Positions 1 through 52,150 of a stretch of 52,150 bases of DNA are shown here, one piece after another (position 1 is the stretch's first letter; each line of letters begins with the position of its first letter). The notes below the pieces were generated by a model. It had not been told where the DNA came from. It searched no databases and was given only the letters and a program-made list of their open reading frames with translations. Made by a program: the position numbers and the translations under genes. The DNA is from a virus (lineage: Duplodnaviria > Caudoviricetes): the IMG/VR virus record IMGVR_UViG_3300037200_000348, positions 1 through 52,150 of that record. The stretch is one strand, 5' to 3'.

Positions 1-153
1 ATTGGGGAACGCTTTCTGCATGCGACGATCAAACTCAAACCATTCGTCGGGACGGAAGCAGAGTGTACCTGCGCGTGACTGACCGTTAACCCATAGCGAA
101 ATGTGTATGTGCGTGTCGGCTTGGTCGATTCTGATGGTGAGATGCATCGTCAT
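1..153 (-). CDS. hypothetical protein, 3' end runs off the window
   Basis: Manual translation from ATG at 153: MTMHLTIRIDQADTHIHISLWVNGQSRAGTLCFRPDEWFEF..., open to base 1; not in the ORF track. Confidence 0.55.
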   Translation of the reverse strand, partial: MTMHLTIRIDQADTHIHISLWVNGQSRAGTLCFRPDEWFEFDRRMQKAFPN

Positions 154-202
154 TAATACTCGTCTAGCTCCCATGGACCCCGGGCGTGCCACCACACGCA
201 CA

Positions 203-952
203 TCATCGCGCCTTCGCGCCCTCAAGCCACTTCCATATCTGATAAACGTGGCGAGCGTCGGCGAGCGCGTCGTGCGCATCGGCGTTTTTGATGCCGGTGA
301 TCGACGCGATTTCCGAGAGCGTCGGCGGCACGAAGACGCCCATGGCGCCCATGAACATCGCCTCGATATCAATGACGTGATAGTGGTATGGGACCTCGCG
401 GTACACTTTACGCAGAAACTGATGATCGAACGTCGGGACTGCACCGACGAGGTAGACCGAGGTCTTTCCGCCATCCGAGAGACGCAGGCAATCTTCGAAG
501 AAATTGTCGAGGGCTTCGCTTATCGGGACCGACCGCGGGCCTACGGCTATTGCGAGGTGTTCCCCATCCCCCCGACGGTCGCGACGAGCGTTCGTGTTGC
601 GCGCGGCCCAGAGGCTGGGGAAGCCATCATAGTCGACGTGATAGTTGCGCTCGCAAACTGCCACAGGACTGTTTGGGACTGGCGCCTCGAATAGCCACGC
701 CATCTGCGTGATGACGTCGCGGTCCGGGTCGAGACCCGTCGTTTCAAGGTCGAGGAACACGTGCCTGATGCGCGGCGGGTTCGCGTCGGTCGTCGGTATG
801 GGTGGACCGCCGCCGACTGCCCCCTGGATGACCTGCACGTACCCCGAAGTGGCGGTCGCCCCGCCTTCAAAGCTAACCTGCGTTCCGATGACGCTTCCAA
901 CGGTCGTTTCGATAATGAGAATCCCTTTATGAGCCAGGGTAGGGGTCGCCAC
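203..952 (-). CDS. DEDDh (DnaQ/oligoribonuclease-like) 3'-5' exonuclease
   Basis: ExoI VFLDLETTGLD, ExoII GAVPTFDHQFL, ExoIII HDALADA. Confidence 0.85.
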   Translation of the reverse strand: MATPTLAHKGILIIETTVGSVIGTQVSFEGGATATSGYVQVIQGAVGGGPPIPTTDANPPRIRHVFLDLETTGLDPDRDVITQMAWLFEAPVPNSPVAVCERNYHVDYDGFPSLWAARNTNARRDRRGDGEHLAIAVGPRSVPISEALDNFFEDCLRLSDGGKTSVYLVGAVPTFDHQFLRKVYREVPYHYHVIDIEAMFMGAMGVFVPPTLSEIASITGIKNADAHDALADARHVYQIWKWLEGAKAR

Positions 953-1166
953 CGAACTCGTAAGAGCCGATGGGCTTGTCGATCGCGAGCCGGTTGACTT
1001 TGCGCTCTAGGACCGCGATGCGCTTGCGCAGTGAGATATTCTCAGTCTCGACTGCGAGCCGCATGCCGCGCTCGCGACGTGCCTCCTCTTCGCAGTCCTT
1101 GACTCGCTTTACGAGGCCCTTTACGAATGTCTCTACGAGGGCGCCGTCCTGGTCGATGTTCGACAC
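927..1166 (-). CDS. small coiled-coil hypothetical protein, probably leaderless
   Basis: GTG start lies 7 nt downstream of a TAGACT -10 box; heptad-like charged sequence. Confidence 0.6.
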   Translation of the reverse strand: MSNIDQDGALVETFVKGLVKRVKDCEEEARRERGMRLAVETENISLRKRIAVLERKVNRLAIDKPIGSYEFGGDPYPGS

Positions 1167-1173
1167 TGCGGAG

Positions 1174-1202
1174 AGTCTACCATTGCGAGCGCTTTTTGTA
1201 AA
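1174..1202 (-). promoter_or_regulatory. sigma70-type promoter (leftward)
   Basis: TTTACA-17nt-TAGACT on the minus strand; spacer contains CGCTCGCA. Confidence 0.65.
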
Positions 1203-1219
1203 GAACCAACTCTAGTCGC

Positions 1220-1248
1220 TTGCTATTTCCTGCTCGCTGCATTATACT
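1220..1248 (+). promoter_or_regulatory. sigma70-type early promoter with GCTCGCT spacer motif
   Basis: TTGCTA-tttcctgctcgctgcat(17)-TATACT followed by GGAGG; near-identical to 15551 and 36608. Confidence 0.8.
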
Positions 1249-1268
1249 GGTGGTGGAGGGAAAACGAC

Positions 1269-1637
1269 ATGGCCACCGCGATCGAGACGCCCCGGCTCTT
1301 CAACGAAGCGGTGTTCATGCCGCGGTTGCGGATGCCGAACCGGGAGATGCCGCTGCGGTACGGGCGGCACGCGCTCGAAGCCGCTCAAAACGATCGGTAC
1401 GGCAACCTGACGCAGTACCTGCCCGAGACGGTGAACCCGACGCTCTGCCAGGTGGTGGAAGCCGAGTTGACCGGCACGAAGCTCACGAAGCTCGTGCTCC
1501 GGAAGACGCTCGGAAACGGCCTCGACCTCGTGCTCGTGCTGACGCCGCAAGACGGCTTCGTACGGACCGTATGGGGACAACAAACGAACGACGCTCACGG
1601 GACACTGAACCGGAACCGGTACGCCACCACTCTCTGA
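1269..1637 (+). CDS. hypothetical phage protein (possible BECR/RelE-like RNase fold)
   Basis: Promoter plus GGAGGG RBS; motifs YGRHALE and DLVLVL...VRTVW. Confidence 0.7.
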   Translation: MATAIETPRLFNEAVFMPRLRMPNREMPLRYGRHALEAAQNDRYGNLTQYLPETVNPTLCQVVEAELTGTKLTKLVLRKTLGNGLDLVLVLTPQDGFVRTVWGQQTNDAHGTLNRNRYATTL

Positions 1638-1689
1638 AAGGACGCGATATGAAACTGTGCCCCTACTACCAGAATCCGGGATTGCCCTG

Positions 1690-1902
1690 ATGAACCTCGG
1701 TCAGCTACTCCGAGAAGAAGGGCTCACCACGCTCGCGGCGATCGACGCGCAACGCGGCGGCGCGAGCCGCTACCAGTACCTCAAGGTCCGCCTCGGTGAG
1801 GTAAACGCCGACCGAATCATGCGGAACCTGGAGGTCGCGTCTTGGACGCAGCGCGGCGCTGAAGCCATCGAAAAAAATCTCGCCAAAGAATTAGGAGGCT
1901 AA
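1690..1902 (+). CDS. hypothetical protein
   Basis: ATG at 1690 in frame with track ORF 1657..1902; phage-like codon usage. Confidence 0.6.
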   Translation: MNLGQLLREEGLTTLAAIDAQRGGASRYQYLKVRLGEVNADRIMRNLEVASWTQRGAEAIEKNLAKELGG

Positions 1903-1905
1903 CCC

Positions 1906-2250
1906 TTGAACACTTATTGGAGAAACCTGTGGAGCGAGTCCGTCGGTAAACTCGCCGAAGCGGCCATCGCCCACTCGGCCTACGTCGAACGCGACGTGCT
2001 CAAAAATCCGGGACGCATGAAGGCTCACAACTGCACCGTGGTGGAGACCGCCGACAACCTCGAAGCGCTCATCGCGGCGGTGCCCGACAGTGACATCCTG
2101 CGAGCCGAAGGCCTCGCCTTCCGCTTCCAAAACATCGCGAACGGCATCGGCGACGCGAAGCTCATCGAGCGCGCGAACGAGGCGATGCGCTCGGTCCGCG
2201 CTCGCGCGGCATATAAGCGCCTCGTCACGCAGCGAGTCAACGGGGCCTAA
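1906..2250 (+). CDS. hypothetical protein
   Basis: AGGAGG RBS upstream; last gene of the plus-strand island. Confidence 0.65.
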   Translation: MNTYWRNLWSESVGKLAEAAIAHSAYVERDVLKNPGRMKAHNCTVVETADNLEALIAAVPDSDILRAEGLAFRFQNIANGIGDAKLIERANEAMRSVRARAAYKRLVTQRVNGA

Positions 2251-2260
2251 AACGTGAGCG

Positions 2261-2290
2261 TTGACGCCGCACGTATGCGCGTGATATATT
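2261..2290 (+). promoter_or_regulatory. promoter upstream of a candidate ncRNA
   Basis: TTGACG-18nt-TATATT with TGn extended -10. Confidence 0.55.
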
Positions 2291-2296
2291 GACCCG

Positions 2297-2409
2297 GCGT
2301 AGAGGTTGGGAAGTGTAGCGCGGCCGTTTTAACCGGCAACACCGAACGCGCTTTGGCGCTCGCAGCGTAACTGCTGCCAACCGCAAGGGCCGCCGAAAGG
2401 CGGCTCTTG
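2297..2409 (+). ncRNA. candidate structured small RNA (~110 nt)
   Basis: Lies between promoter and terminator; stems GGTTGG/CCAACC, AGCGCG/CGCGCT, GCCG/CGGC, GCAG/CTGC; no ORF. Confidence 0.45.
2386..2409. terminator. GC-rich hairpin, likely bidirectional terminator
   Basis: AGGGCCGCC-gaaa-GGCGGCTCT between convergent transcription units. Confidence 0.7.
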
Positions 2410-2717
2410 TCATTCGATGTCGCGGAGCGTGAAGCGCGTCGGCAACTTCTCTGCCGAAAGCGCGTCGAGTTCTTCGAGCGATAGTCCGAGAGGTGAAGTA
2501 CGACCGAGTAGACGTCGCAAAGCTCTTCCCGCGCCCGGGCCAAAGCTACCGGGGCCTTCCCGGTGAGCTTCAAGAGGTCTAGCTCGTCGGCAAGCTCGGC
2601 GACTTCACTGCGGAGATGCGCGATGACGGCGGTGTTCGTCCACGACGATGGCCGCGAGCCCTTGCGATGCATCGCGTCCTCAGCGACGATACGCTTGACG
2701 ACAGACTCGGCCCTCAC
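2410..2717 (-). pseudogene. MazG-like NTP pyrophosphohydrolase, frameshifted near 2490
   Basis: HLRSEVAELADE...REELCDVYSVVLHL; helix continues in another frame (LGLSLEELDALSAEKLPTRF...) to TGA at 2410, directly before the terminator. Confidence 0.6.
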
Positions 2718-3142
2718 TGCTGTTGCGGTCGTCCCGAGAGCGCGGCGTGATTGATGAGAAGATGGAGCGTGTTGTCGGCGATGATGAGGAGCCACACGGC
2801 CATCCATGGTGGCATGTCTTCGCTATAACCTGTATTCGTCGCAAATGGACCGGCAGTGGGATAATACACCGCACATCGTCCGACCTGTTGCCGAATCCAC
2901 GTCCTATGTGTCGTCCAGTTCTTGGCCGCTACGATGAAGCGCGCGAGCCGATAGCGATCGATCGCGGCGTGCGTCGCAAAGATGATGCCGAGGCGCAGTG
3001 GGTTGCGCGTGAGCGCGAGGAAGCTCGCGGTGTATGCGGCGGCGTGGAAGAGCGCCCACCACCACGACTTCGTTTTCTTCGTGGCCATGGCGTCGGTCTG
3101 GAGGATGTAGTCCCCCACAAGGTGAGCGAGAAGCTCGTTCAC
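2714..3142 (-). CDS. DUF3307-family membrane protein
   Basis: LLAHLVGDYILQTD, H...Y, THAAID, DNTLH motifs; GTG start at 3142 overlapping the upstream stop. Confidence 0.8.
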   Translation of the reverse strand: MNELLAHLVGDYILQTDAMATKKTKSWWWALFHAAAYTASFLALTRNPLRLGIIFATHAAIDRYRLARFIVAAKNWTTHRTWIRQQVGRCAVYYPTAGPFATNTGYSEDMPPWMAVWLLIIADNTLHLLINHAALSGRPQQQ

Positions 3143-3357
3143 GGCTTCGAGAAGCCGCCGTCTGGCATGTGACCATCCGTGTGGCACTCGTGATCGTTTG
3201 CGATGGCGGCGGGCATGACGTCGTTCGATAGCCACGCGATGGCCTCTGCGACGGCGTGCGCGTGTCCATGCTGCATCGAAGAAAACATCCTCGATGAGTT
3301 CGTCGGCTTTTTGCTCGATAAAAAACTGCCGCTCACACTGATAGAGATTTGCCCCAC
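3139..3357 (-). CDS. small His-rich hypothetical protein
   Basis: GGAG RBS upstream; GTGA overlap with DUF3307 gene. Confidence 0.55.
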   Translation of the reverse strand: MGQISISVSGSFLSSKKPTNSSRMFSSMQHGHAHAVAEAIAWLSNDVMPAAIANDHECHTDGHMPDGGFSKP

Positions 3358-3449
3358 GCATGTGCTCCAAAAAAGAAAAGCTGGCTACGGAGTCGAGTCC
3401 TAATTGCGCCAGTTCTCGCTCCGCAGCCTAGCCGTTCGATCGTAGCAAG

Positions 3450-4778
3450 TCAGGGCATTGAAGTCAATGGCTTGAGCGGTGCCGACGTCGTGCGCCGTCG
3501 TTGAGTCAGTTCGGTGAGGAGTTGCTCCGTCTGTCGGAGTGCAGGGCTGAAACCGTGAGAATCGGTCAAACGAAAGTCGAGCAAGCCGGGTGGCGAGGTG
3601 CCTTTCGTAACGTGCTGAGTAAGGATACTGGTTGCCAGCACCTCCGCGGCGACAGGCGGAAAGGCATTGCCGATCTGGCGCGCGATGCTCGCACTTCCTC
3701 CCTCAAAGACAAAGCGATCGGGGAAAGACTGGAAACGTGCGCACTCACGCAGGCTGATTGCACGATCCTCGAAAGGGTGGATGAACTCCCTGCTAGACAT
3801 ACTCGTGATTGTGAGCGAGGCACAGCCAGGGTCTAATCGCTTCAGACCGGCGGGCGCTCCGCCCCGACGGTCGGTCGGCATTCCGTCGCGAACTCGACGA
3901 AACGCGCGACTTCGGTAGCTGTCAGGCCAAAGGTGCTCCGGGAGACTGCGTAAGGACTGACCAGGTTTGAGTCGACTCGCCCTTTCGAAGTCGGCTGCCG
4001 ATAAACGGGGCGCAAAGTGCTGACGTGTCCCTTGTTCCACGTTGCTGTGGCGCATAGCTTGATCGTAGTGGCTTTGCGGATCGCGGTGAGCGTAAGGCGA
4101 GAGCGCGGCTACTGTGTCTTGCACCCGCCCCAGTCCGACGATTGCCCCCGCAACTGTCGGCCCGGCGATCGCTCCGCTTTCACTCCGATGTTTCTTGCCT
4201 TCAAAGGAGTGACACGCCGCAGGGAACTCGTAAGGGATGCCAATACTGTTTGCAATAATAAGAACCCGTTTCCGCGCCTGGGGCACGCCGTAACCAGCAA
4301 AATTCGCCTTCTGCAGATTTACAGTGTAGCCGAGAGCGATGAGTTGCTGGACGAAGTCTCGGATGCTCTCGCCACCATTTGACGTGAGCAATCCTTCAAC
4401 GTTTTCGAAGACGATCCAAAGCGGACGTAGACGCTCGACCATGTGCAGGTAGGCGAAGATGAGCCGATTGCGAGGGTCGGAACCGTTCCGCGCTCCTGCG
4501 GTTGAAAAACCTTGGCACGGTGGCCCACCTATCATCGCGAAAGGCCGTGCTTGGGAGAACGTGCGTTCAAGAGTTTGAACAGTCTCGTCCGCCGCTAGGT
4601 CCGCGCATAGTGTATCGGTGCCGAGGTTGCGGCGATAGGTCGCGCAGGCATCGGGCTCAATGTCGATGCCGAGAATGGGCTTGAGGCCCACGGCGGCGAA
4701 TCCCAGCGACAGGCCGCCAGCGCCCGAGAAAAGCGCGATGGTGGAATCAGTTAGGGCCTGACGCAAGGTTTGCTCCAT
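3450..4778 (-). CDS. dcm: C5 cytosine DNA methyltransferase (orphan)
   Basis: Motif I LFSGAGG, IV GGPPCQGFS, VI ENVEGL, VIII QARKR, IX RECARFQSFPD, X QIGNAFPP. Confidence 0.93.
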   Translation of the reverse strand: MEQTLRQALTDSTIALFSGAGGLSLGFAAVGLKPILGIDIEPDACATYRRNLGTDTLCADLAADETVQTLERTFSQARPFAMIGGPPCQGFSTAGARNGSDPRNRLIFAYLHMVERLRPLWIVFENVEGLLTSNGGESIRDFVQQLIALGYTVNLQKANFAGYGVPQARKRVLIIANSIGIPYEFPAACHSFEGKKHRSESGAIAGPTVAGAIVGLGRVQDTVAALSPYAHRDPQSHYDQAMRHSNVEQGTRQHFAPRLSAADFERASRLKPGQSLRSLPEHLWPDSYRSRAFRRVRDGMPTDRRGGAPAGLKRLDPGCASLTITSMSSREFIHPFEDRAISLRECARFQSFPDRFVFEGGSASIARQIGNAFPPVAAEVLATSILTQHVTKGTSPPGLLDFRLTDSHGFSPALRQTEQLLTELTQRRRTTSAPLKPLTSMP

Positions 4779-4876
4779 GACAAATACGAAAGTCGCGCCT
4801 GAAGCTCTTCGGATGACGGCGGCGGACTAGCAATGAACGGGGCGCTGAAACTTGGTCGGTTAGTCGACACTGCCCT

Positions 4877-7534
4877 CTATCCAACGTCGTAGCCTTTCTC
4901 GAACCAGGGCTTTTGGTCGGTCGCTTCGAGCCATAGGCTCTCGACGCCATCGAAGTACATCGCGACTGTTCCTGGGACGCCATGACGACACTTCGCGACG
5001 GCGGCCTCGGCTCGTGTTGGTGGGATGGGATTCCCGGCGTCGTCCACGACCTCCGGGTCGTTGCCGGGGTTCGGGCGCCACGGGAAGATGATCGTCGTCG
5101 CGTGGCCCTCCGTGTTGCCCCCGTCGCGGAGGTCAAACATCGTGGGGCGAGCAGCCTTCGCCCCGCGGTTGAGGTGGTAGACGACGTGCACGGGGCACGA
5201 GAGTTCATCCGCGAGCGAGAGAAGCTCCGCAAGGAGTCGATCGAGCGCGTTGTGCTTGCCACCGCTCTTCTCGGACGCCGTCGCTAAGTCGCTCACGAAG
5301 CCGATATGGTCGATCGCAATGCCGGAGAGCCCCCCGTGTTTTTGCGCGATGGCCCGGGAAGCGCGTTTAACGTCCGCCAGTGACCGCCGCGGATGCCGCG
5401 TGATAAACTCTATCGGAATCCCCTTGAGGGCCCTCTGGGCGTATTCTAGGGCCCGCCAATCCTCACTCGTGAGTCGGACGCCCTCGCGTATCTTGTTCAC
5501 CGGCACCCCGGCCCGCATCGAGAGGATGCGCTCGGCGGAATCTTCCTGGGTCATCTCCAGGCTGAAAAGCGCGAATGCCTTGGGGTTGTACGCGTGGGCC
5601 GTATACTCTGCGTAGTTGCCGAGCATGATCGAATTGTGAACAACGATGTCGTCTGCAACAAAATTGTGATGGCCTGGAACCTCTAGGTCGAAGGTCTCCA
5701 TCGGGCCAACGCTTTTAATCTCTTTGATTTCATCCCAAATTATATCTGGGCTAGCCAGCGCCGCTAACCACCGGTCTTTCAATACAGTCGCAATTGTCGC
5801 TAAGTGGTCCTGAGTAATGTCTCGATCGGGGTGAGATTTGCTGGCAAAGGCCGCGCGGCGATCAAGCTCGTCCAAACTTATTCCCCGTTGCGCGCACCGT
5901 CTTCGAATGGTGTCCCACACTTTGCGCCCCACGACGCGAAAATTTGTGTTGGAATTAGGCGAAGCGCGCCACGTCGAGAAACGCCTCGTTTTCTCGCCAA
6001 TCCATCCAATGGAAGACTGGTACGCCTGAATTGAAAGCGGGCTTGTTATCACAAGTCTCCATGCTTTTGAACCTTTGGTTGAAAAATCAGCCAAAATTCC
6101 AAAACGCAAAAAGGCGTGCTGCAAGTCACGCACAAGACGCTCGCTCGCCAAAGTAATCTCGATGATGGGGGCCATACCCTTGGAGCAATATATAGTCCCG
6201 TCGCAACTCATTAAAGCCCGCAAAAATTCTCGAAGCGCGACCGCGTCCCATTTCCAAACCTCGGCTGGTATCCACTTCTCTTTCGAGAGATGCCCCGCTA
6301 GCCCGAATCCGCGCAACCAGGACACTACTAGATTTTCCGATTGCCATCGACCGCCTCGACCGCCCCGCTCGGCAGGAAAATAGCCAAACTTCCCGTCGAA
6401 TCGCACGCTGAGCGATGGGAACTTGTCGGCGATTATTTGAGAGAAATCGGCCACTATCTCGGCGTCGGCATTAGTAAATCCGGCGTGGCTTCCACAAGCC
6501 TTACAACCGCGCGCCTCGCGGTGCGGACCGCTAATTGACGCCATGGAGCCGTCTCCGAAATAATAGCCGAGTAAGCGCGCTAACTGAGGGTCAGCCGCCT
6601 CCGAGCCGTGAACCGCCTTCGCAGACACCGCAATCCGGTCGCCACGACGCAAGGCGCGAAGCGGAGCCCACCCTTCCGTCGTCAAAAATGGATGTGCTTC
6701 GGTCGCGCAATTCTCGCGACCACTTCTTGTCCGTAGAGCATAGCACTCTTGAATCCCGCTCGGAATCCACGAGGCCACTTGTCGTGGCTCGATCTTGCCG
6801 CTATGCGACAGCGAAAGCGTTTTTTTGCGCTGCTCCTTGACGAAATCTCTAATCGTCAGGCGCTCGCCCGTTTCTGCGTCCGTGACCTTCGTATTTGCGG
6901 CCTGGCACTTCCCCATGCCCGGAGCCGCGCCCCACACGATCAATTCGCCGGGCTTGAAGCCGCCGGTAAGGCGGTCGAGGGTTTCCCATTGCGAGAGGTA
7001 TGGGCGCACGGAGGGCGAGCCGATGCGCGCCACGACGCTGTTGACGACCTCATCGAGCGAGGTGACCGTGATGGCGTTACTCGCGAGAGCGCTCGTGATT
7101 TCCCGGATGGCGTAGTCCTGGAGTTCGGCGGAGCTTTCGAAGTGCTCGTTGTAGGCCTTTTCGTAAAGCTCCCGGGCTACACGGATGATGGCCCGCGACC
7201 CCGCCTTGTCGGCAACGATACTTGCGTAATACTCAACACTCGACGCCGTAGGCACGATATCGAGTAGCGAATTGAGATAGGGGACGCCGCCCGCCTTTTC
7301 GAGCATCCCGGCGCTTCGTAGCCGCTCCGCGAGGGTGATCTTATCTATCGGCGCGTCGGCCTCGTAAAGCGCGAGGATATGGGTCCAAATAACCTCGTGA
7401 ATGTGCGCATAGAAGTCCGCCGCCTTCACGTGCGCAAGCGCGACCGGCAGCATCTCTCGCTCTAGGAGTACGGAACCGATGACTGCCATCTCTGCCTCCA
7501 GGTTCGACGGCGGAATCTTGTCGGCGGCGCTCAT
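4877..7534 (-). CDS. dnaB: replicative DNA helicase DnaB with intein
   Basis: N-terminal PPSNLEAEMAVIGS; Walker A GAAPGMGK/S split by intein; FSLEM; AKCRHG. Confidence 0.92.
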   Translation of the reverse strand: MSAADKIPPSNLEAEMAVIGSVLLEREMLPVALAHVKAADFYAHIHEVIWTHILALYEADAPIDKITLAERLRSAGMLEKAGGVPYLNSLLDIVPTASSVEYYASIVADKAGSRAIIRVARELYEKAYNEHFESSAELQDYAIREITSALASNAITVTSLDEVVNSVVARIGSPSVRPYLSQWETLDRLTGGFKPGELIVWGAAPGMGKCQAANTKVTDAETGERLTIRDFVKEQRKKTLSLSHSGKIEPRQVASWIPSGIQECYALRTRSGRENCATEAHPFLTTEGWAPLRALRRGDRIAVSAKAVHGSEAADPQLARLLGYYFGDGSMASISGPHREARGCKACGSHAGFTNADAEIVADFSQIIADKFPSLSVRFDGKFGYFPAERGGRGGRWQSENLVVSWLRGFGLAGHLSKEKWIPAEVWKWDAVALREFLRALMSCDGTIYCSKGMAPIIEITLASERLVRDLQHAFLRFGILADFSTKGSKAWRLVITSPLSIQAYQSSIGWIGEKTRRFSTWRASPNSNTNFRVVGRKVWDTIRRRCAQRGISLDELDRRAAFASKSHPDRDITQDHLATIATVLKDRWLAALASPDIIWDEIKEIKSVGPMETFDLEVPGHHNFVADDIVVHNSIMLGNYAEYTAHAYNPKAFALFSLEMTQEDSAERILSMRAGVPVNKIREGVRLTSEDWRALEYAQRALKGIPIEFITRHPRRSLADVKRASRAIAQKHGGLSGIAIDHIGFVSDLATASEKSGGKHNALDRLLAELLSLADELSCPVHVVYHLNRGAKAARPTMFDLRDGGNTEGHATTIIFPWRPNPGNDPEVVDDAGNPIPPTRAEAAVAKCRHGVPGTVAMYFDGVESLWLEATDQKPWFEKGYDVG
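5633..6907 (-). mobile_element. intein (425 aa) with LAGLIDADG homing endonuclease in the DnaB P-loop
   Basis: Begins GK/CQAANTKV, block B TEAHPF, LLGYYFGDG and FLRALMSCDG, ends FVADDIVVHN/S. Confidence 0.92.
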
Positions 7535-8586
7535 TCGGCAACCGCGGGACGCGGTGTGCCGGGAGCATGCCGCACCTCAGCAACGAAGCCGACGTCGTAG
7601 TCGAGACCGCGACGAGGGGAGCGCTCGCGCTCGGCGGGACCGGCGGTCGAACGGGGCACGTAGGTCGCGGGCTGTCCTGTGCGCCGCTGCTGGAACATCG
7701 GGGGCACCCGGTTGACCTCCGCCTTGAAGAGCGGCTTCCCGCCGTTGTCGAGCCGGGCGCGAGCGAAGAGTCGGGCCGCCTCAACCGTGCTGCACCCTCG
7801 CTCGCCGAGAATACGCAGCGCCGAGACCCAGTAGAAAATCGCTGCGTCCTGCTTCTCGGGATTTTTCGCGTTGCCGTACTCCGACAGGAACCAGCGAGCA
7901 AGGGTGTGCACCGCCGCAGTCTCGGTCGGGATAGCCTTCGGGAGCGTGTCTGGAGGCGGCGTCGGCTTCCACTCGGCGCGAGCCTTTCGCGGCGACTTCT
8001 CCGGCACCGGCTCAGGAGGCAAGAGAACTTGCTCGCCCTCTTCGGCCGAATTGACCTGCGCGGTATCTGAACGAAGTGAAGATACCGAACCGTCCGAACG
8101 CAGTGAGGACGTATCTCTATCTCTATCTCTATCTCTATCTCTATCTCTTATGCTAGAGCCCGGCTGTAGCGGGGCTACTGGCGTTGCTATAGCGTGGCTA
8201 CTGGCGTTGCTATTTCCGGGCTGGAGCCGGGCTGCAGCGCGACTCTTGGCGGCGCTATGGCCGCCCTTGGAGCCATTCGCGGCAAAGCGCGTCGATTGCT
8301 CGATCATCTCGTCGCGCACGGCTTGCATGCGGCGGTTGGCGATCGTGCCATCCGGGAGCGCTTCGAAGCGCGGCCGAATAACGTCCCAGGCGCCCGCGAC
8401 AACCTCGGTCGATTCGCCAATGATTCGCGCGCACTGCCCGGCGTCATCAGGGACGCTCCCCTCGTCAACCTGAACCATGAGAAGCTCGAAGTAGACGCAC
8501 CGCTCCACCGGCGTCATGAGCCGAACGTGTCGATCGGTGCGCCAGGCCTTATGGTCCCACTTAACCCAGGGTAGAGACTTTGCCAA
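7531..8586 (-). CDS. phage replication initiator, YdaU/DUF1376-like
   Basis: LPWVKWD...W..D...MTPVERCVYFELL...NRRM; (RD)6 linker; directly upstream of dnaB; likely TTG start at 8586 after GGAGGG. Confidence 0.7.
   Translation of the reverse strand: MAKSLPWVKWDHKAWRTDRHVRLMTPVERCVYFELLMVQVDEGSVPDDAGQCARIIGESTEVVAGAWDVIRPRFEALPDGTIANRRMQAVRDEMIEQSTRFAANGSKGGHSAAKSRAAARLQPGNSNASSHAIATPVAPLQPGSSIRDRDRDRDRDRDTSSLRSDGSVSSLRSDTAQVNSAEEGEQVLLPPEPVPEKSPRKARAEWKPTPPPDTLPKAIPTETAAVHTLARWFLSEYGNAKNPEKQDAAIFYWVSALRILGERGCSTVEAARLFARARLDNGGKPLFKAEVNRVPPMFQQRRTGQPATYVPRSTAGPAERERSPRRGLDYDVGFVAEVRHAPGTPRPAVAE
8112..8239. repeat. (TATCTC)6 microsatellite plus iteron-like direct repeats; putative origin
   Basis: TATCTC x6 at 8112-8147; GGCTACTGGCGTTGCTAT at 8173 and 8196; imperfect 20-mer at 8152 and 8220. 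Confidence 0.6.
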
Positions 8587-8619
8587 AAGAAAACCCTCCG
8601 GACTGGTAGTCCGAAGGGT
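8584..8619 (-). terminator. terminator/attenuator hairpin overlapping the initiator RBS
   Basis: ACCCTTCGGACT-acc-AGTCCGGAGGGT followed by TTTCTTTT. Confidence 0.6.
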
Positions 8620-8742
8620 CGCAAAAGTGTCGCGAGGCGATCTCTGCTTCGGGCATCCGGTCGATACGGGCCCTGGTCCGTACGACCGTTGCCCAGGAGC
8701 ATACATCCGAGAAAAGGCAGCCTGGCCTGGCCGTCGCTCTCG

Positions 8743-8871
8743 CTACTGAGACTCTATCACAATCCGCCGTCGGGCGCAAGGGGCTCGCCACGCGAGCACC
8801 ACGGCAGCGCCGCCGACGACGACCGCGAGAAGGGCGATGCGCAGCTTCATAGCAGCAGGAGCGATCGTCAT
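8743..8871 (-). CDS. small single-TM protein (42 aa)
   Basis: Manual translation MTIAPAAMKLRIALLAVVVGGAAVVLAWRAPCARRRIVIESQ. Confidence 0.35.
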   Translation of the reverse strand: MTIAPAAMKLRIALLAVVVGGAAVVLAWRAPCARRRIVIESQ

Positions 8872-8880
8872 CATCAGCCA

Positions 8881-9117
8881 TCACGAGCCCGCCTTCCGGT
8901 ACGATCGTTTGCGCTGCCCGCGCTGCCCGCGTTTCGCCTCCGCACACGCGCGACTACAAAACAAACCTGCGCGCCAACTTTGCCCATCGACCGGGATTGC
9001 GACGTTGAGAAACACGCCCATGAGGTCGCCGCACTCGTCGCATCGGCCGTTCCAGGGCTTCTCGCGGTCAGCCATCACGCGCCCTCCGAAAGAAACGCCT
9101 CGGCCTCTTTGCACCAC
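8881..9117 (-). CDS. small Zn-binding hypothetical protein
   Basis: CDECG...FCSRAC; true start probably ATG near 9075 (MADREK). Confidence 0.55.
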   Translation of the reverse strand: MVQRGRGVSFGGRVMADREKPWNGRCDECGDLMGVFLNVAIPVDGQSWRAGLFCSRACAEAKRGQRGQRKRSYRKAGS

Positions 9118-9821
9118 ACCATGTAGCTCGTCACGCAGTCGCCTGCCATGGTTTCGGGCTCGTTCGTCACGATCGCTTCGAGGAGACTCGTGTATCGGCG
9201 CCGCTCGGAGGCAACCCGCTCCGCGACATACGCCGCTACTGCGTCGACTACGCCATCACGGTCGGCATCGAGAATGGCCTTCCGAATCCGCGCCCGCTCG
9301 TCGTCCGGTGGCTGCAGCATCGTCGGCTCCGTTCGCTCGGGCGCGGCTACGGCGTCGATGGCGCGGATAGTTTCGCACGGGTACGGAATGACGTTGCCTT
9401 CACGGTTTTCGCACACCGAGCATACGCGATTCGTCGGAAGTCCCAACGCCATGCGCGTGGCGTCCCCAACGAGGTCCGGCGCGTGCAACTCCCGCACCGC
9501 CGCTATCGCTGCCTCGGCGCGGGTGGCGCGTTCGTACAGCGCGGCATGTCGTTCGTTGATTTCGCGCACGCCGCGCTGAATGACACTTTCGCCTTCTTCG
9601 TCGTCGCCCTCCGTCACGGCAACGTCTTTGGGTGGCGGAGCCGGTTGCGAGGCAACGTGCACACCCTCGGCACCGCAAACGCACGGGATGGCAATGCACG
9701 TCTGGCACGGCACGATCATGCCGTCCGGTTGCCGCGCTTGTTCGAGCGTCATTGGGTGCGGATTAGGCGGCTCGCATCGTTTCCCCCAATGCTCCGGCTG
9801 TCCGCAAAGCACGCATTTCAC
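9075..9821 (-). CDS. hypothetical protein with several CxxC motifs
   Basis: GTG at 9821 overlaps upstream stop; VRELH.P...CSVC...YPCETIRAI. Confidence 0.65.
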   Translation of the reverse strand: MKCVLCGQPEHWGKRCEPPNPHPMTLEQARQPDGMIVPCQTCIAIPCVCGAEGVHVASQPAPPPKDVAVTEGDDEEGESVIQRGVREINERHAALYERATRAEAAIAAVRELHAPDLVGDATRMALGLPTNRVCSVCENREGNVIPYPCETIRAIDAVAAPERTEPTMLQPPDDERARIRKAILDADRDGVVDAVAAYVAERVASERRRYTSLLEAIVTNEPETMAGDCVTSYMVWCKEAEAFLSEGA

Positions 9822-10012
9822 GGTTTTTGCCCCGCACATTTGCGTAGCACATGCGCGACCACCGAATGTATCGGGGTTCCCGCATCGTCGCCCATTTCGG
9901 GGTACCAACGGGCCTGAACGCGGTGCCACGTATCTAGGTCTTTATCGCCGCAAAACATGACCCGCACAAGGTCGTTGGCTTCATCCGCAGTCAGCGGCGT
10001 ACTATCGGGCAT
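9818..10012 (-). CDS. hypothetical protein
   Basis: GGAGG RBS before MPDSTPL. Confidence 0.55.
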   Translation of the reverse strand: MPDSTPLTADEANDLVRVMFCGDKDLDTWHRVQARWYPEMGDDAGTPIHSVVAHVLRKCAGQKP

Positions 10013-10187
10013 CTTGGTTTCCTCCAGGGCTCGCGCCCAACGTATCGTACAGTCCGTAATGCGGCGGACACACCCACCATTGAAAGCTCCAGGTTTGCAG
10101 CACGGCATCCAGCCACTGCAAGAACCTAACGCGCTTCGTGTTCGGGCAACGTCCGTCTGCGTCGGTCACATAGCAGCGCATGGTCAC
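10002..10187 (-). CDS. small hypothetical protein
   Basis: Overlap-coupled with both neighbours. Confidence 0.45.
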   Translation of the reverse strand: MTMRCYVTDADGRCPNTKRVRFLQWLDAVLQTWSFQWWVCPPHYGLYDTLGASPGGNQDAR

Positions 10188-10798
10188 GATTGCACCGCGC
10201 CGTCGAGGGCTGCGCGTATTCCGCGCGCAGCGAGTCGATGAATAACTGCGACGTCATCATTGCCCCGCGAGAATTGCGAGGCGAGTTCTTCGTGTGCCGC
10301 CGCTTCTGCGGCACAGGCCGCCAGCTTCGCCTCGGCTGCGGCGAGGGCGTCGCGAAGTTCGGCGATCGTCGTCGCCTTGAAGTCTATGTCGTCGCGCAGG
10401 TGCCCGAAGTCTGAACCGCAACACCGACAGCGTTTCCCTGCGCCGGTGCGATTCTGACGCATCTTCTCCGACTCTGCGCGCGCCGCGTTGACTTCGGCGC
10501 GGCATCGTTCGATTTCGGTTTCCAGCATCGTGCAGCGCGAACGCCAATGCTCGGGATTCGCCACGTACGATCCCTTGAGCCGTTCGTGCTTTTCGAGGAG
10601 TTCATTTCGCTCCGTCGTCACGGAGGCCAAGGCATCAAGGAGTGCCAAAACTTGCTCGGGCCCAGCCGCTTCGTGGAAGTCATCGTCAAAGTGTTCGGGC
10701 CACCCGGCGATGGAATCGTCGAGCCGAATCGCTTCAAGTAAATCCGTCGCGGTACTCTTCATGGCCGCGATCTCGGCGTCGGTGAGAGGCGCGCTCAT
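10184..10798 (-). CDS. Ead/Ea22-like coiled-coil protein
   Basis: EAAGPEQVLALLDAL resembles the Ead/Ea22 AANPATVLALLDEL motif. Confidence 0.55.
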   Translation of the reverse strand: MSAPLTDAEIAAMKSTATDLLEAIRLDDSIAGWPEHFDDDFHEAAGPEQVLALLDALASVTTERNELLEKHERLKGSYVANPEHWRSRCTMLETEIERCRAEVNAARAESEKMRQNRTGAGKRCRCCGSDFGHLRDDIDFKATTIAELRDALAAAEAKLAACAAEAAAHEELASQFSRGNDDVAVIHRLAARGIRAALDGAVQS

Positions 10799-11082
10799 CG
10801 CTCACCTCCGAGACGCCGCGCGGCTTCACGCAGTAAGCCTTCCGCCGAATGTTTCCCGTTGCAGTCGCTATGCACGTGCGGCAGTGCTGCCCGCTCCCTC
10901 GCCACCTCCAGCAACTTGTGCGCGAGAGCGGTGTCGGGATGCGCGGCAAGGCGCAGAGACTTCAGAATGATCGAACCCGCAGTCGTCGGGGAATCCGTGT
11001 ACGGGTAAGCTTGAAGTCGATCGGCAGATTCGCGCTCCTCGGCGCTGAGCACCGGGACGAGGTCGGGCGCGTCGGGATTCAT
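10795..11082 (-). CDS. hypothetical protein
   Basis: ATGA overlaps on both sides. Confidence 0.6.
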   Translation of the reverse strand: MNPDAPDLVPVLSAEERESADRLQAYPYTDSPTTAGSIILKSLRLAAHPDTALAHKLLEVARERAALPHVHSDCNGKHSAEGLLREAARRLGGER

Positions 11083-11804
11083 CCCGCGTTCACTCGTTCT
11101 TGCAGTGTGAGGATGAATTGCGCGGCCTCGCGCTCGCTAAGCTCTTCGCGCGGCATGGAGATAGCACGGCCGACCTGCGACATAGCAACTTTGAGCGTTG
11201 CGTTACGAACGCCGTTGCTGATGGTGCGGAGTTGCTCAAGCAGGCCCGTGATGAGCTTTGCCTGTAAGTCCGAGATGGTGCCGGGGGCGCCATTGAGGAC
11301 ACCGCGTTCCGTATCGGCGGGCTTCTCCGCCTCGCGCTTCTCTGCGGGAGGCTCGGCGACGCGCTCGGTCGGAACGCATAGCACCTTCTGAATTGGACCA
11401 TTGAATTTGAACGAAATGAGCCAAACGTAATCGTCTTTCTGCTCCTTCGTTTCGTCTCGCTCTTCGCCACGCGCACCGCGCGAATACGCGACGCACTCCG
11501 GCATCTTGCGCGCCTTGTTTTCCGGGAAGTGGCGGCGCTTCCAAACCTGCCCGAGGCGCTCGACGCACTGCTGCTCCGAATCGCCATCCTTGATAACGAA
11601 GTGCCGCGCGCCGATGAGGCGCCAGTCGAACTTGTCGGCCATCGCGAGCGGAAGCACCCAGCCGCCATCCGGCGGCTCTCCAGAGGCCCAGCCCTCGCCG
11701 CCCATCGTGCGCATGATGTCGTACGGCGTGTAGCCCGTGCCAACGTCGATCGAGATACACATGCCGATGCCGTTGACGAGGTGGAGCTTGCGGTCGATAC
11801 CCAC
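11079..11804 (-). CDS. ddrB: DdrB-like ssDNA-binding/annealing protein
   Basis: GWASGEPPDGGW.LP....FDWRLIGAR, RR...RKMP....YSRGA and YVWLISFK match my recollection of D. radiodurans DdrB (GWTSGEIPSGGYQFP....FDWSLIGAR, IKYSRGA, YVSLAIFR). Confidence 0.8.
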   Translation of the reverse strand: MGIDRKLHLVNGIGMCISIDVGTGYTPYDIMRTMGGEGWASGEPPDGGWVLPLAMADKFDWRLIGARHFVIKDGDSEQQCVERLGQVWKRRHFPENKARKMPECVAYSRGARGEERDETKEQKDDYVWLISFKFNGPIQKVLCVPTERVAEPPAEKREAEKPADTERGVLNGAPGTISDLQAKLITGLLEQLRTISNGVRNATLKVAMSQVGRAISMPREELSEREAAQFILTLQERVNAG

Positions 11805-12319
11805 TACTGCAGGCCTTTCTTCGGAGCTTCGTGCGGTATAACGACAAGACTGTACGTCCGTTCGCCGTACACGAGCGCCTTCTTGCGAATCGCCGCGAGG
11901 GGATGGTCGTCGCCGTAGAGGTCCGCGTATTTCTTGAGCGCCGTCGCGTTGGTCTTCAGGACGGGCTCCGTCGGCACGATGCGAAGAATCATCTCGTCCT
12001 TCTCGCGCTGCGGAATATCCGGCAGGTCGAGGATGGCGAGAAACTCGCTCTCGCGCTTATCGAGTTGCAAGGCGTTGGGCGAAAGTTCGATACGCATCGT
12101 CGCATGCGGAAGCCGCTTCGACTTCGCATCGTTCATTCGCGCGACGAGTTCCGCGCGTATCCCTTGTGCTGCGGCGGACCATGCGGCGACCTCTTCGAGC
12201 GCGCTGCGCCGGGCGTCCTCAACAAGCAATAGCTCTTCGACGAGCTTGTCGACAGAGGCATCGGCATGGGGACGCGGCGGCGGCGGTGCGGCATCCGGGA
12301 CGGCATGCAAATTCGCCAA
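11804..12319 (-). CDS. possible Gam/Gp157-like recombination-module protein
   Basis: N-terminal coiled coil followed by beta-rich region; first gene of the recombination operon, coupled to the ddrB-like gene. Confidence 0.45.
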   Translation of the reverse strand: MANLHAVPDAAPPPPRPHADASVDKLVEELLLVEDARRSALEEVAAWSAAAQGIRAELVARMNDAKSKRLPHATMRIELSPNALQLDKRESEFLAILDLPDIPQREKDEMILRIVPTEPVLKTNATALKKYADLYGDDHPLAAIRKKALVYGERTYSLVVIPHEAPKKGLQ

Positions 12320-12330
12320 CTGAGTACCTC

Positions 12331-12440
12331 GAAAAAAGAAGTGCGGCCCGGATACCCGGAGAGCTTGGCGACTCTTTTGGGCCCGAACCGCTGGAGGGAT
12401 TCCGCTGGTCTCGCCTGTGAGGGGTTGGCCACTCGGAACG
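12331..12440 (-). ncRNA. candidate structured leader or sRNA
   Basis: Follows a promoter, 5' GAGTGGCC can pair with 3' GGCCGCACTT, ends in TTCTTTTTT. Confidence 0.35.
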
Positions 12441-12445
12441 GGTTT

Positions 12446-12474
12446 ATGGTAGCAAAAGTCAAATAGAAAGTCAA
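12446..12474 (-). promoter_or_regulatory. promoter of the recombination/replication operon
   Basis: TTGACT-17nt-TACCAT; two AAAGTCAA boxes and an adjacent TGCTCGCT at 12483. Confidence 0.7.
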
Positions 12475-12530
12475 GGGCTAACTGCTCGCTGTCAAGGAGT
12501 CAGGAGTCGCGGGCAATAAACGGTCCATCC

Positions 12531-12779
12531 ATGGAAGAAGGCACGCGCCCGAAGAAGGCTCAAATACGCTGGCTCCCAGAGCACATTGCGTTCGTGGCCG
12601 CTTCATATCCGACGCATACCGTTACCGAGCTTTCCGTCGCGTTCTACAAAAAATTCAAGCTCTACGTGAGCCCATCGGCCATCGGATTCGTGCTTTGGAA
12701 GCGCGGGGTTTGGAAGCGCGGGGTTCAGAAAATGAAAAAGACGCCCAAGGGACCAAAGAAGCGGGCCGCGCAGCGCTGA
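12531..12779 (+). CDS. small basic, probably HTH DNA-binding protein
   Basis: RWLPEHIAFV...TVTELS..F...F....SPSAI pattern, Lys-rich tail, divergent from the 12446 promoter. Confidence 0.5.
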   Translation: MEEGTRPKKAQIRWLPEHIAFVAASYPTHTVTELSVAFYKKFKLYVSPSAIGFVLWKRGVWKRGVQKMKKTPKGPKKRAAQR

Positions 12780-13201
12780 AACGCTCGCCACTAAAGCGAA
12801 AGACTCCGCTGAAGCGCAGCGGCTCGACGTGCGCATCCGCGCAGTGGAGGCCCTCAATCGAATCGGAAAACTCGCGCTCCCCGTCCCCACGATCTAGTCG
12901 CGTACCGAAGCGCGCGAAACTACCAGGTCACCTTGTGGTTGCGGGCTATCGCGAGGACGGCGCGGTGCGCGGTGAACAAAGGCTTAATAAGCGCTCGCAG
13001 GCGCCTGCCGTGGAGCACGAAGCTCTGGTCGCCTATCACGCGGCGAGGATTCGCACGGTATCGGTTTACATCGAGAACGGAGAGATATGGCAAGCGCTAG
13101 TCGGGGAGCTTCTCCGAGGCGACGTCGTGGGGACGAAGCGGACGCTGCGCAGGGATGCGTGGACGACCACTCGCTCGCGCGCCCAATCTCTGTTCTCGTA
13201 A
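12695..13201 (+). CDS. hypothetical protein (start uncertain)
   Basis: LKRSPLKRKTPLKRS segment like Nin-region proteins; precedes RusA. Confidence 0.4.
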   Translation: MEARGLEARGSENEKDAQGTKEAGRAALKRSPLKRKTPLKRSGSTCASAQWRPSIESENSRSPSPRSSRVPKRAKLPGHLVVAGYREDGAVRGEQRLNKRSQAPAVEHEALVAYHAARIRTVSVYIENGEIWQALVGELLRGDVVGTKRTLRRDAWTTTRSRAQSLFS

Positions 13202-13776
13202 CGGCGGACGTTTGCGTTATCACCTTGCCAATAGGCGCTCGCTACCCGACCCAGAATACCATATTCGCGGAAGGGGTACGGCGTGGCCGAAAGACTCAAG
13301 AATATACTGACCTTCGTCTGGCAGCCAAGCTGGGGGGCGAGGCGGCTCGCCGCGGTGGCTTTCCCTTCATCGACGCACCCGCCCGCGTCGAGGTGGTTCT
13401 CTACAACCCAACTGACGCCACGATCGACGCCGGAAACATCGGTAAGGTCGAGTTCGACGGACTCGAAGACGGTGGCCTCATCGCAAACGATAGACTCTTC
13501 CGTCCCCTCTCTCTCGACGCCGCGCCCGGAGCCAGCGGACCGCGCCGCGTCGTCATTGTCATCTGGGCTCCTCGCGGCGCGAACCCTGGAAGAGATGCAC
13601 CGCCTCGGCGCACTCGAAGCCGCAAGCCGTCCGTCGCCACTCCCGGCGCCCCCGGCGATGCACAAGCCGCTTACCGACAACCAACGGGAGGACTGGGACG
13701 CCTACAGGAAGTCCTTAACGGGCACCGACCGCCGACCCCGGAGGAACGCGCGGAAATACTACGACGCGCTCGTTGA
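13087..13776 (+). CDS. rusA: RusA-like Holliday junction resolvase (true start probably near 13200)
   Basis: ITLP...P; IDAGNIGKVEFDGL...GLIANDR matches RusA DxDNxxKxxxDxL...DD. Confidence 0.75.
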   Translation: MASASRGASPRRRRGDEADAAQGCVDDHSLARPISVLVTADVCVITLPIGARYPTQNTIFAEGVRRGRKTQEYTDLRLAAKLGGEAARRGGFPFIDAPARVEVVLYNPTDATIDAGNIGKVEFDGLEDGGLIANDRLFRPLSLDAAPGASGPRRVVIVIWAPRGANPGRDAPPRRTRSRKPSVATPGAPGDAQAAYRQPTGGLGRLQEVLNGHRPPTPEERAEILRRAR

Positions 13777-13994
13777 CTCATTTGACTTGTTCGCAGTACA
13801 CTTCCGCCATGCATGCGCGCAGTGGTTCTGGGTTCGCCTCCTCGGTCGCTGCATCGTTTGCCACGCACGCATGAAGCCGGTGTGGCGGATGCCCTACGGT
13901 GAGCGTGGACGAGCCTGCGCGTCCCTGCACCGCTGGCACAAGGACTAATGCCGTCAAGAAAATGCGAGCGCTGTTCGCGCGCGGAGGAACTGGA

Positions 13995-14624
13995 ATGGGT
14001 AAAGTAAGCGTCTCTATAATTCGTCAAAACGCCCGAAATGCCAACGTAATGCAGCCGGAATTTTTACGAAAACTACGTGCTGGAATCGAGGCCAACGACG
14101 GGCGTTACCCGCCCTTAGATGTGCGCGAGTTGGGAACTAAGCCTGAGACATACGAACTTCTCGACGGCCACCAACGCTTTTCAGTGCTCAAAGATATGGG
14201 CCACACCGAGGTCGAGGTCACAAACTGGGGAAAAGTCTCCGACGTCGATGCTGATAGGCTCCTCGTCTCCCTCAACCGGCTCCGTGGAGAGGACGACGAG
14301 TACAAGCGCTCGTCGATCATCGCGAGCCTCATGAAGAACTTCGCGTCGATGAGCGACCTCGCGAAAGTCATCCCCGAAGACATGAACGGCGTCAACAAGA
14401 TGCTGCTCCGCTACGAAGGCGGCATCGAACTCCCGCCAACCGGCAAGCAGACGGAGCCGGACCCAACTAAGCCCGTCCGACTCACCTTCGTGCTCTACTC
14501 GGACGCCGCTTCGATCGTCGAGCAATCCATTTCCCGCGTCGTCGCTGAGGCGTCGCTGGAAGGCGACAAAAACGCGCGGAACCGCGCGTTGGAACTCATC
14601 TGCGCTGACTACTTGGCGGGCTAG
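13995..14624 (+). CDS. ParB/Srx-like N-terminal domain protein
   Basis: NARNAN..., PPLDVR, YELLDGHQRF, LNRLRG; GGAGG RBS. Confidence 0.8.
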   Translation: MGKVSVSIIRQNARNANVMQPEFLRKLRAGIEANDGRYPPLDVRELGTKPETYELLDGHQRFSVLKDMGHTEVEVTNWGKVSDVDADRLLVSLNRLRGEDDEYKRSSIIASLMKNFASMSDLAKVIPEDMNGVNKMLLRYEGGIELPPTGKQTEPDPTKPVRLTFVLYSDAASIVEQSISRVVAEASLEGDKNARNRALELICADYLAG

Positions 14625-14863
14625 GCTCGCGCTTCGGCCTTCGTGATACTCGCGAGGGCAGCGTCGACTGGAAGGCCCTTAGCACGCAGCCGCTTTGCCT
14701 CTTGCTCCAGGAGCCGCTCGAAGAAAACGCGCTGCGGCTCTTGTGTCACGACGGTGCACGCCTGCAACAAGCGCCGCCGGTGACGACGAAGATGAAATCC
14801 CTGGGATACTAACATTTCGTCATAGGGCAATTTTTTGCGCCCCGGCGTTTTAGGGGAGTTCAA
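14621..14863 (-). CDS. small basic protein, possible ribbon-helix-helix regulator
   Basis: PGRKK...QGFHLRR...FFERLLEQ; own promoter at 14902-14931. Confidence 0.45.
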   Translation of the reverse strand: MNSPKTPGRKKLPYDEMLVSQGFHLRRHRRRLLQACTVVTQEPQRVFFERLLEQEAKRLRAKGLPVDAALASITKAEARA

Positions 14864-14901
14864 GAATCAGCCTTTCTGACCAACTAGCCATGGCATATCT
14901 C

Positions 14902-14931
14902 AGTGTAACATGCGCTCGCTGGTTTTGTCAA
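14902..14931 (-). promoter_or_regulatory. promoter containing the GCTCGCT motif (inverted)
   Basis: TTGACA-18nt-TACACT with TGn; spacer AGCGAGCG. Confidence 0.65.
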
Positions 14932-15083
14932 TTTCCTCGAACAGGCCGCCTTCGAGTGGCTGCGGCGGCCACGGCGGATTGCGAAGCTCCAGCAATTCTT
15001 GCGACAGCGGGCGCCCGGATGCGATAGCTCTTCGCTCGGCCTCGGCGAGCAGCTTTCGATCGAGCCCAGAGTCGTCGCGCACC

Positions 15084-15518
15084 TCACCGCAGCTTCCCGT
15101 GCTCGCGCCTAATGAGTCTATCGACAGATTCTCCGGCCGTCATTCCAAGTCGTCGGCCGAGTTCGCGCGCCATGCGTATGGCCTCGGGGTCGAGCTTGAA
15201 AGGCGGCACGCGGCGTACGGACAATCGACGCGGAATTTTCTCGCCAGCCTCCTGAAACTTGCGATAGCGAGCGAAGCTCGTGGCAAGCCATGAAAACACC
15301 GTTGGCCCCGCGGAGGCGCGCACGTGCATATCGAGACTCTCTAGCGTGCGGCTCCGCCGCGGCCACGTCGGGTCGCCCTGGACGTGCGCGGCCATCTCGG
15401 CAACCGACGGCGCGGGCCGGGGCTGCTTTGCGGCCCACAGAAGCCACTGCGTATAGGATGGGTTCACGAGGTGTTGACTCACGAACGCAACGGTACCAAA
15501 AAGGGCCGTTCCGCGCAA
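15084..15518 (-). CDS. YozE/SAM-like plus C-terminal RHH regulator
   Basis: YTQWL...AEMAAHVQGDPTWPR (YozE-like); FKLDPEAIRMARELGRRLGMTAGESVDRLIR (RHH-like). Confidence 0.5.
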   Translation of the reverse strand: MRGTALFGTVAFVSQHLVNPSYTQWLLWAAKQPRPAPSVAEMAAHVQGDPTWPRRSRTLESLDMHVRASAGPTVFSWLATSFARYRKFQEAGEKIPRRLSVRRVPPFKLDPEAIRMARELGRRLGMTAGESVDRLIRREHGKLR

Positions 15519-15550
15519 CTTTTATTGACATTTTTCGCTCGCTAACCCTA

Positions 15551-15579
15551 TTGACATTTCCTGCTCGCTAATATAGAAT
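15551..15579 (+). promoter_or_regulatory. strong early promoter with GCTCGCT motif
   Basis: TTGACA-tttcctgctcgctaata(17)-TAGAAT then GGAGG; partial tandem copy TTGACAtttttcgctcgct at 15525. Confidence 0.85.
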
Positions 15580-15594
15580 CAAGTTGGAGGTTAT

Positions 15595-15954
15595 ATGATT
15601 CGAACCAAAGAGGGCAAGATACTCACGGGCGAGACCCGCTCTGCCGATGCCAAATTTTTCTACGTCAGCATTGTGAGCGGCGAGAACTACGGTCTCTTGT
15701 ACGGTCCGCTCGCGAGCTACGAAGAGGCCGATGCGAAAGTCGCGCTTGTGCGCCAAGTCGCGCAAAATACGAACCCGTCGCAGGCAGCGTTTGCGGCGTT
15801 CGGCGTGGCGGGAACGCCGGACGCAAGCCGCACCGGCATCTTGAATGCAGCGGTCGACGTGCTCGCCATCGACGTGCCGAAGGCCGCCCCCAAGCGACGC
15901 GTGCGCGGCCCGAAGCGTATCGAGGCCTACACGCACGACGCGGTGGGCCACTGA
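15595..15954 (+). CDS. early hypothetical protein
   Basis: Promoter plus GGAGG RBS. Confidence 0.75.
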   Translation: MIRTKEGKILTGETRSADAKFFYVSIVSGENYGLLYGPLASYEEADAKVALVRQVAQNTNPSQAAFAAFGVAGTPDASRTGILNAAVDVLAIDVPKAAPKRRVRGPKRIEAYTHDAVGH

Positions 15955-16187
15955 TGAGCGTACTCGAAAAAACGCAAGTCGCGCTCGACGCCGCCGTCGC
16001 TGGCGAGCATGCCGCCTACGCCGCTTTCGAAGACGCGTACAAGGCGCTGGTCGCGCACCCGTACTCGCGCGAACTCGCGCGCGGCTACGACGAAGCGCGC
16101 AAGGTATGGGAGCGCGCCGAAAAGCGTCACCACAGCGCGCTCGCGGCGTACTGCCGGACTGAAGACCTCGCGGTGCTTCATGGTTGA
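15954..16187 (+). CDS. early hypothetical helical protein
   Basis: TGATG coupling. Confidence 0.7.
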   Translation: MSVLEKTQVALDAAVAGEHAAYAAFEDAYKALVAHPYSRELARGYDEARKVWERAEKRHHSALAAYCRTEDLAVLHG

Positions 16188-16404
16188 GCGCATCCTCAAA
16201 CGCTGGGGTGACATCTCGCCGGACGCGTACCCGCGCTGCGTCTTCTGTGCACGCGTAGTGACCGGCGATTCCACAATGACATTCGCCAGTATCGAGCAGG
16301 TCGACTCCATGCTCCTCACCACGCCACGCGGCGCCCACATCCGCGGCACCGAATACTTCGTCTGCGACGACGAGCGCTTCTGCGATGGCCGAGGGCTACC
16401 GTGA
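16180..16404 (+). CDS. small Zn-ribbon hypothetical protein
   Basis: CVFC...CDDERFC; ATG at 16180. Confidence 0.6.
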   Translation: MVERILKRWGDISPDAYPRCVFCARVVTGDSTMTFASIEQVDSMLLTTPRGAHIRGTEYFVCDDERFCDGRGLP

Positions 16405-16448
16405 TTTACGCATCCGAAAAACTCCCACTTCTGGAAGGATAGCCCACT

Positions 16449-16778
16449 ATGGAAAACACCGCTGCGCCCCACGAAGGAGCCCTCACGAAGCGCCGCACGC
16501 GCATCTCAGCGTCATCCGCAAAGAGCGCTCGCGATGAGTACGAGGCGACCCTGCGTAGTCCGGCAATAACTGCCGAAATGGTCACCGCGTACGGCACGCC
16601 GGTCGGCGAGATGCCGCTGCAAGACGAAGACTCCGGCATGTGCTACATCGTCCGCGGAAAGTTCCTCACGCACGACGAACTCGACGGCATTCTGCGGACG
16701 GCGCTCACGGGCTTCGAGGTCGGCTACACAGCGGGCCACCGCGACGGCGTCAAGGCAGAGCGCGGCGACAGCGAGTGA
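16449..16778 (+). CDS. hypothetical protein
   Basis: AAGGA RBS; ORF track. Confidence 0.6.
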   Translation: MENTAAPHEGALTKRRTRISASSAKSARDEYEATLRSPAITAEMVTAYGTPVGEMPLQDEDSGMCYIVRGKFLTHDELDGILRTALTGFEVGYTAGHRDGVKAERGDSE

Positions 16779-16798
16779 GTAAGTACGCCCCAGATTTC

Positions 16799-17269
16799 TT
16801 ACAGCGAATATAGGGCTTGTCGGTATTCACGCGGGTCCTCGGCGAACGGAATTTCGTCGTATATGTCGGCGTTTAGCGAATCGCTACTCTGGCGACTCGA
16901 CGCGCCTTCGTAGCCTGTCGCGCGCTCGCCGCCGCCATCGCGGTCTCTCTTAGATTCGAGAATCTGCATCTCGCTCGCGACTATTTCGACCGCCTTGCGC
17001 TTGTTGCCCTCGCGGTCGTCATAGTTACGAATAGTCAGTCTCCCTGAGATGAGGGTCGCCATGCCCTTTGAGAGATACTGGCTACAAATTTCGCCCAGCC
17101 GTTCCCATGCTACGACGTCGATGAACATCGTCTCGTCGCCGCTTTTGCTTTTGCGATTGACGGCTACGCAAAACTTAGCGACCAGCTTGGCTCCGCCATC
17201 CGTGTAGCGGACCTCCACGTCGCGCGTGAGGTTACCGACGACGGTGATGTGATTATATGACCCTGCCAT
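16799..17269 (-). CDS. ssb: single-stranded DNA-binding protein
   Basis: MAGSYNHITVVGNLTRDVEVRY...FIDVVAW...LSKG...GRL; acidic DEIPF near C-terminus. Confidence 0.93.
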   Translation of the reverse strand: MAGSYNHITVVGNLTRDVEVRYTDGGAKLVAKFCVAVNRKSKSGDETMFIDVVAWERLGEICSQYLSKGMATLISGRLTIRNYDDREGNKRKAVEIVASEMQILESKRDRDGGGERATGYEGASSRQSSDSLNADIYDEIPFAEDPREYRQALYSL

Positions 17270-17738
17270 GTCGCGCTCCAATCGAAATTTTAGTGATCGT
17301 TCCAGGGTGGACACTAAAAATAGGCGCGATGTCTCGACGCGTTTTGCCAGCCGCGAGCATGGCGCGTATTGAACGCACATCGTCATCGGAGAGTTTGTAT
17401 CCGCGATGCATGCGCCCCTTAGCGGCGGCGTCGCGCATGTTATCGGCCGCCGACCCAGCAAACAGGTGTGATGGACGACAGCAAGGCGGGTTATCGCACT
17501 TATGACACTGGGCGAGGCCGTCGATGTATTGCCCCGTAAGTATCGCCGCTACGATGTGCGCCTTGCGTGGGCGCCGTTTTCCATCGGGCGACAGCATCGC
17601 AATTTGCCCATAGCCCTTGTTATCACAAGAAGCGGTCCATTCCCAACATCCATCGGGCGCCCGATGAACCTTGGCCCAGAACCGCTCCTCAAACGAAAGA
17701 CCTCGAATGTATCCAGCCATTCCTGCTGCTTTCTTCAA
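17253..17738 (-). CDS. free-standing HNH homing endonuclease with C-terminal HTH
   Basis: ERFWAKV, CWEWT, GYG, CHKCDNPPCCRPSHL, DNMRD. Confidence 0.88.
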   Translation of the reverse strand: MKKAAGMAGYIRGLSFEERFWAKVHRAPDGCWEWTASCDNKGYGQIAMLSPDGKRRPRKAHIVAAILTGQYIDGLAQCHKCDNPPCCRPSHLFAGSAADNMRDAAAKGRMHRGYKLSDDDVRSIRAMLAAGKTRRDIAPIFSVHPGTITKISIGARHGRVI

Positions 17739-17800
17739 TCACTAGACCGAGAGACTCGCGCGCCGTCTAAGCCTGGCGTGATTCGCGAGCCTTGGATTTT

Positions 17801-18166
17801 TTAGGGAACGATGTTCGTGAGGCCCGCGTCAAACGCGGACACGTAGTCGGCGACGATCGCTACCACGTCGCTTTTGAGGACGCTCGGGAAGGTGCTCGGG
17901 AGCTTCGCCATGAGCGCTGCGGCGACGCCGGTCACCGACGCCGTCGAGAGTGGGCCCGTGGTGTCCACGAGCGCCTTGAGTTCATTCACAACCCATGGGC
18001 GCAGCGCAGCCGGAACGTCGTGCGAGAGAGTCGAGCCGATGATGGCGGCCGACGTGGTGCCGAAAGCCTTTGCCTTGGCTTGCGCAGCGACGAGCAACGA
18101 TGTAGCGAGCGATACGAGAAGCGAGAGGATGATCGGGAGGATGATCGGGACGGTGATATCGGACAT
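17801..18166 (-). CDS. putative holin / lysis-associated membrane protein
   Basis: N-terminal TM (VPIILPIILSLLVSLATSLLVAA) downstream of endolysin; AAGGAG RBS. Confidence 0.5.
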   Translation of the reverse strand: MSDITVPIILPIILSLLVSLATSLLVAAQAKAKAFGTTSAAIIGSTLSHDVPAALRPWVVNELKALVDTTGPLSTASVTGVAAALMAKLPSTFPSVLKSDVVAIVADYVSAFDAGLTNIVP

Positions 18167-18169
18167 GAG

Positions 18170-18427
18170 TTACTCCTTGGAGTCCTTGAAGCGCTGTTCG
18201 AGTGCCGCGAGCCGCGCGTTTCGCCCGCTCCGCGGTTTCGGTTCCGCGACTCTTTGACTCGCACCTCCGGCGCCGTAGTGCGCTTCCCAGCTACCTCCGC
18301 AGGGCGTGCCGTCATCGAAAACACGCAGGCAACCGACGCGTATCGGACGCTTGTGTTGCGCCGCCTCCTTCTCCTCATTGCGAGGCGGAAGGCCGATATA
18401 GAACGGACAGCCTAAGCGGGAGTCCAC
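18170..18427 (-). CDS. hypothetical protein in lysis cassette
   Basis: Fills the gap between endolysin and putative holin. Confidence 0.4.
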   Translation of the reverse strand: MDSRLGCPFYIGLPPRNEEKEAAQHKRPIRVGCLRVFDDGTPCGGSWEAHYGAGGASQRVAEPKPRSGRNARLAALEQRFKDSKE

Positions 18428-18975
18428 GTCGTCCAGTCGACTTCGAGACCGAGGTTAATCGACGCGTAGAGAATCCAATTCTCGAAAACGTCGCTTCCGT
18501 AATTGCCATCGGTTGTATTCGCGTCGGGCGACTCGCCCGCGATGAGTTCCGCCGCCACGCCCCCGGCACCAAGATTGTACGCGTCGAACGCAGCCTGATG
18601 CGAATCTGGGAACGAGCGAAACGCCGGTAACAAAAAGTCTCGCACCGCTACGGTGAAGTTATTACTCGGGACGGTGAGGTCGAGCCCCCCAAGCGTTGGG
18701 TGATCGAGGTCTATCCACTCGACCCCGCTCGTAAGCTGACAGTATCCGACGCCGCAGCCTACGCCACGGGGCATCCCTGCCTGGAAGATATTGCGAAAGC
18801 CGCTCTCGCGCTTCACGATCGCCGCGAGCATGGACGGCGTGACCTCGCCCGCGCCGAACGCGTCGCATGCGGTGCGGATATCCGCCGCGACCGCCATGAT
18901 ATCCGGCCGCCACGGGAAGCAGAGTCCCGGGTGCTGCTGGATATCGAGCATGGCGACGTCGTGAACGCTTATCAT
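18412..18975 (-). CDS. endolysin, lytic transglycosylase (SLT-like)
   Basis: AIVKRESGF (catalytic Glu), GVGYCQL, AYNLG; ATG 8 nt after a TATAGT -10 box (nearly leaderless). Confidence 0.8.
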   Translation of the reverse strand: MISVHDVAMLDIQQHPGLCFPWRPDIMAVAADIRTACDAFGAGEVTPSMLAAIVKRESGFRNIFQAGMPRGVGCGVGYCQLTSGVEWIDLDHPTLGGLDLTVPSNNFTVAVRDFLLPAFRSFPDSHQAAFDAYNLGAGGVAAELIAGESPDANTTDGNYGSDVFENWILYASINLGLEVDWTTWTPA

Positions 18976-18995
18976 TTGACTTTACTATAGCAGAG

Positions 18996-20363
18996 CTATG
19001 CGCCCGGCACAACCGATGCGATTTTTGATGTATCGAGGCCACCGTACGCGTTCTGCGGGAGCCACGCGCTCCAGAGGCAGTTGATGCCTGCGGCGGTGCT
19101 CCCGTTTACGTGCAGTACGACGGTGTGCGGGTTTCCATCGTCGGGAATCGTCCCAGACCACGAGAATGTGCCGGAGGGACTCGACTGCGACGCGATGTAC
19201 GTACCGTCTAGGGAGACCGCGACGTAACCGCCTAGCTGGTTGCACCCGCCGCCGCCAGAGAGCGAGGGGACCGTCGAGCCGATTGGCTGGGCCCCGGACC
19301 CCGCCTTGACCGTGACGTTGAAGACGCCCTCGACTGTGGAGTTCGGTGCACCCGTCCCGACGAGGAGAGAACCGAGCGTCGAGCCGAGCGGGACGACCGA
19401 AGACTGGCTCGTAGGCATAAGCGAGTTCGAGCTTGCGCTGTAGTTGTAGCGAAAACGATACTGCACGAGCCCCGCTGCGTACGCGCCGGTTTTCGCAATC
19501 GAATAGTCGCGCGTTGGCCCGCTACCCGTGATGACCACGGACCCGTCAGCCGACGTCGCCCCGCTGAGCCCCGTGACGGGTCCGGTAGCGCCGTTGTAGG
19601 TCGACACGCCTGTGACGGGCCCGGTAGCGCCGTTGTAGGTCGACACGCCTGTGACGGCCCCCGAGGCGCCGTTGTAGGTCGACACGCCGGTCACGGCGCC
19701 TGTAGCGCCATTGTAAGAGGTCACGCCCGCTGGGATAGCGCTAATGGCCGCGGAGATGAGGCCAGAGACGGTCGAGAGGATGCCGGGGATTGCCGCCGTG
19801 ATGAGCGCGTTGACGAGCGAGGAGAACGTCGGGAGATTGATCGTGATGTTCGCGTTCGTGATGACGTTGCTCGTCGGCGTCTGCACGGTCGCGATGAGCG
19901 TGTACCCCGTGGGGACCGTTGCGCCGGGCCCCGCGAGGCCAAGGATGCTCGCGCCCTGGATGAGCTTGTATGCAGTGACCGAGCTAATCGTTCGGTCGGA
20001 ATTGCGAACCTGCGTCGTGAACGGGTCGCCTTGAACTTCGAGCGGCTGGCCGACGATGATATCGGTGCGCGGCGAGCTTCCGGTGTTACTCGGGAAGCTG
20101 ACGCCGACGGTGCCCATCTCGTTGACGACGCGACGTCCGAGTACGAACTGCTGCCCGAGTCCGCCGACGGTGACGTTGAGGCCGCCCGCTGCTGTGACTT
20201 GCAGGGGCGCATTGCCGCCCTGCAAGCTGGGCGCTCCGAGGAGAATGTCGGCAAGCGAACCCGCGAGCCAATGCATCGTCTCGCCTTCTTCGAGAAGCTC
20301 CGCTGAGGTAATGAGTTGGCCTGTTATCCACTGCATGAGGTGGTTCACGATCGAAATTGCCAT
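18996..20363 (-). CDS. tail fibre / receptor-binding protein
   Basis: Last tail gene; Gly/Thr/Ser-rich; GVSTYNGATGxVT repeats. Confidence 0.75.
   Translation of the reverse strand: MAISIVNHLMQWITGQLITSAELLEEGETMHWLAGSLADILLGAPSLQGGNAPLQVTAAGGLNVTVGGLGQQFVLGRRVVNEMGTVGVSFPSNTGSSPRTDIIVGQPLEVQGDPFTTQVRNSDRTISSVTAYKLIQGASILGLAGPGATVPTGYTLIATVQTPTSNVITNANITINLPTFSSLVNALITAAIPGILSTVSGLISAAISAIPAGVTSYNGATGAVTGVSTYNGASGAVTGVSTYNGATGPVTGVSTYNGATGPVTGLSGATSADGSVVITGSGPTRDYSIAKTGAYAAGLVQYRFRYNYSASSNSLMPTSQSSVVPLGSTLGSLLVGTGAPNSTVEGVFNVTVKAGSGAQPIGSTVPSLSGGGGCNQLGGYVAVSLDGTYIASQSSPSGTFSWSGTIPDDGNPHTVVLHVNGSTAAGINCLWSAWLPQNAYGGLDTSKIASVVPGA
19573..19728. repeat. 4 x 39 bp coding tandem repeat in tail fibre
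   Basis: Unit GTGACGGGYCCGGTAGCGCCGTTGTAGGTCGACACGCCT with variants. Confidence 0.9.
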
Positions 20364-20441
20364 AGTGCCCTTATCCTCGCATAGCGGCGAGCATTGCAGT
20401 GGAAGCGCCGAAAAGTAGGTTTTCGAGCAATATGAGCTTAC

Positions 20442-21152
20442 TCATCCGGAAATAGGAGCTTCCGCGGTTGGGTCAACCGACGTATCCCAGTTGACTGCAT
20501 TTTTGAAAATCGGAATCGTGTTTGCCACGCGAACGGAGGTGACGGTCGCAATGAGCGCGGGGTCGGCCGAGGCCGCGGAGATATATGACGTTCCGCCCTG
20601 GTATAGGTAGGCCTCGTCGTCACATGCGCAGTAGTCCGCAAATGCAGCGTCGTCGACATTGACGCTCGATGAGAGTTGGACGACGAAGTAAAATATCGGC
20701 ACGGGTGTTCCGGCCGCAGCGTCAGCGGCGCAGAGCGTGGGATTCGACTGTTGATCGTACGCCATTGCGGTGACGGGCGAGCCGCCGGTTGGAATACTGA
20801 GACCGTTCTCGTAGTCTTGAACGGCCGCCTGAATCGCGGCGAGGGTGTTGCGCCCGCGTGAGATGGCTGCAAAGATGCGCGTGCGATACGCCGCATCGAG
20901 TTCGCCCGGATACCGCAGTACGCCGTACAAGACCCCGAGCGCGTCGAGGTATGGTCCGGTGGCTGTCTGTACGGTCGTTTGCGAGATGTACGAAACGACC
21001 ACGGCCATGAACGCGAGTATGAGCGACTGGTACGTCGAGAGGATGGCTTTAATTGGCCCTATCGTCGGATACGCGATGGGCGGAACGCCGAAGTTGTACG
21101 GCGTTATCGGAAATTGCTCGGTCAGGAGTTCTGCTGGGTCTTCGAGACTCAT
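20442..21152 (-). CDS. baseplate wedge protein (P2 gpI-like)
   Basis: TATGPYLDALG..YGV.R..GE.D..YR.RI motif; follows baseplate J. Confidence 0.8.
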   Translation of the reverse strand: MSLEDPAELLTEQFPITPYNFGVPPIAYPTIGPIKAILSTYQSLILAFMAVVVSYISQTTVQTATGPYLDALGVLYGVLRYPGELDAAYRTRIFAAISRGRNTLAAIQAAVQDYENGLSIPTGGSPVTAMAYDQQSNPTLCAADAAAGTPVPIFYFVVQLSSSVNVDDAAFADYCACDDEAYLYQGGTSYISAASADPALIATVTSVRVANTIPIFKNAVNWDTSVDPTAEAPISG

Positions 21153-22375
21153 TAGAACGCAGCCGTTGCGAGGATGCTCACGAGCGAGGTCGAGGCGATA
21201 CGTGCCGTCTGACTGAAGAGCGGCTGGAAGTCCGCGTTACTGCCATTGACGCGCACGCTGCTCACGGTAACGTCCGTGACGCCCGGCGTTTCCATAACGA
21301 GCTTGATGATCGCTGCGATAAGAACAGCGTTGCCGATACCTAAGCCATTGATGTAGGCGAAGATTGAGGTCGCAATCGCAGTCTCGGTCGTGGCGATGGA
21401 CGCGATGTTGTTCGCATACGTCGGGTCGTACGTGAGCGAGAGCGACACTGATGTGACTGGTGTTTGCGTCGCGCCGACGACGTGCACTTCCGTGCTTGCT
21501 CCGCGATAGAGCCCCGAGTTGAAGTCGGTTTGAATTTGCGAGATGAGAGCGGTGTTTGAGCCGAGCGTGCCCGTGCCGTTGTCGACGAGAAGTTGGCCGC
21601 GACCCGGCTCGAAAGTCACGCCGTCGTCGGCGAGGTTCTCCAGGAGAAGCGCGGTGATGACGCCGGAGTAGCTAAGCGCATCTTGCTCGATCGCCGCAAC
21701 CGTGCACTGCGCCGCATTCGGAATCGCCGCGAGCGCGCGTGCGCGTAGGCCGCCGTTGGGGGCATCGTCACCTTCGAGGTCGGAGCCGCCGCCAGTCGCC
21801 GTCGGATTGAAGCCCGTGGCCCCGTATGGCCCAGAGACGACAACATTGACGGCACCGATAGGCTGGTTGCCGGAGCTTCCCGCTACCTGCGCAATGATCG
21901 GCGCGATGGTCGAGGCATTTGTCGCCCCCATCGGCACGGTAACGGCCGCCGTCGTCACGAAGAGAACGGGACTGACAGTCGGGTCCGCCTGCTGCGCCGC
22001 AACGAGCGTTCCAACAGAGAACACCGTGGCGGTCACGGCGGGAGCCGGGAGAGAGAATTGAAAACCACCTTGCGCGGTTCCCGGTTGCTTGCGGAAGACG
22101 TTGACGTCTGCGGCCTTGTTATCGAGGTCGGACCCGACGGCAGTGAGGATGTATGCAGCCTGCTGCGCACGCTGCAGCAACTGATAGGCTCCTGGCTGCT
22201 GAACACCTGGATACGATGTTGCGTCGATGCCGAGCGCTAGTGCCAGCGCCTCTAGCGTCGTCTCGGTGACGCCGCCGGGGTTAAAATTCGTCAGCAAGCC
22301 TTGAAGCTCGGTGACCGAGGCTTGGGCAGAAGCAAGGATATCCGCAACGGTCGGAAGCGCTGGCAGCGTGCTCAT
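21152..22375 (-). CDS. baseplate J/gp47-like protein
   Basis: TAVGSDLD, A..AGSSGN, TGGGSDLE.D...LRARAL. Confidence 0.9.
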   Translation of the reverse strand: MSTLPALPTVADILASAQASVTELQGLLTNFNPGGVTETTLEALALALGIDATSYPGVQQPGAYQLLQRAQQAAYILTAVGSDLDNKAADVNVFRKQPGTAQGGFQFSLPAPAVTATVFSVGTLVAAQQADPTVSPVLFVTTAAVTVPMGATNASTIAPIIAQVAGSSGNQPIGAVNVVVSGPYGATGFNPTATGGGSDLEGDDAPNGGLRARALAAIPNAAQCTVAAIEQDALSYSGVITALLLENLADDGVTFEPGRGQLLVDNGTGTLGSNTALISQIQTDFNSGLYRGASTEVHVVGATQTPVTSVSLSLTYDPTYANNIASIATTETAIATSIFAYINGLGIGNAVLIAAIIKLVMETPGVTDVTVSSVRVNGSNADFQPLFSQTARIASTSLVSILATAAF

Positions 22376-22376
22376 A

Positions 22377-23516
22377 CTATGCTACCGCCTGAACATTCGC
22401 AATGATGCCAGGACCAGCCCAGAACGGCACGACCATATTGGCCTGCAAGGTATCCTCGACGCCGATGGCGCGAACTGTGTACGAGATAAGCCATCCGGTC
22501 GCCCCTTGCTGGCTAACAGCGACGTCGAGGACGCTCGCTACGCGCGCGTCGCCATAGAGACACTCGATGACGTCGGCTTGCAGATTGAGCGCCTGAAGAG
22601 CGGGGTTCGCCTGCCCGCGCCCAATGACCTTACCCTTCATAAAGCCGTAGTCCTGATGCATCGCGAGTTCGCCGATTTCCGTCCGTAGGCGAATGCCGAG
22701 GTCTTGCGCGAGTAAGTAGAGACCATTGACGGTGAGGAGGTCGCCATTGGGCCCAATAACTCCCTCACCCGTTGCTGGGTTGAGGAAGATATCGGAGCCT
22801 AAGAGCGGGTACGGGCCAAGCGCCGGAGCGCCCGCCGGGAAGGGGCCGGTGCCGACCAGGAGCGGCAAGACCGCGGCGCCCTGGAGGTCGGAGTACCCGC
22901 TCTCGTATTCGCTCGAATCGACGGCGGTCGCCGCGTACGTCTGATTGACCCCGACGATAGGATTCGCGTCAAACAATTGATTCACGACGGAGAGCGTCGA
23001 GATAAGCTGCGTGTCGATGAGCGCGTAGGGGCCCACCGGGGTCGGCGCGCGATAGAGATTAAACGCGACGATCGGCGCGCCGCCCGTGACGGGGTCTTGC
23101 TCGACCCCGACGACAACGAGTGGGCGCAGGCCCGAGAGCGCTTGCGAGATGAAGCGGATTCGCGGCGGCGTCGGCCCCGCGATAACCGTTGGTACGATCG
23201 TAACGAGAAGCGAGAGGACGACGCCGTTATCCCCGGCAATCATGACGCGCGTCGCGCCGTACATAATCGGCGTGATCGTCAAGGTGTAGCCCGGCGAGAG
23301 CACCGCGGTATTTGACCCGCCGACGGTGCCGACTTGCGCTGAGCCGACGGTGGCTCCGGGGAGCGTGGGCGCGATAGAAACGCTCACCATGGCCGCGTTG
23401 TAGCCGAACACGGACATGCCGCCCGCATTTGACGCCTGCGTAAGCGCAACCGTTACGGGCGTCGAGAGGCCGCGAATAATGACCGGCGACGGAGACGCTA
23501 CTATCGGATTCGCCAC
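22377..23516 (-). CDS. gp25/gpW-like sheath initiator with N-terminal Ig/Fn3-like domains
   Basis: C-terminal GDLLTVNG...LAQDL..RL.T..GEL..H.DYG...DARV; FNLYR...Y..TAVD...ES Fn3 pattern. Confidence 0.75.
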   Translation of the reverse strand: MANPIVASPSPVIIRGLSTPVTVALTQASNAGGMSVFGYNAAMVSVSIAPTLPGATVGSAQVGTVGGSNTAVLSPGYTLTITPIMYGATRVMIAGDNGVVLSLLVTIVPTVIAGPTPPRIRFISQALSGLRPLVVVGVEQDPVTGGAPIVAFNLYRAPTPVGPYALIDTQLISTLSVVNQLFDANPIVGVNQTYAATAVDSSEYESGYSDLQGAAVLPLLVGTGPFPAGAPALGPYPLLGSDIFLNPATGEGVIGPNGDLLTVNGLYLLAQDLGIRLRTEIGELAMHQDYGFMKGKVIGRGQANPALQALNLQADVIECLYGDARVASVLDVAVSQQGATGWLISYTVRAIGVEDTLQANMVVPFWAGPGIIANVQAVA

Positions 23517-23532
23517 GAGCGCGTCCTTCTCG

Positions 23533-24642
23533 CTACACGCTAAACTTTACTTTGGACGACCCCGCTGGAATTGGAAGGTGAGCGGCGCCCGCGAGCGTCG
23601 CGATAGCCGCCGCCGCCGTCGGCAAGCTCGGCACCCCGGAAGCCTGCATGGCAGCGATGAGGGCGGTAATCGTGTCTTTCTTGTCCTGGAGACGCGCTGC
23701 AAAACCGCTATTTTCGAAGGTCCCTATATCCGCGTGCGCTATGGCCGCTTGGGTCGCGGGGATATTCTCCGCAAGGTCGCCGAGCGCCACGACGGGCGCC
23801 ACCGTCGAGACAGAGGGAACTCCCGTGACGGCACCAGCCGCATCATAGACGGTGTAGAGCGGGTCACCCGCGCTCACCGTGACGGTTCCGCCGCTTTCGG
23901 CCGCGCTGATGACGATGTTGCCCTCCGCGTCGACCGAGATGACCGCGCCGAGCGGATGGGTGTACGTGAAGGTGGATTCCCCATCGGCGGGCTCATCGAG
24001 AACGAAACTCTGCCCTTGCGGCATCGTGAGCGTGAGTTTTGCGCGCTTTGGGAGATTCAGCGCCGGGTCAGGGGTCGTCGTTGTCGTAACGCCGGTAACG
24101 GGGTCCGTAGTCGACGTCGCAAACGGTGCATAACCCGGTGGAATGTAATCCACAACTGACAGCGCGAGGCCGGAAAGCCAGGACACATCGAAGATGCACG
24201 GCGAGCCGTCGACGGCGGCGCTTGTTGGCGTGCTCCCGGCGTTGCGCCACCGCATGAAAAAGCCCGTCTCATCGTGGTGAATGACCATATCGTCGGGATT
24301 CACATAGATGGGTCCGGCGGCGTTTGACGGCACCGGGTCGCCGTATTTCGAGCCCGGCTTATCGAGCGAAAAGGTATGCCCGGAAGCGACCGCTAGTTGT
24401 GGAGAACCGTCAACGTAAAAGAGCTTGACGAGCATCCCTTGCCGAAAATTTCGCGTAAAACCTGGGGGCAAGAAGACCGGTACCCGGATATGGTCGGCAG
24501 ACTGATCGAGCGGGCGGACATTGACGAGCATCTGGGGCGTCGGCGGGTTCGTCTTGGCCATCGGCTCGGTCGACACGACGGTGCCGAGCTTCGTCTCCGC
24601 GTCGTTGAGCATCGTGCGGTGGTCGCCGCTCGTTCTTCCCAT
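23533..24642 (-). CDS. baseplate central spike (gpV/gp45-like)
   Basis: N-terminal OB-fold-like region followed by beta-helix-like repeats; position. Confidence 0.65.
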   Translation of the reverse strand: MGRTSGDHRTMLNDAETKLGTVVSTEPMAKTNPPTPQMLVNVRPLDQSADHIRVPVFLPPGFTRNFRQGMLVKLFYVDGSPQLAVASGHTFSLDKPGSKYGDPVPSNAAGPIYVNPDDMVIHHDETGFFMRWRNAGSTPTSAAVDGSPCIFDVSWLSGLALSVVDYIPPGYAPFATSTTDPVTGVTTTTTPDPALNLPKRAKLTLTMPQGQSFVLDEPADGESTFTYTHPLGAVISVDAEGNIVISAAESGGTVTVSAGDPLYTVYDAAGAVTGVPSVSTVAPVVALGDLAENIPATQAAIAHADIGTFENSGFAARLQDKKDTITALIAAMQASGVPSLPTAAAAIATLAGAAHLPIPAGSSKVKFSV

Positions 24643-24645
24643 GAT

Positions 24646-26121
24646 CTAATAGCCTCCGTTCGGAAAGCGTAGCGAAAGCGTCGTCGTCCAAGCGCCGCCC
24701 ATGCTCCACGAGTTCGAGATGGCCTCGATGTACCATATCGCGTTGGTCGTACTCGTGCGGCTCGTCGTGACCGGCACGAGCACGCGGTCGCCGACGCGAT
24801 ATGCCGTCGTGCCGCGCAGCGCTACTGTCGCGTGCTCCAGTGAATTGTGCAGCAACGAGAGAACCCCCATCTTCGAGAACGCTGCCGCCCTTGTGACGTC
24901 CCAGTACGACCCAAAAGTTCCGCGCCGGTACCCGTACGTCGTAAACGGCGAGTTTCCAGCCGGGGCGTTCTGCGCGATGTATCCCTTCGCAATGCCCTGC
25001 CCAAAGCCAAGGGCTGCGCCATCTCCCGTTACGAGTGCCATCGGAATGCTGGCAACATACGACGCCATCGGGGTTATTTGAAAGTAGGTGACGAGGTCTT
25101 CGTCGGAGATGCGACAGCGGAACATAATGATATCGTCGGGCCCGAGCGGAACGGCATTTGGGGCGGCCGTCGTCCACGCGGTGAGCGTATCATCGAAGAG
25201 TAGATTTCCGATTTCGTCCACGAAAAGTCGGCACGACGGGGCGTTGCGAAGCTCTTCGACATTCGCCCATGTCGAGGCATCTTGGAATTGAAATGGCGGA
25301 TATTCCGCCAGGGTGTATGACTCGAATCCGTCAGCGAGCTTGGTTTTATTGTCGGTTCGTATAAAATTCCGCCATGGGTAGCCGAATTTCTGTGCCGCTA
25401 CCTGCGTGACTGCGGGAACGCCGACGTTTGGAATCTTGGTAGCAACGCTCAGTTTTTTCGCGACGCACAAATCGAGCACATCAAGGAGGAGGCGGGTTCC
25501 GGAGTACGTCTTCGAGACGGCAAGCGTCACGGGATTTTGCAGTGTTGTGTTCACCGAGCTTGCTGATGATGCTTCGGGAACGAGCGTGTCGTTGACGTAG
25601 AAGACCTTTGTAAGGTCGCGTCCATCGAGTTGTAGCGTCGGCTCTGGTGAATCGCTCATCTCGACCGGCGTCTCCTCGATCGAATCGACCATGCCGATCA
25701 TGATGCACGTTGCGGAGCCGAGAGCAACAATCGTCGCGATATCTGAATACGTCAATCCGGATATGTTGATGTTGCCCGGCGTCGAGCCGACGGGTCCAAG
25801 GGTATTCGCTGACTGCTGGCTCTTTAGCGGCAGACGTATCGCGTAGAGCGCCATGAGGTCCATGGGGCTCGCGACTGATGCGTACTCTACAATCGGTTGC
25901 GGGGGCGGCAGGCCAGCTTGCAGCGCATTAAAGAGGGGCAGCGTTAGTGACCAGCTACCAGCGTCTCCATCGTCACTTTTACTCGCGCTCGCGGCGAGAA
26001 TTTGCGTGAGGAGGTACGCGTTGCCGGTGATCGCTGAAATGGCGACTGCAACGAATAGAACTCTGCTGATCGTTCCGCCAATACTTGCAGAAACTTGACC
26101 GATTTGTTGCAGGCCGCTCAT
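24646..26121 (-). CDS. baseplate hub (gp27/gpD-like)
   Basis: G.VDSI...L.GRDLTK; YRVGDRV; WYIEAISNSW....WTTTLSL; start MSGLQQ at 26121. Confidence 0.75.
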   Translation of the reverse strand: MSGLQQIGQVSASIGGTISRVLFVAVAISAITGNAYLLTQILAASASKSDDGDAGSWSLTLPLFNALQAGLPPPQPIVEYASVASPMDLMALYAIRLPLKSQQSANTLGPVGSTPGNINISGLTYSDIATIVALGSATCIMIGMVDSIEETPVEMSDSPEPTLQLDGRDLTKVFYVNDTLVPEASSASSVNTTLQNPVTLAVSKTYSGTRLLLDVLDLCVAKKLSVATKIPNVGVPAVTQVAAQKFGYPWRNFIRTDNKTKLADGFESYTLAEYPPFQFQDASTWANVEELRNAPSCRLFVDEIGNLLFDDTLTAWTTAAPNAVPLGPDDIIMFRCRISDEDLVTYFQITPMASYVASIPMALVTGDGAALGFGQGIAKGYIAQNAPAGNSPFTTYGYRRGTFGSYWDVTRAAAFSKMGVLSLLHNSLEHATVALRGTTAYRVGDRVLVPVTTSRTSTTNAIWYIEAISNSWSMGGAWTTTLSLRFPNGGY

Positions 26122-26900
26122 ATTAGATTTGTGAGCGCGCCGATGACCGAGTTCACAAGCGAAGCGCCGATGTTTCCAGGCGAGATGATGTCGGAAGCGG
26201 TTGGCGGAACGCCGCTCGAATAATCGTACAGCACCGCAGCATTTATCCGCAAGCGCCCTTGATTCGGGCGCTCCGCATCCTGGTCTAGGCTGCAGTCCTC
26301 TTGAGAGATGACGAGCGTGATGCCGAGGTACGTGTCGGTGAAACGTAGCTGGCACGGCGCCGTTCCCGTGAGAGGATTTGCCGACTTCCCGAGCTTGACG
26401 AGTTGGAAGAAGTTATTATAGTCCGACGATGGGGACGGCGACCACACGACTGCGGCGTCGATTTCAAGTCTACCGGGCGCGATGCCGTACTCGTTGTAGT
26501 GGAATCCGCCGAGCGTGTGCTGCACGCTCTGGCGCGCACGCTGGACGTATGAGATGCGCTGCATGAAGCCTGCGGTGTTGCGGCCGGTCGCGACGTCGAA
26601 GACGACGGTCGCAAGAATTGGCGCCGCTCCGCGAGAGGAGCCGCTGCCGGGATTGACGGCCTGCGCGACGCCCGTCGCGGTACTCGGAGCCGCGACCGTT
26701 GGCGCGGGGATAGGACCCGTGAGTACGAGTTGAAATGAGCGATTCTGCGTCGGCAAAACGGTTTGCACGAAGCCGGACAAAGCGGGTCCAAACGCGGATG
26801 ACGTGAGCGCCCGCGCGGCATTTCGGGCCGCCTGGCTCTGATTGAAGAAGCCGATGACCGCATCGTTGAGTTCGGTATTGATGATGAGTTCGCCACTCAT
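26118..26900 (-). CDS. tail tube initiator / distal tail protein
   Basis: Between tape measure and hub; VQHTLGGF...YG motif. Confidence 0.55.
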   Translation of the reverse strand: MSGELIINTELNDAVIGFFNQSQAARNAARALTSSAFGPALSGFVQTVLPTQNRSFQLVLTGPIPAPTVAAPSTATGVAQAVNPGSGSSRGAAPILATVVFDVATGRNTAGFMQRISYVQRARQSVQHTLGGFHYNEYGIAPGRLEIDAAVVWSPSPSSDYNNFFQLVKLGKSANPLTGTAPCQLRFTDTYLGITLVISQEDCSLDQDAERPNQGRLRINAAVLYDYSSGVPPTASDIISPGNIGASLVNSVIGALTNLI

Positions 26901-28876
26901 TGCTTCGGCCTCGTTCCAGCGCGCGGCTTATTGTTTGGGCCTTTACTATGCGGCCTCACCGTAACATTGACTTTTACGCCATGGGCAGTGACAGAGGCGG
27001 AGTCGCCATAGAGTGCGTGCATCGCCTGTTGTTCAGTCACAGGAGAGGTACCCTCTACCCTTGACATTGCGGCGACGACGCCAGCGAGTTGCGTAGGCGT
27101 GTAGTCGGCGATGGATTCATTTCGAGCAACACCCGACCAACTTTCAACGTCCTTGATATAATTTGCATGCGTAATCCCGCCCGGATATTCTTTGCCGGAC
27201 CATATCGGAATAAGCTGCTCAAGGGTTTTCGCGTTCCAGTCTTTCGGGTACTCCCCTATGCGCTTGGCTCCAGCGCGGATTCCTTCATCGAGCGTGGAGA
27301 AGCTCTCGCCCTTTCCATTGGTTCCTTCGAGGTCGAGCGGGTTATTCACCCACGGCTGCCCTTGAACGTCCTGCATGGCACGGGAAATGAATCCCGTCGC
27401 CGAGTTCCATGCGCCGCCTGCGCCCTTTTGAATCTTGTCTATAACGACGTTATCCGCATCATCGCTTTTGTTGAGCCAGTCGTTAAACTTACTGAGCGCA
27501 TCGCCCGCCGTCGCAGCGGCTCGCGAAAGCATCTCTATGGCCTTAGTCGTCTGAAGAAAGTCTGCGGCTCCTTTAAGTGTTGTTTCGCCGAAAGCCGTCA
27601 TGGAGTTCGCCACCTGAGCGAGCATGGCGTCTTTCATTCCGGCCGGGGTTTGCGCAAACTCGTCAGCCTGCCCGAGGCGCGTCGGTTTTCCGGCTTTATC
27701 GAAGTGTCGGAAGGCATCCTCGGGATGAGGCAAGCCCGCAAGAAGACGCAGTTGGTCTTGCGACACGCCCGCGCCGAGCATGCCCATGAGCCAGCCGTTG
27801 GAGTTGACGGGCCCGTACTCGCGCGAAACCTCGCGTGAGACTTTTTGCATATTTTGGCCATCGTTGCCCACGTTGCCGAGCAAGATATCGCGCGTCGAAA
27901 CTCCAGCGCGCAGCAAGAGACTCGCCTTACGGATATCGGAGTTCCCGCCGCCCACAAGCGCTTGCCCTGCGCCGAGGACGCCCTCGACGCCGCCTGCGGT
28001 CGCGTAGACGCCGCCGTTGCGCGCGATGGCGGACGTGAAGCCCGCAGCCCGTGAGGGGTCGAACGTCGAGCCGGACTGCCCGTACATCATCGTCTGCAAA
28101 ACCGACGTCGAGGTGCCGATGAACTCATCGAGACGGCGCCCGAGCGAGCCTGCGCGCTCTGCGCCCCCGAAGAGCGCCTCCGCGTTGCTATCGAAGTCCC
28201 CGCGACCGCCGGAAGCGGCCTGGAATGACCCCACCATGCCCCCCAGGCGCGTCGGGTCGAGTCCGTAGGCCCGGGCGTACCGGGCCATACTCGGCGCGGC
28301 GTCAGCGGTCTGATTGACGTTCGCGCCCGCGGTGCGCCCGTAGGTCTCCATTGCCGAGACCATCTCGTTTGCGGTGTAACCGTAGGGCTGGCCCTTGTAC
28401 GCCGCGCTCTGCAGCGTTTTCATATTCGTTTCGAGCGAGCCGCCAAAGCCGATCGAAAGCGCCGCTGCCGCTCGCGCCGAAGATTGCTCGAACTCGAAGG
28501 CCATCTTCAGGGCCATGCCGATGACACCGCCGACAGCTACAAGGAGGCTCGCAATGCCGACCGCGCCCACTGCGCCACCTAGAGGCCCGGCCAGGCCCGA
28601 GCCTTGCGTCGCAGCGACTGCGGTGCGCTGCAAGGTGCTGCCAATACCGCCGAGCGTCTGAGAGAAGCGCGTGGCCTCGGCACCGCTTGACCGATAGTTG
28701 CGAGCAAGGCGTTCGAGGGAATCGTTCTGTTTCGCGAGCCCCTCGGCGGCGCCCGCAGTCGGGCCTTTAACATCCGTACTTGTCTTCGAAAGCGCCTGTA
28801 ACGACGAAACAAGGGACTTGACTTTCTCGTCGGCCCCGTTGTCGTTAAGATTGAGTTCGAGCGAGACTTTAGCCAC
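26897..28876 (-). CDS. tape measure protein with C-terminal lysozyme-like domain
   Basis: Ala/Gly-rich helical; C-terminal NNPLDL...FSTLDEGIRA...NYIKDV...MSRVEG. Confidence 0.8.
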   Translation of the reverse strand: MAKVSLELNLNDNGADEKVKSLVSSLQALSKTSTDVKGPTAGAAEGLAKQNDSLERLARNYRSSGAEATRFSQTLGGIGSTLQRTAVAATQGSGLAGPLGGAVGAVGIASLLVAVGGVIGMALKMAFEFEQSSARAAAALSIGFGGSLETNMKTLQSAAYKGQPYGYTANEMVSAMETYGRTAGANVNQTADAAPSMARYARAYGLDPTRLGGMVGSFQAASGGRGDFDSNAEALFGGAERAGSLGRRLDEFIGTSTSVLQTMMYGQSGSTFDPSRAAGFTSAIARNGGVYATAGGVEGVLGAGQALVGGGNSDIRKASLLLRAGVSTRDILLGNVGNDGQNMQKVSREVSREYGPVNSNGWLMGMLGAGVSQDQLRLLAGLPHPEDAFRHFDKAGKPTRLGQADEFAQTPAGMKDAMLAQVANSMTAFGETTLKGAADFLQTTKAIEMLSRAAATAGDALSKFNDWLNKSDDADNVVIDKIQKGAGGAWNSATGFISRAMQDVQGQPWVNNPLDLEGTNGKGESFSTLDEGIRAGAKRIGEYPKDWNAKTLEQLIPIWSGKEYPGGITHANYIKDVESWSGVARNESIADYTPTQLAGVVAAMSRVEGTSPVTEQQAMHALYGDSASVTAHGVKVNVTVRPHSKGPNNKPRAGTRPKQ

Positions 28877-28879
28877 TGG

Positions 28880-29107
28880 CTACTTCTTTCGGCCCGTCAC
28901 CGCGTTGAGCATTTTATCGAAGAACTTCTCGTCGCCGCGGATAACCTTCGTGCCCTTCGCTTGTTTCTTGAGCGCGAACTCGCACTCCCAAAAGAGCGTG
29001 TAGTGGACATCCGTCCAGCGAGACGTCGGTATCGCCTGCCCCGCTATCTTGTGGGTCGCATGGAGGCCGGTGAGGTACCCGCCTACGTCATGCGACTGTA
29101 GTAAAAA
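28880..29107 (-). CDS. tail assembly chaperone, -1 frameshift extension
   Basis: Overlaps the end of 29083..29709 in the -1 frame at CGT TTT TAC. Confidence 0.55.
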   Translation of the reverse strand, partial: FLLQSHDVGGYLTGLHATHKIAGQAIPTSRWTDVHYTLFWECEFALKKQAKGTKVIRGDEKFFDKMLNAVTGRKK

Positions 29108-29709
29108 CGAATCTCGTCCGCACTCGGCGTCACCTGCGCCTTCCACTTTTGGTAGAGGTCCCAGAGCGGCTCGATTTCCTCGCTACGCACGTAGGGGTCA
29201 CGCTGTGCCATCCAGTTAATCTCATCGAGCTTCGGCCACTTGTCCGGGTCGTTGAGATGCGCTTGCAAAAGCTGGCCGCGCGGTGAGTTCTCTGGCACGC
29301 TCCCGTAGAGGCTCTTGAGAAGCTCGCCGACCATCATCGTGAGGTACTGGCCGCTTGTGATCGAGGTGCCGATTTCCACCGCCGCAAGGCGCTCGGTCTG
29401 CAGCGCCTCTTGCGCCGTAATACAGCGCCCCGCAAAGAGTTTGCCGCGCACCGCGAGCGCATAAACGGGCCCAGCAGTCTTGGGGTCGAGAAAGCGCGCG
29501 ACCTTCGTGAGTACCGCAGCTTGCGTCTCTTCGTCAGCGTCCGCGATGCCGCCAGTGAGCTTGCGCTCGCCATGCATGGTGATTTCGCGCGCATTCTCGG
29601 CCTTCGAGAGGTCGATTCCCTCGGCCATCTTGACCATCGCGGCGATTCCCGCCGCGAGTTTCTCTGGCGGCAGGTCAGGCTCGCTTGTCGGGGTGGCCTC
29701 TTTTACCAT
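29083..29709 (-). CDS. tail assembly chaperone
   Basis: Position upstream of tape measure with overlapping -1 ORF. Confidence 0.65.
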   Translation of the reverse strand: MVKEATPTSEPDLPPEKLAAGIAAMVKMAEGIDLSKAENAREITMHGERKLTGGIADADEETQAAVLTKVARFLDPKTAGPVYALAVRGKLFAGRCITAQEALQTERLAAVEIGTSITSGQYLTMMVGELLKSLYGSVPENSPRGQLLQAHLNDPDKWPKLDEINWMAQRDPYVRSEEIEPLWDLYQKWKAQVTPSADEIRFYYSRMT

Positions 29710-29750
29710 GCGCGCTTCTTTGACTTTATGGGGCGGAATCCTTGAGATTC

Positions 29751-29945
29751 CTAGACGGCACCGCCGGAATCGCCCTGCACGGGGTCGGGTTGAGGCGACG
29801 TCGTACCGGCCGCGAGCGCAGCTTTGGCTCGTTCAATTGTGGCGATTGTGGCGGCGGTTTGCGGTCCCGGCAGGGCCATCGTGACGGCGTCGATAAGCGC
29901 TGCGAACACTTTCGCGGAATCGGGGTCGATCATTTGGGCGCACAC
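29751..29945 (-). CDS. small hypothetical protein
   Basis: GAGGTG RBS; likely start MIDPDS. Confidence 0.5.
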   Translation of the reverse strand: MCAQMIDPDSAKVFAALIDAVTMALPGPQTAATIATIERAKAALAAGTTSPQPDPVQGDSGGAV

Positions 29946-30391
29946 ACCTCACCGCGAAACGTCGTGCGCGCGTCTTCGTCTGTTCCGTGAGTGAAGACCA
30001 CGTACGGGTCATTTCCAGGCCCGTGATGCGGCGCGAAGATGCGTTCGCCGCCGATGACGAAGAACTCGCATGCCTCATGGCGCTCGACAAGGAGACACTG
30101 GTCGAGGAGCCACTGCGTCCATGACTTCTTGTTGTAGGCCGCGGGAGGCACGAGCATGTAGTGCACGACGCGATAACGCGGCGGCTCATCGAGGTGGTGG
30201 CTGTTATAGCCCATCGTCGTGATGGAAAGCGTGAGGCCCGCCGAACCTTGTCCCCGGTCGACGTGTTCGAGGTCGAACGTCCAACCGGGGCGATACTTCA
30301 ACTTCGCGACGAGGTCCGCGAGAATCTGCGGATACGGGGCCGTTTGCGTCATCGTCTCGGGCGACATAGGAAAGCTCGTCGCGTCGTTCAT
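29930..30391 (-). CDS. hypothetical phage protein
   Basis: LKYRPGW...VERHEACEFF...FAPHH. Confidence 0.7.
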   Translation of the reverse strand: MNDATSFPMSPETMTQTAPYPQILADLVAKLKYRPGWTFDLEHVDRGQGSAGLTLSITTMGYNSHHLDEPPRYRVVHYMLVPPAAYNKKSWTQWLLDQCLLVERHEACEFFVIGGERIFAPHHGPGNDPYVVFTHGTDEDARTTFRGEVCAPK

Positions 30392-30744
30392 TTGAGGGGG
30401 CTCGTGGTGTCGTCGAGCATCTGAAGCTCGCCGTTGTGAACAAAGAAGTGGCAGTGAGGCTCACTACCGACGTCCGTTACGACCGATGGGTCGAAGTGCA
30501 CTGGGCTTTCCGACGAAAGCGTCCAGGACGCGCCGTTCGAGAACGCGTAGGGCGCAAGGGCGGCGAGGTGTCGCGCTCCGCACGCGCAGTGAACGCCAAG
30601 GTATGGTCCGTGCGACCAGTCTGGGTTATTGGCATCCTCGAAACGAGGAACCCGAAACACGTCGCCGATTTCACTCGGAGGATTGGCGGCATAGACGTCG
30701 CCGTACGCGACCTCTCCGACGAACCGGGCGGGATAGGTTTTCAC
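30388..30744 (-). CDS. DUF6527-like Zn-binding protein
   Basis: HCACG...W...DPSV...HCHFFVHNG. Confidence 0.6.
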   Translation of the reverse strand: MKTYPARFVGEVAYGDVYAANPPSEIGDVFRVPRFEDANNPDWSHGPYLGVHCACGARHLAALAPYAFSNGASWTLSSESPVHFDPSVVTDVGSEPHCHFFVHNGELQMLDDTTSPLK

Positions 30745-31628
30745 GTATGCTTCGTTTTGCGTCCGTCGACCGTCTTCCCGCCATTCGCGAGCGTCGCGCG
30801 GCGCGCGTTGGCCGCCGCGTCGCCCACCTTACTGCAAGGGACGCATAACCCTGGTCCGTCGATGGGGTGCAGTTTATTTCGGCAGAGCGGTCCGTACGTG
30901 CGAGGACGCGGGTTGCCATCGGCATCGACCCACCGCGTCGCGCGCTCGCCCGTTTTCCGCTTGTCGGGAATCTCTCCACGATACGCGCGCGGGCGCTGAT
31001 CGTTACCGCGCTTAACGCGGTCGCGATTGCACTCCTCGCACTTCCCTGGAGTCTTTGGGTGCAGGCCGTTGTTACAAAGGCCGGTCTGCGGCTTAGGGAT
31101 GTATCCCTTAACGACGCCGTGCCTCTTGCGGTCTGGCCGCAATTCATTCGCCCGCCGCATCGCGCTTTCGCGCTTGTGCTTTCGATGTTCGTCGGGATTT
31201 TCTTGAACCCACATCTTGCATGCGACGCGATGACCGGGAAGGCTGCATTCGCGGCATTGCCGTTGCCCTTCCACCCACGCATGCTTGCCGCTCATGCACT
31301 TCGTCGGGTCGGGTCGGAACTGACCGCCACCCGCAATAAACGCGATGTTGTATTCGGGCTCGTACGCTTCGAGAAACGCCTGCTCCCAAGCGAGGAGGTC
31401 GGCCTTGTCGTCAACCACTTCGAGGATGCGAAAAACAAACTCGCTCTCGCCCGATTTATTCCACGCGTTCTGAAGGTACCGCGAATGGTGACGGTTGTGG
31501 CGGAGTTCTTTTTTGTGCAGCCACCATCGCGACGAAAATCTCGTAGCACTGCCGATGTAACGCTTGCCGGTCGCGAGATTGACTATCTCGTAAATGCCTG
31601 ACAACGAAAGACCCTGGTTTTGTTTCAC
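30741..31628 (-). CDS. GIY-YIG homing endonuclease with Cys/His C-terminal repeats
   Basis: SGIYEIVN..TGKRYIGSA, LQNAWNK, EQ.FL...PEYN; three CxxxH...CxxC units. Confidence 0.9.
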   Translation of the reverse strand: MKQNQGLSLSGIYEIVNLATGKRYIGSATRFSSRWWLHKKELRHNRHHSRYLQNAWNKSGESEFVFRILEVVDDKADLLAWEQAFLEAYEPEYNIAFIAGGGQFRPDPTKCMSGKHAWVEGQRQCRECSLPGHRVACKMWVQENPDEHRKHKRESAMRRANELRPDRKRHGVVKGYIPKPQTGLCNNGLHPKTPGKCEECNRDRVKRGNDQRPRAYRGEIPDKRKTGERATRWVDADGNPRPRTYGPLCRNKLHPIDGPGLCVPCSKVGDAAANARRATLANGGKTVDGRKTKHT

Positions 31629-31691
31629 CAGGGTCTTATATCATGGTTAACGGCTTTGCGTCAAGAACGAAGCCTTATTGCGACGGCATTC

Positions 31692-32216
31692 TCACGCGTT
31701 CACGTCCGACCAGCGGCACATTAACGAGGCGTCGTCCATTATGATGACACCTTCTATTTCGACCGCACGGCGCAGCGTCGTGAGGACGCAGTCGTGATAC
31801 GCTCCTAGCATTTGATTGTTATTGTCGAGCAGCACGATGTTGAAGTAGAACTGCGTGAAGTCAGGCGACGCCTGGTAGAGTCCGACGACGGGGCGAATGC
31901 CGCCACCGAGCGCCGACTCTAGGCTTTGGCCGAAGATGAACGCTTTCGAGATGGTTGCGGTCGCTTCATACACGCCGGGAATCATCGCTACAGAGATGGC
32001 TGAACCGATCGCCTTGACGCGCTGTACGTTGAAGTTTTCGTCGACGTTGAGCGAGCGGATGAGGCCTTGAACTATGCCCTTCGAGACGATCGCCATATTA
32101 ACGGCGGTCGTGGTGTTTTTTGGATTCGGTTGCGCGCTCGAAGAGAAGGCGCCCGGCAGGTTGATGTTGCCGACTGCGGCTCCGATGGCAGACTGAAGAC
32201 CTGCGAAGCCGCTCAT
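31692..32216 (-). CDS. tail tube protein
   Basis: 174 aa directly downstream of sheath. Confidence 0.75.
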   Translation of the reverse strand: MSGFAGLQSAIGAAVGNINLPGAFSSSAQPNPKNTTTAVNMAIVSKGIVQGLIRSLNVDENFNVQRVKAIGSAISVAMIPGVYEATATISKAFIFGQSLESALGGGIRPVVGLYQASPDFTQFYFNIVLLDNNNQMLGAYHDCVLTTLRRAVEIEGVIIMDDASLMCRWSDVNA

Positions 32217-33817
32217 TAGTTGCCGTTCACTGTTCCGCCGATGCTAACCGGCACTTGGAAGGGCTCGAATGTTTGGTCGAGACCCAAGTGATTGATGGGG
32301 AGAACAGGGTTCGCGCCGTACGCGACGATGAAGTCGTTGCCGGTCGTGCCGACGGGCGTGATCGAGATGGAGGCCTGACTGAAGCTCACTATCCAGTTGT
32401 CGTTGAGCGCCTGCTGGATGAGGTCGTAGACGACGGTGAGCGCGTACACGAGACTCATGGGAGTCCCGCCGGTACCGATGACCTTCGGATTGTTCGATTC
32501 AAGCGCGCCCTTGATATTCGCCTGAAGCGCGTCGGAGCACCGTTGCACGGAGACCTCTGCGAAGTACCACGGGTTGCCGCTGGCGTCGTTGGGCTGCGTG
32601 GTAACCGATTGCACGATGCGCACGGAGCCGAGTCCGTTGTAGTTCACGCGCTCGAAGACGACGAGGCCGCCCGCAACCGCGAGGTCCATGTCGCCCGTTG
32701 TGCGCAACACTTGATAGTCGACGCTCGCGACGGTCGCCGGGTATTCGTACGTCAGCGGCGATGACGGGCCATTCGGTCCCGTAGCGCCGATGAGCGCGAG
32801 AAGCCCGGCATACACCCATGCGCCATCGACCAGCGTCGATTGGCCGGTGGCGACATTGAGCGCGAGCACTTGCTGCGCGCACATAGAAGAGCGCCGCGAA
32901 TTGAGTGCGGCTGCCGCTGCCGTTCCCGATGCGACGACCGCAGCCGAGTTCTGTACCTTCGTTTGGGTCGCGCTCGCGCCCGAGACCTGGCACTGATGCA
33001 CCCATGAGCGAAGATAGCCGAGCGTCGCGACTTGCTGCGCCTGACCGTCCGCATAGGCCTGTGAGGGCCCGTCGTACGCGCCGACGAGGTGCCCGATATC
33101 GAAGGGAACGTCGATGAGCGAGTCGATCGCTTGTTGGTAGTCGGAGAAGGCGAGCGTCTGCGTTCCGCCGCCGGTGCCGCCGGAGAGCGTCACGAAGCCC
33201 GACGTAATCGTCAGCGCCGTACTGCCGTTAAACCCGTTCGGAACGAAGAGCGTGAACAATGGCTGATAGCCAGTACCAGCAGCCGGAGTCATGAGCGAGT
33301 CTGCCTGCATGACCGTGATGAGGTTGTTGATGTTCGCGATGTTGTCGTACTTGGTGCCGATGCCGCCGATGTAGTTGACGTTCCCGTTCGAATCTACGTA
33401 CCGGAAGGTAACGGCGGAATTGGTCGTTCCCGCGGTCACCTTGTAGGCGAACTGATTCGTGTACGACCCAGCATCACCCGCGGTCAGGGTGCCTTTGCCC
33501 GGAGACGTGCAAGCGATGGTTCCCGACGCCGGAGTCTTTGTTCCAGCGGTGACCGCGACGAATCCCGAAGCGCCTCCCAAGGAAGCCGCCGTCTGGAGCG
33601 CGGTGAGGAGCGGGCCGTTTCGAAGAATACGCTGCGCGACCGTGATGTCGGTGAACCGGTACGCGGCGCCGCTCCCGAGGCCGCCATCCGACGCCCCGAC
33701 CATACAAATCGTGCCGAACGGAAGAAGCTGCAGGACGCGATTCGCGCTCACGGTCGATCGCAGCAAGAATCCCGGCGCGATGATGCTCGCGCCGTTGAAG
33801 GTAAAGACGTCAGCCAT
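32216..33817 (-). CDS. contractile tail sheath protein
   Basis: FNG..I.APG N-terminus; SPLTY; VRIVQSVTT...EVSVQRCSD; PINH. Confidence 0.9.
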   Translation of the reverse strand: MADVFTFNGASIIAPGFLLRSTVSANRVLQLLPFGTICMVGASDGGLGSGAAYRFTDITVAQRILRNGPLLTALQTAASLGGASGFVAVTAGTKTPASGTIACTSPGKGTLTAGDAGSYTNQFAYKVTAGTTNSAVTFRYVDSNGNVNYIGGIGTKYDNIANINNLITVMQADSLMTPAAGTGYQPLFTLFVPNGFNGSTALTITSGFVTLSGGTGGGTQTLAFSDYQQAIDSLIDVPFDIGHLVGAYDGPSQAYADGQAQQVATLGYLRSWVHQCQVSGASATQTKVQNSAAVVASGTAAAAALNSRRSSMCAQQVLALNVATGQSTLVDGAWVYAGLLALIGATGPNGPSSPLTYEYPATVASVDYQVLRTTGDMDLAVAGGLVVFERVNYNGLGSVRIVQSVTTQPNDASGNPWYFAEVSVQRCSDALQANIKGALESNNPKVIGTGGTPMSLVYALTVVYDLIQQALNDNWIVSFSQASISITPVGTTGNDFIVAYGANPVLPINHLGLDQTFEPFQVPVSIGGTVNGN

Positions 33818-34130
33818 CGTTCTCTCCCGTTAGCTCAGCGAGCTTCGCCTTGAACTCGGCTTCCGATCGCAAATCGTTGTCGTGATGCGTGATCTTCATG
33901 TGAACGCGCAGGGCATTGGCCAAGGGAAAGCTGCCGCCCGGAAGGCTGTGCGAGAACTCCTTGAACGACATGCCGGACACGCTCTGGCTTTGGGCCTCCG
34001 CGGACGCCGGTTCGTCCGGGGCGGTGTACTGCTCTGAGGACGCCGGTTCGTCCGGGGCGGTGTACTGCTCTGAGGACGCCGGTTCGTCCGGGGCGGTGTA
34101 CTGCTCTGACTCATCGGCCACGGATTCCAA
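33810..34130 (-). CDS. small hypothetical protein with 12-aa repeats
   Basis: AAGGGGAG RBS; (SEQYTAPDEPAS)3. Confidence 0.65.
   Translation of the reverse strand: MESVADESEQYTAPDEPASSEQYTAPDEPASSEQYTAPDEPASAEAQSQSVSGMSFKEFSHSLPGGSFPLANALRVHMKITHHDNDLRSEAEFKAKLAELTGENDG
34002..34109. repeat. 3 x 36 bp perfect tandem repeat
   Basis: GGACGCCGGTTCGTCCGGGGCGGTGTACTGCTCTGA x3, no spacers. Confidence 0.95.
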
Positions 34131-34150
34131 AAGCCACTCCCCTTAAAAAG

Positions 34151-34915
34151 CTAGACGTCCACGGGCGGAAGCGTGTCGCTTTCCCCCGAGATTCCGCTCA
34201 CGGTCAGTTGCTCCTTTACGAGGTTGATGATTTGCACCACACCGCCGATAAAATCGTAGTGCTGGGCCGAGTAGGTCAACAGCCGCTCGAAGACCAGAAA
34301 CTCACCGCCAGGGTGATCGAGATTCAAGCTCGTCGAGTGCGACCCACTGGTCCGGATGGGTGCCTTGATGTACCCAAGCTGCTTCATGAAGACCGTTTGG
34401 GCCGCAGCCTGCATGAGGACTTTAACAGTCAAATAAATTTGGTTCGCGCGCTGCTCGTTCACGTCGAATATCCAAATATCGACCGTGACATTGGACGCCT
34501 CGTTTTTCAGGAGCACCTGCGCCTCGTCGGGAATCGCTCCCACATCGACCAGTTGCTCGCCGTCGTTGACGAAGAACCCCGTAACGGTCCCGATACCCAC
34601 GCGCTCCGCGGAGTCCGAGCCGAGGTTCACCACGATCGTCGGGCGATTCGTAAACTTTCCGTCATCCGACCGCAACATCGACGTGCGGAATGCGCCGTTC
34701 GTAATGACCGGAATCTGCTCTCCCGTAATGCCGTAAATCGCAAGCCCTTGCTGCAACACCACGGCGACGTCGTATTGCGCCGAACGCGGTACCGGCCAAA
34801 TAACGCTCGTTCCGTCGGCAGCCGTGAGGTCCTGATTGATCTGCGTATCGTCAATGAGGGGAACGTGGGGCGCGATTGCCAGCGTCGCCCCCGATGAAGC
34901 AACCCCGACGCTCAC
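34151..34915 (-). CDS. tail completion/terminator protein
   Basis: Position between neck gene and sheath; P.IVV...IDIW pattern. Confidence 0.55.
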   Translation of the reverse strand: MSVGVASSGATLAIAPHVPLIDDTQINQDLTAADGTSVIWPVPRSAQYDVAVVLQQGLAIYGITGEQIPVITNGAFRTSMLRSDDGKFTNRPTIVVNLGSDSAERVGIGTVTGFFVNDGEQLVDVGAIPDEAQVLLKNEASNVTVDIWIFDVNEQRANQIYLTVKVLMQAAAQTVFMKQLGYIKAPIRTSGSHSTSLNLDHPGGEFLVFERLLTYSAQHYDFIGGVVQIINLVKEQLTVSGISGESDTLPPVDV

Positions 34916-35502
34916 GTGACGGCCCGCTCAATCGCGCGACGTAGAATCTCGTCTATGCCAGCCGAGAAGAGTGGTTCGATGTATTCGCCCGCGGCGGCCA
35001 TGAATGGGCGCGGCTGGGCGGCAGGGATAATCCAGCCCTTCGTGTTCGGACCGATGCGACGAAAGGCGATTGTCTCGACTTTCGATTTGCGCCCCGTCGA
35101 TGCGCGAAGGCGCCGCGACGTCGCGCGCGGGTTCCCACCCCTCACAGGAAGCGGGATGGTCTTGCCCATGAGGTACGGCTTCATGTCGAACGCCGGGTGG
35201 CCTTCCTCGACGTAACTCGCATAGTTCGCCTCATTGACGATGATCGAAGAAAGCGCGTTCGGGTACGTGACGCGAAAGCTACGCGCGAGCTTGCCGGTGC
35301 GGCGATAGATGAGAAAGAAGTTCCCTTTGAACATCGACTCGACGCCCGAGACGTTTTGCACCGCACGCGCGTGCGCCATCTCTGTGTACTTACGAATGCC
35401 GCCCTTCACGTCGCTAAGCGTCGTGAGGCCATCCTTGAGCGCCGCGGTGATATCGTCAACGCCGGTCACTTTCGCGGAAACTTCGATGCGGACGTCGCCC
35501 AT
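34912..35502 (-). CDS. HK97 gp10-like neck protein
   Basis: RTGKLARS, A.YASYVEEG, PRPFM. Confidence 0.8.
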   Translation of the reverse strand: MGDVRIEVSAKVTGVDDITAALKDGLTTLSDVKGGIRKYTEMAHARAVQNVSGVESMFKGNFFLIYRRTGKLARSFRVTYPNALSSIIVNEANYASYVEEGHPAFDMKPYLMGKTIPLPVRGGNPRATSRRLRASTGRKSKVETIAFRRIGPNTKGWIIPAAQPRPFMAAAGEYIEPLFSAGIDEILRRAIERAVT

Positions 35503-35503
35503 A

Positions 35504-36013
35504 TCAGTAGGTCTCTTTCGCGACAAGGATGCGCCACGCAAACGTGATGTTCGAGTCGACCAGCGGCACGGGAACAGCCTTTGCGACATAGGGCACGCCG
35601 CCGATAATGAAGCGGTCGAATGTCACTGTCGTCTGGCCACGAATCACCGCGAACTTCCCGTTGTTGTAGGCGTCGAGAAGCGCTGGGGGCAGCGCCCCGA
35701 TGCAGCCCGCTCCATCGGGAGCAAATGGGACCGCGACGGTGAGTTGCGCGTCGCCCGCTTCAACGATTCCCCACTGCATGAATGCTGATGAAGAAACTTT
35801 TCCACTAAAGTATGCTCGAATGGGAAAGAAGGCTGCGTAGCCCTCCTCCATCGCGCCCTCGTTGCGCGGGCCGGTTCCGATGCCCGCAAGCCCGGTCGAC
35901 TTCGGCCCTTGCGTGACCGTGTTCATATTCGCTGCGGGAACAGGGGATGCGTGCGCCCATTGGACGACGCTCCCCCGCCGTGAGATGAGCCCCCGAACCG
36001 CGTCAGCGTTCAT
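35504..36013 (-). CDS. head closure/stopper protein
   Basis: LISRRG..V.W; G....GDA; FDRFII; position. Confidence 0.55.
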   Translation of the reverse strand: MNADAVRGLISRRGSVVQWAHASPVPAANMNTVTQGPKSTGLAGIGTGPRNEGAMEEGYAAFFPIRAYFSGKVSSSAFMQWGIVEAGDAQLTVAVPFAPDGAGCIGALPPALLDAYNNGKFAVIRGQTTVTFDRFIIGGVPYVAKAVPVPLVDSNITFAWRILVAKETY

Positions 36014-36019
36014 AGGGGA

Positions 36020-36523
36020 CTAGCTTTCGAGTTCGGCTGCCTTCCGGGCCTTTACTTCAGACGAAGCCTTGCGACGTTCGAGCGCCGCGAGGGCTGCTGC
36101 GCGCTCGTCTTCGATGAGTTTAGCACCAGCCGCTGCCTGCGGCTCGCTCGTGGCGACGTTGCCGGAGCGTAGTGGGGCCGTGAAGACGCCATGGCGCTTC
36201 ATGTCGTGATCGACGGGCATCGGATACGGCAATCCCGCCGGATACCAGTACGTCGGGTCGCCAGCGGCCTCGCAAGCCTTGTTCTCGACCGACTCCACGA
36301 GAAACTTACATTCCTCGGGCGTCATGTAACACTCCCAGTTGAGGAACTGGCGCTCGAAGTCGACCTGCTGGACGGTCGTCTTACCGTCGGTCGTTACCTC
36401 TTCCCACATGCGTTGCGTCTTCGCGCGCACCTCGCGGTACTTCGATCGTACCAGAATCTTGACGGGCGTCTCTTCCGCCGATTGCGCGTCGAGAATGTCT
36501 GACGCACTAGCTTCCTTCACCAT
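36020..36523 (-). CDS. hypothetical virion-module protein
   Basis: GGAGG RBS; position. Confidence 0.6.
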   Translation of the reverse strand: MVKEASASDILDAQSAEETPVKILVRSKYREVRAKTQRMWEEVTTDGKTTVQQVDFERQFLNWECYMTPEECKFLVESVENKACEAAGDPTYWYPAGLPYPMPVDHDMKRHGVFTAPLRSGNVATSEPQAAAGAKLIEDERAAALAALERRKASSEVKARKAAELES

Positions 36524-36607
36524 GCAGGCCTCCGGGTTTTCTTTGGAAAGTCAGTGGATTCCCCGCCCCGCCTGCGCGAGCCTTTTGAAAAACATCGCCA
36601 TCCCGAC

Positions 36608-36636
36608 TTGCTATTTACTGCTCGCTGATATATAAT
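36608..36636 (+). promoter_or_regulatory. early promoter with GCTCGCT motif driving the methyltransferase cassette
   Basis: TTGCTA-tttactgctcgctgata(17)-TATAAT then actggtggaggaaaac, almost identical to the 1220 leader. Confidence 0.85.
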
Positions 36637-36657
36637 ACTGGTGGAGGAAAACTCAAG

Positions 36658-36885
36658 ATGGCAAAGACTGCAAAGGAATGGACCCGCGATGAGTACATCG
36701 CCATGCAAACGGCGAATGTCATGCGCGAGGAGCCCGGTATCACCGAAGCTGCCGCAGCGAAGGTCGCGGACCTTCAGTATCGGACGGGGTTTGCGCACCG
36801 TGGCCTCCTGAACCCGGCGACGGGTGAGGTCGAGGACCTACGTGTCATCATCGCGGAGATGCAAGCGACTCGTGAAGCGCGTTAG
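36658..36885 (+). CDS. small hypothetical protein
   Basis: GGAGG RBS after promoter. Confidence 0.7.
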   Translation: MAKTAKEWTRDEYIAMQTANVMREEPGITEAAAAKVADLQYRTGFAHRGLLNPATGEVEDLRVIIAEMQATREAR

Positions 36886-36891
36886 CAAGGC

Positions 36892-39696
36892 ATGAGGTAT
36901 CTCTCCGTCTGTTCGGGAATCGAAGCAGCAACTGTTGCATGGGGTTCTCTCGGATGGCAGCCCGTCGCGTTTGCCGAGATCGACCCGTTCGCTTGCGCGG
37001 TCCTCGCGCACCACTATCCCGAGGTCCCGAACCTCGGCGACTTTACAAAGATTGGACCCGAAGACGTTGGAGCAATCGACCTTCTTGTTGGCGGAACACC
37101 GTGCTTTGCGTCCGGAACGCTCGTCACGCTCGATCGCGGGTTGGTGCCCATCGAAGAGGTGCGCGTAGGTGACCGCGCCCTGACGCACGAGGGTACGTTC
37201 GAGCGCGTCTCGGCCGTCGGGAGCAAGTCGGCACCGACCGTGCGCGTGCGCGGGCAATCCGGCGACGTCACGACGACCGCCGACCACCGCTTCTGGTCGT
37301 CCAGCACGATGTCGCGTTCGACGCGGCGCGGCGGCGTGGCCGCGCGCGAGACAACCCGCAGCGAACCTGGTTGGACGGCCGCGAAGGACCTCGTCGGCGC
37401 GCACGTCGCGACCCCAACGGTGGTCCCGATGCTTCCCGTCCCGCCCGTGTCCGCCCTCGGACGCGAACGCGAAGGCCCGGCGATCTCGGAGCAGTTTATG
37501 TGGTGCGCGGGGGCGTGGCTAGGTGACGGATGGACGCGCGTATGGGAGGGTGGCCGCAGAGGCGCCGTCGTCGTGTGCGCCGCGCGCGGACCGCAGGCCC
37601 GGGAACTCGAACGCAACATGCGCGACGTGTTCGGGAGCGTCACCCTGACGCAGGAACGCACGACGGAGCGCCTGGCGGCGTATTCGCTCGCGACGGTGCG
37701 CTGGCTACGGGAGAACTTCGGGAGCGGCGCGGCGGGCAAGACCGTTCCGACGTGGTTGCTTGGAGCGCCCGAGGGATTGCGTCGCGCGTTCCTCGCGGGC
37801 TACCTTTTCGCCGACGGGAGCACCATGCCCAACGGCCGCCGATGCACGACCGTCTCGCCGCGCGTGGCCCTTGGGATCGCGATGCTGGCCCACACCCTGG
37901 GATTTTCTACAAGCCGCTACGAGACGCGCGTCGATCCGACGACCGTCATCGAGGGGCGGACCGTCACACAGCGCCCCTGGTGGCAGGTTTCCATCTACGA
38001 CCGCGCGCGTTCGTCCTGGACGGACGGCCGCCACCGCTTCGGCCTTTGCCGTAGCGTCGAACCCACAGGGAGGACCGAGACCGTCCATGACCTCACCGTC
38101 GAACGATCCAACTCTTATGTTGCTGCCGGGCTTGTCGTCCACAACTGCCAAGACTTCTCCGTTGCCGGACTGCGAGCCGGACTTGCGGGCGATCGAGGAC
38201 AACTCGCCATTGAGTTCGCTCGACTTGCTGCGCGTTTACGTCCCCGCTGGCTTATCTGGGAAAATGTCCCCGGTGTTTTGTCCGCAGACAAAGGAGGGGC
38301 CTTTGGAATCTTCCTCGGGGCGCTGGCAGAATGCGGGTATGGGTTCGCCTACAGAGTTTTGGACGCTCAAAACTTCGGAGTCCCACAGCGCCGCCGTCGC
38401 GTGTTCGTTGTCGGACATCTTGGAGAATGGCGACGTGCCGCAGCGGTACTTTTTGAGCGCGAAAGCCTGTCGTGGAATACTCCGCCGCGCAAAAAAGCGC
38501 GGAAAGACATTGCCGGAACTCTTGGAGCGCGCACTTCGGCAGGTGGCGGATTCGGAACCGACTTTGACTTAGACGGCGTCCTCGTCGAGTCGTACAGCCC
38601 TGGCTCGTTCGGCACGTACAGCGAGGGCATAAAAGCCCTGCGGGCGGGAAGCACGGGTGCGGGCAAAGATGCCTTGCTCGTCGCGCATACGTTGCGCGGC
38701 GAGGGTCATGACGCAAGCGAAGACGGCACGGGGCGCGGCGTTCCGCTAACGATCTCATTTGGCGCACAAGCCGACTTGTCGCCTACTCTGCGCGCAATGT
38801 CTCACCGAGACTCGCACCAGAACGCAGGCGGGCAAATTACGGTTCCGTTCTCACAGAACTCGCGCGACGAGATTCGCATGGTGGGCGGAGACGGCGGTGT
38901 CGTCGGAGCGTTGTCGGCCGAAACCGGCATGGTGGCCTTTACGTGTAAGCAAGATGGCACCGACGCAGGCGCAGTATCGCCAACGTTGCGTTCGATGAAT
39001 CACGCGGACAGTCATGCAAATGGCGGGGGGCAAGTCGCCATTACCGTTCCGCTTTCTGGAGTGCGGCGATTGACGCCGCGCGAATGTACTAGGTTGCAGG
39101 GATTCCCGGACGATTACCTTACGATGCGGTATGCCGATGCCGAGGAAGCCCACACCGCTCAAATATTGCACGAATTGTGGAACGCGGCTGGAGCGATCGC
39201 GCGAGAAGGATGGCGACCTGGAGTCGTTGCAGCACTTCTCACGCCGGAAATATTGCTCGCGGGCGTGTATGGCGGATGGGTTTCGTGGAAGCTGGCGAGA
39301 CGATGTGCTGCCGCACGAAGGACGTTACAGGGCGCGGAGCCTTGGCCCGAAGGGTTCGTGTTCGCGTTGCGGGACGGAGAAGAACGTCGATCGTCACCAT
39401 ACCGACGAGAATCCTTTGAACAATGCGCCCGAGAACTTGGTCGACCTCTGTCGTCGGTGCCACCTGGCCGAGCATCGTGTTCCGAGATTCTGCGAAGAAG
39501 CGGGTTGTGGGCGGAAGCACAGGCGCTATGGCCTCTGCGATATGCACTCGCAACGCCTTCGCAGATCGAAAAAGGACGTATCGACGTAGCCGACGGACTG
39601 AAGTACCGCGCGCTCGGCAACAGCATGGCGGTCCCCGTCATGCGCTGGATTGGCGAGCGAATCGCAATGGTTGATGCGATATTTAGTCGCAACTAA
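36892..39696 (+). CDS. phage C5 cytosine methyltransferase with intein, repeated TRD-like modules and C-terminal insertion
   Basis: SVCSGIEA (I), GGTP/CQDFS (IV), WENVPG (VI), PQRRRRVF (VIII), RRLTPRECTRLQGFPD (IX), KYRALGNSMAVPV (X). Confidence 0.92.
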   Translation: MRYLSVCSGIEAATVAWGSLGWQPVAFAEIDPFACAVLAHHYPEVPNLGDFTKIGPEDVGAIDLLVGGTPCFASGTLVTLDRGLVPIEEVRVGDRALTHEGTFERVSAVGSKSAPTVRVRGQSGDVTTTADHRFWSSSTMSRSTRRGGVAARETTRSEPGWTAAKDLVGAHVATPTVVPMLPVPPVSALGREREGPAISEQFMWCAGAWLGDGWTRVWEGGRRGAVVVCAARGPQARELERNMRDVFGSVTLTQERTTERLAAYSLATVRWLRENFGSGAAGKTVPTWLLGAPEGLRRAFLAGYLFADGSTMPNGRRCTTVSPRVALGIAMLAHTLGFSTSRYETRVDPTTVIEGRTVTQRPWWQVSIYDRARSSWTDGRHRFGLCRSVEPTGRTETVHDLTVERSNSYVAAGLVVHNCQDFSVAGLRAGLAGDRGQLAIEFARLAARLRPRWLIWENVPGVLSADKGGAFGIFLGALAECGYGFAYRVLDAQNFGVPQRRRRVFVVGHLGEWRRAAAVLFERESLSWNTPPRKKARKDIAGTLGARTSAGGGFGTDFDLDGVLVESYSPGSFGTYSEGIKALRAGSTGAGKDALLVAHTLRGEGHDASEDGTGRGVPLTISFGAQADLSPTLRAMSHRDSHQNAGGQITVPFSQNSRDEIRMVGGDGGVVGALSAETGMVAFTCKQDGTDAGAVSPTLRSMNHADSHANGGGQVAITVPLSGVRRLTPRECTRLQGFPDDYLTMRYADAEEAHTAQILHELWNAAGAIAREGWRPGVVAALLTPEILLAGVYGGWVSWKLARRCAAARRTLQGAEPWPEGFVFALRDGEERRSSPYRRESFEQCARELGRPLSSVPPGRASCSEILRRSGLWAEAQALWPLRYALATPSQIEKGRIDVADGLKYRALGNSMAVPVMRWIGERIAMVDAIFSRN
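37102..38145 (+). mobile_element. intein (348 aa, LAGLIDADG) inserted before the catalytic Cys
   Basis: TP/CFASGTLV...TTADHRFW...GAWLGDG...FLAGYLFADG...SYVAAGLVVHN/CQD. Confidence 0.93.
38087..38572 (+). CDS. overlapping (+1 frame) EcoHK31I-beta-like methylase subunit; start uncertain (38087, 38117 or 38264)
   Basis: SLSDILE.GDVPQRYFLSAKACRGILRRA..RGK.LP.LL..AL motif in the alternative frame. Confidence 0.65.
   Translation: MTSPSNDPTLMLLPGLSSTTAKTSPLPDCEPDLRAIEDNSPLSSLDLLRVYVPAGLSGKMSPVFCPQTKEGPLESSSGRWQNAGMGSPTEFWTLKTSESHSAAVACSLSDILENGDVPQRYFLSAKACRGILRRAKKRGKTLPELLERALRQVADSEPTLT
39131..39589 (+). CDS. HNH endonuclease nested in the +1 frame of the methyltransferase
   Basis: CTNCG...YCSRAC; CSRCG...DRHHTDENPLNNAPENLVDLCRRCHLAEH. 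Confidence 0.85.
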   Translation: MPMPRKPTPLKYCTNCGTRLERSREKDGDLESLQHFSRRKYCSRACMADGFRGSWRDDVLPHEGRYRARSLGPKGSCSRCGTEKNVDRHHTDENPLNNAPENLVDLCRRCHLAEHRVPRFCEEAGCGRKHRRYGLCDMHSQRLRRSKKDVST

Positions 39697-40712
39697 ATCA
39701 CCATCACGCGCTGATATTTTTCAAGGCCTTTCATTGTGGCCTCATCCTCTTTGTCGAGTGACCCACCGTACGGCTCGCCGCCGTACGATTCCGAGGCGCC
39801 ATCGACCGAAAGCGATGACAGGCCGTTCGTGAGATTATACCATCCCTGGCGCCGCACGCGATTCGCTACGAGGCGCGCTACGCTCGTCGTGATGCCGGTC
39901 GGCATGCCGGATGACCAGTCGATCGGCGACGCACCCGTACCGTCACCCTTGGGCCCGGCAGAGGGATTGATGACCATGCCGGTGTCGGCGTCGAAGACGA
40001 GCGCGGTGCCGTCCTGGTATTTCGTTGGGGGGAAGCCGAACGTGTAATGGACCTCGACGTTGACCTGGCCCGGAATGAAGCTGTAATTCCACATGGGGAG
40101 CGAGAGCCCGGCGTAGAGCACGCGCGGCGGTATCGTAAGAATCCCGCGGCGCGTGTCGACGTACATATCGGCGTCCTCGATGCCGGTTGCATATATCGCG
40201 CCACCCGAAGATTCCGTTGCAGCTACGACGTCGACCGGGAACGTCTCCGGTGGCGTCGGGAGCGGCTCTTGGCCGCCGATGCGCCAATTCTCCGTGCCGT
40301 CGAGGCGACGAATCTTCCCGAAGTGATACCACACCTGCGAGGGAAGAATACGAAGATAGACCGTCGTGACGTCACGGATGTTCTTGTACGGCAACGTGAG
40401 TTGCGGGCCGCCTGGGCCGTCGAAGAACTGCTGGATGAAGCACCAGTCGTACGGCGAGCCCAGAAACTTGACAACGAGGTCGGTCGCCTCTTGGATGTAT
40501 ATATTGACGAGCGACTCGAACGTGTCGAGCGTGCCGTTGCAATCCTTGAAGTTGCCGAGATTCGTGCCGAGTAATAGCGCCTGCACCTGACGCAAGCTGC
40601 AGTGCGGTTGCGCGTCGTCCTCCGCGCGCACGAGCACCCTCGCCGGAATCGTTTGCGGGTACTTCGGCAACGGGAGTGCAGGACGGATGTATGGGCCCGG
40701 AAAGAAGCTCAT
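39693..40712 (-). CDS. head-tail adaptor protein
   Basis: NVEVHYTFGF...MP.GI...V..L...LSSLSVDGASESY; follows MCP. Confidence 0.7.
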   Translation of the reverse strand: MSFFPGPYIRPALPLPKYPQTIPARVLVRAEDDAQPHCSLRQVQALLLGTNLGNFKDCNGTLDTFESLVNIYIQEATDLVVKFLGSPYDWCFIQQFFDGPGGPQLTLPYKNIRDVTTVYLRILPSQVWYHFGKIRRLDGTENWRIGGQEPLPTPPETFPVDVVAATESSGGAIYATGIEDADMYVDTRRGILTIPPRVLYAGLSLPMWNYSFIPGQVNVEVHYTFGFPPTKYQDGTALVFDADTGMVINPSAGPKGDGTGASPIDWSSGMPTGITTSVARLVANRVRRQGWYNLTNGLSSLSVDGASESYGGEPYGGSLDKEDEATMKGLEKYQRVMVI

Positions 40713-40726
40713 GCGCGGGACGTTCG

Positions 40727-41803
40727 CTACGCGGCGGTGGAGTCTTTGGCCGCCTTGCGCTCGCGATACCGGGCAGCCCTGGCGTTGGCCGCAAGACGCT
40801 TCTCTTCGGCGAAGTTCGGCGAGCGCTTTGCCGCCCAGTGAGCGGCGTTCTTCTCGCCGATTTTTCGGCGATGCTCCTTCGATGGCGGCCCGATGATGCG
40901 GCCGGTGAGCGACGCGGAGATTTTCGCCTTCGTCTCATCGGAGTGCGGCTTCTTTTTCATCCCGGTGATCGTTGCCACGCGCTTCGCGATGTGCTCCGGC
41001 GACTGCTTGCGCCCTGTGTTCGCGGCGATCGTGGCCGCACGGCATTCGGGCGAGATGCGCGCCCATGGCTGCCCGCGATTCGCGTCGCCTATCTTGCGCC
41101 GATGCTCTTCCGTTAAGGGTTTCCCGAGCTTCGCTTGGCGCATAAGCTCGCGCGTCTCGGCGCTTGGACTCTGGCCACGCGCCCACTCAGCGAAGGCCAC
41201 GGTGACCTCGGGGTGCTCTTCGCGATAGCGGCGCAACGAGACGCTGATTTTCGCGCGCACCTCGGGTGTATGAAGATGCGCCGGAGCGCGGCCCTGCATC
41301 GCCGCCGTCGCCTTGGCGCGGGCCTCTGGGGTATTCAGGCGCTCGTGGGAGGCGGTTTCGATCGAGTGACGGCGATGAGCTTCGCGGCCCTCTTCGGTGT
41401 AGCCAGCCTTAATTGCGGCGGCGCGGCGAGCGATGTTCTCGGCAACCTTCCAGTACACGCTATGGAAAGCGCTACCCTTGGCCTTACATTCGTCGGATTG
41501 GGGAACGCCGAAACGCGAGCCAGCGACCTGCGCGACATTGTAGACCGGCTTCCAAAGGTCGATGTATGCCTGCTCGCGCTCGATGAGCCTGGACTGCCCA
41601 GCAACCTCTTCGAGAACGCTAAACTCGAAGGCGTCTGGACCGTACTTGTTCCAAGAATTTTGGAGGTACTTCGCCGGGTGATTGCCGCGCCTGAGAACGT
41701 ACCGATGCTGCTTCCATCTGGTCGGTATATTCACAGAACTTCCGACGTATGAATTGCCGCTCTCGCGATGCCGGATAAGATAAATGCCGCTCGCAACTTT
41801 CAT
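40727..41803 (-). CDS. GIY-YIG homing endonuclease with NUMOD3-like repeats
   Basis: SGIYLI...SYVGSS, LQNSWNKYG, REQ.YID...P.YN; repeated H(T/S)EE.R.KI; start 41803 preferred because the 41815 ATG overlaps the -10 box. Confidence 0.9.
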   Translation of the reverse strand: MKVASGIYLIRHRESGNSYVGSSVNIPTRWKQHRYVLRRGNHPAKYLQNSWNKYGPDAFEFSVLEEVAGQSRLIEREQAYIDLWKPVYNVAQVAGSRFGVPQSDECKAKGSAFHSVYWKVAENIARRAAAIKAGYTEEGREAHRRHSIETASHERLNTPEARAKATAAMQGRAPAHLHTPEVRAKISVSLRRYREEHPEVTVAFAEWARGQSPSAETRELMRQAKLGKPLTEEHRRKIGDANRGQPWARISPECRAATIAANTGRKQSPEHIAKRVATITGMKKKPHSDETKAKISASLTGRIIGPPSKEHRRKIGEKNAAHWAAKRSPNFAEEKRLAANARAARYRERKAAKDSTAA

Positions 41804-41813
41804 TGTGAACGGC

Positions 41814-41842
41814 ATTGTACCACTCTTTGACTTTCTTTACAA
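41814..41842 (-). promoter_or_regulatory. promoter of the GIY-YIG gene
   Basis: TTGTAA-17nt-TACAAT with TGn; spacer contains AAAGTCAAA. Confidence 0.65.
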
Positions 41843-41878
41843 TAGGGTTATTCGATCGGGCGTCTTTGCCCTCGTATT

Positions 41879-43009
41879 TTACGAGATTCCCAACGCACCA
41901 ATCAGGCTCAAAAGCCCGTGGAATATGAATGCGAGGGCAAAGACTCCGTAAATTGGGGGAAGCGTTGCGTTCAGCCCTTGAAGGAGCCCCTGGTACTGCG
42001 TGATGCCGATTTGCAGCATGCTCGTCTCGTAGACGATGCCGCGGTCGGCCGTCGTGATCGCCTGGAGGTCGACGTAGTGGAGCTTGTCGACGTCGACCAT
42101 CTGCACGGCGTTGCCGGAGTTCTTGTCGTCGGAGGTCGAGTCGTCCAGGAAGATGATGCGTTCGAGCCCGGTGTTCGGGTCCGGAATCATGTACTGGTCC
42201 ATGATGAGGTCGACGGCCCCGGTACCGAAGTTCCAGGTGTCGATTTCAAAACCGCCGTTGACCGGCCCCATAGCCGCCGACCCACCCTGGCGGATGGCAT
42301 AGAGCGGCTGCAGCATCTGCGTGAGCAACGCCATGATCGTGTAGCTCATGACGAGCGCGCGTGTGCGTCCACCGGCCTTCTTGATGGCGTAGCACTGCTG
42401 GCGGATTTGCGCGTAGTTGAGCGCCGCGCCGCCTCCGGCCGAGACGTCGAGGATGTTGAATCCGTCGGCCTGGATTTGGGTGATAAGGCCGTCGAAGGCC
42501 AGGCCGTTCGTCAGCGACGAACTACCGTTGAGGATGAAGTATTCCTCGGCGAGCCCAACATTTATCATTTTGACGCGCTTCTGCTGCGCCAGAATGTCGA
42601 TGAACGAGGCGTCTTGCGCCTTGTCCTGCCACGCGACGATGACCATGTCGCCGATGTTGCTGTACGGACGCGACACGTACTCGTACTGTGGGTCGAGAGC
42701 GGCCGGGAGGCCACCCTTTGCGAACGCGGCGCCCGAGGGGTCGGTGCCGAGATACTTGGTCGTCGTCTGATTGATGCCCGCATTCGAGACGAGCTTGTAG
42801 AAGGCGTGCGCCTTGCCCTCGCCCTTGATGCGGGTAAGCCGGTTGCGCACGGGCGTGTCGAGGTTCGCCGCCAGCTTCAGGTCGTCTTCGAGGTCCTGTC
42901 GGACGACTTCGAGGCCCGGTACAGCCGTCGTGGACTTACGAATTTGGTCGAACTTCCGAAGGTCCGCGACGATTTGGTCCGGGCTCCGAAACTCTGCTAA
43001 CTTGGCCAC
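41879..43009 (-). CDS. major capsid protein (SPO1/A511/SU10-like)
   Basis: VVRQDLEDDL, EEYFILNG...AFDGL; strong codon bias; follows scaffold. Confidence 0.85.
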   Translation of the reverse strand: MAKLAEFRSPDQIVADLRKFDQIRKSTTAVPGLEVVRQDLEDDLKLAANLDTPVRNRLTRIKGEGKAHAFYKLVSNAGINQTTTKYLGTDPSGAAFAKGGLPAALDPQYEYVSRPYSNIGDMVIVAWQDKAQDASFIDILAQQKRVKMINVGLAEEYFILNGSSSLTNGLAFDGLITQIQADGFNILDVSAGGGAALNYAQIRQQCYAIKKAGGRTRALVMSYTIMALLTQMLQPLYAIRQGGSAAMGPVNGGFEIDTWNFGTGAVDLIMDQYMIPDPNTGLERIIFLDDSTSDDKNSGNAVQMVDVDKLHYVDLQAITTADRGIVYETSMLQIGITQYQGLLQGLNATLPPIYGVFALAFIFHGLLSLIGALGIS

Positions 43010-43111
43010 GTTACTGGGCTCCCCTCACAGGCGGTTTTTTCGGCATCCGTCCCCTTACGCGCCAACGCAGTGGGATGGACTTCTAGCCGATGTTTTTGGA
43101 AAAGCGGCTCG

Positions 43112-43879
43112 TTACGCCCGAGCCATGAGTTCGGTTTCGAGCCGCATTATTTCGTCTGCGACCTTTTGCTTCTCGATCGTCTCGGTATCCGAGAACTTGA
43201 TCTTCGATGACATTTTTTCGAGGAAGCCCTGGCGCGTGGACTTGAGCACTTCGAGGCGCTCCTGCTTGAGCGTACGCTCATCTTTTCCGCCGTCGCCGTT
43301 CGGTACCTCTTGCGAACCGTTCTTGAGGACGAGTTCGCCCTTGCGGGGAACCGCCGTACCGCCGCCACCCTCGACGCCAGCCAGCGCTTTCGCAACCGCA
43401 GCTTCGATCATCGCGGGAACGTCGTCGAGGCGCTTCGCCAGCGTGGAAGTGGAGCGCGACTTCGTGAACGCAGCCTTGCGCGCCTTAAAGGCGTCGTCAC
43501 TCTCGTCCCGCTGCTGTTCTGGCGCCTGCTCATCTTCGTCGGCGAGGCTGTCGAGCCCAGCGCCCTTCATGATGGCGCCCTTGCACTTTTCGAGGTTCTG
43601 GGCGTGCTGCATCGACTCTTCTTTCGAAGGCCAGTTGCTCTCATCGTCGTCGCTCATCGCGTCGCCGCTGTCCTGACCGTAGCCGGACGCGTCCATGTCT
43701 TCCTTGCGGATATCCTCGGAAACGTCGGCCGCCTTGTTCAGGATGATGTGGCCGTCTTTGTCGCGGCCCATGATCGCCGACTTCGGGATGACGATGAAGA
43801 GGTCGTCCTTCTTGGCTGACTTCATCACGTCGAGCTTCGCGTACTCGTCCAGGGACTTGATTTTACCGAGCTTTGCCAC
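43112..43879 (-). CDS. capsid scaffolding protein
   Basis: Charged, helical, between protease and MCP; AGGAG RBS. Confidence 0.65.
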   Translation of the reverse strand: MAKLGKIKSLDEYAKLDVMKSAKKDDLFIVIPKSAIMGRDKDGHIILNKAADVSEDIRKEDMDASGYGQDSGDAMSDDDESNWPSKEESMQHAQNLEKCKGAIMKGAGLDSLADEDEQAPEQQRDESDDAFKARKAAFTKSRSTSTLAKRLDDVPAMIEAAVAKALAGVEGGGGTAVPRKGELVLKNGSQEVPNGDGGKDERTLKQERLEVLKSTRQGFLEKMSSKIKFSDTETIEKQKVADEIMRLETELMARA

Positions 43880-43890
43880 GTTTAGTGCTC

Positions 43891-44478
43891 CTAGAGGTCG
43901 ATGGCCTTGCGGCCGACGAGTTGGTACGCTTTGCGCCCGGTCTGGCTAAATATGAGGGCGTTCCCGCGCTTCATGACGGCGGTGATGATGCATGACGCGT
44001 TCGCGGGGGTGTCTACGAGGGACAGTTCATCAAGCTCGTAGTCCAGAATCCGGTGAACCTTTTTTCCGGTCGCCTTATTGAGTTCCATTCGGCTGCGAAG
44101 AACGCGTCCACCGATTGAGTAACCCCGTAAGGTTCCGTCGAGGACCTTCTCCCATGTCGGCTGGGCCCCTTTCGATACATGGGTGCCGACGAGGATTTTC
44201 CTTTCGCCCGGGATTCCGAGAACTTGAATCGCATGGCCCGCGGCGGTGTCGCCGTGCATCTCGCGCACGTTTCCAGCCCAGCGCTTGAAGGCTTTAATCG
44301 TGCCTTCGAAGTCCACGATATCGTTTTGCGAATCGGGTTTGTCTTCTTCTGTTTGCCCAACACCCCATACGATGCGCCGCTCCCGGTCGATCTTCGAGAA
44401 TGGCATATAGACGCGACCCGCGCGCATGCCTGCGGCGAGCGATGGTAGCTGATATTGACCAAAGGCAATGTCATGCAC
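43891..44478 (-). CDS. prohead protease (XkdF-like)
   Basis: KIDRERRIVWG, DSQNDIV, REMH, WEKV.DG.L.GYSIGG, ELSLVDTPAN. Confidence 0.88.
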   Translation of the reverse strand: MHDIAFGQYQLPSLAAGMRAGRVYMPFSKIDRERRIVWGVGQTEEDKPDSQNDIVDFEGTIKAFKRWAGNVREMHGDTAAGHAIQVLGIPGERKILVGTHVSKGAQPTWEKVLDGTLRGYSIGGRVLRSRMELNKATGKKVHRILDYELDELSLVDTPANASCIITAVMKRGNALIFSQTGRKAYQLVGRKAIDL

Positions 44479-44812
44479 GGGATTTCTCCTGCGCCTTGTA
44501 GTCGGGAATCTGTAGCATACGCAGAACCGTCGGCAAGATAAACGCGGCGATTTTCTCCGTGTCAGTTGCGCTCATCTCGACCTTGTGCGGCGAGAGCAAC
44601 GCGACGATACCATAGTCGCCAAAGCGAAGGTCCTTAATTTGTTCGGCGATTTTTTTCGAGATGACCTGCGTCTGCTCGGGAGTATCGGAGACGATCTGAA
44701 AAATGACGACGATATTTTTGTCGCTCGGCTTTTGCGTCTTGAACGGGAGTGCTCCCCGGCCAACGGCTGGCGGGCCATACCCGCCGCCGCTGACTGAACT
44801 CGGGAGGCCCAT
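44471..44812 (-). CDS. hypothetical protein
   Basis: Coupled within the head operon. Confidence 0.6.
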   Translation of the reverse strand: MGLPSSVSGGGYGPPAVGRGALPFKTQKPSDKNIVVIFQIVSDTPEQTQVISKKIAEQIKDLRFGDYGIVALLSPHKVEMSATDTEKIAAFILPTVLRMLQIPDYKAQEKSRA

Positions 44813-44815
44813 CCG

Positions 44816-45601
44816 CTAGTAAATGCTCGTGATTTGGTCGAGTGTCGCGGGAGCGTACAGCGCGGTGCCCGACGTCGGGCCGACGCACGCTTCCGCGTGC
44901 ACGCCCTTCTTGTACGGCAGGTTTACATTTGCGCCGTTGTCGACCGCCGCTGCGCCTGCTGCAACGCCGAGAGCGACATAGTAGAGCACGTTGCCGCTGA
45001 CGTCGCACGCCACGATATCGAACGTCGGCGTCGTAGCCGCTGCCGTGCAGACGGTGCTTGACGCGGGCGCCGTGATCGTGACGATGTTCGCCGGGCTCGC
45101 AGAGAGCGCCGCCGCCGTCGCCGCTACCGTTGTGCGCGCTCCGAGAAGGCTGTAACGGAAGCCGCGACCCGATGCCCCACCGCCGATGGCGGAGACGGGC
45201 GCGATTTGACCGGCACCGAGACCCTGGTTTGGCGTGCGGCCTTCGGGCGGGGCTCCCGGCACGAAGCGCGTTGCGCCGATCGTTCCGAGGCCTGGGCCCG
45301 GTACGAGCGGGTAGCGTACGATCGCACCATAGTAACGAGTCGTTGAACCTGCGGTGCCGCTATAGACGGACGCGGGCGCGGGAACCGCTTCGGCGTTTGC
45401 GTCGAAGAACGCCAGAATCGCGAGAAGCGCTTGCTTCTGCGTGAAGCCCGAGAGCCCACCGGTCGTCGCGAGCATGTTGAACTTGGCCATCGCGGCGACC
45501 GTGTCGACCTCGTTGTCGCACAGGAAGCCGATCATCGGGTCGGTCAACTGGCCGTTTGAAAACGTCGACGCGAACGAGCCGGTAGGCAGCGGATAGCTCA
45601 T
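44816..45601 (-). CDS. putative capsid decoration / structural protein
   Basis: GGAGG RBS; Ala/Thr/Gly-rich; head module. Confidence 0.5.
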   Translation of the reverse strand: MSYPLPTGSFASTFSNGQLTDPMIGFLCDNEVDTVAAMAKFNMLATTGGLSGFTQKQALLAILAFFDANAEAVPAPASVYSGTAGSTTRYYGAIVRYPLVPGPGLGTIGATRFVPGAPPEGRTPNQGLGAGQIAPVSAIGGGASGRGFRYSLLGARTTVAATAAALSASPANIVTITAPASSTVCTAAATTPTFDIVACDVSGNVLYYVALGVAAGAAAVDNGANVNLPYKKGVHAEACVGPTSGTALYAPATLDQITSIY

Positions 45602-45695
45602 AGGGTTCCTCCAAAGAAAAATGGGCGGCGCCTTCGCGTGCCCGTCATTCTTTGCCGAATGACCCGTCAGCCCCTATGTGGGGCTATCCATCGCC

Positions 45696-46091
45696 TTAGT
45701 CGTCCTCTTCTTCGTCATCCACTTCACCGTCGCCGTCGCCAACGGGGACGAATTGCTGCTCAACCTCTTCGGGGTCGCCGGTCGTAACTTCGTCGCCGTC
45801 GACCTCGTAGGGAACCTTCCAGGCGGCATCCTCGGTGTTGCAAAGCACGACGCCGTATTCCGGGAACGTCGCCACGACGTCTTGGTAGTGGCTCCCTGGG
45901 GCGCCGATGCTCATGCCGTCATTGCTGCCGACCGGCTCCGGATGCTCGCAACCTGAACCCGCAATGAGATACGGTCGCACGAGCTTCATGTGGTCCTCAT
46001 AGGAGCCCGTTGTGAAGCTCTTGCGTAACTCCATCTCGCGCGAGACGAGCGCTGACATTTTACGCCCGGCGGGAACGTCTATCTTCGCCAT
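45696..46091 (-). CDS. acidic head-module protein
   Basis: LRKSFTTG; VPY...G.EV..G.P.EV; acidic tail. Confidence 0.6.
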   Translation of the reverse strand: MAKIDVPAGRKMSALVSREMELRKSFTTGSYEDHMKLVRPYLIAGSGCEHPEPVGSNDGMSIGAPGSHYQDVVATFPEYGVVLCNTEDAAWKVPYEVDGDEVTTGDPEEVEQQFVPVGDGDGEVDDEEEDD

Positions 46092-46127
46092 GGCGGGCTT
46101 CTTTCTCGCTAGGGGCCCTCGGTACCG

Positions 46128-46268
46128 CTAAGCTTTGGGTTCGTAGTCGCGTTCCGGGTTGACCCAACGCGCTGGCGGGGTAGGGTCCGGCACAACCACG
46201 GCTTCCTTTCGCTTCATCTCTTCGTACTCGAAGTCGCCCATCCAGGCGCGAAGCTCGTCCTCGTTCAT
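46128..46268 (-). CDS. 46-aa acidic ORF, candidate antitoxin/immunity protein
   Basis: Manual translation MNEDELRAWMGDFEYEEMKRKEAVVVPDPTPPARWVNPERDYEPKA; GGGAGAA RBS; own promoter. Confidence 0.65.
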   Translation of the reverse strand: MNEDELRAWMGDFEYEEMKRKEAVVVPDPTPPARWVNPERDYEPKA

Positions 46269-46285
46269 ACTTCTCCCTTCACCTC

Positions 46286-46314
46286 ATTATACCATAAAGT
46301 CAAAGAGTCGTCAC
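46286..46314 (-). promoter_or_regulatory. internal promoter for the 46-aa ORF
   Basis: GTGACG-17nt-TATAAT with TGG extended -10. Confidence 0.7.
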
Positions 46315-47927
46315 CTTCCGGCATAGTCCGGGGAGTTCGGGTCTTTCATGCGATGAGCAAGCGGCTTTTTGGGTCTCGTGTCAGGCGTCAAGGGCGCTTT
46401 ATTGCCGCAATTCCAGCATTCTCGATGCGCGTATGGGCCAAAGCCCTTGAGCGAGCCAAATTTATGCGGACACTTCGATGGTTTCGGGTCTTCGAGCGCT
46501 TTGTCTCTAGCGGCCTTGGCCGCGGCGGCTTTTTTTGGGTGAACAAATCCCTTGGGCGGTCCATCGGGAGTCATCCCAGCGTTGAGCGCCTCCTCGATGT
46601 CGGGCGCGTTCATCGTTGCCTTGGGCACATGCGTGATGCGCCGACCCTTCGCGCCTTCGCTTGCCGCGAAAGCCCGTAGCTTGGGTGATATCAAGGCCGC
46701 TTTGGCATGCGTTGCAGCGAGGGCCGCTGGGTCTACCGTGCGCTCACGCCCCTGATTGCGGTACTGCGCCACGGCGGGATTTGCGACGTTTCCGAGATGA
46801 TCGGTCGCCTCGGCGAAGTCGACGTTGTAGCCGTTATCCAGCGCCTGGTTAGCCCAGTCGCCATACTTGATATTGCCGACCGAATCGTAAACGAATGAAC
46901 CATTCTCGGGGTGGGCGATGGCGTCCGCGAGTTTGTTCTTCACGACATGCGAAGAAAGCTCGTGCGTGAGGCCGCCGTCAAACTCGGTGTCTGGATTCGT
47001 TCCGTCGTTGAAATGGCCATGCGACATATCGCCGCGCGCCGCGGCTTCTGGGTTTCGCGGTCCCGTGATCGTGCTGCGTGCGAAGTCGTGGGCATCCTTG
47101 TACTTCGTCGCGGCGCGCACGTGGGCGTGCACGGCCTCGATCTGTTCCGGAGTGTAACGCGCGAGGTCCGCACCCGTCTTTGGGCCGCTTGGGCCATACA
47201 TATCTGAAGCCGAGGCGGCCTCGTGGTCGCGCGTCTCGCCTTTCTTATCGCTATAGAGTGGGTTCTTTTTCTTCTCAGCATCGGAATCGAAAACACGGCT
47301 CGGGTGAAAGCCGGGCTGCGGGGCAACGAATGGGTCGTCATCGCGGCCATCACCCGCTTCGTAAGTCGTTCCGTCCTTGCGCTGTTGGCCGCCGTTGCCG
47401 ACGTAGTCTTCTACAACCGAACCCTTACCTACAGCGCCTCCACCGATCGTGAAGACGCCGGTCGGGCGGCTTGGGTCGAGAACTGGCAAGTCGCCAGTAC
47501 GGCGACGCTCTGCGATGGAGCGGTCGTAGTTCACCGCCCCCGACTCGGGGTGCGTGTGCTTGTCCTCGATGCGCTGTCTTTCGGTTCTTGGCTTACCGGA
47601 GAGTAAGGAACCCGCGCGTGCGAGGAGTCCGTTGACGGCAGCCTTTGCGCCATGCGCGAGGCGCCCCGTTGTATCGGCGCGGCCAGAACCTGTCGTCATG
47701 CCCTTGGGGTCGTTCTTGCCGTTGTGTTGCGCGTCAGCGCCGTAGTGCTCATGAAGCGCCTCGGCGGCCTTCGAATGCGCCTCGCCAGCGCTTACGAATC
47801 GCCCAGCCTCGCCATGCTCGTGACCGGCGGCGTCTTTTGCCTTCACCACGCGCGGCGGCTTCGCAGCGTCCACCGCATCGGCGAGCTTACGGACATTCTT
47901 CGGAACGGCATCGCCGAGCTTAGCCAT
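46311..47927 (-). CDS. Zeta-toxin/AAA_33-like P-loop kinase with low-complexity N-terminus and C-terminal Zn ribbon
   Basis: VFTIGGGAVGKGS (Walker A), VFDSDAEKK, HELSS, SFVYDSVG, GYNV, A..RN..RERTV; CPH...CWNC. Confidence 0.7.
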   Translation of the reverse strand: MAKLGDAVPKNVRKLADAVDAAKPPRVVKAKDAAGHEHGEAGRFVSAGEAHSKAAEALHEHYGADAQHNGKNDPKGMTTGSGRADTTGRLAHGAKAAVNGLLARAGSLLSGKPRTERQRIEDKHTHPESGAVNYDRSIAERRRTGDLPVLDPSRPTGVFTIGGGAVGKGSVVEDYVGNGGQQRKDGTTYEAGDGRDDDPFVAPQPGFHPSRVFDSDAEKKKNPLYSDKKGETRDHEAASASDMYGPSGPKTGADLARYTPEQIEAVHAHVRAATKYKDAHDFARSTITGPRNPEAAARGDMSHGHFNDGTNPDTEFDGGLTHELSSHVVKNKLADAIAHPENGSFVYDSVGNIKYGDWANQALDNGYNVDFAEATDHLGNVANPAVAQYRNQGRERTVDPAALAATHAKAALISPKLRAFAASEGAKGRRITHVPKATMNAPDIEEALNAGMTPDGPPKGFVHPKKAAAAKAARDKALEDPKPSKCPHKFGSLKGFGPYAHRECWNCGNKAPLTPDTRPKKPLAHRMKDPNSPDYAGR

Positions 47928-47929
47928 AG

Positions 47930-48454
47930 TTAGAGCCCCTCACTCACGAACCGTTCCGCGACGAAGGAGTTTTCTCCGTCAACGCTGAGGTCGAACATGA
48001 TTCCCGCGTATTCCACGAGGACGCGAGGCGGCATCTCAAGGGCTGCCGCATTCGACGTGAAGAGCACACGGCCAAAGACCGCGACCGGCGCGATACCCAA
48101 AGCGATGTGACACGACCCGCGGTCGATGACCATGCCGCGCGGTCGTAGCTCGGCGCGGGGCGTGCGCGCTATCGCCTCTTCCCAATCCTCATACGCCACG
48201 CACATGAGCGGCGTGTAGTCGGGCGTACGAGCGACCTCCGTGAACGCACCGCTCGCGAGCCGTAGCTTCGTGTCGAAGGTGACGCCGAGGCCGTCTATCC
48301 AAATGATCGTCGTGTCGACGTACCTCGGGATAGGGCTGCACGCGAGCTTATGAAAGCGCGCGTCCTTGCTGAGTACGACGTCGCCATAGCGAAGATTTCG
48401 TACGGGCACGAGGCCGCGCTCGGTTACCGCACGCGAGGCGGGGAGCACGCTCAT
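47930..48454 (-). CDS. stand-alone degenerate Hint (intein-like) domain
   Basis: Block A-like SVLPASRAVTERGLVPVRNLRYGDVVL; block F/G-like MFDLSVDGENSFVA; lacks block B His and terminal HN. Confidence 0.75.
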   Translation of the reverse strand: MSVLPASRAVTERGLVPVRNLRYGDVVLSKDARFHKLACSPIPRYVDTTIIWIDGLGVTFDTKLRLASGAFTEVARTPDYTPLMCVAYEDWEEAIARTPRAELRPRGMVIDRGSCHIALGIAPVAVFGRVLFTSNAAALEMPPRVLVEYAGIMFDLSVDGENSFVAERFVSEGL

Positions 48455-49383
48455 GCGGCGCGTGCGAGTTCAGCCGTCCATGGCAGATAAAGGCACCTGC
48501 ATGAGGGATGGACGGGAATGTACGGACCCCATTCGCCAGTCTTAGTGCGAAAATTCGATTTCCCGATGAGGTCCTCAATGCGGTGCACCTTGCCGTCGAT
48601 GAGGCGCAGGCAGTGATCGCATGTGCTTGGGTCGTGCGCGGAGCTTCCGACAACCGACGAGTACCCTTGATCGAGGTACTCTTGCAGTCGGCCCGCCGAC
48701 TCGGCGCGACTCGTTTCTGTTACTGCGATGCGCTCGAAGTCGGTCGTGAAGTCTTGATTGATGTTGCGCATGGCACGCGCGACTTCTTTCGGGTTCGAGC
48801 CCGTCGCAATGCCGCCAATGAGTTGGTTGCGAAGTTCGTGCTTGAGGTGATCGAGCTTGCTGTCGATTTCTGAAAACGAGTAGTGCCCGAGGAACTCGAT
48901 AATGCGCCGGTCCTCTGCGAGCACGGGACGCATCATCTGATTCCCGCCGCGGCCGAGGCGGCGCGCAAGGTCGGCAGACGCCGCCGTTGCAAGCGACTGC
49001 CCGATGAGGTACGCCTTCATCGGTTCGAGCGCGAGCGCGGTCATTGTGCGCATCTTCCACTCATCGAGTGGCTCGGTCGCCTTCCATGGGTCGATGCCCT
49101 GCCACGTCCCGCCGTTGGCGGCGTACAGTTGGTCGACGATACTTGCGATATCCGCGAGCGCCTTCTTCTGATTTTCCGTTAGTAGCCTATAGTAACTAAG
49201 CTCTTGGCGGCCAATCTCTGCGTGCCCTGGATGGTCGCCCGGGCCGCCGGTCGTATCGGCTTTTGCAATCGGGTAACCCCACGCATCTTGAAGAGCCCCG
49301 ATTGCCCTGTGCATCGGGGCTCCCTCGCGCACGCGCACGAGCATGAGGTGAAAACTCGCTTCGATCGCGGCGGCGTCGAACAC
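48451..49383 (-). CDS. MuF / SPP1 gp7-like minor head protein
   Basis: ERIAVTETSRA, TCDHC...DG, P.HPSCRC. Confidence 0.9.
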   Translation of the reverse strand: MFDAAAIEASFHLMLVRVREGAPMHRAIGALQDAWGYPIAKADTTGGPGDHPGHAEIGRQELSYYRLLTENQKKALADIASIVDQLYAANGGTWQGIDPWKATEPLDEWKMRTMTALALEPMKAYLIGQSLATAASADLARRLGRGGNQMMRPVLAEDRRIIEFLGHYSFSEIDSKLDHLKHELRNQLIGGIATGSNPKEVARAMRNINQDFTTDFERIAVTETSRAESAGRLQEYLDQGYSSVVGSSAHDPSTCDHCLRLIDGKVHRIEDLIGKSNFRTKTGEWGPYIPVHPSCRCLYLPWTAELARAA

Positions 49384-49389
49384 GAGGCC

Positions 49390-49848
49390 CTATGGGGCCG
49401 GGCGCAGCGCCACTAAACCGTCGTTCTCGGTGACGAGTTGCTGGCCGAGTGCGTCCGCGACGCTCGGGGTGCTCACGCCGACCACGTAGCTCGTGGGCGT
49501 ACCGGCGCCGATGACGACGGTCACCGTGTCGCCTTGAGCCGCAGAATGACGGCGGACCGGCTGGTGGATACCGGTGGCGTTGGGAGAGATGCCGAGCGCG
49601 TTGAGCGGGTTGTTGAACCCGGCTGTGGTTGGGCCGCCCTGCGCGATGATCGGCGCGAGGTCGACGGCCTGCTTGTCGTTGTAGTCGAGTTGAACCTGAA
49701 CGTCTGCGGAGGCCGAGGCGCCCGACTCCACCGTTTGCGCTGGCCGCGTCCGAATCGCGAAGAATACCTCGGTTACGCCCGTAAGCGGGGTTCCGTTGAG
49801 CGACAAGAGCGGCGTCGTGCCCGGCTTGTAGAGATACGTGTTGGCCAT
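49390..49848 (-). CDS. hypothetical virion-module protein
   Basis: GGGGAG RBS between portal and MuF. Confidence 0.6.
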   Translation of the reverse strand: MANTYLYKPGTTPLLSLNGTPLTGVTEVFFAIRTRPAQTVESGASASADVQVQLDYNDKQAVDLAPIIAQGGPTTAGFNNPLNALGISPNATGIHQPVRRHSAAQGDTVTVVIGAGTPTSYVVGVSTPSVADALGQQLVTENDGLVALRPAP

Positions 49849-49850
49849 TT

Positions 49851-51707
49851 TTAGGGCTCCCCGGGCGCTGCGAGCATCTTACGCAGCACGACGTCGAGTT
49901 CAGCGATGCGCTTCTGGGCAGCGTTCGAAGGCGCTTCACTCGGCCCCTTCGGTGCGGGAGGATTCGGTGGGTGCGGTGGCTTCGGCGCGTGCGGCGCCGG
50001 GGGCGCGTTCGTGGGGGCCTTGCCGTCATGCTCGCCCTCGTCGCCGCCGCCGGGCTCTCCGGGCGCACCGGGCGGTTGCGGAGCTTGCGGAGGTGGGAGA
50101 ATGGCGAGGTCCTCGACCTTGCAACCCGGTTGCGCCTGAAGAAACAAAATATCGCCGCCTGGACGCGGCGGTAAGCCAATCTCTTTGCGGACCTCATTGA
50201 TCGTGAGTACGCCCGTGCCGATGAGTGATTCGGCACGCTGGGCGTCTTCGAGCTTCTTGTCCGCATTGTTTTGAACGAACTCGAACTTGACGTCTCGGAA
50301 CGGGAAGCACGCCTCCGAATGACCAAGAAGCGAGTCGACGTTCATTGGGTCGTCGCGAAGCCAGAGACGGCCCTTGATGACCTCGCCGTTTATGAACCCC
50401 GCAATCATCGTGCCATACGAATTTATGCCATGGCTCTGCGTGAGGTCGGCTTGCGTCTCCGACGTCGTGCGGTGCAGGTCTTCGGTGAATCCGATATCGT
50501 TGAGCGACAGCCCGTACGCGGCGCACTTGATGTTCGCCCAATACTTGAGAATGTCGATGATTTCCATGTCTCGGTTCGTGCCGTTGTTAAGCGGAATGAA
50601 TCCCTTCACGCCCTCCTTCGAGCCGATAAAAATGCCGAGGCGCTGACCTTTATTGACCTTGTTGTCCCACTCGGCTTCGACTTGGTCGCGCTCGTCTTGA
50701 CTGACGTTCGGACCGAGGTCGAACACGAAGTTCGGGATGTTTGAGTTCGAGAATCCCTCATTGATGTACTGGTCGCCGTACATCGAGCCGACCATCTTGC
50801 GTAGGATGACCAGGATTGGCGACGTGCCATACCCATTGCTCGCGGGGTTCATGCGGAAGTATACGAGTTCGTTGTTATTGTATGACGCCTTGATGCGCGC
50901 TGAGTCATACCAATCGTAGGCAATCTCCGGCGGCTGCGGCGTTGAGAGGTCCTCGCAGCGATAGATACGCACCTGGTCGCCCGGAATCACGTAAAGCTCC
51001 GCGAGACGCCCGTCGAACGTCGGGTTCTTGATGAGGCCGACCGAATCGTAGAGCGTGAGGTTGTCGACGATCGTGTCAAGCAACGAGCGAAATGATGAGT
51101 CCGACGACTGGTTCGGATGTTCGAAGAGCGCCTGCACGCGATTGATGTGGCCCTCGGCAACCGCGTTGTGGTATTCGAGGCAAGACTCGAAAAACTCGCG
51201 CATGCGCATCGAGGTCGATGGCGTCTCGCCTTCGGCTTGCATGTCGCGCGTGACGTTGCGAAGCTCGCCGAGCGCCTTCCAGAAGAAGTCCGGCTCCAGC
51301 ACCTGCGGGACGAACTTTAGCTCGAATCCCGGGTGCGTCATATTCAGTTGGACGATCGTCTGCCAGCGCTTGAGGTCAGCCTTGATTTTCTCGGTGTCGG
51401 GGACGATCTTCCACTTTAACTCGCCGATGGCGCGACGAAGCGTGTTGCGGACCGCGAAGACGATATCGTCACGAGCGGCAAGCTCCTCGATCGAATAGCC
51501 GGGCGCCGTGATGCGTGGCGGCGGGTCTTGGAGATTCTTGACGGCCCCGCGGGGGATGTTCGCGGGTTTGCCGACCGGGTCGGCACCCTTGCGGGGCTCG
51601 ATCGGAGAACCAAAAAAATACGAGACCAAGCTCTTGCGAATGGTCGCGAGCCCAGAGCCACGCTGTTCGATCGTGGCCGGTGGCTGGAATGAGTAGCGGT
51701 CGTCCAC
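49851..51707 (-). CDS. portal protein
   Basis: GYGTSPI, F.N..IP, RDME...KCAAYGL...IG, G.LTINEVRKEIGLPP..GGD. Confidence 0.92.
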   Translation of the reverse strand: MDDRYSFQPPATIEQRGSGLATIRKSLVSYFFGSPIEPRKGADPVGKPANIPRGAVKNLQDPPPRITAPGYSIEELAARDDIVFAVRNTLRRAIGELKWKIVPDTEKIKADLKRWQTIVQLNMTHPGFELKFVPQVLEPDFFWKALGELRNVTRDMQAEGETPSTSMRMREFFESCLEYHNAVAEGHINRVQALFEHPNQSSDSSFRSLLDTIVDNLTLYDSVGLIKNPTFDGRLAELYVIPGDQVRIYRCEDLSTPQPPEIAYDWYDSARIKASYNNNELVYFRMNPASNGYGTSPILVILRKMVGSMYGDQYINEGFSNSNIPNFVFDLGPNVSQDERDQVEAEWDNKVNKGQRLGIFIGSKEGVKGFIPLNNGTNRDMEIIDILKYWANIKCAAYGLSLNDIGFTEDLHRTTSETQADLTQSHGINSYGTMIAGFINGEVIKGRLWLRDDPMNVDSLLGHSEACFPFRDVKFEFVQNNADKKLEDAQRAESLIGTGVLTINEVRKEIGLPPRPGGDILFLQAQPGCKVEDLAILPPPQAPQPPGAPGEPGGGDEGEHDGKAPTNAPPAPHAPKPPHPPNPPAPKGPSEAPSNAAQKRIAELDVVLRKMLAAPGEP

Positions 51708-51734
51708 GTTGCCCCTGACTACGAGCGGTATCGC

Positions 51735-51971
51735 TCAGGGGTTCGGCTCTTTTGACCCCATTCCCTTAATCGGAACATCACCCGCTCGCAGAGGCCGCAG
51801 CACGCGGTAACTCACGCTGACCACTTGCTCAGCTAACATAGACCCGCCGCAGTGTGCACAATCAATCTCCTCTACTCCGCCGCCAGGCGGCCAGCGACGG
51901 TCCCATAGGTCGTGCATCGTCTCTTTGCAAAACGGACAAATCACTAAATATCTCCATGTGCGGCGTGCCAA
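51735..51971 (-). CDS. small Zn-ribbon protein
   Basis: CPFC...CAHCG; GGAG RBS. Confidence 0.55.
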   Translation of the reverse strand: MARRTWRYLVICPFCKETMHDLWDRRWPPGGGVEEIDCAHCGGSMLAEQVVSVSYRVLRPLRAGDVPIKGMGSKEPNP

Positions 51972-52150
51972 ACGAGTGACTCCGCGTCGTAGTCTTTCGG
52001 CTTGACCGCCGCAATCTGCTCTGGCGTGAGGCCCTTAATGGCGCGACGGTGCGGGCGAACGATTGTCCAGCCCCCACTCGGCTTCTTGCGCGGGAAGCTC
52101 CGCACCCAGTGCGGCTGGCGCGTGTAGACGTTCTCTCCGCGGAGCGATTG

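What the first reader, a model, noticed from the sequence alone, without database searches (positions are those of the whole stretch)
11079..12319. DdrB-family ssDNA-annealing protein in the phage recombinase slot
Seen: the 241-aa ORF carries GWASGEPPDGGWVLP, FDWRLIGAR, WKRR...RKMPECVAYSRGA and YVWLISFK. Knowledge, from memory: Deinococcus radiodurans DdrB has GWTSGEIPSGGYQFP, FDWSLIGAR, YRRR...RKMKLPAAIKYSRGA and YVSLAIFR in the same order. DdrB is a pentameric, non-OB-fold annealing protein usually described as Deinococcus-specific. Here it is coupled to a Gam/Gp157-like gene at the head of the recombination-replication operon, where RecT/Redbeta, Erf, Sak or Sak4 normally sit. No such recombinase is visible in this window, and a separate canonical SSB exists. 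A C-terminal helical extension (ISDLQAKLI...EELSEREAAQFI) resembles the C-terminal domains of Sak/Erf-type proteins. Inference: DdrB could be an unrecognised class of phage annealing recombinase, and Deinococcus may have domesticated it from phage.
Basis: partly seen in the sequence, partly recalled or inferred. Interest (0 to 1): 0.9.

Follow-up and report, generated by a model that had tools for sequence, protein, structure and literature searches.

The report
Phage-encoded DdrB-family DNA-annealing protein
A tailed phage carries a true but divergent relative of DdrB, the ring-shaped DNA-annealing protein thought to be special to radiation-resistant Deinococcus, in the place where phages usually keep their recombination protein.

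Summary
ORF 11079-11804(-), 241 aa, matches Pfam DdrB (E 1.6e-21, 76.9 bits, cut-off 25) and solved Deinococcus DdrB chains directly (E 6.8e-19). Its AlphaFold model matches only DdrB chains in the PDB.

It differs from canonical DdrB. A lineage-specific three-helix C-terminal domain replaces the disordered tail with an SSB-like acidic tip.

It is the second gene of four overlapping genes at the head of an early operon that runs on to DUF1376, DnaB and a C5 methylase. The 52-kb record, estimated 57% complete, has a canonical SSB. It has no RecT, Erf, Rad52, Sak4-type, RecA or YqaJ match.

The family is absent from PHROGs, from 50,697 deposited phage records and from BFVD. It recurs in at least eight other phage or prophage contexts. 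In one provirus record, two tandem prophages carry DdrB and Erf as the fourth gene of equivalent early operons.

Most likely it is the phage's single-strand annealing protein (about 0.6). An alternative-SSB role is the main rival. The "Gam/Gp157-like" label for the upstream gene is not supported. A phage origin of Deinococcus DdrB is plausible but unproven. Function is untested.

The parts
11079..11804 (-). DdrB-family gene, 241 aa, GTG start
   Evidence: Pfam DdrB E 1.6e-21; PDB DdrB E 6.8e-19; codon-position GC 0.65/0.44/0.77
11370..11804 (-). DdrB core domain, residues 1-145
   Evidence: AlphaFold2 pLDDT mostly >90 over residues 1-140; Foldseek against PDB: 15 hits at E <= 0.001, every one listed a DdrB chain, target TM 0.81-0.91; self-association model
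11280..11369 (-). Linker, residues 146-175, Pro/Glu/Ala-rich, predicted without regular structure
   Evidence: No secondary structure; pLDDT below 50 at residues 166-172
11082..11279 (-). C-terminal helical domain, residues 176-241; three predicted helices at 179-193, 197-212 and 224-240
   Evidence: block pLDDT 47-77; the only relative of this tail is the window's own 99%-identical cluster; no acidic SSB-like tip
11804..12319 (-). 171-aa gene of unknown family, first gene of the operon; its stop overlaps the DdrB start
   Evidence: no family hit; one homologue cluster at 53% identity (P0115)
10795..11082 (-). 95-aa gene, ATGA overlap with the DdrB stop
   Evidence: no family hit
10184..10798 (-). 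204-aa coiled-coil gene, ATGA overlap with the 95-aa gene
   Evidence: phrog_5585, unknown function, E 2.6e-8; only sub-threshold coiled-coil matches in Pfam
12446..12474 (-). Promoter-like site (TTGACT, 17 nt, TACCAT, TG before the second hexamer) in the divergent control region upstream of the operon
   Evidence: 1 site found against 0.7 expected from shuffles, so it is only suggestive; three TTGAC repeats visible
7531..8706 (-). DUF1376-like protein, same operon downstream
   Evidence: PF07120 E 9.3e-6, 26.4 bits, below the 30.1 cut-off
4877..7534 (-). DnaB helicase interrupted by an intein with a LAGLIDADG domain
3450..4778 (-). C-5 cytosine DNA methyltransferase
   Evidence: PF00145 E 2.4e-56
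16799..17461 (-). Canonical OB-fold SSB, the separate ssDNA-binding protein of this phage; the real start is probably the internal Met before AGSYNHITVVGNL
   Evidence: PF00436 E 2.4e-29; TIGR00621 118.8 bits; translation

Best explanation
The ORF encodes a phage member of the DdrB family. Its N-terminal 145 residues adopt the DdrB fold, self-associate into a DdrB-like ring and keep most ssDNA-contact residues. A flexible linker joins this core to a small, lineage-specific helical domain, where canonical Deinococcus DdrB has a disordered tail ending in an SSB-like acidic tip. The gene is made early, from a translationally coupled four-gene cassette at the head of the replication operon. It most likely binds ssDNA exposed at ends, gaps or replication intermediates and anneals complementary strands without ATP or RecA. 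That would make it the phage's single-strand annealing protein, working like Redbeta, Erf or Sak, while the phage's own OB-fold SSB does the general coating. The helical C-terminal domain would be the partner-docking module; the partner is unknown, and candidates are the 171-aa neighbour, SSB or the replisome. Shown here: homology, predicted fold, modelled self-association, gene order and the absence of other recombinase families in the window. Inferred: ssDNA binding, annealing, the in vivo role and the role of the C-terminal domain.
For: Homology: Pfam DdrB at 76.9 bits against a cut-off of 25; solved DdrB chains at E 6.8e-19. Fold: AlphaFold2 mean pLDDT 82, core mostly above 90; Foldseek against PDB gave 15 hits at E <= 0.001, every one listed a DdrB chain (4noe, 4exw, 4hqb), target TM 0.81-0.91, and the next hit had E 0.7. 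Self-association: four copies of residues 1-150 scored 0.70 against 0.00 for the best of 3 controls. That mark was reached by 20 of 30 proteins solved as pairs of one chain and by 1 of 23 solved as single chains. The runs agree in at least 80% of contacts and the partner's pLDDT is at least 80. DNA-contact residues of D. radiodurans DdrB (R64, W66, R83, K94, K108, R132, K135, plus R85 and K102; passages of PMC3834827) map through the alignment to R67, F69, K89, A98, R112, K133, P137, R91 and A106. Six of the nine are kept in kind, and R91 is R in 172 of 172 family cores. DdrB of Deinococcus is an established annealing protein (passages of PMC6300522; PMC13110880). Context: stop/start overlaps link 171 aa, DdrB, 95 aa and 204 aa, followed by DUF1376, DnaB and a C5 methylase. 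A separate SSB is present. RecT, ERF, Rad52, AAA_24, RecA and YqaJ are absent from the window. Slot equivalence: provirus record G003 holds two integrases that are 54% identical. One prophage has DdrB and the other has ERF as the fourth gene of the early operon. The ERF operon continues to DnaB and a C5 methylase, as the window's operon does. DdrB genes also lie beside DnaB, primase-polymerase, SF2 helicase, ThyX or DNA methylase genes in L002, L003, L020/L022, L028 and L039-L041.
Against: No activity was measured. The record is only 57% complete, so a canonical recombinase could lie in the missing part. No exonuclease partner of the YqaJ/lambda-Exo or PDDEXK_1 type was found, and such a partner usually accompanies phage annealing proteins. 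Three of the nine DNA-contact positions are not kept (A98, A106, P137). In the 97%-complete record G002, and in G001 and G003, no OB-fold SSB was found (0 of 3). In L003, L020 and L022 the DdrB gene lies just upstream of primase-polymerase and helicase genes. That fits an SSB role at least as well as a recombinase role. The self-association pass may come from the model's memory of the solved DdrB pentamer; it used four copies and my own alignment, unlike the calibration. The slot argument rests on position alone: apart from the integrases, the two G003 prophages share no detectable homologues.
Confidence: 0.6

Rival explanations
1. It is an alternative replicative ssDNA-binding protein: a non-OB SSB that coats lagging-strand or rolling-circle ssDNA. 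Recombination would not be its main role.
For: DdrB was first described as an alternative SSB (passages of PMC2879517; abstract of PMC3739723). 0 of 3 other DdrB-bearing viral records have a PF00436 SSB, including the 97%-complete G002. In L003, L020 and L022 the gene sits directly upstream of primase-polymerase and helicase genes. One family member (P0011) and the canonical Deinococcus copies carry SSB-like acidic tips.
Against: This window already encodes a canonical SSB with a YDEIPF motif, so a second general SSB would be redundant. The window protein has no acidic tip; it has a helical domain instead. In Deinococcus, DdrB coexists with SSB and acts in single-strand annealing (PMC6300522 passages).
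Confidence: 0.25
2. It protects ssDNA or DNA ends from host nucleases, or acts as a decoy against host defences that sense phage ssDNA-binding or recombination proteins. This would be an early counter-defence function, not recombination.
For: It is a very early gene next to small genes of unknown function. C-terminal tails in the family are hypervariable: 14 small clusters plus 52 singletons among tails of 40 aa or more, a pattern typical of conflict-driven evolution. Second copies in three Deinococcus loci (L072, L092, L110) lie with ThiF genes; Prok-E2_D, PIN and RecD2-like helicase genes each occur in one of them. Host defences that target phage recombinases are documented (abstract of PMC11846896).
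Against: There is no direct evidence. The conserved core and DNA-contact residues argue for the ancestral ssDNA activity. Position next to replication genes recurs in unrelated phages.
Confidence: 0.1
3. It is a passenger gene recently picked up from a Deinococcus chromosome and has no role in the phage.
For: The family is concentrated in Deinococcales among cellular genomes: 54 of 60 confirmed new loci of the motif scan carry Deinococcus-type titles.
Against: Identity to Deinococcus copies is only 38-46%. The tree places it with metagenomic proteins P0002, P0004, P0006 and P0007, far from all Deinococcus clades. The C-terminal architecture differs. It is translationally coupled inside an early operon. 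The 171-aa/DdrB pair recurs at 95-99% identity on an independent metagenome contig (L019).
Confidence: 0.03

Closest known systems
Deinococcus DdrB (PDB 4EXW, 4HQB, 4NOE; Pfam PF12747)
   Same: Homologous core of about 140 residues with the same predicted fold. Modelled self-association through the same kind of strand-to-strand contacts. Most ssDNA-contact residues are kept. It coexists with a canonical SSB.
   Different: Phage-encoded, in an early replication operon. Only 29-31% identity in the structural alignments. A three-helix C-terminal domain stands in place of the Pro/Ala/Gln-rich disordered tail ending in EE(I/T)PF seen in canonical Deinococcus copies. Three DNA-contact lysines are not kept. 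I did not test for radiation/desiccation-response control.
Phage single-strand annealing proteins of the Rad52-like group (Redbeta, RecT, Erf, Sak)
   Same: Position at the head of an early operon before replication genes. In G003 an Erf gene holds the equivalent position in the neighbouring prophage. Two-part build: an oligomeric N-terminal DNA-binding domain and a small C-terminal helical domain. That Redbeta's C-terminal domain binds partners is my recollection, not a result of any call.
   Different: No sequence or profile relation and a different fold (only DdrB hits). No adjacent exonuclease gene was recognised.
OB-fold SSB and T7 Gp2.5-type phage ssDNA-binding proteins
   Same: ssDNA-binding proteins encoded next to replication genes. 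Some DdrB-family members carry SSB-like acidic tips. DdrB-bearing phages G001-G003 lack an OB-fold SSB.
   Different: Not an OB fold, according to the authors of the structure (PMC2879517 passages), although PMC13110880 describes the core as SSB-like. The window protein has no acidic tip, and the window has its own SSB.
Phage P1 'DdrB' (darA operon)
   Same: The name only.
   Different: P1 DdrB is a ParB-like, head-packaged polyvalent protein and is unrelated (PMC5512222 passages). It accounts for most literature hits that pair 'DdrB' with 'phage'.

Membership tests
DdrB family (Pfam PF12747) | Match to the family profile above the curated cut-off | tested here: met
   76.9 bits against 25, E 1.6e-21, covering profile positions 6-130 of 132; six-frame search 78.5 bits
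DdrB family (Pfam PF12747) | Direct sequence similarity to experimentally characterised DdrB | tested here: met
   4exw_A E 6.8e-19; 4hqb_A E 7e-16
DdrB family (Pfam PF12747) | The DdrB fold | tested here: met
   Model pLDDT 82. 15 PDB hits at E <= 0.001, every one listed a DdrB chain, target TM 0.81-0.91. This is a predicted structure, not a solved one.
DdrB family (Pfam PF12747) | Homo-pentameric ring | tested here: inconclusive
   Self-association is supported: score 0.70 against 0.00 for the best of 3 controls. The mark was reached by 20 of 30 solved one-chain pairs and 1 of 23 single chains. Runs agree in at least 80% of contacts and the partner's pLDDT is at least 80. Only four copies could be modelled, so the stoichiometry is untested, and the pass may reflect memory of the solved pentamer.
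DdrB family (Pfam PF12747) | ssDNA-contact residues (R64, W66, R83, R85, K94, K102, K108, R132, K135 of D. radiodurans) | tested here: met
   Six of nine are kept in kind (R67, F69, K89, R91, R112, K133); A98, A106 and P137 are not. The alignment near K135 differs between phmmer and hmmalign.
DdrB family (Pfam PF12747) | ssDNA binding and ATP-independent annealing activity | not testable with these tools
   Needs purified protein
Canonical Deinococcus DdrB orthologue group | Disordered C-terminal tail ending in a negative, SSB-like patch | tested here: not met
   The window tail is helical and ends ...LQERVNAG. Canonical copies (L046, L122, L115, L077, L113, L135) end in EEIPF, DTPF, EPPF or ETPF (PMC2879517 passages).
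Canonical Deinococcus DdrB orthologue group | Chromosomal gene under radiation/desiccation-response control | not tested
   I did not scan for the regulatory motif. The gene lies in a viral record.
Phage Rad52-like annealing proteins (RecT/Redbeta, Erf, Sak) | Profile match to RecT, ERF or Rad52_Rad22 | tested here: not met
   The only Pfam hit of the ORF is DdrB. There is no RecT, ERF or Rad52 match anywhere in the record.
Phage Rad52-like annealing proteins (RecT/Redbeta, Erf, Sak) | Adjacent 5'-3' exonuclease partner gene | tested here: not met
   No YqaJ or PDDEXK_1 match. The only exonuclease found is DnaQ-like, at 203-952, about 10 kb away.
Gam / Sipho_Gp157 (for the 171-aa neighbour) | Profile match to PF05565, PF07352 or a PHROG of that function | tested here: not met
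   None at E <= 1. No Pfam, PHROGs or NCBIfam hit.
Gam / Sipho_Gp157 (for the 171-aa neighbour) | Fold likeness | tested here: inconclusive
   The AlphaFold2 model has pLDDT 44, so I ran no fold search. The language-model neighbours of homologue P0115 are viral hypothetical clusters; one of them has a 12% share of Mu Gam at score 0.90.

The most novel reading that the evidence does not exclude
DdrB-fold proteins are a further, so far unlisted superfamily of phage and mobile-element single-strand annealing proteins, interchangeable with Erf/RecT-type proteins in early operons. The 'Deinococcus-specific' radiation-resistance protein DdrB was recruited from this mobile pool more than once. During recruitment it would have exchanged a phage-type helical partner domain for an SSB-like acidic tail. 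DdrA (Rad52-like) and the phage-type IrrE/DdrO regulator pair would be parallel cases.
Probability: 0.35. Interest if true: 0.8.

Novelty: new variant of a known kind. Interest (0 to 1): 0.64.

Why it matters
A 2026 review passage lists four families of annealing proteins and gives DdrB as bacterial (PMC13110880). As I recall them, phage recombinase surveys list Rad52-like, Rad51-like and Gp2.5-like groups only. A phage DdrB that anneals DNA would add a structurally unrelated class to the phage recombination toolkit. It would also be a new candidate for recombineering in high-GC hosts. The origin of a hallmark Deinococcus repair protein would become testable: the family's diversity lies largely outside the shallow Deinococcus clades, and several members sit in phages, prophages, a Mu-like element and islands with ubiquitin-like-system genes. 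The family is rare. Only 104 clusters at 50% identity were found among 1.84 billion representatives, and 3 loci besides the window among 2.9 million viral contigs in a motif-seeded scan. Its ecological weight is therefore small.

Tried and rejected
1. Word-seeded homologue search for the DdrB ORF returned only its own cluster. The full HMMER scan was needed.
I repeated it with the 12 closest sequences (A2).
3. 'Relatives' cannot be drawn for a virus record.
4. Host assignment failed. The portal protein has no prophage relative in genome contigs. Its nearest deposited phages are Thermus phages at 21.7% identity. The tail sheath has no match. An exact 60-mer of L004 was not found in genome contigs. 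The host stays unknown.
5. 171-aa neighbour: BLASTP against the 260-aa gene upstream of DdrB in L002 found no similarity (E 4.6). The AlphaFold2 model was too poor for a fold search.
6. Ten long family members show no Pfam domain beyond DdrB. The window's C-terminal tail found no relatives by jackhmmer or BLASTP among 104 representatives plus loci.
7. tblastn of 20 window proteins against 40 loci found shared neighbours only in L002 (DnaB, DUF1376) and in the near-identical L019. There is thus no conserved 'DdrB cassette' across phages.
8. The TerL_ATPase search found nothing in G000-G003, so it did not help to delimit prophages.
9. The Gp2.5-type search is uninformative because its control failed.
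10. I considered strict mutual exclusivity with Erf and rejected it as stated, because G003 holds both. The two genes lie in separate tandem prophages, each with its own integrase.
Supplementary files of papers were closed and not consulted. They may hold DdrB alignments or lists of paralogues, for example Table S4 of PMC6300522.
Full report
OBSERVATION. The window is a linear IMG/VR virus record of 52,150 bp, estimated 57% complete. Codon-position GC of 0.65/0.44/0.77 fits a real gene. It matches Pfam DdrB (PF12747) at E 1.6e-21 and 76.9 bits, against a cut-off of 25, over profile positions 6-130 of 132. It aligns directly with the solved DdrB proteins 4exw_A (E 6.8e-19) and 4hqb_A (E 7e-16); these were the only two PDB sequences found at E <= 1.

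FOLD, ASSEMBLY AND DNA-BINDING SURFACE. An AlphaFold2 model built on a 63-row alignment has mean pLDDT 82, mostly above 90 over residues 1-140. Foldseek against the PDB gave 15 hits at E <= 0.001. Every one listed is a DdrB chain (4noe, 4exw, 4hqb), with target TM 0.81-0.91, and the next hit has E 0.7.

Four copies of residues 1-150 were modelled together. The score was 0.70, and the best of 3 controls scored 0.00. That mark was reached by 20 of 30 proteins solved as pairs of one chain and by 1 of 23 solved as single chains. The runs agree in at least 80% of contacts, and the partner's pLDDT is at least 80. Three caveats apply: a like complex (the DdrB pentamer) has been solved, so the pass may come from memory; only four copies could be sent; and my own alignment was used.

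PMC3834827 (passages) names the residues of D. radiodurans DdrB tested for ssDNA binding: R64, W66, R83, K94, K108, R132, K135, R85 and K102. In the alignment the chain index is the native number plus 4. This offset is consistent with the paper's H80, A81, L95, L97 and G106. The residues then map to R67, F69, K89, A98, R112, K133, P137, R91 and A106, so six of nine are kept in kind. Across 172 distinct family cores, R91 is R in 172, R67 is R in 127, and the F69 column is W, F or Y in 108.

WHAT DIFFERS FROM CANONICAL DdrB. After a linker predicted without regular structure, the window protein has three predicted helices at residues 179-193, 197-212 and 224-240 (block pLDDT 47-77). Canonical Deinococcus copies instead have a Pro/Ala/Gln-rich tail that ends in EEIPF, DDDTPF or DEETPF, like the tip of bacterial SSB. 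The authors of the structure had already noted a negative C-terminal patch (PMC2879517 passages).

Tails are the variable part of the family. Of 104 representatives, 51 have 60 or more residues after the core, 20 have 20-59, and 33 have fewer. Tails of 40 aa or more fall into 14 small clusters plus 52 singletons, and the window's tail matches only its own 99%-identical cluster. Ten long forms show no Pfam domain other than DdrB.

CONTEXT IN THE WINDOW. The window is a myovirus-like contig with portal, minor head, major head, sheath and tape-measure genes. It also has a minus-strand early operon.

- The 171-aa ORF's TAG overlaps the DdrB GTG start.
- The DdrB stop and the 95-aa start form ATGA.
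- The 95-aa stop and the 204-aa start form ATGA.

Downstream follow a 284-aa protein, a DUF1376-like protein, DnaB with an intein, a C5 methylase, a DUF3307 protein and, further on, a DnaQ-like exonuclease. A promoter-like site lies upstream at 12446-12474. The scan found 1 site against 0.7 expected from shuffles, so this is only suggestive.

A canonical SSB is encoded at 16799-17461. Six-frame profile searches found no RecT, ERF, Rad52_Rad22, AAA_24, RecA, YqaJ or PDDEXK_1. The Gp2.5-type search is uninformative because its control rang nowhere.

THE FAMILY ELSEWHERE. A full HMMER scan of 1.84 billion cluster representatives found 104 proteins at E <= 0.001 and 63 at E <= 1e-10, with lengths of 100-411 aa.

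The family appears to be missing from the phage catalogues available here:
- The window protein and 10 of 10 further family proteins hit no PHROG.
- tblastn of two family members against 50,697 deposited phage records found nothing.
- The model has 0 hits at E <= 0.001 in BFVD.
- NCBIfam has no matching model.

Motif-seeded scans gave these results:
- Viral contigs: 3 confirmed loci out of 24 pattern matches.
- Metagenome contigs: 24 confirmed out of 155.
- Genomes: 13 confirmed out of 25; 12 are titled Deinococcus or Deinococcaceae and 1 'uncultured bacterium'.
- A second genome scan with the FDWxLIGAR motif returned 98 stretches. 60 of the 97 new loci were confirmed by hmmsearch. Of these, 54 carry Deinococcus-type titles and 6 do not: two Gemmatimonadota, one Longimicrobiales and one Bacteroidales MAG contig, and two 'uncultured bacterium' records. 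The other 37 were chance matches.

All these scans are seeded by short motifs and therefore undercount the family.

Phage-type contexts:
- L002: DdrB of 337 aa, then a DUF1376-like gene and DnaB; its record holds an integrase.
- L003, L020 and L022: DdrB followed by a large gene of about 650 aa (a Prim-Pol match in L003 only) and an SF2 helicase.
- L004: integrase, then small genes, then DdrB.
- L028: DdrB followed by ThyX.
- L039-L041: helicase, DUF4326, DdrB and an N6/N4 methylase.
- L088: DdrB beside a Mu-type transposase and TniB.

In contrast, the Deinococcus chromosomal loci share conserved gene order with large cellular-looking genes.

THE RECOMBINASE SLOT. In the three other viral records (G001 57%, G002 97% and G003 91% complete), RecT, Rad52, AAA_24 and YqaJ are absent in all three. 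ERF occurs once, in G003 at 107.8-108.2 kb, 77 kb from DdrB.

G003 holds two integrases, at 35.2-35.7 kb and 113.4-114.0 kb. They are 54% identical. Each prophage shows the same layout: the integrase, then minus-strand genes, then a plus-strand early operon whose fourth gene is DdrB (239 aa) in one and ERF (229 aa) in the other. The ERF operon continues to DnaB and a C5 methylase. That is the same functional order as the window's operon. This is positional evidence only, because the two prophages share no other homologues.

Against a pure recombinase reading, none of the three records has an OB-fold SSB. In those phages DdrB may be the only ssDNA-binding protein.

PHYLOGENY. I built trees of the 142-column core: FastTree with 172 rows and an IQ-TREE quick search with 97 rows. 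Before the first tree I dropped 17 of 205 rows with less than 80% of the core filled and merged identical rows. For the second tree I kept 34 chosen loci, the window and representatives P0002-P0070, minus four that duplicate loci. Deep forks are unresolved.

The window groups loosely with P0002, P0004, P0006 and P0007 (SH-aLRT 88), far from any Deinococcus clade. Deinococcales sequences form at least four shallow groups:
- the canonical group with acidic tails, with provirus L004 nearby;
- a short form of 149-153 aa, nested with the phage-context loci L003, L020 and L022 (98*);
- second copies in islands with ThiF and Prok-E2_D genes;
- a low-GC Deinococcales group.

Holding the canonical and short groups together costs 93 log-likelihood units, p-AU 0.009. 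I named that grouping after seeing the tree, which weakens the test. There is no root, so the direction of transfer is open.

THE 171-aa NEIGHBOUR. It has no Pfam, PHROGs or NCBIfam hit and no Sipho_Gp157 or Mu Gam match at E <= 1. Only its own cluster and one cluster at 53% identity (P0115) were found. P0115's longest contig is 5,209 bp, the same length as the contig of P0107, a member of the P0002 DdrB cluster. The gene pair is therefore probably conserved, but that is an inference from matching lengths. The AlphaFold2 model has pLDDT 44 and shows a long N-terminal helix followed by a mixed region; I ran no fold search on it. The language-model neighbours of P0115 are viral hypothetical clusters, one with a 12% share of Mu Gam at score 0.90. 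'Gam/Gp157-like' remains a guess.

MECHANISM AND RIVALS. Most likely (0.6), the protein is a ring-forming, ATP-independent ssDNA annealing protein serving phage recombination or recombination-dependent replication. Its helical C-terminal domain would dock a phage- or host-specific partner. The main rival (0.25) is a non-OB replicative SSB. Minor rivals are end protection or counter-defence (0.1) and a passive passenger gene (0.03).

LITERATURE.
- 'DdrB, phage, annealing': 29 papers, 25 listed.
- 'DdrB, crystal structure, ssDNA, pentamer': 13 papers.
- 'PF12747': 1 paper.
- 'DdrB-like': 2 papers.
- 'DdrB, Deinococcus, prophage': 18 papers, 15 listed.

I read passages of PMC11846896, PMC10711431, PMC10140301, PMC3834827, PMC6300522, PMC2879517, PMC5512222, PMC13110880, PMC3314630 and PMC8072749. 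For the rest I saw only listings and the starts of abstracts. None of what I read describes a phage-encoded homologue of Deinococcus DdrB. The 'DdrB' of phage P1 is an unrelated ParB-like protein. PMC2879517 calls DdrB 'unique to Deinococcus spp.'. PMC13110880 (2026) lists the DdrB family as bacterial. PMC10140301 found DdrB-profile hits in desert metagenomes without discussing phages. PMC8072749 notes that relatives of the IrrE/DdrO regulator pair are common in phages and conjugative transposons, which fits a mobile origin of parts of this regulon.

From memory only, Pfam's own text says the family occurs 'in bacteria and viruses'. If that is right, viral members were known to the database, though not discussed in print.

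LIMITS. Function is untested. The record is incomplete and the host is unknown. All family scans except one search were motif-seeded. The contexts of the 94 protein-only representatives could not be seen. Supplementary files and the scan's earlier notes were closed.

Noticed in passing
L004 and L141 (record G003: 22114-38509 and 98000-114118): One provirus record holds two tandem prophages whose integrases are 54% identical. DdrB in one and Erf in the other are the fourth gene of the early operon. The Erf operon runs on to DnaB and a C5 methylase.
   Followed up: yes
L072 1516-6853, L092 1201-5193, L110 131-7257: Second DdrB copies in Deinococcus sp. VB343 chromosome 2, D. marmoris and D. saxicola each lie near a ThiF (E1-like) gene. 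L072 also has Prok-E2_D, L092 a PIN-domain gene and L110 a RecD2-like helicase. This looks like a mobile or conflict island.
   Followed up: partly
L088 68-6305: On a Longimicrobiales MAG contig, a DdrB gene lies a few genes upstream of a Mu-type transposase (Mu-transpos_C) and a TniB ATPase. The element is Mu-like or Tn7-like.
   Followed up: partly
L046, L122, L115, L077, L113, L135 (C-termini of DdrB ORFs): Canonical Deinococcus DdrB tails end in EEIPF, DTPF, EPPF or ETPF, very like the acidic tip of bacterial SSB. The short Deinococcus form (149-153 aa; for example L005 and L014) has no tail at all.
   Followed up: partly
L130 1147-2574: On a 2.8-kb Bacteroidales MAG contig, the DdrB domain sits at residues 321-451 of a 476-aa stop-to-stop frame that ends DTDEPY. 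It is either a long N-terminal fusion or an over-extended frame.
   Followed up: no
window 4877-7534 (-): The phage DnaB helicase is interrupted by an intein with a LAGLIDADG homing-endonuclease domain.
   Followed up: no
window 16799-17461 (-): The phage SSB carries a YDEIPF motif 14 residues before its C-terminus rather than at the very end. The listed ORF is probably over-extended at its 5' end.
   Followed up: no
window 40727-41815 (-) and 36892-39696 (+): A GIY-YIG-type homing endonuclease gene lies next to the major head gene. A 934-aa DNA methyltransferase-like gene lies on the opposite strand inside the structural module.
   Followed up: no
window 12440-12500 (-): Three TTGAC repeats in the divergent control region between the early operon and the plus-strand genes could be operators.
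   Followed up: no
window 13899-14624 (+): A ParB-like protein (TIGR00180, E 2.4e-5, below the cut-off) is encoded in the divergent plus-strand block.
   Followed up: no
L117 4912-5205 and 7322-7867: A low-GC (0.44) Deinococcales MAG locus has two DdrB matches within 3 kb.
   Followed up: no
P0011 (C-terminus): A 291-aa family member from a metagenome ends ...DDIDPFADD. This is an SSB-like tip on a long-tailed, non-Deinococcus-clade DdrB.
   Followed up: no

Follow-up and report, generated by a model that had tools for sequence, protein, structure and literature searches.

A predicted HNH endonuclease gene nested out of frame in a stop-free insertion of a phage C5 DNA methyltransferase gene

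How can a homing-type endonuclease gene sit inside a conserved coding sequence and leave the reading frame of its host whole? To our knowledge, homing endonucleases are thought to persist in essential or conserved genes only by means of a self-splicing intron or an intein. In the stretch of DNA analysed here (the window: 52,150 nucleotides of a Caudoviricetes virus, IMG/VR record IMGVR_UViG_3300037200_000348), an HNH gene lies between motifs IX and X of a methylase gene, in another frame. It is highly probable that this is a self-contained selfish cassette, lodged in the motif IX/X hinge, in which the host frame is open and the nuclease is separately initiated. The features concerned, in window coordinates, are:

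36892..39696, + strand: C5 DNA methyltransferase ORF, 934 aa (ORF list; PF00145, E 9e-49, in three stretches)
37102..38145, + strand: intein with a LAGLIDADG endonuclease domain, 348 aa, in motif IV (Hint_2 and LAGLIDADG_3 over cut-offs)
39064..39117, + strand: motif IX region, RRLTPRECTRLQGFPDDY, directly 5' of the insertion
39118..39591, + strand: inserted segment, 158 host-frame codons with no methylase-frame stop (comparison with empty alleles)
39118..39130, + strand: 13-nt leader of the element, CTTACGATGCGGT in the window; TTGGAGTTGAAAT, with a GGAG Shine-Dalgarno (SD), in site-A relatives
39131..39589, + strand: HNH endonuclease ORF, 152 aa, +1 frame (ORF list, conserved residues, AlphaFold2)
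39592..39696, + strand: methylase C-terminal tail with motif X (DGLKYRALGNSMAVPVMRWIGERI), reached only via read-through of the insertion

The methylase ORF is a single unbroken frame through both the intein and the HNH insertion, with a G+C content of ~59%. Six-frame matches to PF00145 fall at 36892-37104, 38146-38451 and 38995-39123, and the ordered C5 motifs I, IV (PCQ), VI (ENV), VIII (QRRRR), IX and X can be read in the translation. The PCQ motif is whole only once the intein is removed. Pfam scores place the intein above threshold for Hint_2 (33.4 bits, cut-off 28.4) and LAGLIDADG_3 (25.9, cut-off 22.5), and its junctions (GGTP/C...VVHN/CQDFS, with P/CFASG on the N-terminal side) show a Cys at position 1, a final His-Asn and a Cys at +1. 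Its G+C content is 0.70-0.74, against ~0.58-0.62 in the surroundings, and an allele without it is present at the DNA level, in a contig of run X5 from which 1044 nt (37101-38144) are missing. The intein is a mobile element separate from the HNH insertion in the same gene. The initial annotation, which had found no intein motifs, was therefore right about the inserted segment, whose peptide in the host frame has no Pfam match at E<=0.1 (Hint included), and wrong about the gene as a whole. Besides the HNH ORF, another conserved +1-frame ORF is present; the catalytic half of this methylase family may conceal a second overlapping gene.

An extra segment between motifs IX and X had been recognised from the letters alone, and alignment against insertion-free homologues bears it out. 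Empty alleles have ~11 codons (TLIPYRGKPAA) where the window has 158, and the distance from RRLTP in motif IX to GNS in motif X is 184 residues in the window vs 33-40 in insertion-free relatives; reckoned against the commonest empty spacing, 37 residues, the insertion adds a net 147 codons (441 nt). In runs X2 and X5, allele ends of the empty type read KPAADG(P/N)RY. Two joints in run X4 (39117->39610 and 39117->39625) were not counted as proof of a precise empty allele, the shorter side being 26 letters long and a stretch of undefined sequence lying in between. The insertion and the HNH ORF, 459 nt long, are nearly coextensive, as had also been claimed: the ATG lies 13 nt past the DDY codon, where filled and empty alleles diverge, and the TAG 1-2 codons 5' of the ADG that aligns with AADGPRY of the empty allele. 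Because the net insertion is no longer than the HNH ORF, there is no room for an intron core, and an Rfam E-value scan of 36500-40200 returned three matches, all at E>=1.4, with no intron among them. The insert is followed by Asp or Pro, and not by Cys, Ser or Thr. In the host frame, the inserted peptide is homologous to 85 cluster representatives, 76 of them with PF00145, and AlphaFold2 predicts it to be all-helical at a pLDDT of 46-81.

The nuclease ORF is complete and lies in the +1 frame, as first described (the offset 39131-36892 leaves a remainder of 1). Its predicted product begins with a zinc ribbon, continues with an HNH core and ends in a Cys/His finger, and contains the conserved catalytic and metal-binding pattern CxxC ... 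HH ... N ... N ... CxxC ... H. Conservation of this frame, on which the initial annotation had made its reading depend, is evident among 66 HNH sequences: 11 Cys/His/Asn columns are invariant and all are kept in the window copy, with C77, C80, H89, H90, N102, C107, C110 and H115 invariant and N98 present in >=90%. The window protein itself scores 17.7 bits against PF01844, under the 21.4 cut-off; 57 of the 66 aligned family members match that family at E<=0.01, and the family profile matches IscB HNH domains in the PDB (E 4e-5 and 8e-5). The AlphaFold2 model has a mean pLDDT of 92.1. When this model was searched against the PDB with Foldseek, nothing matched at E<=0.001 (best 0.079); among the weak matches are the HNH-bearing Cas5-HNH, Cap5, I-HmuI (PDB 1u3e, E 0.75) and Gme HNH.

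Openness of the methylase frame across the segment exceeds chance. With synonymous HNH codons resampled, 6.6 host-frame stops are expected in the window and none is found (P 0.0005); a second codon table lowers the expectation to 5.4 (P 0.003). The third frame of the overlap contains 1 stop. A screen of phage methylases for the same avoidance, an idea that came with the initial annotation, gives 0 host-frame stops vs 601 expected over 61 embedded loci, with P<0.01 in 59 of them (the loci are related, and the summed counts are non-independent trials), while the third frame accumulates 498. Relatives of low G+C content (0.31-0.39; L001, L093, L119, L151, L164-166) likewise have none, vs 12-22 expected, and in the low-GC Staphylococcus phage CUB-EPI_14 there are 0 where ~21 would be expected. 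The avoidance can be read at single codons: HNH codons that precede an AA, AG or GA codon never end in T in the window (0/42, vs 31/110 of other codons), nor do the 71 at-risk codons of L001.

Selection on the overlap follows the HNH codon phase. Across 12 site-A loci, the three HNH codon positions have diversities of 0.29, 0.26 and 0.41, in that order; counted by methylase positions, the same sites give 0.40, 0.29 and 0.27, variability falling from position 1 to position 3. In the host-only flanks the methylase phase prevails (0.52/0.48/0.68 upstream and 0.35/0.29/0.61 in the tail), and the values for the tail mean that it is selected in the methylase frame. Identity over the same DNA is lower in the host frame (0.52) than in the HNH frame (0.64). 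The HNH frame is thus under protein-level selection and the DNA is dual-coding under selection. The lower third-position diversity in the overlap (0.41 vs 0.61-0.68) could reflect recent spread or an added constraint from the host frame.

Signals for a separate start are found in most copies. Over 65 copies, the anti-SD energy 5' of the ATG averages -6.6 kcal/mol vs -3.1 in 9412 controls (Mann-Whitney P 1e-16), and values of -6 or lower occur in 55% of copies vs 17% of controls. An ATG or GTG is kept at the extreme 5' end of nearly all copies, mostly with the SD 6-10 nt upstream, and the sequences upstream of the ATG are wholly different among the four insertion sites. The window copy departs from this rule. 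Its anti-SD duplex is valued at +0.3 kcal/mol, worse than 86% of controls, vs -5.9 in L004, L005, L076, L104, L107, L110, L111 and L112, and it has lost the SD usual in its relatives. This copy may be poorly expressed or heading to decay, though the ORF and its invariant residues are intact.

The distribution of the element is patchy. The insert is present in only 1 of 80 related methylase loci and absent from the other 79. An HNH relative was found at 96 loci; at 80 of these a longer ORF encloses it, with one and the same relative frame throughout (HNH +1 to host), whereas the 16 non-nested loci have 1-33 stops in the corresponding frame. The nested loci match the window methylase in that frame in 54 cases (tblastn), and 24 of the other 26 have a motif-X-like GN[SA] downstream. 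Ten host ORFs were searched with Pfam: nine contain PF00145, and the remaining one, L175, encodes a terminase and contains inteins. Within C5 methylases the element occupies four or more sites. On the methylase tree, the filled or empty state needs 9 changes, at least 6 of them forced by starred branches; this tree, the product of a quick search, has numerous weak branches and drew two long-branch warnings, and its 17 filled rows include L072, which has a different HNH, and the near-duplicates L104/L105, L107/L108 and L112/L113. A contig of another run contains an insert 97% identical to that of the window (17 differences in 596 nt) between flanks of ~78-83% identity and without the intein. 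The EC-E-RLQGF position in motif IX has Glu in 61 of 64 distinct empty alleles vs 0 of 12 distinct filled ones. Shared ancestry of the filled alleles could account for this difference, as an alternative to co-conversion or immunity.

Several other readings of the locus deserve attention. The open methylase frame could be a by-product of high G+C content, the HNH gene sitting in a disrupted or decaying methylase with no selection for read-through. The composition of the gene, the ORFs of 80-177 codons in several other frames of the window (ORF list) and the weaker of the two P values for the window alone all favour such an accident. However, relatives of low G+C content are equally free of stops, the third frame is not spared, non-nested relatives do contain stops in the corresponding frame, and the methylase tail downstream is still under selection in its own phase; we give this explanation almost no credence. 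The host-frame peptide might, on the other hand, be a selected domain of the methylase, helical and concerned with specificity or oligomerisation, in a partly domesticated cassette. Its recognisable conservation in the 85 cluster representatives, a predicted helix run with pLDDT up to 81 and the extra constraint that would fit the reduced HNH third-position diversity speak for this. Nevertheless, the periodicity of the overlap is that of the HNH frame, identity is lower in the host frame, a direct reading of the codons shows that the conserved HNH motif by itself brings about much of the conservation in the host frame, and 79 of 80 close relatives of the methylase lack the peptide. Domestication is thus unlikely.

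Removal of the insert, as an unrecognised self-splicing intron with an HNH ORF or as a novel protein-splicing element, would reconcile the locus with familiar arrangements. Homing HNH genes are usually housed in group I introns (I-HmuI), and the same gene does hold a true intein; in the case of the ShiLan domain both options were weighed and an unknown type was left possible (PMC11855218). At this locus, however, no Rfam family is matched at E<=1 and the net insertion is shorter than the ORF. A spliced intron needs no stop-free host frame, yet the frame is open in 61/61 loci; and the host-frame peptide has no Hint or other Pfam match, is predicted to be all-helical and is followed by Asp or Pro. 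Removal in either form is very improbable. A programmed +1 frameshift at the 5' junction, which would make the nuclease a fusion to the N-terminal part of the methylase, would suit both the window copy, with no SD, and the constant +1 relation of HNH to host at 80/80 nested loci. The ATG or GTG at the 5' end of nearly all copies and the SD in most of them tell against it, and with upstream sequences that differ among the four sites no shared slippery site is evident. We see scarcely any likelihood of such a fusion.

A self-contained cassette thus remains the preferred reading. It would consist of a short leader, normally with an SD, and the gene of an HNH homing-type endonuclease, inserted in phase between motifs IX and X of a phage C5 methyltransferase gene, with the frame one base upstream of the HNH frame kept stop-free. 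Ribosomes translating the methylase would read through, adding ~147 residues to a surface linker (predicted to be helical, at modest model confidence), and then complete motif X, while the nuclease would be made apart by internal initiation at its own ATG. The nuclease would presumably cut insertion-free alleles near the conserved motif IX sequence, and in empty alleles the motif IX region probably includes or adjoins its target; repair from a filled allele would then copy in the cassette together with some flanking sequence. We infer that methylase and nuclease are both produced, that the latter is active against empty alleles and that the former functions with its added loop; nuclease activity, the target site and homing are ascribed by analogy, from what is known of the family. 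Among the sequencing runs listed for 38600-39900, none is registered as RNA.

There is perhaps an even chance that frame transparency is a portable property of the cassette, belonging to one ancient HNH lineage (with its SD, 5'-end ATG and stop-purged -1 frame) and not evolved anew after each insertion. This would fit at least four sites in four sub-families of C5 methylases, in phages and prophages whose hosts range from Staphylococcus to Alphaproteobacteria, at G+C contents of 0.31-0.67, always with the same relative frame and a homologous read-through peptide. If so, homing endonucleases would have a third, general means of residing in any coding sequence that tolerates them, alongside introns and inteins, and gene callers that forbid nested ORFs would systematically miss such cassettes. 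The element would need neither intron nor intein: with a second frame open, the only change to the host protein is an added loop. Where annotated phage methylases contain long inserts without an explanation, a nested nuclease gene is probably present, and annotation pipelines should check alternative frames. The cassettes are also natural long dual-coding sequences under selection, and phage CUB-EPI_14 offers a cultivable system for tests of expression and homing.

Among known systems, I-HmuI-type nucleases resemble the window element in being HNH nucleases within a conserved phage gene; however, they come with intron RNA, whereas the insert here has neither an intron match nor room for one. 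Free-standing homing genes reportedly include seg and mob of phage T4, and mobE is said to split nrdA of phage Aeh1 into two functional pieces. These genes share with the window element their own translation signals, the lack of a splicing element and a presumed spread by cutting alleles that lack them, but they sit between genes or split the host ORF; the host ORF of the window stays in one piece because the alternative frame of the cassette is open. Out-of-frame and antisense homing endonucleases in inteins (bioRxiv 10.1101/2025.01.02.630785) are likewise nested in a read-through stretch, but there, as far as this source goes, the read-through peptide is spliced out of the host protein, whereas nothing appears to remove that of the window element. 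The terminase of L175, with two inteins that each contain an out-of-frame HNH-like ORF, is of this nested-in-intein kind.

The closest precedent is the hidden HNH of the ShiLan domain, for which the same arrangement and interpretation have been published in mycobacteriophage methylases (Arsenault et al., Genes 2025; PMC11855218). The third route that the initial annotation proposed, occupation of a gene by an open alternative frame, gains support from the stop avoidance and the HNH-frame selection, but the idea was already in print. Comparison was made with gp66 of phage Starcevich, a carrier named in that paper. Both elements have a stop-free methylase insertion, a nearly coextensive HNH ORF in another frame that starts a few nt inside the insert and stops within its last bases, no sign of an intron or of protein splicing in the insert, a scattered distribution, a host-frame peptide modelled as a helical loop at low confidence, and an intein in the host gene; the window element thus shows the features of hidden HNH elements of the published type. 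The host methylase, however, is of the N6/N4 class in Starcevich (PF01555) and of the C5 class here (PF00145), and the Starcevich nuclease is an HNH_3 (PF13392, 31.7 bits) of 184-195 aa that starts with GTG in the +2 frame, as opposed to a PF01844-like protein of 152 aa in the +1 frame with an ATG. BLASTP aligns the two nucleases over 27 residues of the HNH core only (11 identical, pairwise E 0.005). No ribosome-binding site was detectable for the ShiLan nucleases and leaderless initiation was proposed (PMC11855218), whereas the family of the window mostly has an SD. With nuclease type, host class and frame all different, the window element lies, on these comparisons, outside the ShiLan-domain family proper. 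The hidden HNH of L072 was considered as a ShiLan relative; there is no mycobacteriophage methylase among the best 40 of 165 records. Gp60 of Pacc40 (PMC11855218) also has an out-of-frame nuclease-like ORF, a stop-free methylase insertion and an intein, the last 32% identical to that of the window. Its host, however, is a fusion of a helicase and an N4/N6 methylase with the insertion in the helicase portion, its nuclease is HNH_3/AP2-like and in the +2 frame, and this Pacc40 protein is not among the similarity matches of the window nuclease. The window element thus represents a large new family of a known kind, some members of which may already be listed where the ShiLan authors survey "other phages and prokaryotes". 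A few mycobacteriophages were the basis of the 2025 description; the present family brings an unrelated HNH lineage, cytosine methylases and many phage groups, and adds measurable stop-codon avoidance and a normal ribosome-binding site.

The C5 cytosine methyltransferase gene of the window conceals an HNH nuclease gene in a second reading frame, and this hidden gene is real. The following features are concerned, in a record estimated to be 57% complete (IMG/VR, 52,150 bases):

36892-39696, + strand: C5 cytosine methyltransferase ORF, 934 aa (PF00145, E 9e-49)
37102-38145, + strand: intein, 348 aa, with a LAGLIDADG domain, splitting motif IV (PCQ); Hint_2 and LAGLIDADG_3 over their cut-offs
37760-38572, + strand: second +1-frame ORF (motifs V-VIII), sharing its DNA with the methylase frame from 38146 onward
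39131-39589, + strand: inner HNH ORF, 152 aa, one base out of phase with the methylase ORF
40727-41815, - strand: free-standing GIY-YIG homing endonuclease with NUMOD3 repeats (PF01541 E 7e-12, PF07460 E 2e-14)
3450-4778, - strand: second C5 methyltransferase gene of the same record, uninterrupted (PF00145 E 2e-56)

The spacing from RRLTP (motif IX) to GNS (motif X) is 184 residues in the window versus 33-40 in insertion-free relatives, in which the stretch is typically RRLTPRECERLQGFPDDYTLIPYRGKPAADGPRYKALGNS; the RRLTPRECERLQGFPDDYTLIPYRGKPAADGPRY region is part of this empty allele. Alignment to the insertion-free homologues defined both junctions and a net gain of 147 codons (441 nt) over the commonest spacing (37), the inner ORF being 459 nt long. 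At the 5' junction, filled and empty alleles diverge directly after the DDY codon, and the HNH ATG lies 13 nt further on. At the 3' junction, the HNH TAG overlaps codons just upstream of ADG, which aligns to AADGPRY of the empty allele. The ORF list and the comparison with empty alleles bear out the initial annotation in its coordinates, the +1 frame and the coextension of insertion and HNH ORF.

The same annotation held that neither intron nor intein was involved, which is correct for the insert and wrong for the gene. An Rfam scan of 36500-40200 (E up to 10) returned three chance-level rows and no intron, the host-frame (methylase-frame) peptide matched no Pfam family at E<=0.1, and the insert is not followed by Cys, Ser or Thr. 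A true intein, with junctions P/CFASG and VVHN/CQ, nevertheless interrupts motif IV; its G+C content (0.70-0.74) exceeds that of the exteins (about 0.6), and P1-like, Propionibacterium and Mycobacterium phages have methylases with related inteins. The GIY-YIG gene lies ~1.0 kb downstream of the methylase stop, so that three nuclease-type selfish elements (intein, HNH insert, GIY-YIG) occur within 5 kb.

A host-frame stop arises wherever a T-ending HNH codon precedes a codon starting with AA, AG or GA. When the HNH codons were replaced at random by synonyms drawn from local codon usage (4000 draws), 6.6 such stops were expected in the window, which has none (P of none 0.0005); a second codon table gave 5.4 expected stops and P 0.003. 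T-ending codons are absent from the 42 at-risk positions of the window HNH ORF but make up 31 of the 110 others, and the third frame has no such protection. Screening of relatives for the same avoidance gave 0 host-frame stops versus 601 expected by resampling in 61 nested loci, and 498 in the third frame, the summed counts not being independent trials because the loci share kinship. These loci range in G+C from 0.31 to 0.67 and come from bins labelled Actinomycetes, Bacillota, Treponema, Lentisphaerae and Dehalococcoidales. Selection that keeps the host frame open argues against RNA splicing, since openness would then be pointless.

Codon-position diversity indicates which of the two frames is selected. 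In 12 loci sharing the window's insertion site, diversity across the insert is 0.29/0.26/0.41 at HNH codon positions 1/2/3, and the same DNA read in methylase phase gives the inverted pattern (0.40/0.29/0.27). The host-only flanks show the normal methylase pattern (0.52/0.48/0.68 upstream, 0.35/0.29/0.61 in the post-insert tail). The HNH-phase pattern in the insert shows purifying selection on the nuclease protein, and selection on the host-frame peptide is mainly for the absence of stops. Since the tail is selected in methylase phase, motif X is evidently still translated in that frame, which would require read-through of the insert. The HNH frame is conserved, as also seen in 11 invariant Cys/His/Asn columns across 66 HNH sequences, all of them present in the window. 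PF01844 is matched at E<=0.01 by 57 of the 66 family members, the window's own score falling under the cut-off, and the family profile reaches IscB HNH domains (4e-5 and 8e-5). AlphaFold2 modelled the HNH frame with a mean pLDDT of 92.1; Foldseek found no significant solved relative of this model. For a 658-aa intein-less relative with a 98% identical insert, the catalytic domain and motif X helix were predicted confidently, and the insert as a series of helices (pLDDT 46-81).

The nuclease also appears to carry its own translation signal. Anti-Shine-Dalgarno pairing upstream of the start averages -6.6 kcal/mol in 65 distinct copies versus -3.1 in controls (9412 positions within the same host genes; P 1e-16), and reaches -6 or lower in 55% of copies versus 17% of controls. 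Many copies, the staphylococcal phage's included, have AGGAGG 6-10 nt ahead of the ATG. The leader is unlike the empty allele, and the ribosome-binding signal therefore arrives with the cassette. The leader of the window's copy (CTTACGATGCGGT) has lost the GGAG that its closest relatives retain (TTGGAGTTGAAAT); as only some other window genes have Shine-Dalgarno-type signals, this loss is a caution rather than a refutation.

The nested arrangement recurs widely. A tblastn search of 50,697 phage records with the window HNH protein gave 11 records at E<=0.001, the best being Staphylococcus phage CUB-EPI_14 (41% identity, 99% query coverage), whose HNH ORF lies, likewise in the +1 frame, within the annotated DNA-cytosine methyltransferase gp45; at 35% G+C, ~21 host-frame stops would be expected in it and none is present. 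Komagataeibacter phage phiKX1 has the same arrangement, with the pieces annotated separately in its record (LC644975): the region 1863-3519, listed there as individual hypothetical proteins, contains an ORF of 548 aa that has C5 methylase motifs and continues through the HNH ORF (3001-3519). A third long ORF (1873-2997), marked by WPTP repeats and LMGFP, shares DNA with the methylase in a different frame. Scanning the HNH-family alignment against viral and genome contigs brought the total to 96 loci, in 80 of which the HNH ORF lies inside a longer ORF, always with the same frame offset. The window's methylase is matched in that frame by tblastn in 54 of these 80, and 24 of the remaining 26 have a motif-X-like GN[SA] downstream. 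PF00145 was found in nine of ten host ORFs run against Pfam. The 16 non-nested loci belong to more remote relatives, and their corresponding frame has 1-33 stops. Among 1.84 billion cluster representatives, the host-frame peptide had 85 matches at E<=0.001, 76 of them with PF00145.

The tenth host ORF run against Pfam (locus L175, 786-1637 and 2785-3363 within ORF 173-3505, 35% G+C) encodes a large terminase subunit that contains two inteins. The middle of each intein is open in the host frame and specifies an HNH-like protein in a different frame; the second hidden protein is HNH_3 (E 4e-10). A related C5 methylase ORF (locus L072, 1740-3899) holds a different hidden nuclease (3113-3736). This PF01844 protein of 207 aa has zinc fingers of FCS type and is encoded in the +2 frame of an insert of 187 stop-free codons directly after RLQGFP, which places it within a few codons of the site used in the window. 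L072 is an independent instance of the same trick. Brucella phage records contain weak HNH relatives (e.g., KJ133688 3455-3736, 34% identity over 76 residues, E 0.002); in Tb-like phages the match lies at or across the annotated boundary between terminase large subunit and HNH genes, and in some records beneath features annotated as terminase only.

The HNH family occupies at least four insertion sites:

Site 1, after QGFPDDY: the window's site
Site 2, just before VRRLTP..RLQGF: staphylococcal phage and many others
Site 3, before RVGRLRGYGNAI: CRDGKWRPVEP-type methylases
Site 4, before RVDRLKxLGNA: another methylase sub-family

At every site the first codon of the host-frame peptide is NAT, giving the AT of the HNH ATG. 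Related methylases were compared at 80 viral-contig loci, and the insert is present at just one of them (L076). A quick maximum-likelihood tree with a weak backbone (83 methylases; 387 columns, the insert excluded) requires the filled or empty state to change nine times, at least six changes being forced by well-supported branches; the 17 filled rows include L072, with its different nuclease, and a few near-duplicates. Filled rows neighbour empty ones, as for loci L110 and L048 (97). A contig from another sequencing run (X5) precisely lacks the intein (1044-nt skip) and retains the HNH segment, which differs from the window's at 17 of 596 nt, the methylase flanks differing by ~17-22%. Loose contig ends from runs X2 and X5 read KPAADG(P/N)RY, the empty form. 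The Glu of EC-E-RLQGF is found in none of 12 distinct filled alleles at the window's site versus 61 of 64 distinct empty ones. This contrast is consistent with co-conversion or target immunity; shared ancestry is also conceivable.

A further overlap lies in the catalytic half of the methylase. Across motifs V-VIII the +1 frame is kept open in every one of the 79 distinct loci with related methylases (about 100 codons ahead of motif VIII and about 64 beyond), with 1 stop versus 251 expected, the +2 frame having 432 versus 416 expected. The last ~50 codons (CSLSDILE.GDVPQRYFLSAKAC.GILRRA.KRGK.LP) encode a C-terminal peptide whose conservation exceeds that of the methylase frame across this DNA and which has +1-frame codon periodicity. 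The ORF matched no Pfam family. Its peptide is present in more than 300 database proteins, in some of them joined to the N-terminal portion of the methylase and in others to the TRD plus motifs IX-X. Candidate explanations are a gene overlapping the methylase, a two-subunit form and a frameshift product.

The initial annotation interpreted the insert as a third route by which a homing endonuclease, here a putative one, occupies a conserved gene. This reading is right, but its novelty was anticipated by the 'ShiLan domain' of mycobacteriophage methylases, a stop-free insertion concealing an HNH gene in another frame, with no intron or intein, a disjunct distribution, a predicted loop and a host gene that also has an intein (Arsenault, Gosselin, Gogarten, Genes 2025, PMC11855218). 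Another such case is reportedly annotated in a genome announcement (PMC12613952), and the intein-borne hidden nucleases of L175 resemble the out-of-frame nucleases within inteins reported in a preprint (10.1101/2025.01.02.630785). Starcevich gp66, a named ShiLan-domain carrier, is an N6/N4 methylase (PF01555), whereas the window host is a C5 enzyme (PF00145); its hidden nuclease is of HNH_3 type in the +2 frame rather than the +1 frame, and aligns with the window's only over a 27-residue HNH core. The Pacc40 element is different again. The window's family is therefore of the same kind as ShiLan but separate, much larger and C5-methylase-specific; some members may already be in the ShiLan authors' repository or supplements. 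What the present analysis adds is the quantified stop avoidance, the frame of selection, the ribosome-binding site, the several insertion sites at one constant relative frame and the breadth across hosts.
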